DNA from: Candidatus Omnitrophota bacterium
GTDB taxonomy: Bacteria > Omnitrophota > Gorgyraeia > Gygaellales > Profunditerraquicolaceae
Reading direction: 5' to 3'
Length of the DNA stretch: 52,371 nucleotides
Assembly (NCBI GenBank): GCA_043798795.1
Contig: JAZDOJ010000037.1
Coordinates: forward strand, 1-52,371
The translations under genes were made by a program, and so were the position numbers. The notes beneath the pieces were generated by a model. The model did not search any database and was not told where the DNA came from. It worked only from the letters and a program-made list of their open reading frames with translations. Positions 1 to 52,371 of the stretch are shown here, in pieces; the stretch's first letter is position 1, and every line of letters begins with the position of its first letter.

Positions 1-141
1 ATCAAGTAGAAGCGCAAATCTGTGGGTATACGGCATTATAAGCCAAGTTATGCAAGAACAACAACCAGAGGTTATGCCAAGACATGTAACAATTTTCAGA
101 GAACCCCAATACGAAAGCGTACAATTATCTTGACAACACTT
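1..141. repeat. Left arm of a perfect 141-bp terminal inverted repeat (reverse complement of 52231..52371)
   Basis: Base-by-base comparison: positions 1..141 pair exactly with 52371..52231, and identity breaks at 142/52230. The arm sits where the 5' third of clpB should be. Confidence 0.95.
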
Positions 142-2259
142 ATTACGGACCTGGCTTTAAAGAATAAGCTGGATCCTGTAATCGGACGCGATAAAGAGAT
201 CCGCCGCCTGATGCAGGTTTTGTCCAGGCGCACCAAGAACAATCCGGTGCTCATCGGTGAGGCAGGGGTGGGAAAAACCGCCATTGTAGAAGGTTTAGCC
301 CAGCGCATTGTTTCCCATGACGTGCCCGAAGGCTTAAAGAATAAGAAAATCGTAGCTTTAGATTTGGGGAGCCTGATCGCGGGAACGAAATTCCGCGGAG
401 AGTTCGAAAATCGGCTCAAGGCTGTTCTCAAAGAGATCCAGAGCAAAAGCGGCCAGATTATCTTATTTATCGATGAGCTGCATACGATTGTGGGTGCCGG
501 GGCAGCTGAGGGTGCAATGGATGCCTCCCAAATGCTCAAGCCCATGCTGGCACGCGGCCAGCTGCGCTGCATCGGCGCGACAACCCTGGATGAGTACCGT
601 AAATATATAGAGAAGGACAGGGCCCTGGAAAGAAGATTCCAGACGGTCTTCGTGGGTGAGCCGGATGTGCAGGATACGATCGCCATATTAAGAGGATTAA
701 AAGAAAAGTATGAGATTCATCACGGCGTGCGCATCAAGGATTCGGCCATCATTGCCGCAGCTACTCTTTCCGGACGCTATATAACCGACAGGCATCTGCC
801 GGACAAGGCCGTGGACCTGATTGATGAAGCAGCCAGCCGCCTTCGGATTGAGATCGACAGCATGCCGACGGAGATTGATGCTGTGCAGCGTAAGATCATG
901 CAGCTGGAAATAGAAAAACAGGCCCTTAAAAAGGAAAAGGACAAAACATCTCTGGAAAGGCTAAAAGTAATTGAGGAGGAGCTGGAGAAGTTAAAGAAGG
1001 ATTTAGACGTCAGGAAGAAGCAGTGGGAGGAAGAAAAATCCGTCATTCTGAAAATCCAGGAAATAAAGAAAAAAATCGAAGACCTTAAGAATGATGCCCA
1101 TAATGCCGAAAAAGTCGGAGACTTAGGGCGGGTGGCTGAGATAAAATACGGGAAGCTCATCGAATTAGAGCAGGCTCTTATTAAGCACAACGAGGAGTTC
1201 GCCAGGCTGCAGAAGGAGTCAGGGATGTTGCGCCAAGAGGTGGGTGATGAAGATATCGCTGAGGTGATTTCCGAATGGACAGGGATTCCCCTGACCAAGC
1301 TCATGGAAGGGGATACGGAAAAGCTCATCAAAATGGAGGAGCGGCTTAAAACCAAAGTGGTGGGCCAGGACGAAGCCATTGATATCATTTCCGCATGCGT
1401 GCGGCGTTCGCGCTCCGGCCTTGCGGATGAGTTCAGGCCTATGGGGTCCTTTATTTTTATGGGGCCGACAGGCGTGGGCAAGACCCGATTGGCCAAGGCC
1501 CTGGCCTGGTTCTTGTTCGATGATGAGGAAGCGTTGATCCGTATCGATATGTCTGAGTATATGGAGAAGTTCAGCGTCAGCCGCCTGATCGGTGCCCCTC
1601 CCGGCTATGTCGGATACGAGGAAGGCGGCCAGCTGACGGAAAAGGTCAGGCGCAGGCCTTATGCGGTGATTCTGCTGGATGAGATCGAAAAGGCCCATCC
1701 TGAAGTGTTTAATATCCTTTTGCAGATCCTGGATGACGGAAGGCTTACGGACGGCCAGGGAAGGACTGTTAATTTCAGAAATTCGATTATCATCATGACC
1801 TCGAATATCGGCGCTGAGATCATCCAGCAGCATGGCTCTATTGGGTTCAATAGTCCTAAGGAAGAGTCCTCTAGCTTTAAAGTGATGAAGGAAAAGCTGC
1901 TGGAAGAGGTGCGAAGGACTTTCAAGCCGGAGTTTCTCAACCGCCTGGATGATATTATTGTTTTCAATCCGTTGGACAAAAAGGAAATTGAGAGAATAGT
2001 CGACTTAGAGCTTGAGCCTATCATCAAGCGCCTGGCTGAGCGAAAGATTCATCTTGAGGTGACGCAAAAAGCCAAAGCGTATCTTGCAGAGAAAGGATTT
2101 GACATCCATTTCGGCGCCAGGCCCCTGAAGAGGGTTATCCAAAGGACCCTCCAGGATAAGCTTGCCCTTGAAATCCTGGAAGGCAAAATCAAGGAAGGGG
2201 ATAAGGTAAGGGTGGATGTTGTTGACAAAGAGATAAAATATGTTAAAATGAATTTTTAG
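142..2259 (+). CDS. clpB: ClpB disaggregase (AAA+ chaperone), 5'-truncated; N-terminal domain missing
   Basis: Same frame as ORF 22..2259, but ClpB-like sequence begins only at the repeat junction (..[20 protein letters not shown]). Contains Walker [18 protein letters not shown], a long coiled-coil middle domain, a second Walker A GPTGVGKT and Walker [10 protein letters not shown]. About 150 N-terminal residues expected for ClpB are absent. Confidence 0.93.
2222..2249 (+). promoter_or_regulatory. Sigma70-type promoter for the hrcA operon (TTGACA-16-TGT-TAAAAT, extended -10)
   Basis: TTGACA at 2222..2227 and TAAAAT at 2244..2249, preceded by TGT. It lies in the last codons of clpB, immediately upstream of CIRCE. 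Confidence 0.6.
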
Positions 2260-2282
2260 CATTATATGACTGAGAGTGCTAA
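2256..2282 (+). promoter_or_regulatory. CIRCE operator (HrcA binding site)
   Basis: TTAGCATTA-N9-GAGTGCTAA compared with consensus TTAGCACTC-N9-GAGTGCTAA. It sits directly upstream of hrcA, overlapping the expected transcription start. Confidence 0.8.
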
Positions 2283-2288
2283 AAGGAG

Positions 2289-3032
2289 ATGGCCATGGTA
2301 AGAAACGTAGACTATGAATCCAGGAGAAGGCTCGTTTTAGAATCCGCCATCAATAAATACATAAGAGACGCGGTTCCAGTCGCTTCGGAAGATATTGCCG
2401 AAGAATTCGATTTAAGTTCAGCGACCATCCGTGTTATCTTTTCAGAGCTGGAGGAGAAGGGTTTTCTGACTCACCCTTATACCTCAGGTGGCCGCATGCC
2501 CACGGATAGAGGGTACCGCTATTACGTTGATTTCCTTATTTCGCAGATGGAGTTGCTCGATAATGAAAAAGAGCGCATTGTCAGGGAATTCAAGCGGCAG
2601 ATCCGGCGCCTGGATGATGCTTTGGAAGAAACCACGGAGATTATTTCGGCTGTCACGCACTATGCCGGCATCGTTTCAATTCTTGAGCTTCAGGATAAGT
2701 TATTTTACAAAGGCTTAAGCCGTATGTTAGACCAGCCGGAGTTCAAGGATTCGGATAAGATACGTTTTCTTGTCAGAGCCTTTGAAGACAAGCGCCGGTT
2801 GCTGGATGTCATCAACCGTGATTTTAAAGAAAAAGTCAAGGTGTATATCGGAACGGAATTAGGCTGTCCCGAAATGGAAAATTGTGCCCTGGTGGTCTCG
2901 GGTTTTCGGGTCAAAAATAAGCCTTCAGGTAAAATAGCCGTGCTGGGGCCCATGCGCATGGAATACAAATCCATTATTCCCACGATGGAATACATCTCGG
3001 ATCTGGTGACGGAAGTTTTTGAAATCTTTTAA
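2289..3032 (+). CDS. hrcA: Heat-inducible transcription repressor HrcA (compact, 247 aa)
   Basis: N-terminal winged-helix region (VASEDIAEEFDLSSATIRVIFSELEEKGFLTHPYTSGGRMPTDRGYRYYVD). First gene of an hrcA-grpE-dnaK-dnaJ arrangement with CIRCE upstream. Confidence 0.88.
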   Translation: MAMVRNVDYESRRRLVLESAINKYIRDAVPVASEDIAEEFDLSSATIRVIFSELEEKGFLTHPYTSGGRMPTDRGYRYYVDFLISQMELLDNEKERIVREFKRQIRRLDDALEETTEIISAVTHYAGIVSILELQDKLFYKGLSRMLDQPEFKDSDKIRFLVRAFEDKRRLLDVINRDFKEKVKVYIGTELGCPEMENCALVVSGFRVKNKPSGKIAVLGPMRMEYKSIIPTMEYISDLVTEVFEIF

Positions 3033-3037
3033 GGACT

Positions 3038-3580
3038 ATGACGAAAGAGCATAAAAACAATCAGGAAGAAAAAGAATTGCCTCAGGAAGAAAAGACCGTC
3101 ATCCTTAAGGAGGAGGAGTATCTGAAATTAAAGGAGGAGGCGGATAAAGCCAAGGATTGCTGGGATAAGTATTTGAGGCTCCAGGCGGATTTTGAGAATT
3201 CGCGCAAACGGCAGGAAAAAGAGAGGCTGGATTTTTTCAGGTATGCCAATGAAGGCATGGTCATAGAATTGCTGAACGTTCTGGATGATCTGGAGCGCAC
3301 CGTGGAGCTGGCCCAAGAGAAGCATCAGGACCTGGCTGCTTTTTTAAAAGGGGTGGAGATGATTCTGGCACACCTTTATGAGATGTTAAAGGCTCAAGGC
3401 GTTAAGCCCATAGAGGCCAAAGGTAAATTATTCGACCCGCATTTTCATGAGGCGCTTATGCAGGTGGACGGTGAAGATTTGCCGGAACACACCATAGTTG
3501 AAGAATTGCAAAAAGGGTATCTGCTCAACGATAGAGTGATTAGGACTTCGAAGGTGAAGGTGTCTAAGAAAAGTTCATAG
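3038..3580 (+). CDS. grpE: Nucleotide exchange factor GrpE
   Basis: Typical GrpE core (YLRLQADFENSRKR.. and FDPHFHEALMQV..). Positioned between hrcA and dnaK. Confidence 0.95.
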   Translation: MTKEHKNNQEEKELPQEEKTVILKEEEYLKLKEEADKAKDCWDKYLRLQADFENSRKRQEKERLDFFRYANEGMVIELLNVLDDLERTVELAQEKHQDLAAFLKGVEMILAHLYEMLKAQGVKPIEAKGKLFDPHFHEALMQVDGEDLPEHTIVEELQKGYLLNDRVIRTSKVKVSKKSS

Positions 3581-3607
3581 AAAAGAATAAAATCTAGGAG
3601 GTGCCAT

Positions 3608-5503
3608 ATGGCTAAAATTATAGGAATTGATTTAGGGACGTCGAATTCAGCAGCGGCGATTATGGAAGGAGGCCGGCCTGTCATCATCCCTTCTGCGGAA
3701 GGCGCAGGGGTCGCATCAGGCAAGGCATTTCCCTCCTACGTGGCTTTTACAAAAGACGGTCAGCGTTTAGTAGGAGAGCCGGCCAGGCGCCAGGCTGCCA
3801 TCAATGCAGAGGGCACGATTCAGGCTGCCAAACGCAAGATGGGCACAGACCATAAATTCAAGGTTTTTGGCAAGGAGTACACCCCGCAGCAGATCTCTGC
3901 GTTTATTTTGCAAAAGATCAAGCAGGATGCCGAGGCCTATTTAGGAGACAAGGTTGAGGAGGCGGTCATCACCTGTCCTGCCTATTTTGACGATAACCAG
4001 AGGACCGCTACGAAAGATGCAGGAGAGATTGCGGGCCTTAAGGTCCTGCGTATCATTAACGAACCGACAGCCGCATGTCTCGCTTACGGGCTTGAGAAAT
4101 CCCAGAAAGAGCAGAAGATCATGGTCTTTGATTTAGGAGGCGGAACGCTGGATGTCACGATCATGGAGATGGCCAGCGGCGTCTTTGAGGTCAAGTCCAC
4201 CCACGGAGATACACAGCTGGGCGGAACGGATATGGATAATCTGCTGATTGATCATTTCGCCAATCAATTCAAGCGCGAAAGCGGTATCGACCTGCGTAAC
4301 GATAAGATGGCGATGCAGCGGCTTCGGGAAGCAGCGGAAAAGGCCAAGGTCGAGTTGTCTTCGACGCTCACCACGGATATCAACCTCCCCTTTATTACGG
4401 CGGATGCTTCGGGTCCCAAGCACCTGACTATGTCGATCACCCGTGCCAAACTGGATGAATTGGTTTCACCTATTGTGGAGCGCTGCCGCAAGCCCATGGA
4501 AGAAGCGCTGAAGGATGCAAAGCTTGGCGCCTCTGAAGTCGACCGTATCATCATGGTCGGAGGCCCCACCCGCATGCCGATCATTCAGAAGTTTGTCGAG
4601 GATTTTGTCGGCAAAAAAATCGAGCGCGGGGTGGACCCCATGGAGTGCGTGGCGCTGGGAGCGGCGATTCAGGCGGCCATCATCAAAGGAGACGTCAAAG
4701 ATGTATTGCTTCTGGATGTAACGCCTTTGTCTCTGGGCCTTGAGACGCTGGGCGGGGTGAATACGCGCCTCATTGAAAGGAACACAACCATTCCGACTAA
4801 AAAGAGCCAGATCTTTTCTACGGCTGCGGATAATCAGACGGCGGTGACCATCCGCGTCTTGCAGGGAGAAAGACAGATGGCGAATGATAATGTGGAGCTG
4901 GGCCGATTTGACCTCGTGGGCATTCCCGCAGCTCCGCGCGGCGTTCCCCAGGTTGAAGTGGCTTTTGATATAGATGCCGACGGCATCGTGCATGTTTCGG
5001 CCAAGGACCTGGGCACAGGTAAGGAGCAATCCATCCGCATCACCGCTCCCAAGAAGCTCTCCAAGGAAGAAATCGAAAAGATGGTCAAGGATGCAGAAAA
5101 GTTTGCCGCTGAAGACACCAAGAAAAAAGAAGAAATCGAAATTGTCAACCAGGCAGACACCTTGGTTTATGGCACGGAAAAATCGCTGAAAGAATTCGGC
5201 GATAAAGTAAGCCAGGCCGAGCGCGCGGATATCGAAGCAAAGCTCAATGACCTGAAGACCGCCATCAAGGATAAGAATGTGCAGAGGATGAAAAGCGGGA
5301 TGGAAGATCTGACCAAGGCCTCCCATAAGTTGGCGGAGGAGATTTACAAACAGGCCGCTGCCAAGCAGCAACAGCAGCAAGGTCCCAAGGAGGCAGGGCC
5401 AAAAGAGCAGGCAGGTCCGAGTGACGCCAAAGAAGAGAAAACAGGCAAAGACGAAGAGATCATTGACGCGGAGTACAAAGAAGAAGAAGACGATAAGAAA
5501 TAG
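3608..5503 (+). CDS. dnaK: Molecular chaperone DnaK (Hsp70)
   Basis: [23 protein letters not shown] and the acidic EEDDKK tail. RBS AGGAGG upstream. Confidence 0.98.
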
Positions 5504-5505
5504 TA

Positions 5506-6687
5506 ATGATGTCCACGAAACGCGATTATTACGAGATTCTGGGAGTTAAAAAGAGCGCCACTCTCGATGAAATCAAGAAGGCCTACAGAGAGTTGGCGCT
5601 ACGTTATCACCCTGACAGGGTCCCTCACGAACAGAAAAAAGAGGCCGAGGAGAAGTTTAAGGAGATTTCCGAGGCTTATGCAGTTTTATCTGACGCGCAA
5701 AAACGTGCGGTTTATGATGAATACGGCCATGCTGGCGTAGATCAAAGGTTTACTCGTGAAGATATTATGCGTGGCGGTCAGTGGGGTGGTTTCGAAGATA
5801 TAGGATTAGGAGATTTACTCAAGAATCTCCAGAGCATGTTTTCCGGAGGAGGATATAGTTATGATACTGACGATATTTTCGATAATTTCTTTTTTGGTTC
5901 TGAAAGGACAGGTCGCAGTTCACGAAGAAAAGGAAGGGATTTACAAATATCTGTTGATATCACGCTAGAAGAAGCGGCTAAGGGCACAGAGAGAACGATC
6001 GTAGTTCCTAGGTACGAGTCGTGTTCAACTTGCGAAGGAAGCGGCGTTAAACCGGGTACTAAAAAAATTACTTGTCCGCAGTGTAAAGGTTCGGGTCGTT
6101 CTGTAATGGGACGGGGAGGTTTTTATATCGAACAAGCTTGTTCGCGTTGCCAGGGCGAAGGAACAATGACTCAAACGCCCTGTATAGATTGTCATGGTCA
6201 AGGAAGAATTAAGGTTAGCCGTAGACTCAAAGTAAAGATACCCGCTGGAGTAGATACTGGTTCGCATATAAGAATGCGCGGCGAAGGCGAGATCGGCACT
6301 GCTGGCCGGGGTGATTTACATGTAATTATTGAAGTCCAGCCGCATGCAATATTTGAAAGGCATAATAATGATATTGTCACTGAGATTTCAATTAGTCTGA
6401 GTAAGGCGATATTAGGAGGAGAGGTACAAGTAATTACGCTTAATGGCAACGTAAGCATGAAGATACCCGCAGGCACCCAAAGCGGTAAAATTTTCCGGCT
6501 TAAAGAAAAAGGGATACCGGATGTTCACGGAAGGGGCATCGGAGATGAATTAATCAGGGTGAATGTGGAGATCCCGCAGCGCCTGAACTCAGAGCAACGC
6601 CGGCTCATGGAAGAGTTCGCCAAGGCCTCGGGAGAAGAAGTTAACAAAGAGAGTCTTGCCGAGAAGATAAAGAAGACCTTTAAATAA
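5506..6687 (+). CDS. dnaJ: Co-chaperone DnaJ
   Basis: J-domain ([11 protein letters not shown]), G/F region and four CxxCxGxG zinc-finger repeats ([32 protein letters not shown]). Confidence 0.97.
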
Positions 6688-6699
6688 GGAGTAAAACTT

Positions 6700-6960
6700 A
6701 TGCCTACCTACGATTACGAATGCAGTGCCTGCGGTCATAAATTCGAAGTTTTTCAGAGCATGAACGACGGGCAGCTACGCAAGTGTCCCAAATGTAAGAA
6801 GCTGAAGGTCAAGCGTCTTATCGGCATGGGTGCCGGGATTATTTTCAAAGGATCAGGGTTCTACGCCACGGATTACCGCAAAAAGGATTCAAGCCCAAAA
6901 CCCCAGGGGCCTGCCTCTTGCCCTAAGGCCAAAGAAGGATGTAATGCCTGTCAACACTAA
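6700..6960 (+). CDS. FmdB-family zinc-ribbon protein
   Basis: MPTYDYECSACGHKFE...KCPKCK, the CxxC-N-CxxC signature typical of this family. Confidence 0.85.
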   Translation: MPTYDYECSACGHKFEVFQSMNDGQLRKCPKCKKLKVKRLIGMGAGIIFKGSGFYATDYRKKDSSPKPQGPASCPKAKEGCNACQH

Positions 6961-7348
6961 ATTCAAGGTCGCAAAATCCTGGCTTCCTGTCGTCCTTTGC
7001 ATGGTGGTCATATTTTATGCTTCCAGCATCCCGGGAAGCGATGTCCCGTCTTTATTCCCTTATGAGGACCTGCTTTATCATTTTCTGATTTTTTTTCTTC
7101 TTGCCTCTTTCTTTATCTGCGCTATGAGAAATACCTTTCCGGCGTTTGGTCCTATAAAAATTGTGCTTTTTACGGCAATATTTGTTATAATCTATGGGTT
7201 AACAGATGAAGGGCACCAGGCCTTTGTCCCCTTAAGGACGGTTTCTTTTTTTGACCTCTGCATCGATAGTTTAGCCGGTTTCACGGCGTGCATCCTGTTT
7301 GTTTTCCGGCAGATGGCTCTATCAGAAAGAAAAGTATGCCTCAAATAA
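6944..7348 (+). CDS. VanZ-like membrane protein
   Basis: Four hydrophobic segments and the VanZ-type motif TDEGHQAFVPLR..D. Start taken at the internal ATG (MPVNTKF), because the upstream part of ORF 6830.. overlaps the zinc-ribbon gene. Confidence 0.7.
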   Translation: MPVNTKFKVAKSWLPVVLCMVVIFYASSIPGSDVPSLFPYEDLLYHFLIFFLLASFFICAMRNTFPAFGPIKIVLFTAIFVIIYGLTDEGHQAFVPLRTVSFFDLCIDSLAGFTACILFVFRQMALSERKVCLK

Positions 7349-8619
7349 AACCCTTCAAAGCCCTGATGTATAATCAAGAAGAAAACAGGGATCTCTCCAA
7401 GGTGGTTTGTCCACCCTACGATATTATTTCTCCGGCTGATTCGAATTATTATCACGACTTAAGCCCTTATAATTTCATCCATCTTGAGTTAGGCAAGAAG
7501 GTACCGGGAGAGGATAAATACAAACGGGCAAAGAATTATCTAAGGGATTGGTTGAAAGATGAAATCCTGATCAAGGATGAACAGCCCTGCATCTATTTCT
7601 GCAGCGAGCAGTATAGCCTGAAGGGGGTCAAAAAAGAACGGCTGGGGTTTTTCGCCCTTTTGCATCTGGGGGATAAGAAATCTTCTGTTTACAGCCATGA
7701 GCACACGCGCCTTGAGTCCAAGGAGGACAGGTTTAGGCTCATCAAGAAGGTCAAAGCCAATTTAAGCCCCGTTTTTTTGATTTTTTCTGACAACAAACGG
7801 ATCGTGCAGCGCACCTACCAGCATCATCTCCAGGGTAAAGTTCCCCTCCTGGAAGTCACCGACAAAGAAAAAGTCATCCACAAGCTCTGGCGAATCGACG
7901 CCCCCGAGGTCATCGCTGGCATGCAGGCCTGTATGCAAAAAGAGAATATCTTTATTGCCGACGGCCATCACCGCTATGAAGTGGCCTTGGCCTTCAGGGA
8001 CCTGATGAAGAAGAAACGGCAGGATGCCTTTACGGGGCAGGAAAGTTTTAACTATATCCTGGCCTACTTTACAAACGCGCCTTCCCATGGCCTTTGCGTC
8101 CTTCCCGTGCATCGCCTGGTCAAAACGAGGGCCAAGTTTGATTACAGGAGTTTTATACAGAAACTCAAGGAATATTTTTATGTGGAGGAAAAAGTCAAAG
8201 ATAAGACCCAGCTCTTCTTTTTGATGGAGAAGGGGGGAAGAACCGAGCATGTCCTGGGGATGTATAAGGAAAGCAAATACCATCTCTTGCGCCTGAAAAA
8301 TATCGGGATCCTGGATAAAATGATGAGCGGCAAATCAAAGGAATACAGGTCCCTGGATGTTTCTATTCTCAATAATCTGATCCTGAAGAACATTTTGAAA
8401 CTTGATATCGAAGATAAAAGAAACATCCTCTACGGCCCCCATGCGGATGAATTTATCGATAAAGTTGACCGTTCATCAACGCACATCGCTTTTCTCCTGA
8501 ACCCCGCCAAGATTCAAGAAGTGATAACGGTAGCCCTCAACGCGGAAAGAATGCCCAGCAAGACCACCTACTTTTACCCGAAGGTTTTATCGGGACTCCT
8601 GCTTCATAAGTTCGAATAG
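7336..8619 (+). CDS. DUF1015 family protein
   Basis: N-terminus MPQIKPFKALMYN....VVCPPYDIIS is characteristic of DUF1015. Start taken at the internal ATG. Confidence 0.8.
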   Translation: MPQIKPFKALMYNQEENRDLSKVVCPPYDIISPADSNYYHDLSPYNFIHLELGKKVPGEDKYKRAKNYLRDWLKDEILIKDEQPCIYFCSEQYSLKGVKKERLGFFALLHLGDKKSSVYSHEHTRLESKEDRFRLIKKVKANLSPVFLIFSDNKRIVQRTYQHHLQGKVPLLEVTDKEKVIHKLWRIDAPEVIAGMQACMQKENIFIADGHHRYEVALAFRDLMKKKRQDAFTGQESFNYILAYFTNAPSHGLCVLPVHRLVKTRAKFDYRSFIQKLKEYFYVEEKVKDKTQLFFLMEKGGRTEHVLGMYKESKYHLLRLKNIGILDKMMSGKSKEYRSLDVSILNNLILKNILKLDIEDKRNILYGPHADEFIDKVDRSSTHIAFLLNPAKIQEVITVALNAERMPSKTTYFYPKVLSGLLLHKFE

Positions 8620-8627
8620 GTGAAGAG

Positions 8628-9467
8628 ATGGCATTATTCGGAAAACCCAAATACACCATCGTCCGATTAAAAAAGAAGGAAATGCCAGATGGCCTCTGGA
8701 CCAAGTGCGAAGGGTGCTCCGAGACTCTCTACAACAAGACCTTGGAAGAAAACCAGAAGGTCTGTCCGAAATGCAATCATCATTTTGTGTTGGGCGCCTA
8801 TGAGCGCATCCATTTATTGATAGATAAAGACACATTTCTTGAACTGGACAGAGATATGGCTTCCGTCGATCCTCTGGAATTCAAGGGGCCCAAGACCTAT
8901 AAAGAAAAATTAGCCAATGACCAAAGCGCGACAGGCCTTAGAGAAGCGGCCGTTTCCGGAGAGGGAAAATGTGAGGGCAGGAAAGTCATTTTAGCAGTAA
9001 CGGATTCCCGTTTTATCATGGGTTCGATGGGGTCGGTGGTCGGCGAGAAGATCACCCGCGCTATTGAAACAGCCACACGAAGCAAGCTACCTCTCATTAT
9101 CGTTTCCGGCTCAGGGGGTGGTGCGCGTATGTATGAGGGGATGTACAGCCTTATGCAGATGTCTAAGACCTGCGCGGCCCTGGCTTATTATAAACAGGCG
9201 AAACTTCCTTACGTCTCCGTGCTAACAAACCCTACCATGGCCGGCGTCATGGCTTCTTTTGCCGGCGTTGGGGATGTGATTGTGGCTGAGCCTCGGGCCC
9301 TGATTGGTTTTACGGGTCCCCGCGTCATTGAACAGACAATCCGGCAGAAATTGCCGCCGGGATTTCAGCGTTCGGAATTTCTTTTAGAGCACGGATTGAT
9401 CGATATGATCGTCCGCCGCAAGGAACTCAAAAATACGTTGAGTCAATTGCTTGACTATTTAAGTTAA
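8628..9467 (+). CDS. accD: Acetyl-CoA carboxylase carboxyltransferase beta subunit
   Basis: N-terminal zinc ribbon (CEGCSE...CPKCNHH) followed by the carboxyltransferase domain (GGARMYEG). Confidence 0.93.
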   Translation: MALFGKPKYTIVRLKKKEMPDGLWTKCEGCSETLYNKTLEENQKVCPKCNHHFVLGAYERIHLLIDKDTFLELDRDMASVDPLEFKGPKTYKEKLANDQSATGLREAAVSGEGKCEGRKVILAVTDSRFIMGSMGSVVGEKITRAIETATRSKLPLIIVSGSGGGARMYEGMYSLMQMSKTCAALAYYKQAKLPYVSVLTNPTMAGVMASFAGVGDVIVAEPRALIGFTGPRVIEQTIRQKLPPGFQRSEFLLEHGLIDMIVRRKELKNTLSQLLDYLS

Positions 9468-9534
9468 AGTAATATAATACTGAGTTCATAGTTCAGTGTA
9501 AAAAACCTAAAACATCTAAAAAAAGAGAGAAGAG

Positions 9535-10638
9535 ATGGCGCAAGTCAGCCTTAATAATGTTTCAAAGATTTTTGCGGGAAATGTCAAAGCGGTTGATTGT
9601 GTTAATTTAGGTATTGAGAATAAAGAATTCATGGTACTGGTTGGGCCTTCGGGTTGCGGAAAATCTACAACCTTAAGGATGATCGCAGGCCTGGAAGATA
9701 TGAGCGAAGGAAACATCTACATCGGAGACCAGCTTGTCAATGATGTGCCGGCCAAGGATAGAAACATCGCCATGGTGTTCCAGAATTACGCCCTGTACCC
9801 TCATATGACGGTCTTTGAAAATATGGCGTTTGGCCTGAGGCTGCGGCACATGCCTAAGAATGAGATCAGCCAGCGCGTTAATGAAGCCGCTGAGATATTG
9901 GGGATCAAGCGTCTTTTGAACCGTAAGCCCCGCGAGCTCTCCGGTGGCGAACGGCAGCGGGTGGCCGTCGGCAGGGCGATCGTGAGAAAACCGTTGGTTT
10001 TTTTGTTCGACGAACCCTTGAGCAACCTGGATGCGAAGATGCGCGTCCAGATGCGCACCGAAATCCATAAATTGCACATCAGGCTTCAGACGACCATTAT
10101 CTATGTGACGCACGACCAGGTCGAGGCCATGACCATGGGAGATCGGATCGCCGTTATGAAGGACGGGGTTCTGCAGCAGGTGGCCGATCCTATTACCGTT
10201 TACGACCAGCCAAAGAATAAATTCGTTGCCGGCTTTATTGGTTCTCCTCCCATGAATTTCATGAAGGGAAGTCTGCAGAAGAAGAATGGCAAGATCTTTT
10301 TTAGCGAAGGCAAGATCAGGGTCAGGCTTGTCGAGGATATGGTTCCTAAAATACTTTCCTATATCGGCAAAGAAGTCATTTTTGGCATCCGTTCCGAGGA
10401 TATCTATGATAAGTTGTTTGTCTCCGAGGCACCACCGGACAATATCGTCCGGGTGAGCTGTGAAGTGTTCGAACCGATGGGTTCAGAGGTTTATCTGTAT
10501 CTGAATACCGGCAGGCATACGTTCATTGCGCGGGTAGGTGCACACGACCGTCCCAAGATCAACCAGGATATGGATGTGGTCTTCGACATGAGCAAAGTGC
10601 ACTTTTTCAATAAAGATACGGAAGAAACTATCGTCTAA
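9535..10638 (+). CDS. ABC transporter ATP-binding protein, MalK/UgpC/MsmX type (orphan, no adjacent permease)
   Basis: Walker A GPSGCGKST, signature LSGGERQR, Walker B FLFDEPLS and a C-terminal TOBE-like domain. Confidence 0.9.
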   Translation: MAQVSLNNVSKIFAGNVKAVDCVNLGIENKEFMVLVGPSGCGKSTTLRMIAGLEDMSEGNIYIGDQLVNDVPAKDRNIAMVFQNYALYPHMTVFENMAFGLRLRHMPKNEISQRVNEAAEILGIKRLLNRKPRELSGGERQRVAVGRAIVRKPLVFLFDEPLSNLDAKMRVQMRTEIHKLHIRLQTTIIYVTHDQVEAMTMGDRIAVMKDGVLQQVADPITVYDQPKNKFVAGFIGSPPMNFMKGSLQKKNGKIFFSEGKIRVRLVEDMVPKILSYIGKEVIFGIRSEDIYDKLFVSEAPPDNIVRVSCEVFEPMGSEVYLYLNTGRHTFIARVGAHDRPKINQDMDVVFDMSKVHFFNKDTEETIV

Positions 10639-10667
10639 ACCATTCCCGCCTTAATTTTTGGGGTAAA

Positions 10668-11846
10668 GTGCGCATGCTCTTCCCTATTCTTCTCGTCAAT
10701 ATCCTCGCCTTTTATTTCCTGTTTCAGCATTACTCAAAAAGAAAATACCGTCTGGAATATAAAATTCAGGATCTGCAGGAACAGCTGAACGTCCTCAAGG
10801 ATGAGTTAGGCAGGGAACTCCAAAATAATGCAGGTCAGAAGGTCCGGATCAAACGGTACAGTAATCTTAAGGACTATATTGAAGAACTCAACCGTAGCCT
10901 GGCCCTGGATTCTGTGGCCGAGAGCCTCACTGCCATTGCCTTTTCCCATATAGCCCGTCATCAGGGCGTCTGCATCCTTTATTTTATAGATAAGCAGTTG
11001 AACCTGCAGATTTTTAAAACAAAAAAACAAGACGATGGTCTCATCATCCAGGCCAAGAAAGGGGATGTCTTCGATTACTGGGTCCTCAGGCACCTGGGCC
11101 CCTTACTCATTGAGGATGTCCGGCAGGATTTCCGTTTTGATCTGGGAAAATTAGACAACAGGGAAAACAGGCTGATCTTGTCCCTGATCAGTTCCCCCCT
11201 CATGAGCGAACACAGAGTCTTAGGGACCCTCAGGCTGGATCATGCACAGGCTCATTTTTTTACACAGGACGATCTGCGTTTTCTTGTTGCCGTTTCCGAT
11301 TTGGGGGCTGTGGCCATAGAAAACAGTGAGCTTTATCAAAAAACGCGCGATTTAGCCATCCACGATACGCTCACCATGCTTTTTACAAAAGGGTTTTTTA
11401 TGGAAAGGTTGACGGAAGAATGCCTTCGGGCCTTGAGTCAGCGAACCGGGCTATATCTATTAATGCTCGATATCGATTTTTTTAAAAATTACAATGACCG
11501 GTTTGGGCATACGGCAGGAGATATCGTATTAAAAAGGTTGAGCCAAATCATGACGGGCGCCCTGAAAGACACCCTTGCCACGGTGAGTCGTTTTGGCGGA
11601 GAGGAATTCAGCGTGTTGCTTCCCTGTGTCAATAAGAAAGCAGCTCAAAGTTACGCCGAAGAGATCCGCCGAAAGATTGAGGAAGAGGAAATTATTCTGC
11701 GAAGGCAGAAGACCCACGTTACGGTTTCGATCGGCATCGCCGGGTTTTGCGCAGATGCCCCTACGGAAGATGAGTTGATCCGCCGGGCCGATAAAGCCTT
11801 GTATCAAGCCAAGAAAAAGGGGAGAAATCAGATATGCTGTATCTAG
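10668..11846 (+). CDS. Membrane-anchored GAF-GGDEF diguanylate cyclase
   Basis: N-terminal TM helix, a GAF-like middle region and a GGDEF domain with an intact GGEEF active site (SRFGGEEFSVLLP). No RxxD I-site five residues upstream. Confidence 0.85.
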   Translation: MRMLFPILLVNILAFYFLFQHYSKRKYRLEYKIQDLQEQLNVLKDELGRELQNNAGQKVRIKRYSNLKDYIEELNRSLALDSVAESLTAIAFSHIARHQGVCILYFIDKQLNLQIFKTKKQDDGLIIQAKKGDVFDYWVLRHLGPLLIEDVRQDFRFDLGKLDNRENRLILSLISSPLMSEHRVLGTLRLDHAQAHFFTQDDLRFLVAVSDLGAVAIENSELYQKTRDLAIHDTLTMLFTKGFFMERLTEECLRALSQRTGLYLLMLDIDFFKNYNDRFGHTAGDIVLKRLSQIMTGALKDTLATVSRFGGEEFSVLLPCVNKKAAQSYAEEIRRKIEEEEIILRRQKTHVTVSIGIAGFCADAPTEDELIRRADKALYQAKKKGRNQICCI

Positions 11847-12847
11847 GCCTCCTTGTTTTTTTAACTTTTATTTTTCTGATGTTAGGAGGATTACATTGGC
11901 GCAGGAGCTTGAAAGAGAAAGAACTTACTCTTTTGGGTTTGAAAGAGGAATGCGAGAAGGTATCTCAGGAATGCGAGAAAATAAAAAGGGAGAATGCCAT
12001 CTTGGATGGGTCCGTTGAGGCAACGATCGCCCTTTTTGATATGACAAAAGATATTCGAAAAATCCTGGATGAAGACTTGATTTTTAAACTTTTTAAAGAG
12101 CGCATCAGCGCCTTTCTCAAGCTAGAGGATTGCCTGTTTCTTAAGAGTGAACCCGCTGCCTCAGTTGGCTCAACGATCCTGCCCATCATATTGGAAAATG
12201 AACCCGTAGGGTTTCTGGTGGTTCGAGGTCTTGCAGAACAGGATAAAGAGAAATTCCATATCTTAGCCCAGCAATTTGTCTCAGGGGTTAAGGGAGCCTT
12301 TTTGTTCAAAAAGGTCCAGGAGCTCACCATTGTTGATAGCCTGACCCAGACTTTTAACCGACGCTATTTTATGGAAAGGTTTCAAGAAGAGGTCAGCCGC
12401 TGCCAGAGATTTAAGCTCAAGCTTTCTTTCGTCATGGCGGATATCGACCATTTTAAAGAGATCAATGATCAATACGGACATCTGGTGGGGGATGCCATTT
12501 TAAGAGATGTTACGGAAGTCCTTAAGGAAAATATCCGAGAGATAGATTTCATGGGGCGTTACGGCGGAGAAGAATTATCCATCGTTTTCACGGAAACCGA
12601 TACAGAGGATGCCCGCTATGCCTGCGAGCGTATCCGAAAGGCCATTGAGTCAAGAAGCTTCCGTGTGTATGATGAGGACCTGAAAGTGACTTTGAGCCTG
12701 GGCCTGTCCACTTTTCCTTCTCACGCCAAGGAAGCCGATACGATCATCGAAAGGGCGGACGAGGCTCTGTATCAGGCCAAGGAGCAGGGCCGTAACCGCG
12801 TCTGCACCTATATGCCACCCTCAGGATCTCAAGATAGGGGTCTGTAA
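11834..12847 (+). CDS. Membrane-anchored GGDEF diguanylate cyclase with RxxD I-site
   Basis: TM helix, coiled coil and a GGDEF domain with REID-FMGRY-GGEEL (I-site plus a GGEEL variant of the active site). Overlaps the previous gene by 13 nt. Confidence 0.82.
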   Translation: MLYLGLLVFLTFIFLMLGGLHWRRSLKEKELTLLGLKEECEKVSQECEKIKRENAILDGSVEATIALFDMTKDIRKILDEDLIFKLFKERISAFLKLEDCLFLKSEPAASVGSTILPIILENEPVGFLVVRGLAEQDKEKFHILAQQFVSGVKGAFLFKKVQELTIVDSLTQTFNRRYFMERFQEEVSRCQRFKLKLSFVMADIDHFKEINDQYGHLVGDAILRDVTEVLKENIREIDFMGRYGGEELSIVFTETDTEDARYACERIRKAIESRSFRVYDEDLKVTLSLGLSTFPSHAKEADTIIERADEALYQAKEQGRNRVCTYMPPSGSQDRGL

Positions 12848-12944
12848 TTTGTAGGCAAGTCAGGCACTAAATTTATAAAACTCCTTGTGAATAAAGAAGA
12901 TTATTGCTTGCTAAAACGAGCGAATTAGGTTAAAATAAACGCTT

Positions 12945-13868
12945 ATGAAAAAAAAGTTCATCATCGGGATTGACCTGGGCGGGACGAATCTGAAGACGGC
13001 CCTTTTTGATTCAAGATTAAAGATTGTAGACAAAGAGGTCACAAGCACTCAAAGGTTTTTCCAAAAGGCAAGATTGATCCAGGATATCTGCGATTCAGTG
13101 CATCGTATTATAGGTAAGAATAAATTTACTAAAAAAGCGATTCTTGGCATTGGTTTGGGTTTGCCTGGCCCCACGGACCACGCTTCCGGTATCGTGCATT
13201 TCTTCGTCAATATCCCCGGTTGGAAGGAAGTCAACCTCAAAAGCATTTTAGGGACAAGACTAAAATTGCCCACATGTTTGGATAACGATGCTAACCTTAT
13301 GGCCCTGGCTGAATATAAATTAGGGGCTGGCCGTGGATTTCAAAATGTTTTATGTTTGACGCTAGGGACAGGGGTAGGAGGCGGTCTTATCCTGGGGGGA
13401 GAGCTTTATCGCGGCCAGGATAATGCCGCGGGTGAAATAGGGCATCTGCCCATTAATGAGAAGGGGCCACTATGTAATTGCGGAGGCCGGGCTTGCCTTG
13501 AATCTTATATCGGCAATAATCAGATATTAAGAGAAGCCAGAGACGTTTTTAAAAAAGCGATTTCTTTAGAAGAACTCAGCCTTTTGGCAAAAAAAGGAAA
13601 CAAGAAAGCCAAGGGAATTTGGATTAAAGTTGCCGAACATCTGGGTGTGGCTTTGGCTGGAATGGCTAATGTATTGAACTTGGATGCTGTTGTTCTAGGA
13701 GGAGGGATTGCAAACGCAGGCCCGATTTTATTTCAAAAGACAAGGGAGACGATCAGGAAACGCGCGATGAGCGTGCAGTCCAGGAGGGTCAAGGTCCTTA
13801 AAGCCAGGTTAGGCAGCGACGCCGGTATGGTGGGCGCAGCCTTATTAGTCAAAGAGGTTATGACGTGA
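12945..13868 (+). CDS. ROK-family sugar kinase (glucokinase-like)
   Basis: [11 protein letters not shown]-binding N-terminus and the ROK zinc motif [12 protein letters not shown]. Confidence 0.85.
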
Positions 13869-14509
13869 GGATATTCATTGATAGCGCCAATGTCAAAGAG
13901 ATCAAAGAAGCAGTCTCTTGGGGCGTGATCGATGGCGTAACAACCAATCCTACCCTTATCTCTAAAGAAAACAGAGTAGCTACGGAACTGCTCAAAGAAA
14001 TCTGTTCATTGGTATCAGGTCCGGTGAGTGCTGAAGTGATTGGCCTGGATGTCGAAGGCATGGTCAGGGAAGCGCGGCAACTTTCTAAGATAGCCAAGAA
14101 TATCGTCATAAAAATACCATTGGTTAAGGAAGGCCTGAAGGCCGTCCAGGCCTTATCAGCAGAAGGGATAAAGACAAATGTCACGCTTTGTTTTTCGTCT
14201 ACCCAGGCTTTATTGGTAGCAAAAGCAGGGGCTTCCTTTGTTTCTCCTTTTATCGGGCGGCTGGATGATACGGGTGAGGTCGGGATGGATCTTATCCGTG
14301 ACATTAAAAAGATTTTTACCAATTATGGTTTCAAGACCCAGATTATCGTGGCCAGCATCCGTAATCCCGTGCATGTGGTGGATGCGGCTTTGATAGGAGC
14401 GGATATTGCCACCGTCCCGTTTGCGGTCATTGAGCAACTTATCAAGCACCCGCTTACTGACAGTGGCATTCAGAGATTTTTGGAAGACTACAAGAAAATA
14501 CCTAAATGA
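13865..14509 (+). CDS. tal: Transaldolase / fructose-6-phosphate aldolase (short type 3B)
   Basis: 214 aa, (M)[12 protein letters not shown].., VTTNPTL and IKIP. GTG start overlaps the previous stop. Confidence 0.9.
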
Positions 14510-16680
14510 CGTCCATGCAAAAGCCTCTTAGTCTTGGATTCTGTGCCTTGTGCTTATTTTGTGCTTTGAGTTTTGTGCTTTGTGCTTTGACACTGGCCCA
14601 GGAGGCCAAAGAGCCTATTGTCGTCAATGGGGATGAGGTGGAATACTCAACGGATAATAAGGAGATCACGGCCAAGGGAAAAGTCGAGATTATTTACAAA
14701 GGTTCCAGACTTACCTGTCAGAAATTGACCGTTAATACGCAAACCAGAGAGGCGGTGGCCGAAGGCCTGGTGGTGTTGGATGATCAAAAAGGCATCATCG
14801 AAGGCTCAAAGATGATCTATAATTTTGATACGAAAACGGGCACCATTTTTGATTCCCATTTCCGGGCGAATCCTTATTTTGGCAAATCGGAAAAAGTGGA
14901 AAAGGTAAGCGATGCGGAGTTTATTGCCAAGAAGGGATTTGTCACGACGTGTAGTTTCAACGATCCCCATTACCGCATCGGCGCTAAACAAATCAACATG
15001 TTCCCTAAAGATAAGATCCAAACGCAAGGAGACACCGTTTTTATCGGCGATGTTCCGGTTTTGTATCTGCCCCGCTACAACCACAGCCTGAAAGATTCCA
15101 TGATGCATTTTCAGGTCATGCCGGGAAAAAAATCGGATTGGGGGGGATACCTTCTTTCCATGTACAGGCAGAATCTGACGCCCTCTCTCGACGCCAGGCT
15201 CTATTTGGATTACCGTAGCAAACTTGGGCTAGCCGAGGGGTTCGGGCTTAACTATATCAGCCAACATTTTGGGAAGGGGGACTACAAATTTTATTATACG
15301 CATGAGCAACCCGATGGATTGAATGAGGATTTTGAGAGATATTTGGTCCGTTGGCGCCATAAATGGGATGTGGATGAAAGGACCAAAGTAACTTCTGAAG
15401 TCTACAAGATTACGGATGAGCGCAGGAAGTTTGATACGGCGCACGGCTTCCTTAAGGACTATTTCTACCGCGAATACGAAACAGACAGCGAGCCCCTGAC
15501 ATACGCTTTACTCCACCACAATTTTAAATATTCCAGCATGGACTTCCTGGTTCAGAAACGCATTAATAACTGGTATGACCAGATAGATAAACTGCCCGAA
15601 GTCAAATATTCTCTTGCGAACATCAATATAGGAGAGTCTCCTTTTTATTTTGAAAGTAGTACATCGGTGGCCTCTTATAATAAGAAGGCCTCAACCGCGC
15701 CCGCATCTTTAGATGAAGTCAGCGTGACCCGCTTGGATACCTTCAATAAAGTTTCGCTGCCCACGCGCCTGTCTTTCTTACAGGTGGCTCCTTATGTCGC
15801 TGGCCGGGAAACGGTATACGATAAGGCAGCGGATGATGAGAATCTTGCCTCCAGGGCAACCTTTTATAGCGGAGTGGACGTGAGCACCAAGTTTTATCGC
15901 ATCTTTGATGTCAAGTCTGATTTTCTGAACATGGAGATGGATGGTTTAAGGCATATCATCACGCCAACCGTAGGTTACGCCTATAATCACGATCCCACGA
16001 TTCCTGCCGGCCAGCTTTACCAGATAGACAGTGTTGACGCCATTACGGGAAGCAATGCAGCAAAGCTTGGGCTCTCTAATAAATTGCAGACAAAAAGAGA
16101 GGGTAAGAGCGTGGATCTGCTGGACTTCTTGGTGAGCAGTTCTTATGTCTTTCAGCCAAAGACCGGGAATAAGTCAGGGAGCCATCTTTCGGATATTCTA
16201 TTGGATGTGAAACTCCTGCCTTATTCGTGGCTGCGCATTCAGTCCGATGCCGTCTACCAGCATTCAGGAAGCCGTTCTGACGTTAATTACCGAAAGTTTT
16301 CCGAGGCCAATTACGACATCAGCTTTAATCTGGGTAAAGAGCGTTCCTTGGGGATTGGCCAGCGGTATCAGAGACAAAGCGGGAATGAGCTGACGGCTTC
16401 CCTTTATTGGCGGCTCAATCCGAAATGGAAATTCTCTATTTACCAAAGATACAATCTTAAGCCCTATCGGGATTCAGCCAACCGCGATATACCCAGGGGC
16501 GTACTCGAGCAGGAATATACGATTTCCAGGGATCTGCATTGCTGGGTTATGGATATCACGGTCAGTGATAGAAGAAACGAGGGCGCCACTATTTTTTGCC
16601 TGTTTAGACTCAAGGCGTTCCCTGAAATGGAATTCGGATTTAATCAGAGTTATCGGGAGTCTCGATCCGGCGCGCAATAA
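14506..16680 (+). CDS. lptD: LPS-assembly outer membrane protein LptD (OstA family)
   Basis: Signal peptide, an OstA-like N-terminal beta-jellyroll (VVNGDEVEY...[18 protein letters not shown]) and a large beta-barrel region. Confidence 0.8.
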
Positions 16681-16707
16681 GGAAGGTTTATTTAAAGAGA
16701 TGTGGTT

Positions 16708-18012
16708 ATGAAGATATCTGTCATCGGTTCTGGATATGTCGGTCTTGTTACAGGCGCCTGCCTTGCGGAACTAGGTAATTTTGTTATTTGCGCAGACAAT
16801 AACGCCAAGAAAATCGCTAACCTTAAGAAAGGCATCGTTCCCATCTATGAACCGGGGCTGGAAGAGCTCATCAAGAATAATCTTAAAAAGAAAAGGCTTC
16901 AGTTCTGCTCCAGCGTCAAAGAGGCCGTCCAAAAGGGAGAGGTGATCTTTATCGCGGTCGGTACACCCTCCTTGGAAAACGGGGAGGCCGATTTGACGGG
17001 GATTGAGAATGTGGCGCGTACCATTGCCCAGAATATGGATAGTTACCGGCTTATCGTCGAGAAATCCACCGTTCCCGTTGAGACAGGGGAGTGGGTGAAG
17101 CGCACGATCGCGACCACCATCAAGAGCAAGGTTAAATTTGACGTGGCCTCAAACCCCGAGTTCTTGAGGGAAGGCCAGGCCATCAGCGACTTCATGCATC
17201 CGGACCGCATCTGTTTGGGGGTGGAGTCCAAAAAAGCGAAAGACCTCTTGAGTGCTCTCTATAAACCACTGAAGGCACCCCTAATCGTCACGAGCATCAA
17301 ATCAGCCGAGTTGATCAAGCATGCCTCCAATGCGTTTCTAGCAACCAAGATTTCATTTATCAACGCCCTGGCGTGCATTTGCGATGAGGTGGGCGCGGAT
17401 GTGGAAGAAGTGGCCAGGGGCATGGGGTTGGATAAAAGGATCGGACGCGCATTTTTAAATGCGGGGTTAGGTTACGGGGGCTCCTGTTTTCCGAAGGACT
17501 TAGACGCCTTCATGACGATTACGGAAAAGTTAGGTTATGATTTTGAGCTGCTGAAAGCCGTGAAAGAAATCAACGAACAGCAAAAAAGTTTTATGTTGAG
17601 GAAAATAAAGGATAAGCTTTGGATCATCAAAGACAAGACTATCGGTGTTTTAGGCCTTTCGTTTAAGCCGGATACGGATGATATACGCAATGCACCCTCT
17701 CTTGATATCATACGCAGCCTCCAGCAAGAAGGAGCCAGGATCAAAGCGTATGACCCTCAGGCGATGGAAAAGGCCAGGCTCCTCCTGAAAGACGTTGTTT
17801 TCTGTAAGGACCCTTACGAGGCCTGCAAGGCAAGCGACGCCCTGCTTGTGGTTACGGAATGGAATGAGTTCAAGGAACTGGATTTTGCCAGGGTCAAGAG
17901 ATTATTAAAGAGGCCGCTCATTTTCGACGGACGCAATATGTACGAACCCCAGAGCCTCGAGAAGCTGGGTTTCACCTATATCGGCGTGGGCAGAGGAAAG
18001 GGCCATGGATAA
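16708..18012 (+). CDS. ugd: UDP-glucose 6-dehydrogenase
   Basis: MKISVIGSGYVGLVTGACLA Rossmann N-terminus and the catalytic GGSCFPKD motif. A GTG at 16702 is an alternative start. Confidence 0.93.
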   Translation: MKISVIGSGYVGLVTGACLAELGNFVICADNNAKKIANLKKGIVPIYEPGLEELIKNNLKKKRLQFCSSVKEAVQKGEVIFIAVGTPSLENGEADLTGIENVARTIAQNMDSYRLIVEKSTVPVETGEWVKRTIATTIKSKVKFDVASNPEFLREGQAISDFMHPDRICLGVESKKAKDLLSALYKPLKAPLIVTSIKSAELIKHASNAFLATKISFINALACICDEVGADVEEVARGMGLDKRIGRAFLNAGLGYGGSCFPKDLDAFMTITEKLGYDFELLKAVKEINEQQKSFMLRKIKDKLWIIKDKTIGVLGLSFKPDTDDIRNAPSLDIIRSLQQEGARIKAYDPQAMEKARLLLKDVVFCKDPYEACKASDALLVVTEWNEFKELDFARVKRLLKRPLIFDGRNMYEPQSLEKLGFTYIGVGRGKGHG

Positions 18013-19315
18013 GAACGTTTTGGCATTTCAAAAAAGGATTTACCGAAAAGAAGTCAAATTTGCCGTTGTTGGCCTGGGTTATGTGGGGCTGCCCCTGGCT
18101 ATCGAATTTGCTAAAAAAGGGTTTTCTGTCTTAGGGATTGAGGTGGATACGGATAGGCTCCGCCACATCCAGAAAAAAGAGTCTTACATCTCGGATGTGC
18201 CCACGAAGGAATTAAGGCAGATCATCCACTCGGGCCGTTTTCGCGCTGTCAGCGACTTTAAGGCTATCGAGGATTCAGACGTCATCATTATCTGCGTTCC
18301 CACGCCCCTGAGAAGAAAGTACCACCCCAATATTTCCTACATCAAACAGGCGGTGCGTTCGATATCCGGACATATCAAAAAGGGGAGCCTCGTGATCCTG
18401 GAAAGCACGACCTATCCGGGGACGACAGAAGAGGTCATTTTACCTCTATTTGAAAAAGTGGGCCTCAAGCATAACAAAGATTTTTTCCTGTGTTTTTCTC
18501 CCGAGAGAATTGACCCGGGCAATAAAACCTACCCCGTCCATAAGATCCCCAAGATCGTCGGAGGCTTAAGCCCTGAAGCAACGGCCCTGGCCGAGTTGGT
18601 CTATAAGAATATCATCGATGGGGTCGTGCCGGTCTCTTCATCCCGTACAGCCGAAGCGGCCAAGTTATTGGAAAACACCTTCCGACTGATCAATATCGCG
18701 ATGATCGATGAGCTGGCGATGATGGCACATAAGATGAATATCAATATATGGGAAGTGATCGATGCGGCTTCCACCAAGCCGTTTGGCTTTATGCCATTTT
18801 ATCCGGGGCCTGGCGTGGGCGGCCACTGTATACCCAAAGATCCACTCTATCTTTACTGGAAGGCAAAGCATTTCGGTTTCCGTTCGCGTTTTATCAAACT
18901 GGCTTCTGATGTCATTAATGATATGCCGGGGTATGTCGTCGAGCGGGTGGAGCAGCTATTAAAGTCCAGAAAAATATCGCTTAAGAGGGCCAGGGTCCTT
19001 GTGTGTGGCGTCACCTACAAGAAGGATATCCTGGATTTGCGCAAGTCTCCTCCCTTGGACATCATCTCCGTTTTGCAAAAAAGAAATATCTCTGTTTCCT
19101 ATTTTGACCCGATCGTCCCGTATCTTAAAATAGGTTCTATCAACCTGAAGTCGATCCCCTTTAGGAAGGATAGTTTGGGGAGGTTTGACTGCGCTATCCT
19201 TGCCACTGACCATTCCCATGTGGATTATGATTTCCTTTTAAAAAATTCTAAACTTATCTTTGACACGCGCAATGTCTATAAGAATACGAAAGACAAAAAA
19301 GTCATCTTACTGTAA
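18005..19315 (+). CDS. Nucleotide-sugar dehydrogenase (UDP-N-acetyl-D-mannosamine/glucosamine dehydrogenase-like)
   Basis: [12 protein letters not shown] Rossmann motif and the GGHCIPKDP catalytic motif, as in the WecC/Cap5O/TviB family. Confidence 0.85.
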
Positions 19316-19316
19316 G

Positions 19317-20264
19317 TTGCCCAGATTGACAGCGGTCGTTACCGGAGGGGCCGGCTTTATCGGCTCACACCTGTGCGACCGGTTAAGATATGATGGTTTC
19401 AGGGTCATCTGTCTGGATAATCTTATCACCGGAAGCATGGACAATATCCGCCATCTCCTAAAAGACAGGTATTTCATCTTTATCAGGCACAATGTGGCCC
19501 AGTTTATTTCTATCAAAGAAAAGGTTGATTTCGTCTTGCATTTTGCATCTCCCGCTTCCCCTGAAGATTATTTGAAATATCCCATCCAGACATTGAAGGT
19601 TGGCTCTCTCGGTACGCATAATGCTTTAGGCCTGGCTAAGGAAAAAAAAGCCCCCTTTTTGCTGGCTTCTACATCTGAGGTCTACGGCGATCCCTTAGTG
19701 CATCCGCAGCCGGAAGATTACTGGGGACATGTCAACCCCGTAGGCATCAGGGGTTGTTATGACGAATCCAAGCGTTTTGCCGAGGCCATCACCATGGCCT
19801 ATCACAGGGTCCATAGGATCGACACGAGGATTATCAGGATTTTTAATACTTACGGGCCGCGCATGAGGATGCGTGACGGCAGGGTGGTGCCTAATTTTAT
19901 CTATCAGGCTCTGCGCCATAAGAATTTGACGGTGTACGGCCGGGGGACCCAAACGAGAAGCTTCTGTTATATCGATGACCTTATCGAGGGGATAGTCAGA
20001 ATCATACATGCCAGGACAAACGCACCTATTAATTTAGGCAATCCGAAAGAATTCACGATTTTGGAATTAGCCAGATTCATCATCCGTTTGACAGGCTCAA
20101 AAAGCAAGATCACCTTCAAGGTGTTGCCTCAGGATGACCCACGGCAGAGAAAGCCGGATATCTCAAGGGCCAGGAAAATCCTCAAGTGGCTACCCCAAAT
20201 CGAACTGGAAGAGGGGCTTTGCCGGACCATCGGATGGTTTGCGCAGAGAAAGCGCTTTCCTTGA
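19317..20264 (+). CDS. uxs: UDP-glucuronate decarboxylase (UDP-xylose synthase, SDR family)
   Basis: [16 protein letters not shown] and the YDESKR catalytic motif. Start is uncertain: TTG at 19317 avoids a 56-nt overlap, while the ORF track starts at ATG 19260. Confidence 0.82.
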
Positions 20265-20364
20265 CAAAGGCACTAATTTATGCTAAACTTCTTTGGACTT
20301 TATAGCCAAAACTTCATGTCTTTCCACTAGTTGCGTCTGTCTTTTATCTTAAGGAGGCCTGCTT

Positions 20365-20949
20365 ATGATTTCAGATATTTTGAAACAGCTAAACTGGATA
20401 GACTTCCTGATGATTGTCCTTTTCTTAAGAATTATTTTCATGGCATTGAGCACAGGGTTTGCCTTGGAGCTGTTTAAGCTTTTAGGGACCCTGGCCTCGC
20501 TTTATATTTCATTGCATTATTTTACCGTATTCACGGATTGGATGGGAGGACGCAGCACCACCGCTAAGGGCAAGTTCCCTCTGCAGTTTATGGATTTTAT
20601 TTCTTTAATTGCCATAGCGATTATCGGCTATCTGATTTTTGTGGCGCTAAGGCTAGTCTTTGACCGTTTTATCAAGATGGAAATCCATCCTTTGGTCAAC
20701 AAGGGGGTGGCTTTAATGCTTGGTTCCTTCAGAGGCTTATTTCTGACAAGCCTCCTTGCTTTTATATTGGCGGTTTCCAGTGTCGGCTATTTGAAAGACA
20801 GCGTCCGAAGTTCCTTTACGGGCAGGCGCGTCTTCAACCTGGCCGTCGATACCTACAGCTGGACGTGGGATCATATTGCCTCCAGATTTTCCGCCGGAGA
20901 GAAATTCAATTCAACGGTCCTTGAGGTCCAAAAAGACCTTAATCCATGA
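20365..20949 (+). CDS. cvpA: CvpA-family membrane protein
   Basis: LNWIDFLMIVLFL.. N-terminus and four hydrophobic helices typical of CvpA. Confidence 0.7.
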   Translation: MISDILKQLNWIDFLMIVLFLRIIFMALSTGFALELFKLLGTLASLYISLHYFTVFTDWMGGRSTTAKGKFPLQFMDFISLIAIAIIGYLIFVALRLVFDRFIKMEIHPLVNKGVALMLGSFRGLFLTSLLAFILAVSSVGYLKDSVRSSFTGRRVFNLAVDTYSWTWDHIASRFSAGEKFNSTVLEVQKDLNP

Positions 20950-21815
20950 GATTATCCCGCCTGTATCAACGGGTCATAAAATTCGGAAAAGACCGCGATC
21001 CGCGCCGGCGCACGACCATCCGTTCTTACTCAGACACAGCCATACTTTTCGGTGACCCTGATATCCAGGTGCAAACCATCCTCATCGGCATTGATATAGA
21101 GGTAGCGGAGCTTTTACTGGCCGACAGGCTCCGTGAAAAAAGACGCCTGGATCTGGTTATCTCGCATCATCCCGAGGGTAAGGCCTACGCCTCTCTTTAC
21201 ATGGTTATGCAGCTGCAGGTTGACCTTTTAAAGAAAGTGGGGGTTCCAGAGATTGAAGCCCGCAGGCTTCTGGAACAAAGATGCTGGGAGGTCGAGAGAA
21301 AGCTTCTGTCTGCGAATCACATGCGCCCGGTCGATGCGGCCAGGCTCCTGAACCTGCCGTTCATGTGCGTGCATACGCCCGCCGATAATCATGCCCATGC
21401 TTTTTTGCAGGGAATCATGGATAAGGAGAAGCCCAAGAAGATCCGGAACATCCTGGATATCCTTATGGGAATCCCGGAATATCAACAGGCTTCTCTTCAT
21501 CAGGCAGGCCCGCGCGTCATTTTGGGTAACCCCGAGCGGCCGGTAGGCAAGGTCTTGATAGAAATGACGGGTGGCACAGAAGGCCCGCGCGACGTATTTG
21601 ATAAACTTTATAAGGCGGGTGTCAGGACCCTCATCTGCATGCATCTGAGTGAAGAGCATTTTAAGAAAGTCAAGGATACGCATCTGAACGTCGTTATCGC
21701 AGGCCACATATCCAGCGATACGCTGGGCCTGAATCTGCTTCTAGACCGCATCGAAAAAGAAGAAGTTCTCCAGTTTATCGACTGCTCAGGTTTTAAAAGA
21801 ATCAGAAGAAACTAG
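20946..21815 (+). CDS. NIF3-like (DUF34 / GTP cyclohydrolase 1 type 2 homologue) metal-binding protein
   Basis: NIF3 signatures DLVISHHPEG, VHTPADN and AGHISSD. Confidence 0.65.
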   Translation: MRLSRLYQRVIKFGKDRDPRRRTTIRSYSDTAILFGDPDIQVQTILIGIDIEVAELLLADRLREKRRLDLVISHHPEGKAYASLYMVMQLQVDLLKKVGVPEIEARRLLEQRCWEVERKLLSANHMRPVDAARLLNLPFMCVHTPADNHAHAFLQGIMDKEKPKKIRNILDILMGIPEYQQASLHQAGPRVILGNPERPVGKVLIEMTGGTEGPRDVFDKLYKAGVRTLICMHLSEEHFKKVKDTHLNVVIAGHISSDTLGLNLLLDRIEKEEVLQFIDCSGFKRIRRN

Positions 21816-21837
21816 AGTTTCCTTATCTGGCAACGTA

Positions 21838-23607
21838 ATGGCCCTTATTCCCGACAATATTTTAGACGATATCTTAAGCCGCATCAATATCGTTGAGCTG
21901 ATTTCTAACTACGTGCCGCTTAAGAAGGCCGGCAGGAATTTTAAGGCCTCCTGCCCTTTTCATCACGAAAAGACGCCTTCTTTCATGGTGTCCCCGGACC
22001 GTCAGATTTTTCATTGCTTTGGCTGCGGTGAATCAGGCAATGCCTTTAAATTCCTCATGCGGTATGAGCGCCTCGAATTCCTGGAGGCCGTGGAGTTCCT
22101 GGCGAAAAAAGCAGGCATTCCGCTGCCGAAGGCAAACAGCCAGGAATCTAAAACCGCAAGCCTCAGCACCCAGCTTTATAAAATTAATGAATTAGCCGCC
22201 CAGTATTATGAGCAGAATCTTAAAGGGCCTGTTGGAGCTAAGCCCAAAGAATATTTATTAAAACGCGGCATCAGCGAGGAAACGATAAAAGCCTTCAGGT
22301 TAGGCCTGGCTTTGGACCGTTGGGAAGGCTTGAGTGCTGCCTTAAGGGCAAAGAACTATAACCTTTCTTTGCTGGAAAAAGCAGGGCTCATCCTTGCCAA
22401 AGAAGAGGGTGGATTCTACGATAGATTTCGTAACCGTATTATGCTACCCATATGCGATATCAGATCCCGGGTGGTTGGTTTCGGCGCCAGAGTGCTGGAT
22501 GACTCCTTGCCGAAATATATCAATTCTCCGGAGACGCCTCTTTATGTGAAGGGCAGGAATCTTTACGGCTTTCATCTGGCGAAGGACAGTATCCGCGATA
22601 AAGATTTTGTGGTTATCGTAGAAGGCTACCTGGATTTCCTCATTCCCTATCAGGCCGGCCTGAAAAATATCGCGGCTTCCCTGGGAACGGCTTTGACGTG
22701 CGACCAGGCAAGGCTTCTCAAAAGATATACGCCGAATGTGGTCATGGTGTATGATGCGGATGCGGCGGGAGAGCTGGCCACCTTAAGAAGCCTGGATATA
22801 TTCATCGAAGAAGAGATGAATGTCAGGGTCGTCTCGCTCCCAAAGGGATTTGACCCTGATCTGTACGTGCGTAAGCACGGCATCCAGTCTCTGGAAGAAA
22901 AGATAGCCGGCGCCGTTGACCTCTTTGATTACAAGCTCCAGGTTTTAAAATCGCGTTTTAATTATCGCAAGATAGAAGATAAGGTTAGAATTGCAAGCTC
23001 CATGCTTGAGACGATCCATAAGATCAAGAATGCGGTCCTGAAGTCAGAGTATATCAGAAAGCTGGCACATGATCTGGATATCCAAGAGGAAGCGCTGCTT
23101 GAGGAGATAAAAAAGATAGGCTTTCCTAAGTCTTACGCGAGTTTTGGGGAGGAAGTTCCTAAGAGAGCGTCAACGCCGATAAACCCGACGGAAAAGTTGC
23201 TCATCAAGCTGATGCTTGAAGAAAATGAGCTGATGGACTACATAAGAAAGAATTTGGAGCCGGCTGATTTTCAGGATGAAAGGGCCTGTCGCATCGTGTC
23301 CATCCTGTTTGACCTGGTCGAGCAGGGCAAACAGGTGGAGCCTGCATCTCTCATGAACCGCCTCAGCGACGAATTTAGCGCCCAGATGGTTTGCGAATCG
23401 ATGTTTTTACCGGAGAGCCCCTCCCACGAACAGAAAGAGGCCATGGCGATGGATTGCGTCAGGCGGCTGAAGAGCGAAAGGATGAAACTTAAGAGGCAAT
23501 CCCTTCATGAGCAGATTAAGGCTGCGCAACAGACAGGGGATGAAGAAAGATTGGGCCGATTAATAGAGGAATTTGATTGTCTCATCAAACAGAGGAAAGA
23601 CCCATGA
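21838..23607 (+). CDS. dnaG: DNA primase
   Basis: Zinc-binding [19 protein letters not shown] and the TOPRIM region ([16 protein letters not shown]). Confidence 0.95.
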
Positions 23608-25136
23608 AGAAAAAAGAGCACGCGAATAAGGAAATGGAAAAGATTATTGCTCTGGGTCGGCAGAAGGGGTTTCTGACCTATGACGAAGTCAACGATATGC
23701 TGCCGCAGGATGTATCTTCCTCGGAGGAGATCGATCGTCTGTTCCAGATACTGGGGAATGAAGATATCCAGCTGATCGAGCATGGGGATGAGAAGCCCGT
23801 GGAAAAGCAGGCGCCTGCCTTAAGGGAGGAGATGTTAATGCAGGAACAACTTAAGGCCGAGGAGCGCTTTCTGCCTCTGGATGATCCGGTCAAGATGTAT
23901 CTGAAACAGATGGGTTCTATATCGTTACTCTCCCGGGAAAATGAAATAGAGTTGGCGAAAAGGATCGAAGAGGCGGAGGAGAAATTCAAGCGGGCGAGCC
24001 TTGCGACAAAATTTGTCCGCAACGAAGTCTTATCCGTTGCCATGGATATCCTGGAGGGCCGGATCAACTTAGAGGAAGTAGTTAAAGAGGATATCAAGGC
24101 CAAGAAGACGAATTGTTTCCATAAGATCAGAAGGACCGTGAAGCGGCTTAAATACAGGCGAGGTGCACAGGAAACGATTAACCTGTTTTTAAGCTTTAAT
24201 TTTACGACTTCCGTTATCGAAATGGCGGTGCGTCGACTCAAAAAAACTTTGAAAGAATTCGATGCCACGCGAAACCGCAACAAAAGGGATAGACTGCGTA
24301 AGCGCGCCCTGCTTCGGAGCCTGGGGGAATCCGTTCTTAAAATAAAAGAACAGATGAAGGCAGTTAAAGGGACTCATCTTAAGTTTAACCGCACGAAGAA
24401 AAAACTGGTCGAAGCAAACCTTAGGCTCGTGGTAAGCATTGCGAAGAAATACACGAACAGGGGCCTTTCCTTTCTGGACCTGATCCAGGAGGGTAACATC
24501 GGGTTGATGCGGGCGGTTGAGAAATTCGAGTACAAAAGAGGGTACAAGTTTTCGACTTATGCCACTTGGTGGATCCGGCAGGCCATTACCCGCTCCATTG
24601 CGGACCAGGCGCGCACCATTCGGATTCCCGTCCACATGACGGAGACCATCAATAAAATCATCCGATTTTCTAGAATCTTCATCCAGCAGAACGGCCGGGA
24701 GCCCTTGCCCGAAGAGATCGCCGCAAAAATGAGGCTGCCGCAGGACAAGGTGAAGGGTATTCTTAAGATTGCCCAGGAGCCGATCTCTTTACAGATGCCT
24801 ATCGGGGATGAAGGGGATACGCATTTCGGAGATTTTATCCAGGATAAAAAAGCTGTCTCTCCGGCGAACGAGACCGTTCGCTCCATGCTAAAAGAAGAGA
24901 TGAACTCTGCTCTAAGCACGCTGACCGAGCGGGAAAAGAAGATACTGGTTTTGCGTTTCGGTATTCTCGACGGTTGCCCGCGTACCTTGGAAGAGGTGGG
25001 TAATATTTTTAAGGTCACCCGCGAGAGGGTCAGGCAAATCGAAGCCAAGGCCCTTAAGAAGTTGAGGCACCCGACGCGCTCCCGACGCTTAAGAACTTTT
25101 CTGGATATGACCTTGGCCCACCAGAGGGAATATTAA
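23604..25136 (+). CDS. rpoD: RNA polymerase primary sigma factor
   Basis: Regions 1.1 to 4.2 are recognisable ([39 protein letters not shown]; [30 protein letters not shown]). ATGA overlap with the dnaG stop. Confidence 0.97.
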
Positions 25137-25166
25137 CCCCCGTTGATATTTAAAGGAGTCGTTTCG

Positions 25167-25328
25167 ATGAAGATAGCCTTAGGCATTATCATCGGCGCAT
25201 GTATTGGGTATGCGCTAGGGTTTTGGGGCAGGTGTTCATCCGGAGTCTGCCCTTTGACCAGTAATCCCTATATAAGCAGCGTGATCGGAGCGCTATTAGG
25301 CGCTATCCTCATGATGCATAAGCGCTAA
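25167..25328 (+). CDS. Small two-helix membrane protein, unknown function
   Basis: 53 aa with two Gly-rich hydrophobic helices flanking CSSGVC. ATG preceded by AAAGGAG. Confidence 0.5.
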   Translation: MKIALGIIIGACIGYALGFWGRCSSGVCPLTSNPYISSVIGALLGAILMMHKR

Positions 25329-25338
25329 AGCTGACAAA

Positions 25339-25848
25339 ATGGAAATATTAGCATTAACAATCTTAATCCTGTTTAGCCTGGTCGGCTTTGTCGCCATTTT
25401 TTTCACTACCTTCGGCACGCTTATTATTCTGGTCGGGTCTCTATTTTATGCTTTTGTCACGGAATTTTCCGTCCTTGGCCCGAAAACTCTTCTTGTTCTG
25501 TTGGTTCTTTACCTTGTGGGAGAGGTGCTCGAATATGTTTTTATCATTGTGGGAGCCAAGAAATTCGGCGCCTCCAATGCGGCGATTGTCGGTGCCATTA
25601 TAGGTGGGATTGTCGGCGCTATCGCAGGAGTCAGTTTCTTAGGGATAGGCCTATTTTTGGGCACTCTTTTCGGTTTATTTCTCGGTGCTTTCCTGGTCGA
25701 GCTTATTATCCAAAAAGACCTTATCCGTTCGCTCAAGGCAGGGGCAGGCAGCGTCCTGGGAAGGCTCGGCTCTGTATTTGCCAAAGTCCTTATCGCCATA
25801 GCGATGTTTGCCGTCATGGCTGTTTCACTAACCAAATATCCCCGTTAG
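25339..25848 (+). CDS. DUF456-family membrane protein
   Basis: Polytopic and Gly-rich, with a GAKKFGASNAAIVGAIIGGIVG segment typical of DUF456. Confidence 0.6.
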   Translation: MEILALTILILFSLVGFVAIFFTTFGTLIILVGSLFYAFVTEFSVLGPKTLLVLLVLYLVGEVLEYVFIIVGAKKFGASNAAIVGAIIGGIVGAIAGVSFLGIGLFLGTLFGLFLGAFLVELIIQKDLIRSLKAGAGSVLGRLGSVFAKVLIAIAMFAVMAVSLTKYPR

Positions 25849-25933
25849 ATTCCCCTTTCCCGCGTCTATCAAATCTCTAAAAACCCTTTACTATCTTGAA
25901 ATGAAAGTGGTATAATTTAAAAAAGGTAACGGT

Positions 25934-26341
25934 ATGAAAAGAGCATTTCTTTTATTGTTATGTTTAGGATTATCCGGCTGTGCGACGAATGCAAAATACG
26001 AAGCGAAATTGAATACCTGGATTGGCGCAAGTGAAGGTGATCTGATTGCTGCTTGGGGAGTTCCGGATAAGGTCTATCATATGAATGACGGTAAAAAGGC
26101 CATTGAATTTGTACGTAAAGATACTATTCAAACCGGTGGCTATACCTATACGGTGCCACGAACAACTTATCAGACGGGCGCTATCGGAGACCAGCCTTAT
26201 AGCGGAACGTCCACTGAATATGTAACAGAAACAGCCCCCTTTCAGAAGTATAAAATATATTGCAAGACAAGTTTTATCATAAACGCAAATGGAAAAATTG
26301 GCAGTTGGCACCACGAAGGAAACAATTGTGTTTCTCAATAA
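25934..26341 (+). CDS. Lipoprotein, unknown function
   Basis: Signal peptide with lipobox LSGC. Confidence 0.6.
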   Translation: MKRAFLLLLCLGLSGCATNAKYEAKLNTWIGASEGDLIAAWGVPDKVYHMNDGKKAIEFVRKDTIQTGGYTYTVPRTTYQTGAIGDQPYSGTSTEYVTETAPFQKYKIYCKTSFIINANGKIGSWHHEGNNCVSQ

Positions 26342-26347
26342 GTAAGA

Positions 26348-26869
26348 ATGCGAAAGAAGGTCTTCTTAACTTTGTTACTGGTTTTTGAACTTGCAACCTT
26401 AGGCATGATCAATAAGGCAGAAGGGGGTGTCGCTATGAAAACATCTAGTCCTGAGTTTGAGAATAACCAGTTAATCCCTAAGAAGTTTACTTGCCAGGGG
26501 AAGAATATCAATCCAACCTTAATCATTGAGGATATACCGCAGGGGGCCATAAGTTTGGCATTGATCGTTGACGACCCTGACGCTCCAATGGGGATGTGGG
26601 TCCACTGGGTTGTTTTTGACATTCCCATTGTGAACCGTATAGAGGAAAACAGTATTCCGGGAAAGCAGGGGAGTAACGATTTTGGCAGGAAGGATTATGG
26701 GGGTCCCTGTCCGCCTTCCGGGACCCATCGTTACTTCTTCAAAATATACGCCCTGGATACCATGCTTAACCTTCCAGAAGGGATGAGCAAGAAAGAATTA
26801 GAGAGAGTCATGGAGGCGCATATATTAGACAAAGCAGAGCTCATCGGATTATATAAAAAAGAGAGATAA
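26348..26869 (+). CDS. YbhB/YbcL (PEBP, Raf-kinase-inhibitor-like) family protein, exported
   Basis: DDPDAP....WVHWVVFDI...GGPCPPSGTHRYFFKIYALD. Confidence 0.85.
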   Translation: MRKKVFLTLLLVFELATLGMINKAEGGVAMKTSSPEFENNQLIPKKFTCQGKNINPTLIIEDIPQGAISLALIVDDPDAPMGMWVHWVVFDIPIVNRIEENSIPGKQGSNDFGRKDYGGPCPPSGTHRYFFKIYALDTMLNLPEGMSKKELERVMEAHILDKAELIGLYKKER

Positions 26870-26898
26870 CGTTCTTCAAAGCCTTAAACCTAAGCCAA

Positions 26899-27000
26899 GA
26901 CCGTTTCTTCCGAGCCCTATATAATAGAAATGAGTTTTGTCAGAAGTGTCCCCTGGGGGGGGGCACTTCAATAGTAACTGTTAGTAATTATTAAGGATGT
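26899..27000 (+). repeat. Intergenic repeat, copy A (paralogue of 29422..29515)
   Basis: Roughly 70-75 percent identity by eye over about 100 nt with copy B. Shared blocks are GACCGYTTCTTCCGARCC, TTTTGTYAGAA and GTCCCCTGGG. Contains an 11-bp hairpin GAAGTGTCCCC/GGGGGGCACTTC with a G9 run. Confidence 0.75.
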
Positions 27001-27117
27001 ACGGGTTTTTGTAATTTTTAGCAGGCTAAAAATTGTTTGCAATTCTGGAATTTATGATAGAATAGGTCATAGAAAGTTTTGGTTAAAGTAAAATATACTA
27101 GAAAAGGAGGAGAAAAG

Positions 27118-27432
27118 ATGACATGCAGAAAGATAACATTCGCAGTTCTAGGTTTAGCCGTAGCTACTTTTTTAACAGTCGGCTGCGAAGATCTTGGGAA
27201 AAGCAAACAGTTGGAAAATGAAAATGCCCGGTTGAATCAACTCATTCTGCAAAAAGATGCTTCACTAAACACGCTTACTGAGCAAGCACAAGCAAAACAA
27301 ACAGAATTAGAAGCTGTTAAAAATGAACTTGGTAGTACTAAAAAAGAATTAGATAGCGTGAAAATAAAGTTGGATGGCGTAAATAAAAAGCTCAATGATT
27401 TAACGGCTACGCCAGTAGTGCCGAATAACTAA
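27118..27432 (+). CDS. Coiled-coil lipoprotein, unknown function
   Basis: Lipobox LTVGC followed by heptad-rich sequence. RBS GGAGGAG. Start taken at the internal ATG. Confidence 0.6.
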   Translation: MTCRKITFAVLGLAVATFLTVGCEDLGKSKQLENENARLNQLILQKDASLNTLTEQAQAKQTELEAVKNELGSTKKELDSVKIKLDGVNKKLNDLTATPVVPNN

Positions 27433-27463
27433 TTTAAGCTAATAAGTTTCAATAAAAGCAATT

Positions 27464-27496
27464 AAAGGGCTGAATTTAGCTATTCAGCCCTTTTTG
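27464..27496 (+). terminator. Rho-independent terminator
   Basis: AAAGGGCTGAAT-loop-ATTCAGCCCTTTTT. Confidence 0.8.
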
Positions 27497-27636
27497 TTTC
27501 AAATGAACTTTAAATCAGCCTTTACAGACCAAAGGGGAGGCGTATAATAAAATTCCAGCCACAAACAGGTTGAGGCATAAAAAAGGTAGCTAATAGTTAA
27601 AAAGTCTATCTGGGCGATCAGAACGCTGAGGGAGAA

Positions 27637-27888
27637 ATGAGGAAGAATAAGGCAGGTTTTATGTTTTTAGAACTTTTGTTGGCCCTTGCGATAATGATGT
27701 TTATTGCCTTCAAAGTATTTAACTTGTATTTTAAGAAACCCTCCTTAAACGAAGAGACGCAAAAAGTCATATCAGAACAAGGCATAGATACCACAAGTCC
27801 TAAATTATTTATAGACAGCACCAAAAAAAGGTTACAGGATATTCAAGACCAACGTATGGAGATGCTGAGCAATATAACAGATGAATGA
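27637..27888 (+). CDS. Minimal prepilin-like (type IV pilin/pseudopilin N-terminus) protein, 83 aa
   Basis: MRKNKAG|FMFLELLLALAIMMFIA: G-F..LE with Glu at +5 and a hydrophobic helix, matching the prepilin cleavage/methylation pattern. There is almost no globular domain. Confidence 0.45.
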   Translation: MRKNKAGFMFLELLLALAIMMFIAFKVFNLYFKKPSLNEETQKVISEQGIDTTSPKLFIDSTKKRLQDIQDQRMEMLSNITDE

Positions 27889-28069
27889 AAAACAATTAAC
27901 AGTTGCCTGGGTGAGGGTGGGTGCAGCAAAAAGCTTTCATTTTTCTAACTTTTTCTACCAGAATGTCCTCCCCCAGTCACCCCTTAATCTAATCCTAAAC
28001 TCGTTCGCTAAATCACCTACCATCTTGAAATGGAAGTGGTATAATTAGGAAGTAGGAAAGTGAAGAATA

Positions 28070-28738
28070 ATGAAAATTAAAGTAGCAATTTTTATACTTA
28101 TTTTTATTGCGAGTATAATTAACCATGCTTTCGCCGTTTTACCGCAGAAAGAAATGCTTGGGGATACATTGGCAGAAACTGGTACAAGCACAGAAAACGG
28201 GAGTCGTCAAATCAAAGTTGGAGAAGAGACAAAAGAAACAGAAGACCTAAAGACGAGAAGAGAAGAATTGATGCAAAAAAACCTGGAAGGTGAGCTGATA
28301 TGTGATTTAAATTATGGTTTACTGGGTGATTTAAGAATAGGTGACTATGCGAATATAACAGAGGTAAAAGAAGTTATTAAAGAGTCTCCAGTTTACAATA
28401 AATTTTTTAGTAATACTGGCGTAGCCGTTATTTTAGGAGAAAATTTAGTGACGAATGAAGAAAGAATATACATGATTATTATTTATCCCAGCGGTATGAA
28501 CTTTTTTTGGAATCCAGTGGAGTCCTTTAAAGGTAAGATAGTCCCTGAACTTAACGAAAACGATACTGTTGAGTCTATTAGAGGAAAATTTGGCTCTCCC
28601 AATAAGATAGAAAAAGTGTTTAGTAATGCTGTGTATGTCTATAATAAACCATATGGTAAGCTTTCGTTTGGATTTAAAGAAAAAGAAGAAGAAGGAAAAC
28701 TATTGTATATTACGATGGGACCCTTAACATTGCCCTAA
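28070..28738 (+). CDS. Secreted hypothetical protein
   Basis: Signal peptide (IFILIFIASIINHAFA). No recognisable motifs. AT-rich codon usage. Confidence 0.5.
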   Translation: MKIKVAIFILIFIASIINHAFAVLPQKEMLGDTLAETGTSTENGSRQIKVGEETKETEDLKTRREELMQKNLEGELICDLNYGLLGDLRIGDYANITEVKEVIKESPVYNKFFSNTGVAVILGENLVTNEERIYMIIIYPSGMNFFWNPVESFKGKIVPELNENDTVESIRGKFGSPNKIEKVFSNAVYVYNKPYGKLSFGFKEKEEEGKLLYITMGPLTLP

Positions 28739-28833
28739 ATTAGCCCTTTACAGTTCAAATGACTAGAGTATAATATTTTAATTACCACTGCGGAGGTGGT
28801 AATATGAGGTTTAAATAGGTTAAATTTAGAAGG

Positions 28834-28862
28834 CAACTCTCTAAAGAAGGGAGTTGTTTTTT
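28834..28862 (+). terminator. Rho-independent terminator-like hairpin 20 nt upstream of the PilZ start codon
   Basis: CAACTCTC-TAAAGAA-GGGAGTTG followed by T6. Confidence 0.65.
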
Positions 28863-28881
28863 GTTTGGGGGTGAGCGTAAG

Positions 28882-29268
28882 ATGGGTTTATTTAGGCCAC
28901 CATCATCAGAAAGCAAAGAAGAGCGTCGTAGATACCTTCGCATAAAGCATTTTATAAGGGTAAATTATCAGATTGGAAACGATACCTTGCGTTCAGACTG
29001 TCGCACTACGGATATCTCTGAAGGAGGAATACGCCTTAATCTATATCAAAAACTTACAGCTGGGACCACTTTAAAATTATATATTTACTTCCAAGGTGCT
29101 ATGGAACCCATCTTGATCCTTGGGAAGGTCGTTTCGATAAGATACACACCTGACAAAGACTATCCGCTTGATGCAGGGATAGAGTTTGATTTTCTTGACT
29201 CCTCTTCCCGCCCTAGAATTAAAAATCTCATTCGAAGCATAATCAATGAGAAGAATAAAGAAAATTGA
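28882..29268 (+). CDS. Stand-alone PilZ-domain c-di-GMP receptor
   Basis: RRxxxR (RRRYLR) and DxSxxG (DISEGG) motifs with normal spacing. SD GGGGTGA upstream of the ATG. Confidence 0.85.
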   Translation: MGLFRPPSSESKEERRRYLRIKHFIRVNYQIGNDTLRSDCRTTDISEGGIRLNLYQKLTAGTTLKLYIYFQGAMEPILILGKVVSIRYTPDKDYPLDAGIEFDFLDSSSRPRIKNLIRSIINEKNKEN

Positions 29269-29325
29269 GATTTAAAATGAATAAAGAACAATAAACAGTT
29301 AGTTGGGGAGGATAGTTAAATTTAA

Positions 29326-29366
29326 AAGGCAACTCTCTAAATTAAATGGGAGGCTGCCTTTTTTAT
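29326..29366 (+). terminator. Terminator after the PilZ gene (shares a 27-nt block with the hairpin at 28819..28862)
   Basis: AAGGCA....TGCCTTTTTTATTTTT. The block GTTAAATTTARAAGGCAACTCTCTAAA is repeated at 28819..28845 and 29315..29341 (26/27 identical). Confidence 0.55.
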
Positions 29367-29421
29367 TTTTAAAAGCAGACATTTATGAAGAAAATAGGGG
29401 ACGGTTCTGTTCAAATTTTAT

Positions 29422-29515
29422 GACCGCTTCTTCCGAACCTTCTATATAGTAAGGAATTTTGTTAGAAACGTCCCCTGGGACAGTTCCATTGTAAATGTTT
29501 GATATTGTTGAGGAA
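29422..29515 (+). repeat. Intergenic repeat, copy B (paralogue of 26899..27000)
   Basis: See copy A. Same orientation. The hairpin is retained with two mismatches. Confidence 0.75.
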
Positions 29516-29662
29516 ATTTAAAAACGGTCTTTAGGAGGGGATGTCAGGATGTTTTGAAAGGGCTTTCCGCAACGGTTTGAAAACACCTTGAAAACAATCG
29601 GTTTATAGCGCAAACTATGAAGAGAGCCGTAGGATGTATAAAAACCAAGAGGGTCACTTGGC

Positions 29663-30148
29663 ATGAAAAAAATAAGGTTTACTTCCGAGCGCATAGGAGA
29701 GCTTCTAGTCAAGGCAGGAATTATAACTAAGAAGCAGCTTAATAGAGCATTAAAAATCCATAAGCATAATTCCAGCTATATCGGAGATGTACTTATAAAA
29801 TGTAATTTTGCCAAGGAAGAAGATGTTGTCTCGGCTTTGATGGCCCAATATCATTTTCCCTATATTCCTTTAGAAAATTATAATATTGATTTAGAAGTCC
29901 TTAATATAATTCCAGAAGAGATTGCCCGTAAATATCTTGTCATACCCCTTGATAGGGTAGGAAAATGTTTCACGGTGGCAATGGCAGATCCTCTGGATGA
30001 ACAAGCAGTCGTTGAAATAGAGACATTATCACACTGTCATGTTGAAATATTTATTGCTACACCTTCAGATATTGAAAACAATATCACAAAGTATTATTCG
30101 GTTGAAAAATACTCAACCTTATTTCCCAGCCATCACAAGTACGGTTAA
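29663..30148 (+). CDS. Stand-alone MshEN (T2SSE_N) domain protein, putative c-di-GMP receptor
   Basis: Tandem 24-residue MshEN-type motifs: RIGELLVKAGIITKKQLNRALKIH and YIGDVLIKCNFAKEEDVVSALMAQ, compared with RLGxxLLxxGLLxxxxLxxxLxxQ. No ATPase domain follows. Confidence 0.75.
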   Translation: MKKIRFTSERIGELLVKAGIITKKQLNRALKIHKHNSSYIGDVLIKCNFAKEEDVVSALMAQYHFPYIPLENYNIDLEVLNIIPEEIARKYLVIPLDRVGKCFTVAMADPLDEQAVVEIETLSHCHVEIFIATPSDIENNITKYYSVEKYSTLFPSHHKYG

Positions 30149-30218
30149 CAACATGAAGTCTGTGAGTTGAAAACTCCCCGAAAACATTTATAGCATAAGC
30201 CCCCTTTTCACTTTTCCC

Positions 30219-30247
30219 TTGCCAAAGACCCCTTAAAATAGTATATT
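30219..30247 (+). promoter_or_regulatory. Candidate sigma70 promoter of the tRNA cluster (TTGCCA-17-TATATT)
   Basis: Hexamers at 30219..30224 and 30242..30247 with 17-nt spacing. This would give a leader of about 130 nt. Confidence 0.45.
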
Positions 30248-30382
30248 ATAGGTCTAAGCTTAGGATGCTCATAGCTTAAGATTTGGCTATGGGCAGGAAG
30301 TCTCCCTCGCAGCTTTTGGTTGTTTGATGGCTGCTCGGGGTCAATTTGCCTGCAATCTACGGAGTCTGCAAATTGAAATTTT

Positions 30383-30454
30383 GGGCCCATAGCTCAGTGG
30401 TAGAGCAGGTGACTCATAATCACTTGGTCGGAGGTCCGAGTCCTTCTGGGCCCA
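30383..30454 (+). tRNA. tRNA with CAT anticodon (elongator Met or Ile2)
   Basis: Cloverleaf: acceptor GGGCCCA/TGGGCCC, D arm GCTC..GAGC and anticodon loop CTCATAA. The T loop reads TCCGAGT (C at position 55). No encoded CCA. It lacks initiator features. Confidence 0.85.
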
Positions 30455-30463
30455 GCGGATTCA

Positions 30464-30537
30464 GGGCGCATAGCTCAGTTGGTTAGAGCGCTACACTCAC
30501 ATTGTAGAGGTCGAAGGTTCAAGTCCTTCTGCGCCCA
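30464..30537 (+). tRNA. tRNA-Val (CAC)
   Basis: Acceptor GGGCGCA/TGCGCCC, anticodon stem CTACA/TGTAG with loop CTCACAT, and T arm GAAGG-TTCAAGT-CCTTC. Confidence 0.92.
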
Positions 30538-30549
30538 CTTTAAGAAAAA

Positions 30550-30652
30550 GGGTGCAGGCCATAGGTTCTCCCGCCAGGCTATTTCTGAGTACGGGCGGGA
30601 TCCCGCCAGCGCGTTTGAGGGATAGGGGCGGGAAGTCCTATTGCGCCCACCA
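30550..30652 (+). ncRNA. tRNA-Val-derived structured element (acceptor-like stem + two tandem 7-bp hairpins + encoded ACCA)
   Basis: GGGTGCA (30550..56) pairs with TGCGCCC (30642..48), followed by ACCA. The last 18 nt (AAGTCCTATTGCGCCCAC) match the tRNA-Val 3' end at 16/18. The interior is two adjacent TCCCGCC-loop-GGCGGGA hairpins. Confidence 0.3.
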
Positions 30653-30694
30653 TAATTTCTCGATAACGGAGAGCATGGAGATTAGGAGAAGAAA

Positions 30695-31414
30695 TTGACG
30701 ACGGTAGATCTGAAAGCGCAGATAAGCAACTTAATCAAATTACAGACAATTGATAGTGAGATTTATGCTTTAGAGCACGAAAAGGAAGCCAAGCCGCAGG
30801 AGATCAAAGCGCTGGAGGAAGCCTTTGAACAGAAGAAACAGTCTCTGGCTGCCCTGGAAAAGACCCTCCTCGATTTTCAAAAACAGCGAAAGGACAAAGA
30901 GTTAGAGCTGGCCTCAAAAGAGGAAGGGACAAAAAAGCTGCAGACGCAGCTGTATTTGCTCAAAACGAATAAGGAATATCAGACCATGCTGCAGCAAATA
31001 GAGGGGATTAAGGCAGATGCCTCGGTTATCGAAGACAAGATTTTAGCCTTATTCGATCAGACAGACAAGGCAAAAAATGAGGGGGAAAAAGAAAAACAAA
31101 AGCTTAAAGAAGAAGAAAAAGTATTTTTAGACCAGAAAAAGAAAGCAGAAGACAGAATTAGGGAAATCGAAGACCGTCTGGCTCAGCTTCAGGCACAGAG
31201 AAAACAGGTAACTCCGGATATCGCGGAGAAGATTCTGACGCAGTATGAAAGGATCATGAAGAACCGCGATGGCCTGGGGATCGTCAGCGTCAAGGACGAC
31301 TCATGTCAAGGGTGCCACATGTTGGTTCCGCCACAGGTCATCAATCTTATCAAGATGTACGAACGCATCATCACCTGTGAGGTGTGTAACCGCATTCTTT
31401 ATACGGATGAATGA
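30695..31414 (+). CDS. C4 zinc-ribbon coiled-coil protein (COG1579/DUF164 family)
   Basis: Long coiled coil plus C-terminal CQGCH...CEVCNRIL. TTG start. Confidence 0.8.
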   Translation: MTTVDLKAQISNLIKLQTIDSEIYALEHEKEAKPQEIKALEEAFEQKKQSLAALEKTLLDFQKQRKDKELELASKEEGTKKLQTQLYLLKTNKEYQTMLQQIEGIKADASVIEDKILALFDQTDKAKNEGEKEKQKLKEEEKVFLDQKKKAEDRIREIEDRLAQLQAQRKQVTPDIAEKILTQYERIMKNRDGLGIVSVKDDSCQGCHMLVPPQVINLIKMYERIITCEVCNRILYTDE

Positions 31415-31877
31415 ATTAGAGATCTACATTGATGGCGCCTCGAAAGGTAACCCGGGCCCTAGCGGCATTGGTGTGGTGATTTCCCGAGAGGGGGAAACCA
31501 TTGAAAATATATCCCGCTTTATTGGTACCGCCACCAATAACGTTGCGGAGTACACCGCCTTGATCCATGCCCTTGAAAAGGCGCAAAGTTTAAAAGCCCA
31601 GGCGTTAAAGATCAATACGGACAGCCAGCTTTTATATAAGCAGGTTTGCAAAGTCTACAAAATTAAAAGTCCGAACATACGGGAGTTATATCATCAAGCT
31701 CAAGCATTGATGTCCGGCTTTAAACAGGTAGCTATCAGAGAGATTCCGCGAGAAAAGAACAAGGGCGCTGATAAATTAGCAACCCATGCTATAAATGAGG
31801 CATTGAAAAAGAATAGGTCTTTGAAGAATAAACAGGCTCAGATGGACAAGGATTATACAGTTGTTAAAAGCCTGTAA
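31407..31877 (+). CDS. rnhA: Ribonuclease HI
   Basis: IYIDGASKGNPGPSGIGV...NNVAEYTALIHALE...TDSQLL...NKGADKLA (DEDD catalytic pattern). Start at the ATG overlapping the upstream stop (ATGAATGA). Confidence 0.85.
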   Translation: MNELEIYIDGASKGNPGPSGIGVVISREGETIENISRFIGTATNNVAEYTALIHALEKAQSLKAQALKINTDSQLLYKQVCKVYKIKSPNIRELYHQAQALMSGFKQVAIREIPREKNKGADKLATHAINEALKKNRSLKNKQAQMDKDYTVVKSL

Positions 31878-31878
31878 T

Positions 31879-32296
31879 GGGGCAGGTAGGATGTGGTCGC
31901 CCTGAATGGTTCTATCAGGGAGGAAAGTCCGGGCTCCGGAGGACAGCGTAGTGGGTAATGCCCACCGTCGTCAAGAATTTTGGCGATAGGATTCCCCCCC
32001 CGGCTAGATAGTAGCAGGGGGACCCGCCGGTGACATTTTTTGAGTCGGCGGGAGAGGACAGAGACGAGTCCCTGCCGTTTTTAGGCGGGGAGTGAGACGA
32101 CCAATCTCTACGTGGAGCAAGGTGGAATAGGAGACAAGCCCGCCATCGGTGGGCAGGTGCTGGTCCGGCACCTCAAAGAGTCTCGGGTAAACTGCTTGAG
32201 GGCGGATGGTAACATCCGTCTCGAGAGAAATGGCCACTCCAGGTAAGCGAAAAAAATCGCAACCGATACAGAACCCGGCTTATTCTATCTGCCCCT
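31879..32296 (+). ncRNA. rnpB: RNase P RNA, bacterial type A
   Basis: Conserved GAGGAAAGTCCGGGCTCC near the 5' end and ACAGAACCCGGCTTA near the 3' end. Terminal P1 pairing GGGGCAG/CTGCCCC. Confidence 0.92.
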
Positions 32297-32339
32297 TTTA
32301 AAATTGAAATTTAGAATGTCATAACAGGAGGTCAACGAA

Positions 32340-33092
32340 ATGTCAGGTCATTCAAAATGGAAAACCAATAAGTCCAGAAAGAACGCTGCCGACGCAAAAA
32401 AGGGAGCGCTGTACACGAAGATCATAAAGGAAATCACCATGGCCGCGCGGGAAGGTGGGGGCAATCCGGATACGAACAGCAAGCTGCGCGCTGTCTTCGC
32501 CAAGGCAAAAGAAGCCAATATGCCTTCGGACAATGTGAAGATGGCCGTCAAGCGGGGAACGGGTGAGTTGCCTGGCGTGGTCTACGAGAATGTCGTCTAC
32601 GAGGCCTACGGAAGCGGAGGTGTCGCGATCCTTATTGAGGCACTCACCGATAATAAAAACCGCACCACGGCGGAACTGCGCAATATCATGTCGAAAAAGA
32701 ACGGCAATATGGCGGGGGCCGGTTCGGTGAGTTGGATGTTCACCAAAAAGGGCTATATCCTGGTTGAAAAAAGCCAGGCCCAGGAGGAGGCCTTAATGAC
32801 TATCGCCCTGGATGCGGGTGCCGAGGATTTCAAGTCGGATGAAAAAAATTACGAGATTTTTACCTCCTCACTTGACTTTGAGAATGTCAAGCAGGTCCTT
32901 CAGGACAAAGGGATAAAATATCAGGTTGCGGAAATCACCATGATCCCATCCTCCACTATTAAATTGACCGGCAATGATGCCAAACAGTTGCTTTCTCTGA
33001 TCGAGGGATTAGAAGATCACGAAGACGTTCAACAGGTGTACGCCAACTTCGATATACCTGATGAAATCCTGGAGCAAGTGACCGCTGAATAA
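32340..33092 (+). CDS. yebC: YebC/PmpR family DNA-binding regulator
   Basis: MSGHSKWKTNK..., with full-length family similarity. Confidence 0.93.
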   Translation: MSGHSKWKTNKSRKNAADAKKGALYTKIIKEITMAAREGGGNPDTNSKLRAVFAKAKEANMPSDNVKMAVKRGTGELPGVVYENVVYEAYGSGGVAILIEALTDNKNRTTAELRNIMSKKNGNMAGAGSVSWMFTKKGYILVEKSQAQEEALMTIALDAGAEDFKSDEKNYEIFTSSLDFENVKQVLQDKGIKYQVAEITMIPSSTIKLTGNDAKQLLSLIEGLEDHEDVQQVYANFDIPDEILEQVTAE

Positions 33093-33095
33093 CCC

Positions 33096-33575
33096 ATGGT
33101 CATCTTAGGTATTGATCCGGCATTAACAGTCACTGGATACGGTGTTATACAAGTAGGGACTAAAGTTTCGCTGGTTGAGGCGGGTATCATTGTAACTTCG
33201 CCAAAAGAAAAATTGACCGGCCGCTTGAGTAAGATATACCGCGGCGTCTCCAAATTGATATCCGATACAAAGCCTGACGTGGTGGTTCTGGAAAAGCTTT
33301 ACGCCCATTACCGGCACCCGATGACCGTCTATCTTTTGGGGCAGGCGCGAGGAGTCATCGTGCTCGCCTGCGCAACCAAGAATACATCTTTGGTGGAATA
33401 CGCAGCGACTCGGGTCAAAAAGGCCATTGTGGGAAAGGGCCTCGCTTCCAAGTATCAGGTGCAAAGGATGATTGCCAGCGTCCTTCAGCTATCTATTGTC
33501 CCCAAATATACGGATGTCACGGATGCGCTGGCTTTAGCCATGGCTCACAGTTATATCATGAAGGCGAAGGTATGA
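33096..33575 (+). CDS. ruvC: Holliday junction resolvase RuvC
   Basis: ILGIDPALTVTGYGVI... and the C-terminal DVTDALALAMAH. Confidence 0.93.
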   Translation: MVILGIDPALTVTGYGVIQVGTKVSLVEAGIIVTSPKEKLTGRLSKIYRGVSKLISDTKPDVVVLEKLYAHYRHPMTVYLLGQARGVIVLACATKNTSLVEYAATRVKKAIVGKGLASKYQVQRMIASVLQLSIVPKYTDVTDALALAMAHSYIMKAKV

Positions 33576-34198
33576 TCTCAAGGATATCGGGTAAAATCGT
33601 CGAGAAGGGTCCTAACTATTTGATCCTGCAGGCCCAGGATTTGTGCTACGAAGTCTTTTTGCCGGCGACGGTGATGCAACGCCTTGATGAATGCATCGAT
33701 AAAGACGGGGGGGTGAGTTTGCGGACGTATCATTACCATCAGGTAGAGCCTTCCCGCTCAACTCCGGTCTTGATCGGGTTTCTTAACGACATCGAGAAAG
33801 ATTTCTTTCAAATCTTTATCACGGTTTCAGGGATCGGCCCGCGGGCTGCGTTAAGGGCTCTGAATAAACCCATTTCGCAGATAGCCAAGGCCATTGATGA
33901 AGGGGACGTGTCCTTCTTAAGGTCCCTGCCGGGTATCGGGGAGCAGAGGGCCAGGGAAATCGTTGCTAAGCTTCAGAACAAAGTCGGCAAGTTCGGCCTC
34001 ATACAGGACGATCACGTGCAGGAAGAAACAGGGCGGACAAAGGATATCGCGGAAGAGGTGTTGGCCGTTCTCATGCAGCTGGGGTATAAGAAACCCGAAG
34101 CCAACAGCATGATCAAGAAAGCCTTGGAGCTTTCATCTGATATAGAAACGAGCGAAGAACTGCTCAATGTCGTCTATAAACAGAAGAAGTCACAATAG
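33572..34198 (+). CDS. ruvA: Holliday junction branch migration protein RuvA
   Basis: HhH motifs (VSGIGPRAALRAL, LPGIGEQRAREI) and a C-terminal domain III. Confidence 0.9.
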   Translation: MISRISGKIVEKGPNYLILQAQDLCYEVFLPATVMQRLDECIDKDGGVSLRTYHYHQVEPSRSTPVLIGFLNDIEKDFFQIFITVSGIGPRAALRALNKPISQIAKAIDEGDVSFLRSLPGIGEQRAREIVAKLQNKVGKFGLIQDDHVQEETGRTKDIAEEVLAVLMQLGYKKPEANSMIKKALELSSDIETSEELLNVVYKQKKSQ

Positions 34199-34203
34199 TC
34201 CTT

Positions 34204-34827
34204 ATGTCAGAAAATAATTTGAAGTCCGTTATGGAGGCGCTCCTTTTTGCCAGTGATAAGCCCCTGACCATCGAGCAGGCCAGGAAAGTCCTGGATAACC
34301 TGGAGGCCAGCGAAATCCGCAGAATGCTGGATGAGCTGAAAAACGATTACGAACAGTCAAACCGGGGACTGCGCATTGTAGAAGTAGCCGGCGGTTTTCA
34401 GATGACGACAGCTCCTGCCTTCGCGACGTTTCTCAAGAGACTGTTCAAGGCGCGCCATGTGGAAAGGTTATCCAAACCCGCGCTGGAAACATTAGCCATC
34501 ATTGCCTATAAACAACCCGTTACAAAGATGGAGATCGAGTCTTTGAGGAGCGTCAATGTGGATGGTGTTATCTCAAGTCTCTTGGATAAGAATCTCGTGC
34601 GTATTTCTGGTAGGAAAAAAGCGCCGGGAAGGCCTTTTGTGTTTGGTACGACCAGGCAATTCCTGGAATATTTCGGCTTAAAGACGCTGGAAGAGCTTCC
34701 CAAGATGGAAGAATTCTCAAATCTTGCAGCGGAAAAAGAAATCGAGCCTATCGAACCCCTAGGCATTTCAGAAGCCAAAGATGGGGATGAACAAAGGAGT
34801 TCAGATGAGCCTCAAGAAAATGCGTAA
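34204..34827 (+). CDS. scpB: Segregation and condensation protein B
   Basis: EALLFASDKPLT.. N-terminus and two winged-helix repeats. Confidence 0.88.
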   Translation: MSENNLKSVMEALLFASDKPLTIEQARKVLDNLEASEIRRMLDELKNDYEQSNRGLRIVEVAGGFQMTTAPAFATFLKRLFKARHVERLSKPALETLAIIAYKQPVTKMEIESLRSVNVDGVISSLLDKNLVRISGRKKAPGRPFVFGTTRQFLEYFGLKTLEELPKMEEFSNLAAEKEIEPIEPLGISEAKDGDEQRSSDEPQENA

Positions 34828-35869
34828 GGCAATAGATCAGCTTGACAAGAAAATAATCCATTTGCTCAACACGCGAGCGAAAGTCACTCAGGGTATCGCC
34901 CGAATAAAACAAAAGAGCGGAAAAAGCATTTACGCTCCTGACCGGGAAAGAGAAGTCTTGGGTAAAGTAACAGCCCTTGGCCGCGGCGGCCCCTTAAGCA
35001 AGGCTGCCCTTGAGTCGATCTACCGGGAGATCATGTCATCGAGCCTGGCCTTGGAAAAACCGTTTCGCATCGCCTATCTTGGCCCGCAAGCCACTTTCAC
35101 ACATCTGGCTGCTTTAAAGAGGTTCGGTTCTCAGGTTGGCTATATGGCTTGCGAGAGCATCCCGGATTGTTTCAGGGAGGTGGAGAGGGATGTGGCGGAT
35201 TACGGGGTGGTCCCGATTGAGAATTCAGTGGAAGGCGCGGTGACGCACACGTTGGATATGTTCGTGGATTCCGATTTAAAGATCTGTTCCCAAATCATTT
35301 TGGATGTGGCGCACAACCTGTTAGCCAATTGTCCTAGGGCTAAGATCCGTCGTGTGTATTCCAATCCGCAGGTATTTGGCCAATGCCGCATCTGGCTTCA
35401 GGAGAATCTCGCCCAAGCCGAGATGATAGAGGTGTCCAGCACCACGCGGGCAGCCCAGATTGCCTCTAAAGAGAAATATAGCGCCTGTATCGCGTCCTTA
35501 TTGGCAGCCAAGGTTTATAAGTTAAAGGTCGTTGCGCAAGACATCGAGGACTCACCCTACAATATCACGCGTTTTCTTGTGGTCGGTAAGACTTTGCCAG
35601 GCCCAACCCTTAACGACAAGACGTCGATTTTGTTTTCCATCAAAGACAAGGTGGGGGCCCTGCATGACATGCTTTTACCGTTTAAAAAACACCATATCAA
35701 TCTGACCAAGATCGAGTCCAGGCCTTCCAAAAAAAAGGCATGGGATTATTATTTCTTTGTGGATTTGGAAGGACATCTAGCCAGCGCCTCCGTAAAGAAA
35801 GCATTGGCTGAATTAGAGTATAAGTGCAAATTTTTAAAAGTTTTGGGTTCCTATCCCGTTGGTGAATAA
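34805..35869 (+). CDS. pheA: Bifunctional chorismate mutase / prephenate dehydratase (P-protein)
   Basis: CM domain (IDQLDKKIIHLLNTRA), PDT domain (IAYLGPQATFTH) and ACT domain (ESRPSKKKAWDYYFFVD). Start is uncertain: ATGs at 34781, 34787 and 34805. Confidence 0.9.
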   Translation: MSLKKMRKAIDQLDKKIIHLLNTRAKVTQGIARIKQKSGKSIYAPDREREVLGKVTALGRGGPLSKAALESIYREIMSSSLALEKPFRIAYLGPQATFTHLAALKRFGSQVGYMACESIPDCFREVERDVADYGVVPIENSVEGAVTHTLDMFVDSDLKICSQIILDVAHNLLANCPRAKIRRVYSNPQVFGQCRIWLQENLAQAEMIEVSSTTRAAQIASKEKYSACIASLLAAKVYKLKVVAQDIEDSPYNITRFLVVGKTLPGPTLNDKTSILFSIKDKVGALHDMLLPFKKHHINLTKIESRPSKKKAWDYYFFVDLEGHLASASVKKALAELEYKCKFLKVLGSYPVGE

Positions 35870-36951
35870 TGGAAGAATTGGTTCGTAAAAATATATTAAA
35901 CGTTACCCCTTATAGTGCCGGCAAGCCTATCGAAGAGACGAAGAGACAGTTAGGGCTGAGTGAGGTTATCAAAATAGCTTCAAACGAGAACCCTTTAGGC
36001 CCGTCTCCCAAGGCCGTTGCCGCTATCCGCAAAAGTCTTTCCGGCATCAACCGTTACCCGGATAGTAACGGATATCTCCTTAAGAAGAAGCTGGCGAGAG
36101 TTTTTCACCTGGAACCCTCTTATTTTTCGCTGGGCAACGGTTCCGATGAGTTGATCGATACCCTCATCAAGACCTTCGTGGAAGAAGGTGAATCGATTAT
36201 GACCGCTGATACGACGTTTTTGGAATATAAGGTGATAGCTCAAGTCATCGGACGCAGGGTCATCACGGTGCCGCTACGTTATTTTAAATACGATCTGGAG
36301 TCGTTCAAGAGAAGGCTCGAAAAAAAAGTGAAAATGATTTTTATCGCCAATCCCAATAATCCGACGGGAACCTACGTCACAAAATGCGAGCTGGAAGATT
36401 TTATCAGCGGTCTGCCGAAAGATGTGCTGCTGGTGTTGGATGAGGCCTATGATACCTTCATCGATGTCGACGATTTTCCCAACGGTTTAAAATATATCCA
36501 GCGCTCAAATGTCATTGTGCTTAAGACCTTTTCCAAGGCCTATGGTCTGGCCGGCCTGAGGCTAGGCTTTGCCGTGGCCAAGCCTAGCATGATTTCTTAT
36601 ATGGAAAGGGCCCGTCAGCCTTTTAATGTGAACCTGCTCGCCCAGCAGGCAGGACGGGCTGCCCTGGAAGATAAAAAATTCCTTGATCGGACAAGGAAGG
36701 TGGTCTGGGCGGGAAAGGGTTATCTGGTTGCACAGCTTAGAAAAATGGGATTGGCTACCGTTGCGTCTGTGGCTAATTTCATCCTGATCGATTGTCAGCG
36801 CGATTCCATGGATGTCTTTAAGAAGATGCTTAAATATGGCGTGATTGTTCGAGATATGAAACAGTATGGGCTCAATAATTTCATCCGCGTGACAGTGGCA
36901 ACCAAAAAAGAGAACGAGAAGTTTATAAGAGCGCTAAAAAAGGTATTATAA
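35869..36951 (+). CDS. hisC: Histidinol-phosphate / aromatic aminotransferase (class II)
   Basis: NENPLGPSP, NPNNPTG and the TFSKAYGLAGLRLG PLP-lysine motif. Confidence 0.88.
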   Translation: MEELVRKNILNVTPYSAGKPIEETKRQLGLSEVIKIASNENPLGPSPKAVAAIRKSLSGINRYPDSNGYLLKKKLARVFHLEPSYFSLGNGSDELIDTLIKTFVEEGESIMTADTTFLEYKVIAQVIGRRVITVPLRYFKYDLESFKRRLEKKVKMIFIANPNNPTGTYVTKCELEDFISGLPKDVLLVLDEAYDTFIDVDDFPNGLKYIQRSNVIVLKTFSKAYGLAGLRLGFAVAKPSMISYMERARQPFNVNLLAQQAGRAALEDKKFLDRTRKVVWAGKGYLVAQLRKMGLATVASVANFILIDCQRDSMDVFKKMLKYGVIVRDMKQYGLNNFIRVTVATKKENEKFIRALKKVL

Positions 36952-36961
36952 AGGAGAAGGC

Positions 36962-37978
36962 ATGATTATCGTTTTACGTCGTGATGCGACAAAAGAACAG
37001 ATAGACCATATCGTCGATAAGGTCCAGAAGCTTGGGTTAACGCCTCATGTCTCCAAGGGGACGGAGCGGACCATTATAGGCGTTATTGGACCCGAAGAAG
37101 TCTTACAGGTGACGCCCTTAGAGGTTTTTCCCGGCGTGGAAAAGGTCATGCCTGTGTTGGCTCCTTATAAGCTTGTATCGCGCGAATTTAGGCGTCAGGA
37201 TTCGATTATTGATTTGGGCAAGGGGGTTCAAATAGGAGGCAAAAGGATCATATGTATGGCAGGCCCTTGCACAATAGAAAACTTTGAATCTTTGCGTAAG
37301 GTTGCCACAGAAGTCAAGGAAGCGGGTGCTTGCGTTTTGCGGGGAGGAGCCTTCAAGCCACGCACCTCTCCTTATAGTTTTCAAGGGTTAGGCAAGGAGG
37401 GGCTTGAGTATTTGAATAAGGTGGGTAAAGAATTAAGCCTCGTGACTGTTACGGAAGTCATGGATCCGCGCGATGTCGAGCTGGTTGCCGGTTTTGTCGA
37501 CGTTCTACAAATCGGTTGCCGTAATATGCAGAATTTTAATCTCTTAAAAGAGGTGGGTCTTACTAAAAAGCCTGTTCTCCTGAAGCGCGGGATGTCTTCG
37601 ACAGTAAAAGAACTACTCATGTCTGCGGAATACATCTTATCGGCAGGTAATTTTAACGTTCTTTTATGCGAGCGCGGCATTAGGACATTTGAGGATTCTA
37701 CGCGCAATACCCTGGATATCAGTGCGGTCCCCGTGGCTAAACAACTTTCTCATCTGCCTATGGTTGTGGACCCAAGCCACGCCGCAGGAAAATGGGGGCT
37801 TGTGTCTGCGTTGGCAAAGGCAGCTGTTGCCAGCGGCACCGATGGCCTGATTATCGAAGTGCATGATAATCCTGAAGAGGCTGTTTCTGACGGCGCCCAA
37901 TCTCTTTTACCCTCTAATTTTGCGATTTTAATGGAGGAGCTGAAAGCCATCGCTAAAGCGGTGGGCAGGGATATATAA
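36962..37978 (+). CDS. aroF: 3-deoxy-7-phosphoheptulonate (DAHP) synthase, type I-beta with N-terminal ferredoxin-like domain
   Basis: MIIVLRRDATKEQI...GTERTIIGVIG followed by the KDO8P/DAHP-synthase barrel (AGPCTIE, GAFKPRTSPYSFQG, DPSHA). Confidence 0.9.
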   Translation: MIIVLRRDATKEQIDHIVDKVQKLGLTPHVSKGTERTIIGVIGPEEVLQVTPLEVFPGVEKVMPVLAPYKLVSREFRRQDSIIDLGKGVQIGGKRIICMAGPCTIENFESLRKVATEVKEAGACVLRGGAFKPRTSPYSFQGLGKEGLEYLNKVGKELSLVTVTEVMDPRDVELVAGFVDVLQIGCRNMQNFNLLKEVGLTKKPVLLKRGMSSTVKELLMSAEYILSAGNFNVLLCERGIRTFEDSTRNTLDISAVPVAKQLSHLPMVVDPSHAAGKWGLVSALAKAAVASGTDGLIIEVHDNPEEAVSDGAQSLLPSNFAILMEELKAIAKAVGRDI

Positions 37979-38009
37979 TAGTTCAAAGTTCAGGGTTGAA
38001 AGTTTAGAG

Positions 38010-38852
38010 ATGAGATTATTTAAAAAAGTTGCTATTGTGGGGACAGGATTGATTGGCGGCTCCATAGCTTTAGCCATACGAAAGAAGCGTTTGGCAGATG
38101 AGGTTGTTGGCGTAAGCCGCCGCAGAAAAAGCATACGCGATGCGAAGAAAAAGGGAGCCATAGATAGAGGCTCCCAAGATTTAAAGATTATCCGCGGCTG
38201 TGACGTTCTGATATTAGCCATGCCGGTAGAGACCATCATCAAAATAGCTCCTGTCCTTTCTCGGCTCATAAGCAGGGATTGTTTGGTTACGGACGTGGGT
38301 AGCACAAAGGCAGAAATCGTCAGAATTCTTTCGAAGATTTTTCCCAATTTTATCGGAGGCCACCCCCTGGCCGGCTCTGAAAAAACCGGAATTCTTCAGG
38401 CGCGCGAGGATTTGTTTGAAAACTCTCTTTGTATTCTGACGCCTACGGTGGCAGCATCCAGTTCGGCCCTGAGCCGAATAAAGGCATTATGGCAGAAGCT
38501 GGGTGCACAAACGGTTTTGTTGACGCCCAAAAGCCACGATAAGATTTTGTCTTTTGCAAGCCACCTGCCGCACGTAGCTGCCTTTGCGTTGATGGGGGCT
38601 GTCCCTAAAGATTATTTACGGTTCGCGGCAAGCGGCCTGAAAGATACGACGCGCATCGCTCGTTCCGAAGCTGAGCTTTGGGTTCAGATCTTTTTAAGCA
38701 ACACAAAGAATTTAGTAAAGGCCATAGAATCATTCGAAGCTCAATTGTCTCAGATAAAAGGCGCCTTGAGAAGGAAGGATAGAAAACGGCTAAAGGTCAT
38801 TTTGGGTGAGGCAAGGGGAAAAAGAGAAAAGCTAGAGAAATCCAAAATATGA
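38010..38852 (+). CDS. tyrA: Prephenate dehydrogenase
   Basis: VAIVGTGLIGGSIALA Rossmann motif, GGHPLAGSE and SHLPH. Confidence 0.87.
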   Translation: MRLFKKVAIVGTGLIGGSIALAIRKKRLADEVVGVSRRRKSIRDAKKKGAIDRGSQDLKIIRGCDVLILAMPVETIIKIAPVLSRLISRDCLVTDVGSTKAEIVRILSKIFPNFIGGHPLAGSEKTGILQAREDLFENSLCILTPTVAASSSALSRIKALWQKLGAQTVLLTPKSHDKILSFASHLPHVAAFALMGAVPKDYLRFAASGLKDTTRIARSEAELWVQIFLSNTKNLVKAIESFEAQLSQIKGALRRKDRKRLKVILGEARGKREKLEKSKI

Positions 38853-39505
38853 TTATCGCCATTGATGGTCCTGCGGGCGCAGGTAAGAGCACGGTCGCAA
38901 AAAAAATAGCCCAGAAATTGGGCTTTCTTTATATTGATACCGGCGCTATGTACAGGGCCTTGACCTTGAAGATCCTGGAATCCAAAGTGGATATCAAGGA
39001 TATCCGGAAGGTCGTGCAGGTCGCGCGGAATACCCATCTTGAGATGAAGACAGATAAAGATGGCTCTCTGAGGGTCTTATTAGACGGACAGGACGTCAGC
39101 CGTGACATCCGGGAAGCGCGCATCGCCCGGCATGTCTCGGATATCGCCAGGATCAGGGAAGTCCGTGAGGCGATGGTTGAGCTGCAGAGAGGTTTCGGCG
39201 CTAAGGCCAGTTGCGTGTTGGACGGACGCGATATCGGAACAGTGGTCTTTCCCGACGCCGACAAAAAGTTTTATATGGATGCGAACCTTAGCGAAAGAGT
39301 CCATAGAAGATTCGATGAGTTGAAGGGTCTCGGCCAGAATAGCACCCTGGAGGATGTGGAGCATGATCTGCGTAATCGCGACACCATCGATTCCACAAGA
39401 TCGGTTGCGCCCCTTAAAAGGGCCCCCGATGCTGTCTATATCGATACCACGCGTATGACCATTGAGCAAGTCGTGGAGGAAGCGTTGAGCCATATCCATG
39501 GATAA
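38849..39505 (+). CDS. cmk: Cytidylate kinase
   Basis: IIAIDGPAGAGKSTVAK and YIDTGAMYR. Confidence 0.93.
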   Translation: MIIAIDGPAGAGKSTVAKKIAQKLGFLYIDTGAMYRALTLKILESKVDIKDIRKVVQVARNTHLEMKTDKDGSLRVLLDGQDVSRDIREARIARHVSDIARIREVREAMVELQRGFGAKASCVLDGRDIGTVVFPDADKKFYMDANLSERVHRRFDELKGLGQNSTLEDVEHDLRNRDTIDSTRSVAPLKRAPDAVYIDTTRMTIEQVVEEALSHIHG

Positions 39506-41294
39506 ATCCCTTATTCGGAATTTCTCAATCATCGCCCATATCGACCACGGTAAATCCACGCTGGCTGACAGGATCCTGGAATTGACCAAAGCGGTATCAA
39601 AGACACATAAGGGGAGCCAGCTGCTGGACGATATGGACCTTGAGCAAGAAAGAGGCATCACCATTAAAGCCTCCATGGTCCGCTTGACGTATCAACTGGA
39701 TTCAGGAGAAAGCTACGTATTGAACCTGATTGATACGCCCGGCCATGTGGATTTTACGTACGAGGTCTCAAAATCCCTGGCGGCTTGCGAGGGAGCGGTA
39801 CTGGTGGTGGATGCGGCTCAAGGCATAGAGGCCCAGACTATTGCCAACTATTATCTGGCTATGGAAAATAACATGGTCATCATTCCTGTCATCAATAAAA
39901 TCGATTTGACGGCCGTGGATATCCCGAGAGTCAAAAATCAAATCACCAGTGTCTTGGGATTTAGGGAAGAAGACATTATTCTGGCTTCTGCCAAAGAGGG
40001 GACAGGCGTTTCAGAAATATTAGAGAGGATTATCAAGGTTATCCCGGCTCCCATCGGCGAAGAGAGCCATCCTTTAAAAGCCCTCGTGTTTGATTGCCGT
40101 TATGATACGTTTAAAGGGGTCGTGGTCTTTGTAAGGGTCGTTGACGGAAAGATAGGGGAGGAGACCCAAATCAAAATGATGCATTCCGGCAAGAACTATA
40201 AATTAGAGGAATTGGGCGTATTCAAAGATTTAAAGTATTCCGAGGTGCAAGAGTTAACGTGCGGTGAGGTCGGTTATTTTACCGCAAATATCCGCGACCC
40301 CCGAGAGATTATCATCGGCGATACGATTACGGATGAATTGAACCCCTGCGCCGAAGCCTTGCCCGGATATCGGACGCTAAAACCGCTTGTGTTCTGCGGG
40401 GTTTATCCCGTGAACCCGAAAGATTTTCCCAACCTTCGCGATGGCATGGACAAGTTGAAATTATCGGATGCCTCTTTTGTGTTTGAGCCGGAGAATTCGC
40501 AGTCATTCGGCACGGGTTTTCGCTGCGGGTTCCTTGGGCTTTTACATATGGAGATCGTGCAGGAACGCCTGGAGAGGGAATATGATTTGAATCTGATTTT
40601 GACGGTGCCTAATGTCGTCTACAGGGTCGAGACAAAAAGCGGCGAGACCGTTGATGTGGATACCCCCTTCAAACTACCTGATCCTTCCGAGATCCAGGCC
40701 TGTTTTGAGCCGTATGTTAACCTTTTGATGATTGTACCCATCGATACCATTGAGCCTGTCTGTGAGCTGGCCAAGGCCCGTCGCGGCACTTATAAATCCA
40801 GGAAGCACCTGGGGGAAGACAGGATTGAGCTCACTTTTGAAGTGCCGCTTTCTGAAATCATCGTTGATTTTTACGACCGACTGAAGTCTATCACCAGGGG
40901 TTACGGTTCTCTGGATTACGAATTCCAGGGTTATCTGCCGACCAGGCTGGTGAAGCTTGATATTATGCTTAATCGCGTTGTGTGCGATGCCTTTTCCACG
41001 CTGATCCATAAAGACAGGGCTTACAACAAGGCGCACGCCCTGGTTTCAAGGCTCAAAGAATTGATCCCCCGGCAGCTGTTTGAGGTGAGTATTCAGGCGG
41101 CCGTGGGGAATCAGGTTATCGCTTCCCAAAAAGTCCGGGCCCAAGGCAAGAACGTCACGGCTAAGTGTTACGGCGGGGACATCACGCGCAAACGCAAGCT
41201 CTGGGAGGGGCAAAGCAAGGGAAAGAAGAGGCTCAAGCAATTCGGCAAAGTAGAAATCCCACAGGAGGCTTTTTTGGAGGTGCTAAAGATATGA
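39498..41294 (+). CDS. lepA: Translation elongation factor 4
   Basis: IRNFSIIAHIDHGKSTLADR, DTPGHVDF and NKIDL, plus the LepA C-terminal domain. Confidence 0.97.
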   Translation: MDKSLIRNFSIIAHIDHGKSTLADRILELTKAVSKTHKGSQLLDDMDLEQERGITIKASMVRLTYQLDSGESYVLNLIDTPGHVDFTYEVSKSLAACEGAVLVVDAAQGIEAQTIANYYLAMENNMVIIPVINKIDLTAVDIPRVKNQITSVLGFREEDIILASAKEGTGVSEILERIIKVIPAPIGEESHPLKALVFDCRYDTFKGVVVFVRVVDGKIGEETQIKMMHSGKNYKLEELGVFKDLKYSEVQELTCGEVGYFTANIRDPREIIIGDTITDELNPCAEALPGYRTLKPLVFCGVYPVNPKDFPNLRDGMDKLKLSDASFVFEPENSQSFGTGFRCGFLGLLHMEIVQERLEREYDLNLILTVPNVVYRVETKSGETVDVDTPFKLPDPSEIQACFEPYVNLLMIVPIDTIEPVCELAKARRGTYKSRKHLGEDRIELTFEVPLSEIIVDFYDRLKSITRGYGSLDYEFQGYLPTRLVKLDIMLNRVVCDAFSTLIHKDRAYNKAHALVSRLKELIPRQLFEVSIQAAVGNQVIASQKVRAQGKNVTAKCYGGDITRKRKLWEGQSKGKKRLKQFGKVEIPQEAFLEVLKI

Positions 41295-41887
41295 GTGACT
41301 CAAGAAGCGCTGAGGCTTCTAAGAAAAAGACGGTATTACGTGAATGGATTGAATCGATCGTCATAGCGTTTCTCTTGGCCATGGTTATCCGCACATTTTT
41401 AGTACAGGCCTTTAAGATCCCCACAGGTTCTATGAAGCCCACGCTGATGGAAGGGGACCTCATATTAGTGAACAAATTCATTTACGGGGCCAAGGTCCCC
41501 TTGACCGGTTTGAGGCTGCCGGGGCTAAGGAGACCTGCGAGAGGGGATGTGGTCGTCTTTATTTATCCGGAGGATAAGAAAAAGGATTTTATCAAAAGGC
41601 TGGTAGGTCTGCCCCAAGATAAGCTAGCCATCGAAAACGGGACCCTTTTTGTCAACGGCGAACCTTTGCTTGATCCGGTCTTCAGCCAGAGGTTCTATTA
41701 TAACAGGGGAGATTTCGCGAAGGAAGAAGAGGAGATTGTTGTCCCCCCGGGAAACTTTTTTGTGCTGGGGGATAATTCCGCTTCTTCAAGAGACAGCCGC
41801 TACTGGGGGTTTGTACCCGAAGAAAATGTCATCGGGAAAGCCATTTTGATTTATTGGCCGCCGCAGCGCATCAGGATTATCAAGTGA
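41291..41887 (+). CDS. lepB: Signal peptidase I
   Basis: IPTGSMKPTL (catalytic Ser), KRLVGLPQD (Lys) and GDNSASSRDSRYWGFV. ATGA overlap with lepA. Confidence 0.9.
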   Translation: MSDSRSAEASKKKTVLREWIESIVIAFLLAMVIRTFLVQAFKIPTGSMKPTLMEGDLILVNKFIYGAKVPLTGLRLPGLRRPARGDVVVFIYPEDKKKDFIKRLVGLPQDKLAIENGTLFVNGEPLLDPVFSQRFYYNRGDFAKEEEEIVVPPGNFFVLGDNSASSRDSRYWGFVPEENVIGKAILIYWPPQRIRIIK

Positions 41888-41991
41888 CTTCTTTTCCCTC
41901 GCGTAAGCGCTTGTAGATTTCTTCGAAATCTACTGCGCACGCTCGGGATAAATTCGGCCAAACGACTTACGTTCACCTTGTTCCGTAAGTC

Positions 41992-42573
41992 GTGGCCTCA
42001 TTTATGAACATCGCTAATAAAATATCGACGTTCCGCATTCTGATCGTCCCCTTCTTTGTGGCCTGCTTTATATATTTTGGACAGAATCCGTTCGAAAGGG
42101 ATTACCTAAGGTTCATCGCCCTCTCCCTGTTTCTTTTGGGGGTCATCTCCGACGGTATTGACGGTTTCATTGCCAGAAAATCGAAACAACAGTCTCCGGC
42201 GGGTTTAATCCTGGATCCCCTGGGAGATAAGCTTTTGCTGATGAGCGGCTTTATCTCACTTTACGCCGTCCCCTTAAGGATCAAATTTCCTCTTACGGTT
42301 GTTCTCATCATCATCAGCCGGGATATCTTGATTCTTTTGGGTGCCGTGGTTATCTTTATCGTTAAACAAAAAATCAATATTTTTCCCACTCTCTGGGGTA
42401 AGTTGACCACGATTTTCCAAATGCTTGCCGTGATCTGCGTCATTCTGCAGTGGGAATTTTCTTTTCTCTTTTGGTGGGTTGCCGTTCTTTTCACTCTCAT
42501 TTCCGGCTGTGATTACATTATGCGGGGGTTCAAGACGCTCTATGCTTTGGATACTGTTCGGAATAACCATTAG
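41992..42573 (+). CDS. pgsA: CDP-alcohol phosphatidyltransferase (PgsA-like)
   Basis: DGIDGFIARK.....G..LDPLGDK motif. Start is either GTG 41992 or ATG 42004. Confidence 0.8.
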   Translation: MASFMNIANKISTFRILIVPFFVACFIYFGQNPFERDYLRFIALSLFLLGVISDGIDGFIARKSKQQSPAGLILDPLGDKLLLMSGFISLYAVPLRIKFPLTVVLIIISRDILILLGAVVIFIVKQKINIFPTLWGKLTTIFQMLAVICVILQWEFSFLFWWVAVLFTLISGCDYIMRGFKTLYALDTVRNNH

Positions 42574-43174
42574 CTATCTCATCGGCTCTATCCCTACGGC
42601 CTATATTTTCGGACGGGTATTCAAGGGAATGGATATCCGTCAGCTCGGCTCCGGAAACGTGGGTGCGACCAATGTGCTGCGCACGTTCGGTAAGAAAGCC
42701 GCTCTGTTTGTATTGACCTTGGATATGCTTAAGGGGGCGACCTGCGTTATTTTTGTCGCAGAGGCCTTAGCTCCAAGAATCTCCTCTTTGGATCTCCTGA
42801 CCCTTCGTCTCATAATGGGTATCAGCAGTATCTGCGGACATAATTGGACCCTTTTCTTAAAGTTTAAAGGGGGAAAAGGCGTTGCCACGACGTTTGGCGT
42901 GATGCTGGCCCTTGCATTTCGGGTCAGCCCCTTAAGATATATTTTTATTATTTTAGTCTTGACCTGGCTTGTGGTGTTTCTTGGCACTCGGATTGTGTCT
43001 TTGGCTTCCGTCATTTCGGCTTGTTTGCTGCCGATTTGCATGGGGATTTTTAAACAACCTCCTGTTTTGATCCTCTTCGCTACTGTCATTGCCATCTCCA
43101 TTCTTCTGCGTCATAAGTCCAACCTAAAAAGATTGTTTCAAGGAAAAGAGCACCGCATCCATTTCAAGTCTTAG
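42542..43174 (+). CDS. plsY: Glycerol-3-phosphate acyltransferase PlsY
   Basis: YLIGSIPTAYIFGR, GSGNVGATNVLR and KGGKGVAT. Internal ATG start. Confidence 0.88.
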   Translation: MLWILFGITISYLIGSIPTAYIFGRVFKGMDIRQLGSGNVGATNVLRTFGKKAALFVLTLDMLKGATCVIFVAEALAPRISSLDLLTLRLIMGISSICGHNWTLFLKFKGGKGVATTFGVMLALAFRVSPLRYIFIILVLTWLVVFLGTRIVSLASVISACLLPICMGIFKQPPVLILFATVIAISILLRHKSNLKRLFQGKEHRIHFKS

Positions 43175-43245
43175 CAAAGAAAGCGTTTTCTAAAAAAGTC
43201 CCCATCACCTTGAAATGGGCCATGTTTCACTATATAATTTAAGTG

Positions 43246-43282
43246 GAACTCTTAGAGAATAAGAAGAGTTCAGATTTTTTTT
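43246..43282 (+). terminator. Rho-independent terminator (end of the pgsA-plsY unit)
   Basis: GAACTCTT-loop-AAGAGTTC followed by AGA and T8. Confidence 0.8.
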
Positions 43283-43436
43283 CGTTCCTTCTTAAAAAGC
43301 TTATAAAAGTTTATCGATATCCCCACCAGCCACCCTTGTCTTCCTTTGGGGGGACAAGGACAAGGGGGGGGATAAGCCGGGTTGCCAAAACAATGAGGAG
43401 AAATTTTTAAGCGGTAACCCGGCTTTGGAGAAAACG

Positions 43437-43790
43437 ATGAGAGACGTACTTTACAAAAATTTAACTTCTGACGATAAAAGAAAACGAATGATGTCGAGCT
43501 CCGAGACGGTCGACAAAGAGGGGATCCGCAGCATCATCAAACGTCATTTTATCTGTATGTTAAAAGAGGTTGAAAATGAGGAGCTGCAGCCACCCACGCC
43601 TTATCTTTATGTCCTGAAAGTCCGCAACACGAAGGAACAAAAAGAGAAATTCTTCTGTCGCATAAAGGGAAGCCTTTTTGCCATAAAGGAAGGTAAATTA
43701 TACATGATCCTATTTATGCATTCATTAAAAATTGATCTGACAGCATCCCCTTCTGATCTGGTAAAAAACAGTGAGGGGAACTTGAGTTAA
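43437..43790 (+). CDS. Hypothetical cytoplasmic protein (117 aa)
   Basis: ORF with GGAG six nt upstream of ATG 43437. No recognisable motifs. Confidence 0.4.
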   Translation: MRDVLYKNLTSDDKRKRMMSSSETVDKEGIRSIIKRHFICMLKEVENEELQPPTPYLYVLKVRNTKEQKEKFFCRIKGSLFAIKEGKLYMILFMHSLKIDLTASPSDLVKNSEGNLS

Positions 43791-43816
43791 CTCATTGATA
43801 GTATTGAGATTTAAGC

Positions 43817-43845
43817 TTGACAAAAAAGCAAATATAGAGTATACT
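43817..43845 (+). promoter_or_regulatory. Strong sigma70-type promoter (TTGACA-17-TATACT)
   Basis: Near-consensus hexamers at 43817..43822 and 43840..43845. Confidence 0.6.
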
Positions 43846-43851
43846 TAATTA

Positions 43852-43965
43852 ATTCTTTAAAAAAGAACTTATTATCCGGTTCTCCTCAATTTGGAGGAAG
43901 TTGAGGGGAGGCCACGGAAGATTTAAGCCGGATTGACTTTATGGGTCAATCCGGATTTTTTATTT
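43852..43965 (+). ncRNA. Candidate ~110-nt small RNA or terminator-type leader upstream of the fibre locus
   Basis: Bounded by the promoter above and a 10-bp terminator, CCGGATTGAC-loop-GTCAATCCGG followed by A and T6 (43928..43965). An upstream TATCCGG (43873..79) could compete for the terminator 5' arm. Confidence 0.35.
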
Positions 43966-43989
43966 ATCTAGGCTCTTGACAGAAAATAG

Positions 43990-44018
43990 TTGACAGCATG
44001 AAAAAGGCAAGTTATGAT
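43990..44018 (+). promoter_or_regulatory. Second sigma70-type promoter (TTGACA-17-TATGAT) proximal to the fibre locus
   Basis: Hexamers at 43990..43995 and 44013..44018. Another TTGACA lies 14 nt upstream. Confidence 0.5.
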
Positions 44019-44043
44019 AATACATTTGAGGGTGATAGGTAAC

Positions 44044-45423
44044 ATGAAAAGGTTAACGTTTTTGACATTTATTTTGACGTTAGCCCTCTGGTTCTTCCTT
44101 CCTGTTTCCAGTTGGGCCGCCTTTCGTATCTCTGTCGTTCCCTATGAGGGAGGCAATGACCTGAGATTCGAACGGGCCAGGGGTACCTTGCCTTACACGA
44201 CAAAAGAAGCAATCGTCACTGTCACTTCTGATATAGCGAAGCAATATCAAGTCATCCAAAGTCTGCTGGAGCCTTTAACAAGTGTCCAGGGGCAGACATT
44301 ATCAAGAGAGAATTTCACTGTTTATGCTGTTCCAGGAAGCAATGCCGCAGGAACCCTGACCGCGCAGCAGGAAATGAGCGTTTCGCCCGGCAGGACGATT
44401 CTCTATGTTTCCAATAGTCAGGGCATCTCCGATACCTTTAAATTGGTTTATATCCTCAAGCCTCCTTTTAATGTCCCTTCCGGATCCTACCGTGGCAGAA
44501 TATCTTTTACTCTGGAAGCCATCAATGCCGCTGAGCCTCCGGTGAACGTGATATTGAATATCTCGGCTGAGATTCAGGCTGAGTCCTCTTTCGAAATAAA
44601 GACTTTGACGGGAGCAAGTTCTATAAGGCTGGACGCTTCCAGACCGGACGGACAGGCCTGCGATGTGTTGTTTGGCATCAAAGGAGGAAGGGGGAGCCAG
44701 TTTAGAATTCTCCAGTCTTTGTCGGGTTTCATAGAATCCATGGAAGGAAACAGGCTTTCCCCGGATGCTATCTATTTTAGGGTCAGCCAGGCAGGAAAAG
44801 GGATGGGGCCTAACCAGAATACACGGCTTTCTGAGACTCAGGAGGCTGTCTATTTATCAGGACCGACGGGCGCAGAGGATCAATTTCTCATCACCTATAG
44901 TCTCGCCCCTACAGGCAACCAGAAAGCAGGACGCTACAGAGGGCAGATCCGCTACATGCTCGAAGGAATCGGTCAGCAAGAACTTATCGGCAAAATGGAT
45001 CTGGAAGTGGATGTGGCCAGAATTTTTGATTTGAAGATCACTCCGGAGTTGGGAGGAACCATCGAATTCCGTGATTTGAAACCGCAAGCCGCGCCCAAGC
45101 AATCCGAGGTTATCTTTGAGATTGCCAGCAACATCGGCAGGCCTTATCAGATCACCCAGTTTTTAACCACCGGACTCGTCAATAAGGAAGGTAATGTCAT
45201 CCCGAAGCAATTCTTTACATTAAGAGAAGAGAGCCTCGGAACGAGGGGAAGGCTCATCCTTAGCTCTCCCGCAGAAGTCAATATCGGAGAGACGATTTTA
45301 TTTGTTTCAGACCCCGCGGGCTCATCGGATAAGTTCAAAGTCATTTACGAATTAAAACCGTCTTTTGATATTATGGCAGGGGATTATACAACGCGTATCA
45401 CGTATTCGATTTCCGAGATTTAA
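44044..45423 (+). CDS. Exported protein made of three tandem pilin-like beta-sandwich repeats
   Basis: Signal peptide MKRLTFLTFILTLALWFFLPVSSWA. Three repeats of about 145 aa each end in a related motif: KLVYILKPPFNVPSGSYRGRISFTLEAI, LITYSLAPTGNQKAGRYRGQIRYMLEGI and KVIYELKPSFDIMAGDYTTRITYSISEI. Confidence 0.7.
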   Translation: MKRLTFLTFILTLALWFFLPVSSWAAFRISVVPYEGGNDLRFERARGTLPYTTKEAIVTVTSDIAKQYQVIQSLLEPLTSVQGQTLSRENFTVYAVPGSNAAGTLTAQQEMSVSPGRTILYVSNSQGISDTFKLVYILKPPFNVPSGSYRGRISFTLEAINAAEPPVNVILNISAEIQAESSFEIKTLTGASSIRLDASRPDGQACDVLFGIKGGRGSQFRILQSLSGFIESMEGNRLSPDAIYFRVSQAGKGMGPNQNTRLSETQEAVYLSGPTGAEDQFLITYSLAPTGNQKAGRYRGQIRYMLEGIGQQELIGKMDLEVDVARIFDLKITPELGGTIEFRDLKPQAAPKQSEVIFEIASNIGRPYQITQFLTTGLVNKEGNVIPKQFFTLREESLGTRGRLILSSPAEVNIGETILFVSDPAGSSDKFKVIYELKPSFDIMAGDYTTRITYSISEI

Positions 45424-45463
45424 GGAAAGCAAAATTGAATCAAGAGGAGGGGGGGTGAAAAAG

Positions 45464-46039
45464 ATGAAGAAAGGTTTAACGGCAATAATCAGTTTAACGC
45501 TACTTTTGGGTGTTGCCTCGATAGGTCTAGCTGCTGATACCAAGAGTGTCGGAGTGCAAGCTGTCGTGCCTCAACAGAATGGCCTGACCGTGACTGTTTC
45601 AAAGGTCGTGGGGACCACTTTTACAACGGCAACGAGCATCAACTTCGGCACGCTCGTGTATGATACGGTGAACAAGATTTTTACGACCTCCGACGGTTCC
45701 TACTATGCGGTGGATGTAGGATGCAACTCCAATTCGGCGGATTGGACGGTCACGCACACAATAACATCTTTGCTTAACGGAACGTCCAACTTGGATGGCC
45801 ATGTGAACGTCACCTTTATGAAGCAGACGTCCAGCACAGCAGGTACGCAAATCAGCAAATACAGTTATGCCGCAAGCAACAACAAGCCTTTTACAAAAGC
45901 TCAACTATCAGGTGGATGGTTGAGAGTTTACTATGGCTTGGCCACAGGTGTTGGTGATGCAACAGGCGTAACTCCAGTTCCGTCTGACAAGACGTACGGT
46001 ACCTACTCGGGCACAGTCACGTTTACTCTGACTCCGTAA
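45464..46039 (+). CDS. Exported pilin-like subunit (SCPU/Csu-like C-terminal motif)
   Basis: Signal peptide ..GVASIGLAA, then an alternating Nte-like segment SVGVQAVV, INFGTLV, GWLRVYYGL and the C-terminal YGTYSGTVTFTLTP. Confidence 0.65.
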   Translation: MKKGLTAIISLTLLLGVASIGLAADTKSVGVQAVVPQQNGLTVTVSKVVGTTFTTATSINFGTLVYDTVNKIFTTSDGSYYAVDVGCNSNSADWTVTHTITSLLNGTSNLDGHVNVTFMKQTSSTAGTQISKYSYAASNNKPFTKAQLSGGWLRVYYGLATGVGDATGVTPVPSDKTYGTYSGTVTFTLTP

Positions 46040-46189
46040 GGGAGATAGAGGATAAGATCAGAAAATAATCAGGTTGAGGCTGCATGTTTTTTGAATTTTG
46101 CAGCCTGGGCTTGTTGAATTTCTAGAAATTTCCTTACATAGAGGAAGGTAGTCCTCTGTTCACATGAGAAAAAACGAAAGGAGTGTTGC

Positions 46190-46864
46190 ATGAGAAGAAA
46201 GGGTTTTCAAATCTTGGCCGTTGTATGTGTGTCCTTGTTGGTGTGCGGAGTCAGTTTTGCTGCCTCCACCAGCACGTTATCAGCCTCAGCCACGGTAACC
46301 GGCCCTACGGGTATCAGCCCGGTAACTTTGCGAGTTTTGGGGACGGGGGCTAATCCTTCGGATTGGGCGGATACGACGAATTATACATCCTTGGATTTCG
46401 ATCCCTTAACGCTTTTAACCGGCACAGCGAATGGGATTCCGTTTTCGGTCTTTTTGCCTAACCACTTTTACTCCATTGATATGGCTTATACCTACGGTGG
46501 GGGTGCAGCGATAACCCAGATGTCCTTCTTGTTCACCGGGACAGAGCCAGCAGGCCAACCTATTGGCAGCGGCCTGGGCGTTAAAGGCACAGCGACTCTT
46601 GTGAAGAAAAGAATAGTCAATGGCGTTGAGGCTCCGGAAACGGGAGGGGATAGAATAGCCAAAGTGCTCCTCAGAGATGTCAGTACGGTTAATGTCCTGC
46701 TCACAGACATCGCTCAGGGCTGGTTAAGAATGTATGTCGGGCTCGTCACAAAAGATCCGGCTCTTCCTGCGGGCGACATTGAATTGGGTTCCGAGGCTCA
46801 GGTTTTTTCTCCGGGAGATGTGCCAGGTTCTTACACAGGGTCATTGACAATATCTTCTCTATAA
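46190..46864 (+). CDS. Exported pilin-like subunit, paralogue of 45464..46039
   Basis: Signal peptide ..CGVSFAA, TLSASATVT, GWLRMYVGL and the C-terminal PGSYTGSLTISSL. Confidence 0.65.
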   Translation: MRRKGFQILAVVCVSLLVCGVSFAASTSTLSASATVTGPTGISPVTLRVLGTGANPSDWADTTNYTSLDFDPLTLLTGTANGIPFSVFLPNHFYSIDMAYTYGGGAAITQMSFLFTGTEPAGQPIGSGLGVKGTATLVKKRIVNGVEAPETGGDRIAKVLLRDVSTVNVLLTDIAQGWLRMYVGLVTKDPALPAGDIELGSEAQVFSPGDVPGSYTGSLTISSL

Positions 46865-46911
46865 GGTAGGAACTTTAAAGAGTCAGGCTTTTTCAAGAGA
46901 GTGAGAAAAAG

Positions 46912-47715
46912 ATGAAAAAAAGTACATTTTTTCTAAGTGGGGTTCTTTTTTTGTTTTTCAGTTCTACGGCATTTGCGCAGCTTGTCTTGGATAAAAGGGA
47001 AATCAAAATTGATGCGAAGCCGGGAGAGACGGTGTCTGGTTCTGTCACGGTTTCCAACCTGTACGGTCAAGCCGTGACGCTCAAGGCGTATCTTGAAGAT
47101 TTTATTTACGAGGCGCCTTTCCGGGGGTTTAAGACCGTACTTCCTTTGGGTTCAACGTCTCGCTCTTTCGGGAAATGGGTCAGTATAACCACCCCTCTGT
47201 TTATCGTGCCCTCCAAATCAAAACAGGAAGTGACCTATTCCGTCAAAGTGCCCCAGAATGCCTTGGGCGGTTATTATGCGGTCCTTTTCTTTGAAAAAGG
47301 AGATGGTGCCGTATCAGGAGAAAAAGGTGTAGGGATTAAAGAAAAGGCCGGTTGCGCCTTGTTTTTGGAAACCACTAATAAAACTAAAGAAGCAAAAATT
47401 AATAAGCTAACTGTCCTTGAAGACCGCATCGAGAGTTCTCTTATGAATTCAGGGGATTGCCTGTTGATAGCTCAAGGTTCCTATTATATAATGGATGATA
47501 AAGGAATCGTGGCGGATAGGGGGCAGATGCAAAAGGTTTATCTTCCTGCCGGAGGAGAGGCTGCCTTCTCAGTGAAGATTTCTGAAAAGGTGCCTTCGGG
47601 AAAATACAACCTGGTAATTAATTTTGACACGGGGGAAGGAAAGACCTTTATCAAAGAGGCTGATTTCTCAAAAGACAAAGCAGGATCTTTAAAGATCCTC
47701 ACTCAGCGGGATTAG
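46912..47715 (+). CDS. Periplasmic two-domain Ig-like protein, candidate pilus chaperone
   Basis: Signal peptide. The N-domain pattern REIKIDAKPGETVSGSVTVSN....LKAYLEDF...GGYYAVLFFEK is paralogous to the next gene. Confidence 0.55.
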   Translation: MKKSTFFLSGVLFLFFSSTAFAQLVLDKREIKIDAKPGETVSGSVTVSNLYGQAVTLKAYLEDFIYEAPFRGFKTVLPLGSTSRSFGKWVSITTPLFIVPSKSKQEVTYSVKVPQNALGGYYAVLFFEKGDGAVSGEKGVGIKEKAGCALFLETTNKTKEAKINKLTVLEDRIESSLMNSGDCLLIAQGSYYIMDDKGIVADRGQMQKVYLPAGGEAAFSVKISEKVPSGKYNLVINFDTGEGKTFIKEADFSKDKAGSLKILTQRD

Positions 47716-47718
47716 AGA

Positions 47719-48591
47719 ATGTTGAACCGGATGAGCATCCTTTTACCACTCTTTAGCGTTATGAGTTTTTTCCTTTTTGCGCAAGGCCTGGAAGCGGCCA
47801 CGGTGCGTATCAATCCGACTAAAATACGCCTCATCATCCCGGCCGGCGGAACGAAAACCGGGACCATCGAGGTGGATAATCCTTCCGAATATTCCATCAT
47901 CGTGAAGAGCTATTTAGAGGATTGGGCTTATACACCTTTGCATGACGGCACGAAGAATTTCTCTGCGGCCGGAACGAACGCGTTATCCGCAAGCCGCTGG
48001 ATAACCACTTCGCTAAACGATTTTGTGGTCCCTGCTTTCGGGAAACAGGCCCTCCATTATACAATTCGGGTGCCTGAGAATAGCAGCGGCGGATATTACG
48101 CCGCCCTTTTTTTTGAAAGCCTTTTGTCTGAACCTGACGTTAAAGACATGACGCAGTTAGGGGTGGTGGTTCGGATTGGCGCCCTGTTTTATATTGAGGT
48201 GGAAGCAACCATTCGCAGAACTGCTGAAGTCTCGAATCTAGCTCTGGAACGGCTCTCAGGGAGTGAACCGCTGAAGATGAGCGCAGATTTCAAGAATTCG
48301 GGAAACGTCGACATCACGGCAGCAGGGACTTTCCATATCATGGACAATCAAGGCATGATTTTTGCCAGAGGAGATTTAACGGATGTTTATCTCTTTCCCG
48401 GCGAATCGGCAAAATTAACTTCCAGATGGAAAGATCCTTTATCGAAGGGTAAATATAATCTGGTCATGACACTTGATATCGGCAAAGCGCAAGAAGAGGC
48501 AAAGCTTGGAAGGGGCCCTGTTATTATCAAAGAAGCAGAGTTAGAAATTGGGGGGAGGGGCGAGGTTCTAAGGGTCGGCACATTAAGATAG
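47719..48591 (+). CDS. Periplasmic two-domain Ig-like protein, candidate pilus chaperone (PapD/FimC-like N-terminal pattern)
   Basis: TVRINPTKIRLIIPAGGTKTGTIEVDNPSEYSIIVKSYLEDW mirrors the ..TR.IYPAG.K...L.V.N......L.Q.W.. pattern of PapD-type chaperones. Also GGYYAALFFES. The second domain resembles that of the preceding gene (GKYNLV). Confidence 0.55.
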   Translation: MLNRMSILLPLFSVMSFFLFAQGLEAATVRINPTKIRLIIPAGGTKTGTIEVDNPSEYSIIVKSYLEDWAYTPLHDGTKNFSAAGTNALSASRWITTSLNDFVVPAFGKQALHYTIRVPENSSGGYYAALFFESLLSEPDVKDMTQLGVVVRIGALFYIEVEATIRRTAEVSNLALERLSGSEPLKMSADFKNSGNVDITAAGTFHIMDNQGMIFARGDLTDVYLFPGESAKLTSRWKDPLSKGKYNLVMTLDIGKAQEEAKLGRGPVIIKEAELEIGGRGEVLRVGTLR

Positions 48592-48593
48592 CA

Positions 48594-51407
48594 ATGGTGA
48601 CAATTTCGAGGTTAATAACCAAAACAAAAGGATTAAAAATCCTTTTTTTTATAATCTGTGCCTGGGCGGTCCTGTCGGCCTCATGGGTGCCGTGCGCGTT
48701 CGCCTATTCTCAAATTGCCGAGTATCTGTGCGAAATTGGGATAAAATTCTTCCAGCAAGGCCGCTATGAAGAGGCTTTGCATGAGTTTAAGAAGGCCCTG
48801 TTAGCCAAGCCTGATTATGAGGCAGCCCAAAAATACATTGAGATGACAGAGCGTATGATTCCTGGTGCGGCTGTTATGCCGACTCAAAAAATTCCTTCCG
48901 CAACCCCTGCCGAATACATGGAACTGCTTGAGATTCAAAAGGAAATGATGCGAGAGAAACAGAGGCCGGTCGTGCCTGCCATGCCGGCCGCTCAGAGGCC
49001 CGCAAAAGCTGTCTCCCTACCCGGGGAAATCAAAAAAAGGATTTATGCACCCAGGGAATTAACTTTGGATGAATCTTTTAGCCGCATAAGGCAACCCATT
49101 GAGATTGAGCAGGGAGAAACCATTGCGATCAAAGGGAGAGGTATCCAGAGATTCCTTGTCACCGAGCCACTTGTTTTAAAAGTCGAAAGAAAAGGACTTG
49201 ATGAAATTCTCGTTACGGGAGAAAGGATTGGCTATACCTTTCTTCATATCTGGGACCAAAACGGCCGATGGACTTTAGAGTTTCTTACGATTCCTCCCAG
49301 GCCCCAAGGCCCAACGCTTGAGGAAGAGCTGCGTCAGGCTGAAGAAAAAGCGAAAAACTTTAAATTCCGTTATTATCTGGATTGGTCTTCTTTTGAAACA
49401 GGTCGAAAATGGGATTCCTTAAAGCGCAGCAGTTATTCCTGGAGACATTCGTTGACTTTTTTTGGAGAAACGCCCTATGGGATGTTTGATTCAACGGTTT
49501 CAGGGAACGTCTGGCAAGACACTTCGGAAGTCTCCTATATGTCCGTTGGATTGACGCAAGGCAGGCTCGGCACTTTTAAGGATTTCAATGTACGGTTGCT
49601 GGACTTTACACCGGCTCTTTCGAACCTGATTTTATGGGGAGGGAATTTGCGCGGTGCCATGTTAAATTCCCCTGCTTTTGATAACATGATAGATTATACC
49701 GTTTTTTGGGGCACGGAAAGAGGCGGTCTTTACGGAGATTTCACGCCGGGATTTACCACAGAGAGGGAATCTTATTTGACCGGTATCGATGTGAATATCA
49801 AGCCGAAGGAAAAACAGAAATATGGTTTTTCTATTGTTCGCGGCGGGGGCAGCGACCGGCTCCCTGAGCTTAATGAATACGGTTACGACGCTGATTTTAG
49901 TCTTGACTTTGCCAAGGGGAGCCTGAGTGGTGATGTAGGTTTTGATTCAAAAAAATTTGCCTATCTGCTCAATGCCTCTACCAGCATCCCCGACCTCATC
50001 GTCAACTCGGAATTTCGCAATATCGATAAAGAATTCCTGACCATGACGGGCCTGGGGTCCCGGGCTGGTGAATTAGGCCTCTTGACAAATATTTTTTACA
50101 CGCCGCGGGAATATCTTACGGTTAATGCCAGAACAGACTTTTATCAAGACAGGCTTTTCCCCCGTCCTACAGATGAGGATGCCTGGAACCAGGATATGAA
50201 TTTGGGCGTAAGCCTCCAGGCCGACCCGGCGACCGTCTGGAGAGTGGATTATGCCTTGCAAAATGACCTGGGAAAGGTTTCCCCTCTCCGTAATTATAAC
50301 GCCGGGCTCTCTTTAAACAGGTATTTCGATTGGATAAGAAGGATCAATACGTTCATCATGTACCGTTACTATCATACAAATAATTTCCGATCTCCTACCC
50401 TGGACTACATCAATAACCGTATCATGATGGGAATAAGTTTCAATATCATAAAAGACCTCAATTATTTTGTCAACCAGGAATTCGGGTGGATTGAGGCCTT
50501 GAAGGCGGATGAGAAATCACATCCCCGCGCCCTCCAGACGGGCCTGGATTGGGGCAGGCAGATCTTTAAATCACCCTTCTTTGTCAATTTACGCTTTTTC
50601 TATCGGGACGAGGAAAATACCTTATCGCCTTTCAGCTTCCTTTCGGGAGAGGATTATGTGGAAAGCTACGGCGAGATCTCTTACAAACCCACGCCGGACC
50701 TGGAGGCCTTTTTCAATACCCGCGTGCGCAATGTCTGGGCTGAAAATCCCACGACGCAGAAGCGCCTCGATGTGAATTTTTACTCAGGATTGCGCTATCT
50801 TTGGGATACAGGCTTGCGCTGGGAATCCGTGGGGGCCATTGATGGCTACGTATTCAAAGACTATAATTCCGATGGGCTCAGGCAAAGGGATGAACCGCCG
50901 GTGGAGGGTGTTAAGATTTGGATGGGCAAAGATAAATTTGAAGTGACAGACCTGTTTGGTTATTACCGGTTCAGAAAAATTAAGGCGGCGAAGGCCTTTG
51001 TCAATATTGATACCACTACGATTCCGCCTGGTTTCCTCTTGACCGTCCCGTCTACCCAGGAAGCCCCTATCCTGCAGGCCGCAAGCACCCAGATTAACTT
51101 CGGGATTCTCAGCAAGACGGAGATTGTAGGGATCGTCTTTGATGATGTGGATGGGAAAAAAGAGCTGGGTCCTGGTTCTGTTGGCTTAAAAGGGGTCGAG
51201 GTCTACCTGGAAGACGGAAGCAGGGCTAAGACGGATAATTTCGGAAGATACGCGTTTAAAAAGGCGAACCTGGGTAAACACAGGCTCACCCTGGATTTAA
51301 AGACAGTGCCTGCCCAATATATACCTACCGTGCCTATCTTTGTCGATTTTGAATTATCGGAAGGCGACAGCTTCAGTTACAATATTCCAATGAAGAAAAC
51401 GGAGTAG
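48594..51407 (+). CDS. 937-aa outer-membrane protein: signal peptide, TPR, CpaC/RcpA-N-like domain, large beta-barrel and two SdrD-B/Cna-B-like domains
   Basis: TPR-like GRYEEALHEFKKALLAKPDYEAA. Pilus-N-like IEIEQGETIAIKGRGIQRFLVTEPLVLKV...ILVTGERIGYTFLHIWDQNGR. About 520 aa with amphipathic beta-strand periodicity rich in Y/F/W/N/G. C-terminal GYVFKDYNSDGLRQRDEPPVEGVKI...TDLFGYYRF and GIVFDDVDGKKELG..GLKGVEVYLEDGSRAKTDNFGRYAF. Confidence 0.6.
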   Translation: MVTISRLITKTKGLKILFFIICAWAVLSASWVPCAFAYSQIAEYLCEIGIKFFQQGRYEEALHEFKKALLAKPDYEAAQKYIEMTERMIPGAAVMPTQKIPSATPAEYMELLEIQKEMMREKQRPVVPAMPAAQRPAKAVSLPGEIKKRIYAPRELTLDESFSRIRQPIEIEQGETIAIKGRGIQRFLVTEPLVLKVERKGLDEILVTGERIGYTFLHIWDQNGRWTLEFLTIPPRPQGPTLEEELRQAEEKAKNFKFRYYLDWSSFETGRKWDSLKRSSYSWRHSLTFFGETPYGMFDSTVSGNVWQDTSEVSYMSVGLTQGRLGTFKDFNVRLLDFTPALSNLILWGGNLRGAMLNSPAFDNMIDYTVFWGTERGGLYGDFTPGFTTERESYLTGIDVNIKPKEKQKYGFSIVRGGGSDRLPELNEYGYDADFSLDFAKGSLSGDVGFDSKKFAYLLNASTSIPDLIVNSEFRNIDKEFLTMTGLGSRAGELGLLTNIFYTPREYLTVNARTDFYQDRLFPRPTDEDAWNQDMNLGVSLQADPATVWRVDYALQNDLGKVSPLRNYNAGLSLNRYFDWIRRINTFIMYRYYHTNNFRSPTLDYINNRIMMGISFNIIKDLNYFVNQEFGWIEALKADEKSHPRALQTGLDWGRQIFKSPFFVNLRFFYRDEENTLSPFSFLSGEDYVESYGEISYKPTPDLEAFFNTRVRNVWAENPTTQKRLDVNFYSGLRYLWDTGLRWESVGAIDGYVFKDYNSDGLRQRDEPPVEGVKIWMGKDKFEVTDLFGYYRFRKIKAAKAFVNIDTTTIPPGFLLTVPSTQEAPILQAASTQINFGILSKTEIVGIVFDDVDGKKELGPGSVGLKGVEVYLEDGSRAKTDNFGRYAFKKANLGKHRLTLDLKTVPAQYIPTVPIFVDFELSEGDSFSYNIPMKKTE

Positions 51408-51470
51408 TTAGTTCGTAGTTCATAGTTCGTAGTAAAATCTTTAAGCTCCGAACAACGAACTCCGAACTAA
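51408..51470. repeat. Long imperfect palindrome (25-nt arms, 21/25 paired) built from TAGTTCRT-type octamers; probable bidirectional terminator
   Basis: TTAGTTCGTAGTTCATAGTTCGTAG - 13-nt loop - CTCCGAACAACGAACTCCGAACTAA, between convergent genes. No U tract. Confidence 0.6.
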
Positions 51471-51472
51471 AG

Positions 51473-51724
51473 TTAGCGCGCGTAGTACGTCTTAACGAGC
51501 ATCTGCGGGGTTGAGACGTTCACGCTGGCTGCTTGCGCGTCCTGCTGGATCAGCTTCTCTGCCTCGGCCGTGACCTGGACCTGTTCCTGTTCCAAGAGAG
51601 GCGTATTCACGCCCGGGATAGCTGGGATCGTGCATGAAACAGGTAGCGATGATGTGTCACCCGCATGAGCCAGGGTCACTGTACAACAGAACGCTAAGAT
51701 CAAAGCCATAAACATTTTTTTCAT
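51473..51724 (-). CDS. Small secreted protein (83 aa), unknown function
   Basis: Signal peptide MKKMFMALILAFCCTVTLAHA. SD GAGGTG. Second gene of the riboswitch-controlled unit. Confidence 0.55.
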   Translation of the reverse strand: MKKMFMALILAFCCTVTLAHAGDTSSLPVSCTIPAIPGVNTPLLEQEQVQVTAEAEKLIQQDAQAASVNVSTPQMLVKTYYAR

Positions 51725-51735
51725 CAAACACCTCG

Positions 51736-52011
51736 CTAACCTTCCGTGGCTGGTGTAGTGGGACTGACCCCTTTTTGCCCCATAATTTCCCTGATTCTAT
51801 TTTCCAAATCCTCTTCGGACTTAATATTCTTTCCGTTAATGTTTAACGCTTTCATAAAATCAACGAACCAGGCAATGATTTTAGCGCGGGATAATTTAGA
51901 GCCGGTTGAAAACAAGGCATCCTTGCCCAGCTTATCCAAAAAATCAATTTCTGCGCGATTCAAGAACGTAACTACCCGTTGATTCTTTTTCAGATGTTCC
52001 GAAAGGTTCAT
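51736..52011 (-). CDS. Small protein (91 aa) with ribbon-helix-helix-like N-terminus
   Basis: Start at the internal ATG (MNLSEHLKKNQRVVTFLNRAEIDFLDKL..) preceded by GGGGGTG. The longer ORF-track start would run through the terminator hairpin and the riboswitch. Confidence 0.55.
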   Translation of the reverse strand: MNLSEHLKKNQRVVTFLNRAEIDFLDKLGKDALFSTGSKLSRAKIIAWFVDFMKALNINGKNIKSEEDLENRIREIMGQKGVSPTTPATEG

Positions 52012-52022
52012 CCGGCACCCCC

Positions 52023-52060
52023 AAAAACAAAAAACCCTAAAGGCAATCTTTAGGGTTTTT
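52023..52060 (-). terminator. Intrinsic terminator forming the riboswitch expression platform
   Basis: Minus strand: ACCCTAAAG-ATTGC-CTTTAGGGT followed by TTTTTGTTTTT. It ends about 12 nt upstream of the start codon. Confidence 0.8.
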
Positions 52061-52065
52061 TCGCT

Positions 52066-52146
52066 CTTTGGCAACCCCGCTACCCGGTATTCCGGGCCGG
52101 AGGTTTTGCGCCCCAGCATTGCTGCTAGTTTGCCTTTATCAGTGAG
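52066..52146 (-). promoter_or_regulatory. c-di-GMP-I (GEMM-I) riboswitch aptamer
   Basis: Minus-strand RNA: GGCAAA-CUAGCA-GCAA-UGCUGG-GGCGCAAAACCUCCGG-CCCGGAAUACCGGG-UAGCGGGGUUGCC. It matches the conserved core recalled from the V. cholerae Vc2 aptamer (GGCAAACC, GNRA-capped hairpin, GGGACGCAAAGCCUCCGGCC, GGUAGCGGGGUUACC). The second hairpin is unusually short. Confidence 0.8.
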
Positions 52147-52186
52147 TGTACCTAATTGTCAACACATCTGTCAAACTTCTACATAA

Positions 52187-52215
52187 AGTATAACACAAGT
52201 TTTGGCAAATGACAA
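52187..52215 (-). promoter_or_regulatory. Sigma70-type promoter driving the riboswitch (TTGTCA-17-TATACT on the minus strand)
   Basis: The reverse complement of 52210..52215 is TTGTCA and that of 52187..52192 is TATACT, with 17-nt spacing. Confidence 0.55.
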
Positions 52216-52230
52216 GGTTTGCAATTGATA

Positions 52231-52371
52231 AAGTGTTGTCAAGATAATTGTACGCTTTCGTATTGGGGTTCTCTGAAAATTGTTACATGTCTTGGCATAA
52301 CCTCTGGTTGTTGTTCTTGCATAACTTGGCTTATAATGCCGTATACCCACAGATTTGCGCTTCTACTTGAT
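52231..52371. repeat. Right arm of the 141-bp terminal inverted repeat (probably the native copy)
   Basis: Exact reverse complement of 1..141. Here the sequence continues naturally into the riboswitch promoter region, whereas the left copy interrupts clpB. Confidence 0.95.

Follow-up and report, generated by a model that had tools for sequence, protein, structure and literature searches.

The window, as the whole analysed stretch of 52,371 nucleotides is called here, contains a plus-strand operon whose last gene encodes a large outer-membrane protein (hereafter the pore protein), followed by two convergent small genes and a riboswitch aptamer on the minus strand (Table 1). The operon runs from a three-domain subunit through small subunits and chaperones to the pore, with intergenic gaps of 2-3 nt around the chaperone-pore junctions, and Sec signal peptides are recognizable in the sequences of all components. 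Neither an ATPase nor an inner-membrane component is encoded in it, and the genes that flank the cluster are unrelated housekeeping genes. A PilZ gene upstream of the cluster, as seen at locus L005, was considered for the window and rejected, as its 121-aa upstream ORF is not PilZ-like.

Table 1. Genes, protein domains and RNA elements of the cluster, with positions in the window.
Feature	Position	Strand	Remarks
Large subunit	44014..45423	+	469 aa; true start may be M11 at 44044; signal peptide
Small subunit 1	45464..46039	+	191 aa; signal peptide; C-terminal motif YGTYSGTVTFTLTP
Small subunit 2	46190..46864	+	224 aa; paralogue of subunit 1, 24% identity
Periplasmic chaperone-like protein 1	46912..47715	+	267 aa; signal peptide, no C-terminal transmembrane helix
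Periplasmic chaperone-like protein 2	47719..48591	+	290 aa; 29% identity to chaperone 1
Usher-like outer-membrane protein (pore)	48594..51407	+	937 aa; ORF present in the window
Single TPR motif and capping helix	48717..48818	+	aa 42-75
PF13629 pilus N-terminal (CpaC/RcpA-N-like) beta domain	49056..49292	+	aa 155-233
Beta-barrel	49362..50807	+	aa 257-738; ~26 strands, no plug insertion
C-terminal Ig-like domain 1 (SdrD_B/Cna-B type)	50829..51113	+	aa 746-840
C-terminal Ig-like domain 2 (SdrD_B/Cna-B type)	51120..51398	+	aa 843-935
Small secreted protein	51473..51724	-	83 aa; convergent with the pore gene
Small cytoplasmic protein	51736..52011	-	91 aa; between riboswitch and secreted protein
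Terminator-like hairpin	52029..52061	-	14 pairs and a T-run, directly after the aptamer
c-di-GMP-I-type riboswitch aptamer	52066..52143	-	best Rfam model is the GGC variant (RF01051 / RF03167 tested)

The aptamer scores 64.7 bits with the Rfam covariance model (E 4e-13), above the gathering threshold of 59, and the hairpin behind it is probably the expression platform. Rfam also found aptamers at the equivalent position in 5/5 further loci and, after a survey with a motif regex, in seven of eight loci that had been negative by regex. Nearly every locus has a convergent small secreted-protein gene behind a c-di-GMP-I riboswitch downstream of the pore, and in 76 loci this minus-strand gene lies directly downstream of the barrel gene. 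The 83-aa protein, which is marked by the motif VSCTIPAIPGVNxPL and a C-terminal Y-T-x-Y-A-R, would be the riboswitch-controlled component, while the 91-aa cytoplasmic protein is present in some loci only and is 69% identical to a 77-aa gene product of L005.

Architecture and predicted fold of the pore protein

The pore protein begins with a signal peptide (aa 1-36, predicted cleavage between AFA and YS), followed by the TPR motif, a capping helix and a disordered Pro/Ala/Met-rich linker (aa 92-150). The TPR_1/TPR_2 match at aa 42-75 falls slightly under the Pfam gathering score (E 3e-5); an alignment of 55 homologues shows conserved TPR columns, the family profile matches consensus TPR proteins among PDB sequences, and the motif is detectable in about half of the family representatives. 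T2SS-T3SS_pil_N (PF13629) is matched at aa 168-225 (Pfam, E 3e-6, 27.3 bits with a cutoff of 23), a domain that is found in every representative with a complete N-terminus and that corresponds to a weak match of the family profile to the N-region of a Tad secretin (8jvb_A, E 0.026). SdrD_B is recognized above the gathering score in two C-terminal stretches (E 9.8e-12). The secretin (PF00263), usher and LptD/OstA families of Pfam have no match in the protein, and a profile search of PDB sequences returned the TPR, SdrD and weak Tad-secretin N-domain matches and none for the barrel region.

An AlphaFold2 (AF2) model built on the 55 homologues has a mean pLDDT of 85.5, exceeding 90 across the barrel, and a pTM of 0.63. 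According to DSSP, aa 257-738 of the model form about 26 long antiparallel strands, a count for which 24 and 26 are not strictly separable, with turns of 2-5 residues alternating with loops of 3-18 residues. Because the longest intra-barrel loop comprises 18 aa, no plug domain would be inserted. The strands span 482 aa inside a 510-aa segment, whose length stays between 508 and 517 aa in the 55 aligned homologues, and the most conserved motifs of the family, SFLSGEDY(I/L/V)E (aa 678-687) and RYLWDTG(L/V)RW (aa 734-743), are located in the barrel. Two beta-sandwich domains follow it in the model (aa 746-840 and 843-935). From the even strand count and the short turns, both termini, and therefore all accessory domains, are predicted to be periplasmic.

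The 15 best PDB fold matches of the model are all FimD or PapC (Foldseek, E 3.5e-20 to 3.6e-9), with alignments of ~540-815 columns, and comparison with the barrel-only usher structures 3ohn and 2vqi gave TM scores of 0.45-0.51. The best non-usher match is AlgE (2e-8), and with the barrel alone ushers score better than AlgE or TonB-dependent receptors by only 1-2 orders of magnitude. The Usher, PapC_N and PapC_C profiles have no match in the protein at E<=1 (Pfam), and hhalign of the family with FimD (E 0.086) or with six E. coli ushers (E 0.2) was not significant; in the FimD alignment, only the first SdrD-type domain is paired, opposite C-terminal aa 698-771 of FimD.

An earlier note, made from the letters of the DNA, had described this ORF as encoding a TPR, a PF13629 domain, about 520 barrel-like residues and two SdrD_B domains in the absence of a secretin domain. 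The ORF and every segment quoted in the note are present in the 937-aa translation, all domain calls agree with Pfam, the profile comparison with PDB and AF2, the barrel was indeed predicted at high confidence and with nearly the length expected, and the missing PF00263 match and the monomeric barrel of the model bear out that no secretin is encoded. The note had also not recognized the combination in classical ushers, which holds for the sequence (Pfam, hhalign) but not for the topology, given the FimD and PapC folds at the top of the matches and the PapD/WxLIP-like chaperone and pilin-like neighbours.

Chaperone-like proteins, subunits and conservation of the operon

A search of the six cluster proteins against Pfam and NCBIfam recognized nothing beyond the pore's accessory domains and left subunits and chaperones blank. 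The chaperone-like proteins carry no C-terminal transmembrane helix and have no Pfam match to PF00345 or PF02753. The AF2 model of chaperone 2 (pLDDT 92.4) shows a pair of beta-sandwich domains and a flexible loop like F1-G1, and chaperone 1 should likewise have two Ig-like domains, because it is homologous to its paralogue. Searching PDB with the chaperone 2 model (Foldseek) placed WxLIP of E. faecium first (2e-12), including the WxLIP-WxL complex (9i25, 9i1y), followed among the top matches by many established chaperones of chaperone-usher systems, such as CfaA, FimC, Caf1M and CsuC (1e-10 to 1e-8; TM 0.64-0.66 for CfaA). At the sequence level, WxLIP_PGBD (PF06030) is weakly matched in 8/14 members of the chaperone family and PF11797 in one of the 14, while hhalign with eight E. 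coli chaperones covered both domains (Prob 85.6, E 5.5e-6), and among PDB sequences the family has a single significant match, EcpB (E 5.8e-4), with the alignment on the G1 strand. A conserved basic residue occupies position 33 in 63 of 67 sequences and position 148 in 64 of 67; hhalign pairs these two with R8 and the G1 strand of FimC. A JGI annotation labels one family member 'PapD'.

The large subunit consists of three tandem subunit-like domains, each with the terminal motif G-x-Y-x-G/T-x-I-x-Y/F-x-L; it is conserved in six aligned loci and heads the cluster in ~65. Its first domain aligns with the small-subunit family (hhalign, Prob 82.5, E 9.7e-6) and, to judge from these sequences, the large protein repeats the small-subunit fold three times in tandem. 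It is a candidate tip, adhesin or anchor subunit. The small subunits have in common a signal peptide, a conserved N-terminal strand, which in subunit 1 shows alternating hydrophobics (V-G-V-Q-A-V-V), and a G-x-Y-x-G-x-V-T-x-T C-terminus; subunit 1 is a candidate pilin. Searches of the subunits gave no Pfam match, no PDB sequence match, no WxL domain and no significant match to any known pilin. Their hhalign alignments with 14 E. coli pilins are limited to the signal peptide and first strand. The likeness of the operon neighbours to pilin subunits is one of motifs only.

Sampling 8-kb flanks showed that the pore gene is the last gene of a tightly conserved operon, made up of one three-domain subunit, 1-3 small pilin-like subunits, 1-3 putative periplasmic two-domain chaperones and the pore, and that the order large subunit, small subunit, chaperone, pore, convergent tiny gene is kept in essentially all ~80 loci. 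Small-subunit and chaperone genes occur in a ratio of 1:1 in 53 loci, 2:1 in seven, 2:2 in two and 3:3 in one, and most commonly one chaperone accompanies one or two small subunits; with this larger sample, a rule of one chaperone per small subunit was abandoned. At L005 and L020, the two kinds of gene alternate pairwise.

When 1.84 billion proteins were searched exhaustively with an HMM of the barrel, 259 cluster representatives were recovered, and because there were only 259 matches, the large classical usher family is taken as unreached by this HMM. Every named or titled member among the protein-search matches belongs to Omnitrophota, as do 57 of the 79 genome loci by title. The pilN-barrel-Ig-Ig core is constant among untruncated representatives, and the two or three Ig domains are highly conserved. 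The earlier note had called the protein chimeric, which is misleading since the core is constant and the operon is the same in ~80 genomes; the search for homologues and their neighbourhoods that it had proposed found the same core in the untruncated representatives and the conserved operon in ~80 loci. Its impression that this is not a PgaA/BcsC-type exporter was borne out, and the family carries no informative annotation. A literature search found no description of the gene cluster, and we read the pore protein as part of an undescribed chaperone-usher-like surface-fibre system across uncultivated Omnitrophota.

A proposed assembly platform and competing explanations

The 937-aa protein likely serves in the outer membrane as the platform for assembly and translocation, i.e., as the functional usher, of an Omnitrophota-specific chaperone-usher-type system, in which we see the chaperone-usher principle in a new form. 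All components would reach the periplasm by means of their Sec signal peptides, where the 267-aa and 290-aa proteins, PapD/WxLIP-like by fold and remote homology, would cap the small and three-domain subunits, whose Ig fold would be incomplete, by lending a G1-like strand (L-G-V-V-V-R-I-G-A-L-F-Y-I-E), with the subunit C-terminus presumably held by the two conserved basic residues. The architecture of the pore suggests that chaperone-subunit complexes dock on its periplasmic domains, where PF13629 would stand for the N-terminal domain of ushers and the SdrD-B-type pair for CTD1 and CTD2. Subunits may then polymerize by donor-strand exchange via their conserved N-terminal alternating-hydrophobic strand, and the fibre would exit through the ~26-strand barrel without ATP, consistent with the lack of an ATPase or inner-membrane component in the operon. 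In response to its ligand, the c-di-GMP-I riboswitch is expected to control the convergent small secreted protein and, in the window, also the small cytoplasmic protein; the conserved aptamer would thereby make the structure depend on the c-di-GMP level for its production or assembly.

More tentatively, and with somewhat more doubt than confidence, we propose a phylum-wide, sequence-orphan class of chaperone-usher systems, with a plug-less ~26-strand pore bearing a secretin-type N-domain, with chaperones that stand between PapD and Gram-positive WxLIP and would link monoderm WxL complexes to diderm pili in evolution, and with a c-di-GMP riboswitch that would switch the output by driving the small secreted protein, which may serve as initiator, as terminator or as a gate. 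On this reading, the fibre may be an organelle of attachment in these ultra-small cells, which are possibly predatory or host-dependent.

The explanation that competes best, although it is unlikely, is a diderm version of the WxL/WxLIP surface complex, in which the WxLIP-like protein would be a stable partner and not a recycling chaperone, and the barrel would serve to export a short, non-polymeric complex or to anchor it on the cell surface. It draws on the first rank of WxLIP among the fold matches of the chaperone-like protein, on the PF06030 matches in its family, on the paired alternation of genes at L005 and L020, and on the proposal that WxLIP complements its WxL partner by inserting a beta-hairpin strand (PMC10599100). 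However, the C-terminal membrane anchor of WxLIP is missing from the Omnitrophota chaperones, the subunits match no WxL domain in Pfam or PDB, WxL clusters have no counterpart to the usher-like pore, and most loci combine one chaperone with one or two small subunits.

Anchoring instead of assembly would be the task of the barrel if the pore protein were an inverse-autotransporter-like adhesin that displays its two SdrD/Cna-B domains as the adhesive part, which we regard as quite improbable. Such domains are typical of surface adhesins, and intimin and invasin have a similar order of N-terminal periplasmic domain, barrel and C-terminal Ig domains, but their barrels have 12 strands compared with ~26 here, and neither is found among the best 50 fold matches, where ushers dominate. 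The Ig domains are moreover only two or three and conserved rather than variable, and the co-conserved chaperones and subunits would be left unexplained.

Still less credence is given to an exopolysaccharide exporter of the TPR-porin type (PgaA, BcsC, AlgK/AlgE), or to a large-channel porin or LptD-like protein with incidental neighbours. Chaperone and subunit genes accompany the pore gene near-universally, none of the examined loci has a glycosyltransferase or a polysaccharide synthase in the cluster, and LptD is absent from the best 50 fold matches, as LptD/OstA is from the Pfam matches. The N-terminal TPR that would favour an exporter is a single motif, undetectable in about half of the family, which leaves the rank of AlgE as top non-usher fold match and the strand count of LptD, which at 26 is like that of the pore model. 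Most doubtful, and disfavoured, is the reading that the pore protein belongs to a Tad or type IV pilus, as a secretin-like or accessory component in the outer membrane, for despite the PF13629 and weak 8jvb_A matches and the Tad and T4a pili encoded by Omnitrophota genomes (PMC10066038), the secretin domain is missing, the predicted barrel is monomeric with ~26 strands and not a multimeric secretin, and the surroundings of the cluster, in the window as in the other inspected loci, contain no tad/pil gene for an ATPase, a platform or a prepilin.

Chaperone-usher pili have been studied thoroughly as a model of how fibres are assembled across an outer membrane independently of ATP, and a system that keeps the logic of Ig-type subunits, a two-domain chaperone and a flanked large barrel while most parts have changed would show which features are essential. 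If the chaperone-usher reading is true, neither the plug nor a barrel of 24 strands nor a PapC-type N-domain may be essential, the pathway would be extended to an uncultivated phylum close to the PVC group, and chaperone-usher chaperones would be connected with Gram-positive WxLIP, whose function is still debated. Omnitrophota, for which Tad and type IV pili have been proposed as means of attaching to host or prey, would gain a further surface structure, near-universal and linked to c-di-GMP, and the conserved pairing of riboswitch and small protein offers a testable regulatory handle.

Comparison with known systems

Classical chaperone-usher systems are known mainly from Proteobacteria, while the pore family is found in Omnitrophota. 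With the ushers FimD and PapC (PF00577), the pore shares a periplasmic N-domain, a very large monomeric barrel and two C-terminal Ig-like periplasmic domains, but usher barrels have 24 strands and a plug between strands 6 and 7, whereas the pore model has ~26 strands and no plug. Furthermore, the N-domain of the pore is the secretin-associated PF13629 (CpaC/RcpA-N) and not PapC_N and is preceded by a TPR and a disordered linker, its C-terminal domains are of the SdrD-B/Cna-B type, and it has no detectable sequence similarity to ushers. The operons are alike in that the pore gene comes straight after the gene of a putative PapD-like chaperone, in their secreted subunits with a larger multi-domain subunit, and in the lack of an ATPase.

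Other systems share single parts with the cluster. CpaC/RcpA secretins of Tad pili have the PF13629 N-terminal domain, but also a secretin domain, a multimeric channel and a Tad gene context. PgaA, BcsC and AlgE combine multi-repeat TPRs, a 16-18-stranded barrel and synthase neighbours, in contrast to one TPR, ~26 strands and no synthase here. WxLIP (DUF916/PF06030 and DUF3324/PF11797) has the same two perpendicular Ig-like domains as the chaperone-like proteins; it belongs to a monoderm envelope and has a C-terminal transmembrane helix, whereas the Omnitrophota proteins are soluble and periplasmic, and its clusters contain no outer-membrane pore and pair it with recognizable WxL domains, unlike the partner subunits here. 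The E. coli common pilus (ECP, EcpA-E) differs in that EcpC is a recognizable Pfam-type usher, that its subunits are unrelated in sequence and that no riboswitch or convergent small gene is annotated at the ecp locus, yet with two chaperones (EcpB, EcpE), a small major subunit, the large polymerizing adhesin EcpD (547 aa) and an usher in one operon, its gene inventory is that of the window operon.

Domain architecture, predicted fold and spread of the pore family

The gene of the usher-like outer-membrane protein (hereafter the pore) encodes a 937-aa product with a Sec signal peptide, for which cleavage is predicted after residue 36 (between AFA and YS). The two SdrD domains, the pilus N-domain and the TPR that the earlier note had assigned to it were each borne out by Pfam, and consensus TPR proteins and SdrD were matched in the PDB by a profile of the pore family (n=55 homologues). 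The same profile matched a Tad-type secretin N-region weakly (E 0.026) and gave no PDB sequence match for the central 500 residues. In an AlphaFold2 model based on the 55-homologue alignment (mean pLDDT 85.5, centre >90 throughout), the barrel proposed in the earlier note for this central part is predicted to comprise ~26 long antiparallel strands, in which turns of 2-5 residues alternate with loops of 3-18 residues. As the strand count is even, the model places both termini, and hence all accessory domains, in the periplasm. Conservation across the family peaks in two segments towards the end of the barrel, namely SFLSGEDY(I/L/V)E, which according to the model topology forms an extracellular loop and the beginning of a strand and could be a lumen-facing gate or substrate contact, and RYLWDTG(L/V)RW, which is the final strand.

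Features of the window and of the pore
Feature	Position	Strand	Details
Two adjacent GGDEF diguanylate cyclase genes	10668-12847	+	
724-aa protein	14506-16680	+	sole Pfam match an N-terminal LptC-related domain
Low-GC stretch	26000-30000		GC 0.36-0.40 vs ~0.47 elsewhere in the window; few long ORFs
Small MshEN-domain protein	29663-30148	+	
Two tRNA genes	30383-30537		
RNase P RNA	31880-32298		
Large subunit	44014-45423	+	469 aa
Small subunit 1	45464-46039	+	191 aa
Small subunit 2	46190-46864	+	224 aa
Chaperone-like protein 1	46912-47715	+	267 aa
Chaperone-like protein 2	47719-48591	+	290 aa
Pore	48594-51407	+	937 aa
Single TPR motif	pore aa 42-75		Pfam, slightly below gathering score
TPR hairpin	N-terminal part of pore		AlphaFold2 model
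Disordered linker	pore aa 92-150		AlphaFold2 model
Small beta domain, then short helix	pore aa 155-233 (beta domain), 242-253 (helix)		AlphaFold2 model
PF13629 pilus N-terminal domain	pore aa 168-225		Pfam E 3e-6, exceeds gathering score
~26 long antiparallel strands	pore aa 257-738		AlphaFold2 model
SFLSGEDY(I/L/V)E	pore aa 678-687 (nt 50625-50654)		conserved stretch
RYLWDTG(L/V)RW	pore aa 734-743 (nt 50793-50822)		conserved stretch
Two beta-sandwich domains	pore aa 746-840 and 843-935		AlphaFold2 model
SdrD_B x2	C-terminal part of pore		Pfam E 9.8e-12
Imperfect long inverted repeat (GTTCG/CGAAC units)	51408-51472		in the 66-nt gap between convergent stop codons
Small secreted protein	51473-51724	-	83 aa; convergent with pore; motif VSCTIPAIPGVNxPL, C-terminus Y-T-x-Y-A-R
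Cytoplasmic ORF	51736-52011	-	91 aa; between hairpin and 83-aa gene; common to locus L005
Strong terminator-like hairpin	52029-52061	-	after aptamer
c-di-GMP-I-type aptamer	52066-52143	-	Rfam, GGC variant best; 64.7 bits, E 4e-13; upstream of 83-aa gene
Flanking genes			RuvABC; aromatic amino-acid genes; LepA and signal peptidase; PlsY; DnaK and DnaJ; RpoD

The view of the protein as a chimera did not hold, since it belongs to a family with a constant pilN-barrel-Ig-Ig core, of which an exhaustive search of 1.84 billion representatives with a barrel-only HMM retrieved only 259 proteins at E<=1e-3 (178 at <=1e-30). Truncated entries excepted, this core is invariant in the best 150 representatives, the TPR is detectable in about half of them, and one subgroup has three Ig domains. 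A word-indexed search returned ~100 full-length homologues of identical architecture (30-84% identity), all named ones being from Omnitrophota MAGs, and the most distant name-bearing members of the barrel-HMM set are also Omnitrophota. A scan of GTDB species genomes found at least 79 loci; by their record titles, rather than by GTDB taxonomy, these 79 are Omnitrophota or Omnitrophica (57, including the complete genome of Candidatus Velamenicoccus archaeovorus LiM), "uncultured Planctomycetales/Planctomycetia" third-party bins (18), Margulisiibacteriota (one), Deltaproteobacteria (one) or only "bacterium" (two). Family members are publicly annotated as "hypothetical", "SdrD B-like domain-containing", "pilus assembly protein N-terminal domain-containing" or "TPR repeat protein".

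Chaperone-like proteins, candidate subunits and gene order

Five genes precede the pore gene on the same strand, some spaced by only 2-3 nt. The two immediately upstream encode paralogues (29% identity) with signal peptides and without a membrane anchor. In its model (pLDDT 92.4), the 290-aa paralogue is folded into a pair of beta-sandwich domains, and the last strand of domain 1 is preceded by a flexible loop; its best fold matches in the PDB are to Enterococcus faecium WxLIP (2e-12), including a WxLIP-WxL complex, and the top matches also include many chaperone-usher chaperones, namely CfaA (TM 0.64-0.66), FimC, Caf1M, CsuC and YadV. The main rival explanation, in which the system would be the diderm counterpart of the WxL/WxLIP surface complex and the chaperone-like protein a stable partner, has this fold match on its side, together with a weak match of PF06030 (the WxLIP N-domain) in 8/14 family members; we regard it as unlikely. 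At the sequence level, the only significant PDB match of the chaperone-family profile is EcpB, the ECP chaperone (E 5.8e-4), whose ARIGTILVVAP pairs with vRIGalfyiEP of the family, and eight E. coli chaperones were matched across both domains in a profile-profile comparison (Prob 85.6, E 5.5e-6). Basic residues at positions 33 and 148, present in 63/67 and 64/67 sequences, are paired by hhalign with FimC R8 and the FimC G1 strand, and one family member is labeled PapD by JGI.

The 191-aa and 224-aa proteins have in common a signal peptide, a conserved N-terminal alternating-hydrophobic strand and a C-terminal G-x-Y-x-G-x-V-T-x-T strand. The terminal motif recurs at the end of each of the three tandem domains of the 469-aa protein, the first of which shares homology with the small subunits (hhalign Prob 82.5, E 9.7e-6). 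As no subunit of the cluster matches any known pilin in PDB/Pfam profile and E. coli pilin comparisons, motifs and gene context are what mark the three proteins as candidate pilins.

Local HMMs of five cluster components, run on 86 loci, found a constant order wherever the flank suffices (large subunit, small subunit(s), chaperone(s), pore, opposite-strand small gene), which is maintained at pore identities down to 29-31% and in Ca. V. archaeovorus. One small subunit and one chaperone are present in 53 of 65 complete loci; the ratio is 2:1 in seven, 2:2 in two (this window and locus L013) and 3:3 in one. The flanks are housekeeping genes that vary from locus to locus, and the cluster itself includes no gene for an ATPase, inner-membrane platform, secretin or polysaccharide synthase. 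Interpretations of the pore as a displayed adhesin, a polysaccharide exporter, an LptD-like protein or a Tad secretin agree poorly with the data.

In one genome (loci L001 and L057), the chaperone and pore genes are separated by a gene for a 1098-aa protein (L001, 6701-9997), which has an ILEI match and a faint GH2_C match and may be an accessory protein or cargo. In one Omnitrophota genome (locus L005, 1-2662), a 25,104-aa giant gene is followed by a PilZ gene and directly thereafter by the whole cluster, beyond which come a sugar ABC transporter and a GH2-like gene; a preprint on giant genes describes this neighboring region as conserved and leaves the cluster genes unannotated (10.1101/2023.11.21.568195). 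Elsewhere in the window, the 724-aa protein is of unusual length for an LptC-like protein, and the low-GC stretch just upstream of the tRNA and RNase P RNA genes may be an island or integration site.

The c-di-GMP riboswitch and the convergent small gene

A c-di-GMP-I aptamer occurs at the same position in 5/5 other loci first examined. When a strict regex was used to look for the aptamer core, it was positive at this position in 46/72 loci with at least 250 nt there and had no match elsewhere in ~1 Mb, and among eight regex-negative loci checked, Rfam recovered the aptamer in seven, the sole exception being Ca. V. archaeovorus, in which neither method found it. Nearly all related loci have both the aptamer and the gene of the small secreted protein at the equivalent position, hence both are part of the system. 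The riboswitch, with its terminator-like hairpin, probably drives the 91-aa ORF and the 83-aa secreted protein, which converge on the pore gene's 3' end. Among riboswitch classes, c-di-GMP riboswitches are the likeliest to have antisense effects on genes that converge with them (PMC9943018), and read-through of the transcript into the pore-gene 3' end is a possibility. The inverted repeat between the stop codons could be a bidirectional terminator; a terminator scan made no call on it. As the MshEN domain binds c-di-GMP, the GGDEF and MshEN genes found in the window point to active c-di-GMP signaling in the source genome.

Proposed assembly pathway and comparison with ushers

The pore quite probably has an usher-like role in an assembly system of the chaperone-usher type. 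Subunits would leave the cytoplasm via the Sec system and be capped by the PapD/WxLIP-like chaperones through donor-strand complementation, and the complexes would then dock at the periplasmic domains of the pore, where subunits could be linked through strand exchange and the fiber extruded without ATP through a presumably gated barrel. The small secreted protein, presumably controlled by c-di-GMP, may act as initiator, terminator, adaptor or gate. A full-text literature search for Omnitrophota/Omnitrophica with usher or chaperone-usher returned nothing relevant, and the cluster makes no appearance in the main papers on Omnitrophota, giant genes and complete genomes.

In a Foldseek search of the PDB with the pore model, ranks 1-15 are all FimD/PapC ushers (E 3.5e-20 to 3.6e-9), followed by AlgE (2e-8) and TonB-dependent receptors (4e-8). 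Full-length usher structures align over ~770-815 columns, and the barrel-only structures 3ohn and 2vqi over ~540-560 columns (TM 0.45-0.51). No match to the Usher/PapC Pfam families was found in the pore, and hhalign comparisons of the pore family with FimD and with six E. coli ushers were not significant (E 0.09-0.2). The order of parts is that of ushers, beginning with an N-domain in the periplasm, continuing with a barrel of very large size and ending with a pair of Ig domains. The pore departs from three usher hallmarks: its modeled barrel has ~26 strands rather than 24, the barrel lacks an inserted plug domain, and the N-domain comes from a secretin-associated family. The system is classified as following the chaperone-usher principle, outside the PF00577 family.

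Follow-up and report, generated by a model that had tools for sequence, protein, structure and literature searches.

The closest described relatives of the RNA reported here are members of the c-di-GMP class I (c-di-GMP-I or GEMM-I) riboswitch class. One of these, Cd1, precedes the flagellar operon of Clostridioides difficile and is a transcription-terminating OFF switch for genes with a cell-surface function. A variant group called c-di-GMP-I-GGC (RF03167) was reportedly defined by Weinberg et al. in PNAS in 2017. The ligand contacts of the Vc2 RNA of Vibrio cholerae are G20, A47 and C92 (PMC11218506). The Bc1 riboswitch of Bacillus thuringiensis has a dual-terminator expression platform in which c-di-GMP unfolds the first terminator, and it is nearly unresponsive in vivo (PMC11218506). 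The behaviour of Bc1 is a reminder that the direction of switching should not be assumed from class membership.

The Omnitrophota are a phylum of very small bacteria, mostly uncultured and possibly attached to hosts. The window analysed here is a stretch of 52,371 nucleotides from this phylum, and the region of interest reads as the leader of a two-gene operon on its minus strand, wherein a promoter is followed by an aptamer, a terminator, a ribosome-binding site (RBS) and an ATG. We judge that this region is probably the 5' leader of an operon controlled by a canonical c-di-GMP class I riboswitch that functions as an OFF switch for an uncharacterised cargo. The 139-nt leader folds more stably than its shuffled counterparts (z = -4.1). 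The features of the locus are these.

52187..52215, minus strand: promoter, with the -35 element TTGTCA at 52215..52210, a 17-nt spacer and the extended -10 element TGT-TATACT at 52195..52187
52151..52163, minus strand: conserved, operator-like leader element GTTGACAATTAGG, whose core (A)TTGACAAT is a near-palindrome
52066..52143, minus strand: c-di-GMP-I aptamer within its Rfam limits (RF03167, 64.7 bits, E 4.3e-13)
52140..52146, minus strand: P1 5' strand CUCACUG, pairing with CAAAGAG (52070..52064) and extending 3 nt beyond the Rfam match
52130..52138, minus strand: J1/2 strand UAAAGGCAA, which contains the G20 equivalent and is the proposed antiterminator strand
52113..52128, minus strand: P1a hairpin CUAGCA-GCAA-UGCUGG with a GNRA (GYAA) tetraloop
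52073..52104, minus strand: P2 (P1b) hairpin ACCUCCGGCCCGG-AAUA-CCGGGUAGCGGGGUU
52064..52070, minus strand: P1 3' strand CAAAGAG, pairing with CUCACUG
52023..52061, minus strand: intrinsic terminator T1, AAAAAACCCTAAAG-ATTGC-CTTTAGGGTTTTTT GTTTTT, found by a terminator scan
52016..52022, minus strand: putative RBS GGGGGUG, recognised by its sequence, with its 3' end 4 nt before the ATG
51736..52011, minus strand: gene 1, encoding a 91-aa protein of an uncharacterised family that we call domain X, with its ATG at 52011
51473..51724, minus strand: gene 2, encoding an 83-aa protein, starting 9 nt after gene 1 and predicted to be co-transcribed with it

A first-pass annotation, made from the letters alone, had described a GEMM-I riboswitch with a terminator platform, and every element that it listed is present on the minus strand where it was placed. 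The GGCAAAC core lies at 52134..52128 and leads into the GCAA-capped hairpin, which is followed by GGGCGCAAAACCUCCGG, the second hairpin and then UAGCGGGGUUGCC. The assignment to the class is borne out by an Rfam match, by covariation and by conserved placement. A cmscan of the whole window yields a full-length match to clan CL00126 at 52143..52066 with 64.7 bits and an E-value of 4.3e-13. This is far beyond chance, and the top-scoring model is RF03167 (gathering score 59 bits) instead of the expected RF01051. A second family of the clan also exceeds its gathering score, and this is in all likelihood RF01051 (threshold, 35 bits). A covariance model custom-built for this study scores the window aptamer at 93.3 bits.

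The best-scoring model raises the possibility that the RNA belongs to the c-di-GMP-I-GGC group, with an altered or unknown ligand specificity. However, the two consensus sequences are told apart by a column that is G in RF03167 (CGC-G-AA) and A in RF01051 (CGC-A-AA), and the window has A at this position (52107). A base is present there in 82 of the 85 related aptamers, and it is A in every one of these. In sequence as a whole and in hairpin lengths, the window aptamer is nearest to the RF03167 seed, but it lacks the G at the A47 position by which that variant is defined. The labels RF03167 and RF01051 alternate among orthologous aptamers at similar scores, which indicates that the label reflects overall similarity and not the pocket. 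The equivalents of G20, A47 and C92 in the window are 52134, 52107 and 52071, and the G/A/C triple recurs in 79 of 85 related aptamers. As the RF03167-defining position is the A47 equivalent itself, this points to a canonical pocket and a standard c-di-GMP aptamer.

The signature of the 3'3'-cGAMP-selective GEMM-Ib riboswitches is likewise absent, because position 20 is G (52134) and not the cGAMP-selective A. Among relatives located upstream of the same gene family, A at this position is present only in locus L038, and it also appears in a weak minus-strand match in locus L066 (20 bits). We therefore consider it very improbable that the RNA is either a c-di-GMP-I-GGC member or a GEMM-Ib riboswitch. 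By its sequence it is an ordinary c-di-GMP class I aptamer, neither a variant nor "minimal"; it should not be filed under RF03167, and automatic Rfam annotation would mislabel it. The first-pass suggestion of a minimal variant, prompted by the short second hairpin, did not hold, because the alignment of this hairpin to the Rfam model requires no more than a 3-nt deletion and its length falls inside the range of the 85 related aptamers.

The aptamer shares with Vc2 and RF01051 the three-helix architecture, the location in a 5' UTR, the core AAAGGCAAAC ... GACGCAAAGC ... GCC, the G20/A47/C92 equivalents and the GNRA tetraloop on the first hairpin. It differs in that its family uses GYAA (GCAA or GUAA) tetraloops rather than GAAA, and in that the 11-nt receptor stretch found in the RF01051 consensus is missing from the second hairpin, as judged from deletions in the alignment of locus L012. 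The host phylum and the uncharacterised small protein encoded downstream also set it apart. It has a class I aptamer and a proposed terminating OFF logic in common with Cd1, but the cargo and the phylum differ.

Comparative sequence data show a three-way junction formed by P1, P1a with its GYAA tetraloop, and P2. In the alignment, 96.3% of pair cells hold standard pairs, compared with 32-43% in slid controls, and 18 of the 21 aptamer pairs change on both sides; the observed values were reached by none of 500 shuffles. All six pairs of P1a show changes on both sides (98.2% of cells paired), as do 11 of the 13 pairs of P2 across 83 distinct sequences. The extension of P1 covaries by eye, with CUC/GAG in the window and CCU/AGG or CUU/AAG in other loci. 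Duplexes formed by cognate P1 flanks average -2.94 kcal/mol, versus -1.84 kcal/mol (sd 0.17) in 30 permutations of non-cognate partners.

The genomic placement of the aptamer was assessed in 81 loci, consisting of the window and 80 loci from species-representative genomes that are nearly all titled Omnitrophota. With the custom covariance model, an aptamer is found on the same strand and no more than 400 nt upstream of the same ~90-aa gene in 78 of the 81. Matches to RF01051 or RF03167 are located 100-250 nt upstream of the orthologous gene in 18 of 20 homologous loci. The retention of the aptamer and of every ligand-contact position in 78 of 81 loci across deep divergence argues for a selected sensing function. 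No account of c-di-GMP riboswitches in Omnitrophota turned up in our literature searches.

The predicted promoter TTGTCA-17-TATACT is supported by a promoter scan, in which it has 10 of 12 matches plus the TG extension. Of 73 homologous loci, 53 also have the pattern TTGnnn-16..18-TAYAYT in front of the aptamer, and in 47 of these it includes the TGn extension. An alternative promoter composed of TTGACA (52174..52169) and TACACT was rejected because its start site would land within the aptamer, because the TTGACAAT motif lies a variable 9-16 nt from the aptamer in other loci and has no matching -10 element, and because the upstream TTGnnn-17-TGnTATACT is the conserved arrangement.

The same TTGACA is part of a 13-nt partial duplication (52176..52164) that precedes GTTGACAATTAGG in the window and was not found in its closest relatives. 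TTGAYAAW is carried by 39 of 73 loci, in most of them 15-23 nt before the aptamer. This conserved palindromic DNA element sits at the predicted transcription start. The idea that TTGACAAT is a regulon-wide operator found no support, since there is no enrichment of the element elsewhere in the window.

Terminator T1 has a 14-bp stem (52061..52048 with 52042..52029), the loop AUUGC and the U-tract UUUUUUGUUUUU, and ends 11 nt before the ATG at 52011. It starts 2 nt after P1, its 14-bp core does not overlap the aptamer, and the aptamer helices and T1 coexist in the minimum free energy (MFE) structure. In 35 of 85 loci there is a single copy of the palindrome CCCTAARG-N3-9-CYTTAGGG, which lies between the aptamer and the gene start wherever both positions have been recorded. 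That T1 might be a generic repeat, or a terminator common in these genomes, was dismissed because there is one occurrence per locus, even in loci of 20 kb. Like Bc1, these leaders have a rho-independent terminator after the aptamer, and two successive terminators (T1 and T2) were detected in 32 of 78 Omnitrophota leaders by a scan that misses some. In contrast to Bc1, the window leader has T1 only, its proposed logic is OFF whereas T1 is unfolded by ligand in Bc1, and both Omnitrophota terminators carry loops complementary to the 5' strand of the aptamer.

The first-pass annotation had proposed an OFF switch on the grounds that GGGGUU at the 3' side of the aptamer could pair with AACCCU of the T1 5' arm. 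The direction still seems the more likely one, but these reasons must be abandoned. In most homologous leaders the P2 3' strand reads CUGCGUU or CUGAGCU and the terminator arm is still AACCCU, so that their complementarity is not conserved. Moreover, the T1 5' arm is largely free of pairing until the 3' arm has been synthesised, and the probability that it pairs with the P2 3' strand at that stage is 0.00 in the window, with a mean of 0.026 over 61 loci. When this helix is forced, the structure lies 13.7 kcal/mol above the MFE.

A different pairing is suggested by the J1/2 strand UAAAGGCAA, which is perfectly complementary to the T1 loop and 3' arm UUGCCUUUA (52046..52038). In the mechanism that we propose, J1/2 would be free in the absence of c-di-GMP to pair with the loop sequence UUGCC once it has been transcribed. 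The helix would then zip into the T1 3' arm (UUUA) to reach a total of 9 bp, which would delay formation of the terminator hairpin and allow RNA polymerase to read through into genes 1 and 2. With c-di-GMP bound, J1/2 would be locked in the ligand pocket, T1 would fold freely and transcription would stop.

There are several observations consistent with this J1/2:T1 proposal. The helix between J1/2 and the T1 loop is the MFE structure of the nascent window transcript from the emergence of UUGCC until 11 nt later, when the GGG of the terminator is out. Exact complements to J1/2 of at least 7 nt are present in the downstream leader of 40 of 69 loci, compared with a mean of 3.55 and a maximum of 10 in shuffles, with 6 for the reversed and 2 for the complemented strand, and with 12 and 5 for other conserved aptamer segments. 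In locus L054, J1/2 has GGUAA and the T1 loop has UUACC, which is a matching change on both strands. Locus L052 is a weaker case, wherein GGUAA in J1/2 faces ACCUUUA in T1 and the complement extends 1 nt longer into the loop. J1/2 is nearly invariant, and therefore no more than two or three sequences offer true covariation. The nascent MFE includes at least 5 J1/2:T1 pairs in 32 of 57 T1-bearing loci; about 20 of the 57 have no such pairing, and in several of these the complement is located in the second terminator.

Some homologues that lack T1 have a simpler arrangement. In locus L023, the MFE structure has an extended P1 helix that runs directly into a U7 tract, so that the ligand-stabilised helix would itself be the terminator stem, and this provides independent support for OFF. 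The arrangement is partial in locus L018, and in locus L027 it is obtained by manual pairing and not in the MFE. Overall, we regard the J1/2:T1 pairing, and the OFF switch that it implies, as more likely than not.

The opposite direction is unlikely, in our estimation. In an ON switch, c-di-GMP would stabilise P1 and thereby weaken T1 or an extended T1 stem, or would free the RBS, such that the operon is expressed when c-di-GMP is high. The MFE of the window offers some encouragement, since there AAGAGC of the P1 3' strand adds 5 weak pairs to the terminator stem by pairing with the G/U stretch that follows T1, and in loci L007, L009, L042 and L014 the extended T1 stem begins at the last aptamer nucleotide. 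Yet the 14-bp core of T1 is clear of P1 and forms alongside the folded aptamer. Sequestration of the RBS is suggested by a full-length MFE in which GGCGC of the aptamer pairs with GUGCC beside the RBS, although this pairing is confined to close relatives of the window. The unfolding of T1 by ligand in Bc1 is a precedent for ON (PMC11218506), but the only long-range complementarity that is enriched, that of J1/2 with the T1 loop and 3' arm, would exclude both ligand binding and T1, which amounts to OFF logic, and T1-less homologues place the U-tract directly after P1. Another ON candidate, in which UUAGG of the leader would extend P1 as an antiterminator with CCUAA of the T1 5' arm, was rejected because it has only 5 bp, costs +15.7 kcal/mol and is not matched by changes in T1 where the leader reads UCAGG or UCUGG.

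The energetics also bear on whether the platform switches appreciably. Fully transcribed T1 is favoured over the J1/2 antiterminator by 10.8 kcal/mol, so the OFF model needs a kinetic trap, which the T1 5' arm could resolve by branch migration. It is conceivable, if rather improbable, that the aptamer binds c-di-GMP and the platform barely switches. In that case, T1 would act as a constitutive attenuator or mark where a stand-alone small RNA containing the aptamer ends, with the promoter and the conserved TTGACAAT element as the main determinants of expression. Such a view would accommodate the absence of a thermodynamically competitive antiterminator (forced alternatives cost 10.8-15.7 kcal/mol), the largely unpaired T1 5' arm until its 3' arm appears, the palindromic element at the predicted start and the near lack of response of Bc1 in vivo (PMC11218506). 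However, it would leave the conserved J1/2-complementary loop sequence unexplained, and the aptamer with all of its ligand contacts is kept in 78 of the 81 loci.

We return to the OFF switch and to the genes that it would control. Gene 1 has 382 close homologues, and 11 of the 12 with an organism name given by the source are from Omnitrophota or Omnitrophica; the family comprises 213 representative clusters. A 127-aa ORF (52119..51736) beginning inside the aptamer was set aside because homologues start at the Met of 52011. No Pfam family matches it at a significant level, an hmmsearch of the PDB found no relative, and literature searches found nothing on the protein family. Of 33 long representatives, 22 are fusions of X with PilZ and 3 are fusions of a receiver domain (REC) with X, and an X-PilZ gene likewise has the aptamer upstream. 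Relatives such as P0157 and P0165 thus resemble PilZ receptors with N-terminal partner domains, as they end in a PilZ domain in which the RxxxR and [D/N]xSxxG motifs are intact. The window protein differs from them in being the partner domain alone, without PilZ, and its c-di-GMP input would come from RNA instead.

An AlphaFold2 model of gene 1 (pLDDT 88.7) predicts with confidence an extended segment at residues 11-18, followed by helices at 19-36, 42-55 and 66-79; an earlier model from a shallow alignment (pLDDT 58.7) was discarded. Judging from this topology alone, the protein may be ribbon-helix-helix-like and DNA-binding, which is a guess. Alignment of domain X by hhalign with an approximate CopG sequence gave a probability of 0.14. 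A Foldseek search with the model produced no significant match (best E 0.4), and the ribbon-helix-helix protein Reg576 (6gyg) was found at E 4.5.

Gene 2 directly follows gene 1 in 49 other loci, as determined by tblastn, and its hydrophobic N-terminal stretch looks like a signal peptide. Gene 1 also adjoins a conserved seven-gene operon of exported proteins (44014..51407), and this synteny holds at 91% and at ~69% protein identity. The window additionally encodes a GAF-GGDEF cyclase, in keeping with the assignment of the aptamer to c-di-GMP. We infer that gene 1 is a small output or regulator domain of a c-di-GMP network, and that it is linked to the neighbouring exported-protein operon.

The riboswitch class is well known, and the window contributes a new member with an uncharacterised cargo. 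A broader and more tentative proposal, which we consider possible but on balance doubtful, is that Omnitrophota possess a phylum-wide c-di-GMP module with two previously unrecognised parts, namely the J1/2-antiterminator platform and the output domain X. In such a module, the 5' ligand-contacting strand, and not the P1 3' strand, would invade the loop and 3' arm of one or two successive terminators. Domain X would be deployed alone under the riboswitch or as a fusion partner of PilZ or of a receiver domain, and may be a DNA-binding regulator of the adjacent, uncharacterised exported-protein operon, which could be a surface-appendage system.

The best Rfam label for this aptamer is contradicted at the nucleotide that defines the variant, and the labels of orthologues flip, so pipeline annotations of c-di-GMP-I-GGC deserve a check. 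The aptamer places a conserved two-gene operon in the c-di-GMP regulon and, via synteny, the seven-gene operon of exported proteins as well. Domain X has two independent connections to c-di-GMP, through the riboswitch in cis and through fusion to PilZ, and it also occurs as a response-regulator output. With these links and yet no known relatives, it is a well-defined candidate for a novel effector or regulator domain.

There is a single riboswitch match in the whole window, located at 52143..52066 on the minus strand, where Rfam cmscan returns a full-length hit to clan CL00126 (64.7 bits, E 4.3e-13). The leader fold has a z-score of -4.1 and is better than those of 200/200 shuffles. Its parts, read from the minus strand of 52215..52009, and the two genes that follow are listed here.

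Features of the riboswitch leader and operon
52215..52210, minus: promoter -35 box TTGTCA (promoter scan)
between the -35 box and the extended -10 element, minus: spacer of 17 nt
52195..52187, minus: extended -10 element TGT-TATACT (scan: 10/12 with TG)
52163..52151, minus: leader element GTTGACAATTAGG
52146..52140, minus: P1 5' strand CUCACUG
between the P1 5' strand and the first hairpin, minus: UAAAGGCAAAC
52128..52113, minus: first hairpin CUAGCA-GCAA-UGCUGG
between the first and second hairpins, minus: GGCGCAAA
52104..52073, minus: second hairpin
52070..52064, minus: P1 3' strand CAAAGAG, preceded by GCC
52061..52023, minus: first intrinsic terminator (T1), 14-bp hairpin flanked by an A-tract (5') and a U-tract (3'), after a 2-nt gap from P1
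before and at 52011, minus: GGGGGUG, then ATG at 52011
52011..51736, minus: gene 1, 91 aa
51724..51473, minus: gene 2, 83 aa

All leader elements named in the first-pass annotation are present in the minus-strand sequence, and its observation of a riboswitch with a terminator platform is confirmed. Its class assignment, GEMM-I or c-di-GMP-I, was right, as indicated by the clan match and a canonical pocket, whereas its idea of a minimal variant was wrong. The model that Rfam cmscan reports is RF03167 (c-di-GMP-I-GGC) rather than RF01051; one more CL00126 family exceeds its gathering score at the aptamer. The consensus pockets of RF03167 (...GGGACGC-G-AAgCc...) and RF01051 (...gGACGC-A-AAgCc...) differ only at the equivalent of A47, which together with G20 and C92 is a named ligand contact of the Vc2 aptamer (PMC11218506). 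The window carries A at the A47 equivalent (52107) and canonical G20 (52134) and C92 (52071), and thus has the pocket of an ordinary c-di-GMP sensor; the signatures of the GGC variant and of cGAMP sensing (A20) are both absent. Membership in RF03167 is therefore rejected on the A at the A47 equivalent, and membership in the 3'3'-cGAMP class GEMM-Ib on the G at position 20. The aptamer shows every testable defining feature of c-di-GMP-I and so adds a new member to a known class. The organism could also make the ligand, since the window encodes a 410-aa GAF-GGDEF protein with a GGEEF motif (10614..11843, plus strand) that, judged from its sequence, is likely a diguanylate cyclase.

There are 382 close homologues of gene 1, and 11 of the 12 that are organism-named by source belong to Omnitrophota/Omnitrophica. 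Among the first 20 of 80 comparison loci from species-representative genomes, 18 have a clan match 100-250 nt upstream of the gene. The labels alternate between RF01051 and RF03167 among these orthologous aptamers with similar scores, and the variant-defining position is A in all of them, window included (L002-L021); automatic c-di-GMP-I-GGC labels can thus mislead. A covariance model made from the matches in the first loci places an aptamer on the strand of the gene, no more than 400 nt upstream of it, in 78/81 loci including the window, and one of the three missed loci has just 150 nt of upstream sequence. In the resulting 85-hit alignment, standard pairs fill 96.3% of pair cells, versus 32-43% when partners are slid, and two-sided changes occur in 18/21 pairs, values that 0/500 shuffles attain. 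The pocket triple G/A/C is found in 79/85 hits. P1 extends beyond the Rfam model, with CUC/GAG in the window and CCU/AGG or CUU/AAG in other loci; cognate flanks pair at -2.94 kcal/mol, versus -1.84 (sd 0.17) for non-cognate partners, and beat all 30 permutations.

One orthologous aptamer upstream of the same gene family (L038:2796-2875, AAGAGCAAAC) carries A in place of G20, as is characteristic of the GEMM-Ib variants selective for 3'3'-cGAMP. In some species the two genes are separated by a further aptamer, or weak tandem matches lie upstream (L066:3249-3334, L062:2278-2368, L032:2748-2933), and therefore gene 2 can have its own c-di-GMP input.

The aptamer and T1 do not overlap, and both are present in the minimum free energy (MFE) structure. 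The antiterminator first suggested, GGGGUU with AACCCU of the T1 5' arm, fails on three counts: most relatives have CUGCGUU or CUGAGCU as the 3' strand of P2, the second hairpin, and yet keep the same T1 arm; until the T1 3' arm is made, the 5' arm pairs with that P2 strand at a probability of 0.00 in the window (mean 0.026); and forcing the helix costs 13.7 kcal/mol. A different pairing is available, in that the T1 loop and the start of its 3' arm (UUGCCUUUA, 52046..52038) exactly complement the aptamer's 5' junction strand J1/2 (UAAAGGCAA, 52138..52130), which includes G20. Truncating the transcript step by step gives this helix as the MFE structure from the transcription of UUGCC until the third G of GGG, and only then does T1 replace it. 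In 40/69 loci the downstream leader holds 7 nt or more in perfect complementarity to the junction strand (shuffles: mean 3.55, maximum 10), compared with 6 for its reverse, 2 for its complement, and 12 and 5 for two other conserved aptamer segments. The T1 stem alone would not produce this complementarity, since loop nucleotides are required for the 7-mer matches. In L054 both strands are changed (junction GGUAA, T1 loop UUACC) and pairing is kept; the evidence from L052 is weaker, its complement reaching just 1 nt into the loop. At least five such pairs form in the nascent MFE structure of 32/57 T1-bearing loci.

Without ligand, the junction strand with G20 would pair with the T1 loop and 3' arm start and delay T1; with c-di-GMP, the junction strand would be engaged and termination at T1 favoured. 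The helix excludes ligand binding and T1 alike, which argues that c-di-GMP favours termination. Homologues that lack T1 provide independent support for this direction: in L023 an extended P1 helix runs directly into a U7 tract (MFE), in L018 this arrangement is partial, and in L027 it is found by manual pairing only. We therefore consider an OFF switch probable, as the first-pass annotation had proposed, now on the basis of the J1/2 helix and the T1-less homologues. Once made in full, T1 is favoured over the J1/2 helix by 10.8 kcal/mol, so such a switch must be kinetic. About a third of the loci have no T1 complement to J1/2. The stability of T1 speaks for a non-switching platform and the conserved pairing against one; we consider this reading quite improbable. 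An ON switch has a precedent in the Bacillus thuringiensis riboswitch Bc1, which has two terminators, whose T1 is opened by c-di-GMP and which is barely responsive in vivo (PMC11218506); in the window, by contrast, c-di-GMP is predicted to favour termination, and we regard an ON switch as unlikely. The OFF reading involves a 5'-strand antiterminator geometry that may be new.

The T1 stem is conserved in sequence as well as structure (AACCCUAAAG ... CUUUAGGGUUUU in most loci), and its palindrome occurs once per locus, always in the riboswitch leader, even in 20-kb loci. Like the dual terminator described for Bc1 (PMC11218506), 32/78 related leaders (L002-L053; the scan misses some) carry a second terminator, T2, before the RBS and 40-130 nt after the aptamer, with the consensus CCCYGGCA-AAAGU-UUGCCRGGG-U6. 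Its loop is often AGUUUGCC, the complement of aptamer GGCAAACU. T2 is missing from the window and its closest relatives.

The promoter recognized earlier is conserved, with TTGnnn-16..18-TAYAYT in 53/73 loci, 47 of these with the TGn extension. Between the -10 box and P1, 39/73 loci (window and L002-L081) have a near-palindrome, (A)ATTGACAATTAGG, which sits on or close to the predicted start of transcription and is not enriched elsewhere within the window. It may serve as an operator; that gene 1 regulates itself through it is a guess. In the window an extra 13-nt partial duplication (GTTTGACAGATGT) lies beside the element (together 52151..52176, minus strand) and is lacking in the closest relatives. 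An ORF at 52239..52371 (minus strand) begins past the window end and has its stop 24 nt short of the -35 box; at the C-terminus it differs from the ~1075-aa protein that relatives have in this position. There is no terminator between its stop (52239) and the -35 box, and thus upstream read-through could also reach the leader.

Gene order is kept at 91% and about 69% protein identity, with the ~1075-aa protein upstream in the same orientation, the riboswitch operon, and a convergent seven-gene operon (44014..51407 and one more gene upstream, plus strand) whose synteny with the riboswitch operon extends to distant Omnitrophota. Its products in the window are 469, 224, 224, 267, 290 and 937 aa, most with a hydrophobic, signal-peptide-like N-terminus, and only the ~930-aa member (937 aa) has Pfam matches (TPR, T2SS-T3SS_pil_N, SdrD_B). 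This operon may be a surface-appendage system of undescribed type. Elsewhere the window holds a bacterial class A RNase P RNA (31880..32298, plus strand, 144.5 bits) and two adjacent tRNA genes (30383..30454 and 30464..30537, plus strand).

Gene 2 has an N-terminal hydrophobic stretch that resembles a signal peptide and lies directly 3' of gene 1 in 49 other loci (tblastn), making them a conserved pair. Gene 1 matches no Pfam family and has no sequence relative in the PDB. Its AlphaFold model (pLDDT 88.7, diverse alignment) places three helices after a confident extended segment (RVVTFL, residues 11-18), a predicted topology compatible with a ribbon-helix-helix monomer. A Foldseek search with this model gave no significant match (best E 0.4), and hhalign against a hand-entered CopG sequence was negative. 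For the gene 1 family, domain X, a profile search across 1.84 billion representative proteins finds 213 clusters; of the 150 cluster matches listed, the 33 longest include 22 with a C-terminal PilZ domain and three with an N-terminal receiver domain. One X-PilZ fusion gene (L086:224-829) has a class I aptamer upstream (L086:73-149), which suggests c-di-GMP control on both RNA and protein levels.

Our literature search found no description of a 5'-strand antiterminator, of this domain pairing in Omnitrophota or of a c-di-GMP-controlled exported-protein operon. The phylum-wide pairing of the aptamer with an uncharacterised domain may be new, as may the implied c-di-GMP control of an uncharacterised exported-protein operon. 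As judged from the riboswitch and the PilZ and receiver fusions, a tie between domain X and c-di-GMP signalling is well supported. The RNA is ordinary, and its cargo is a good lead.
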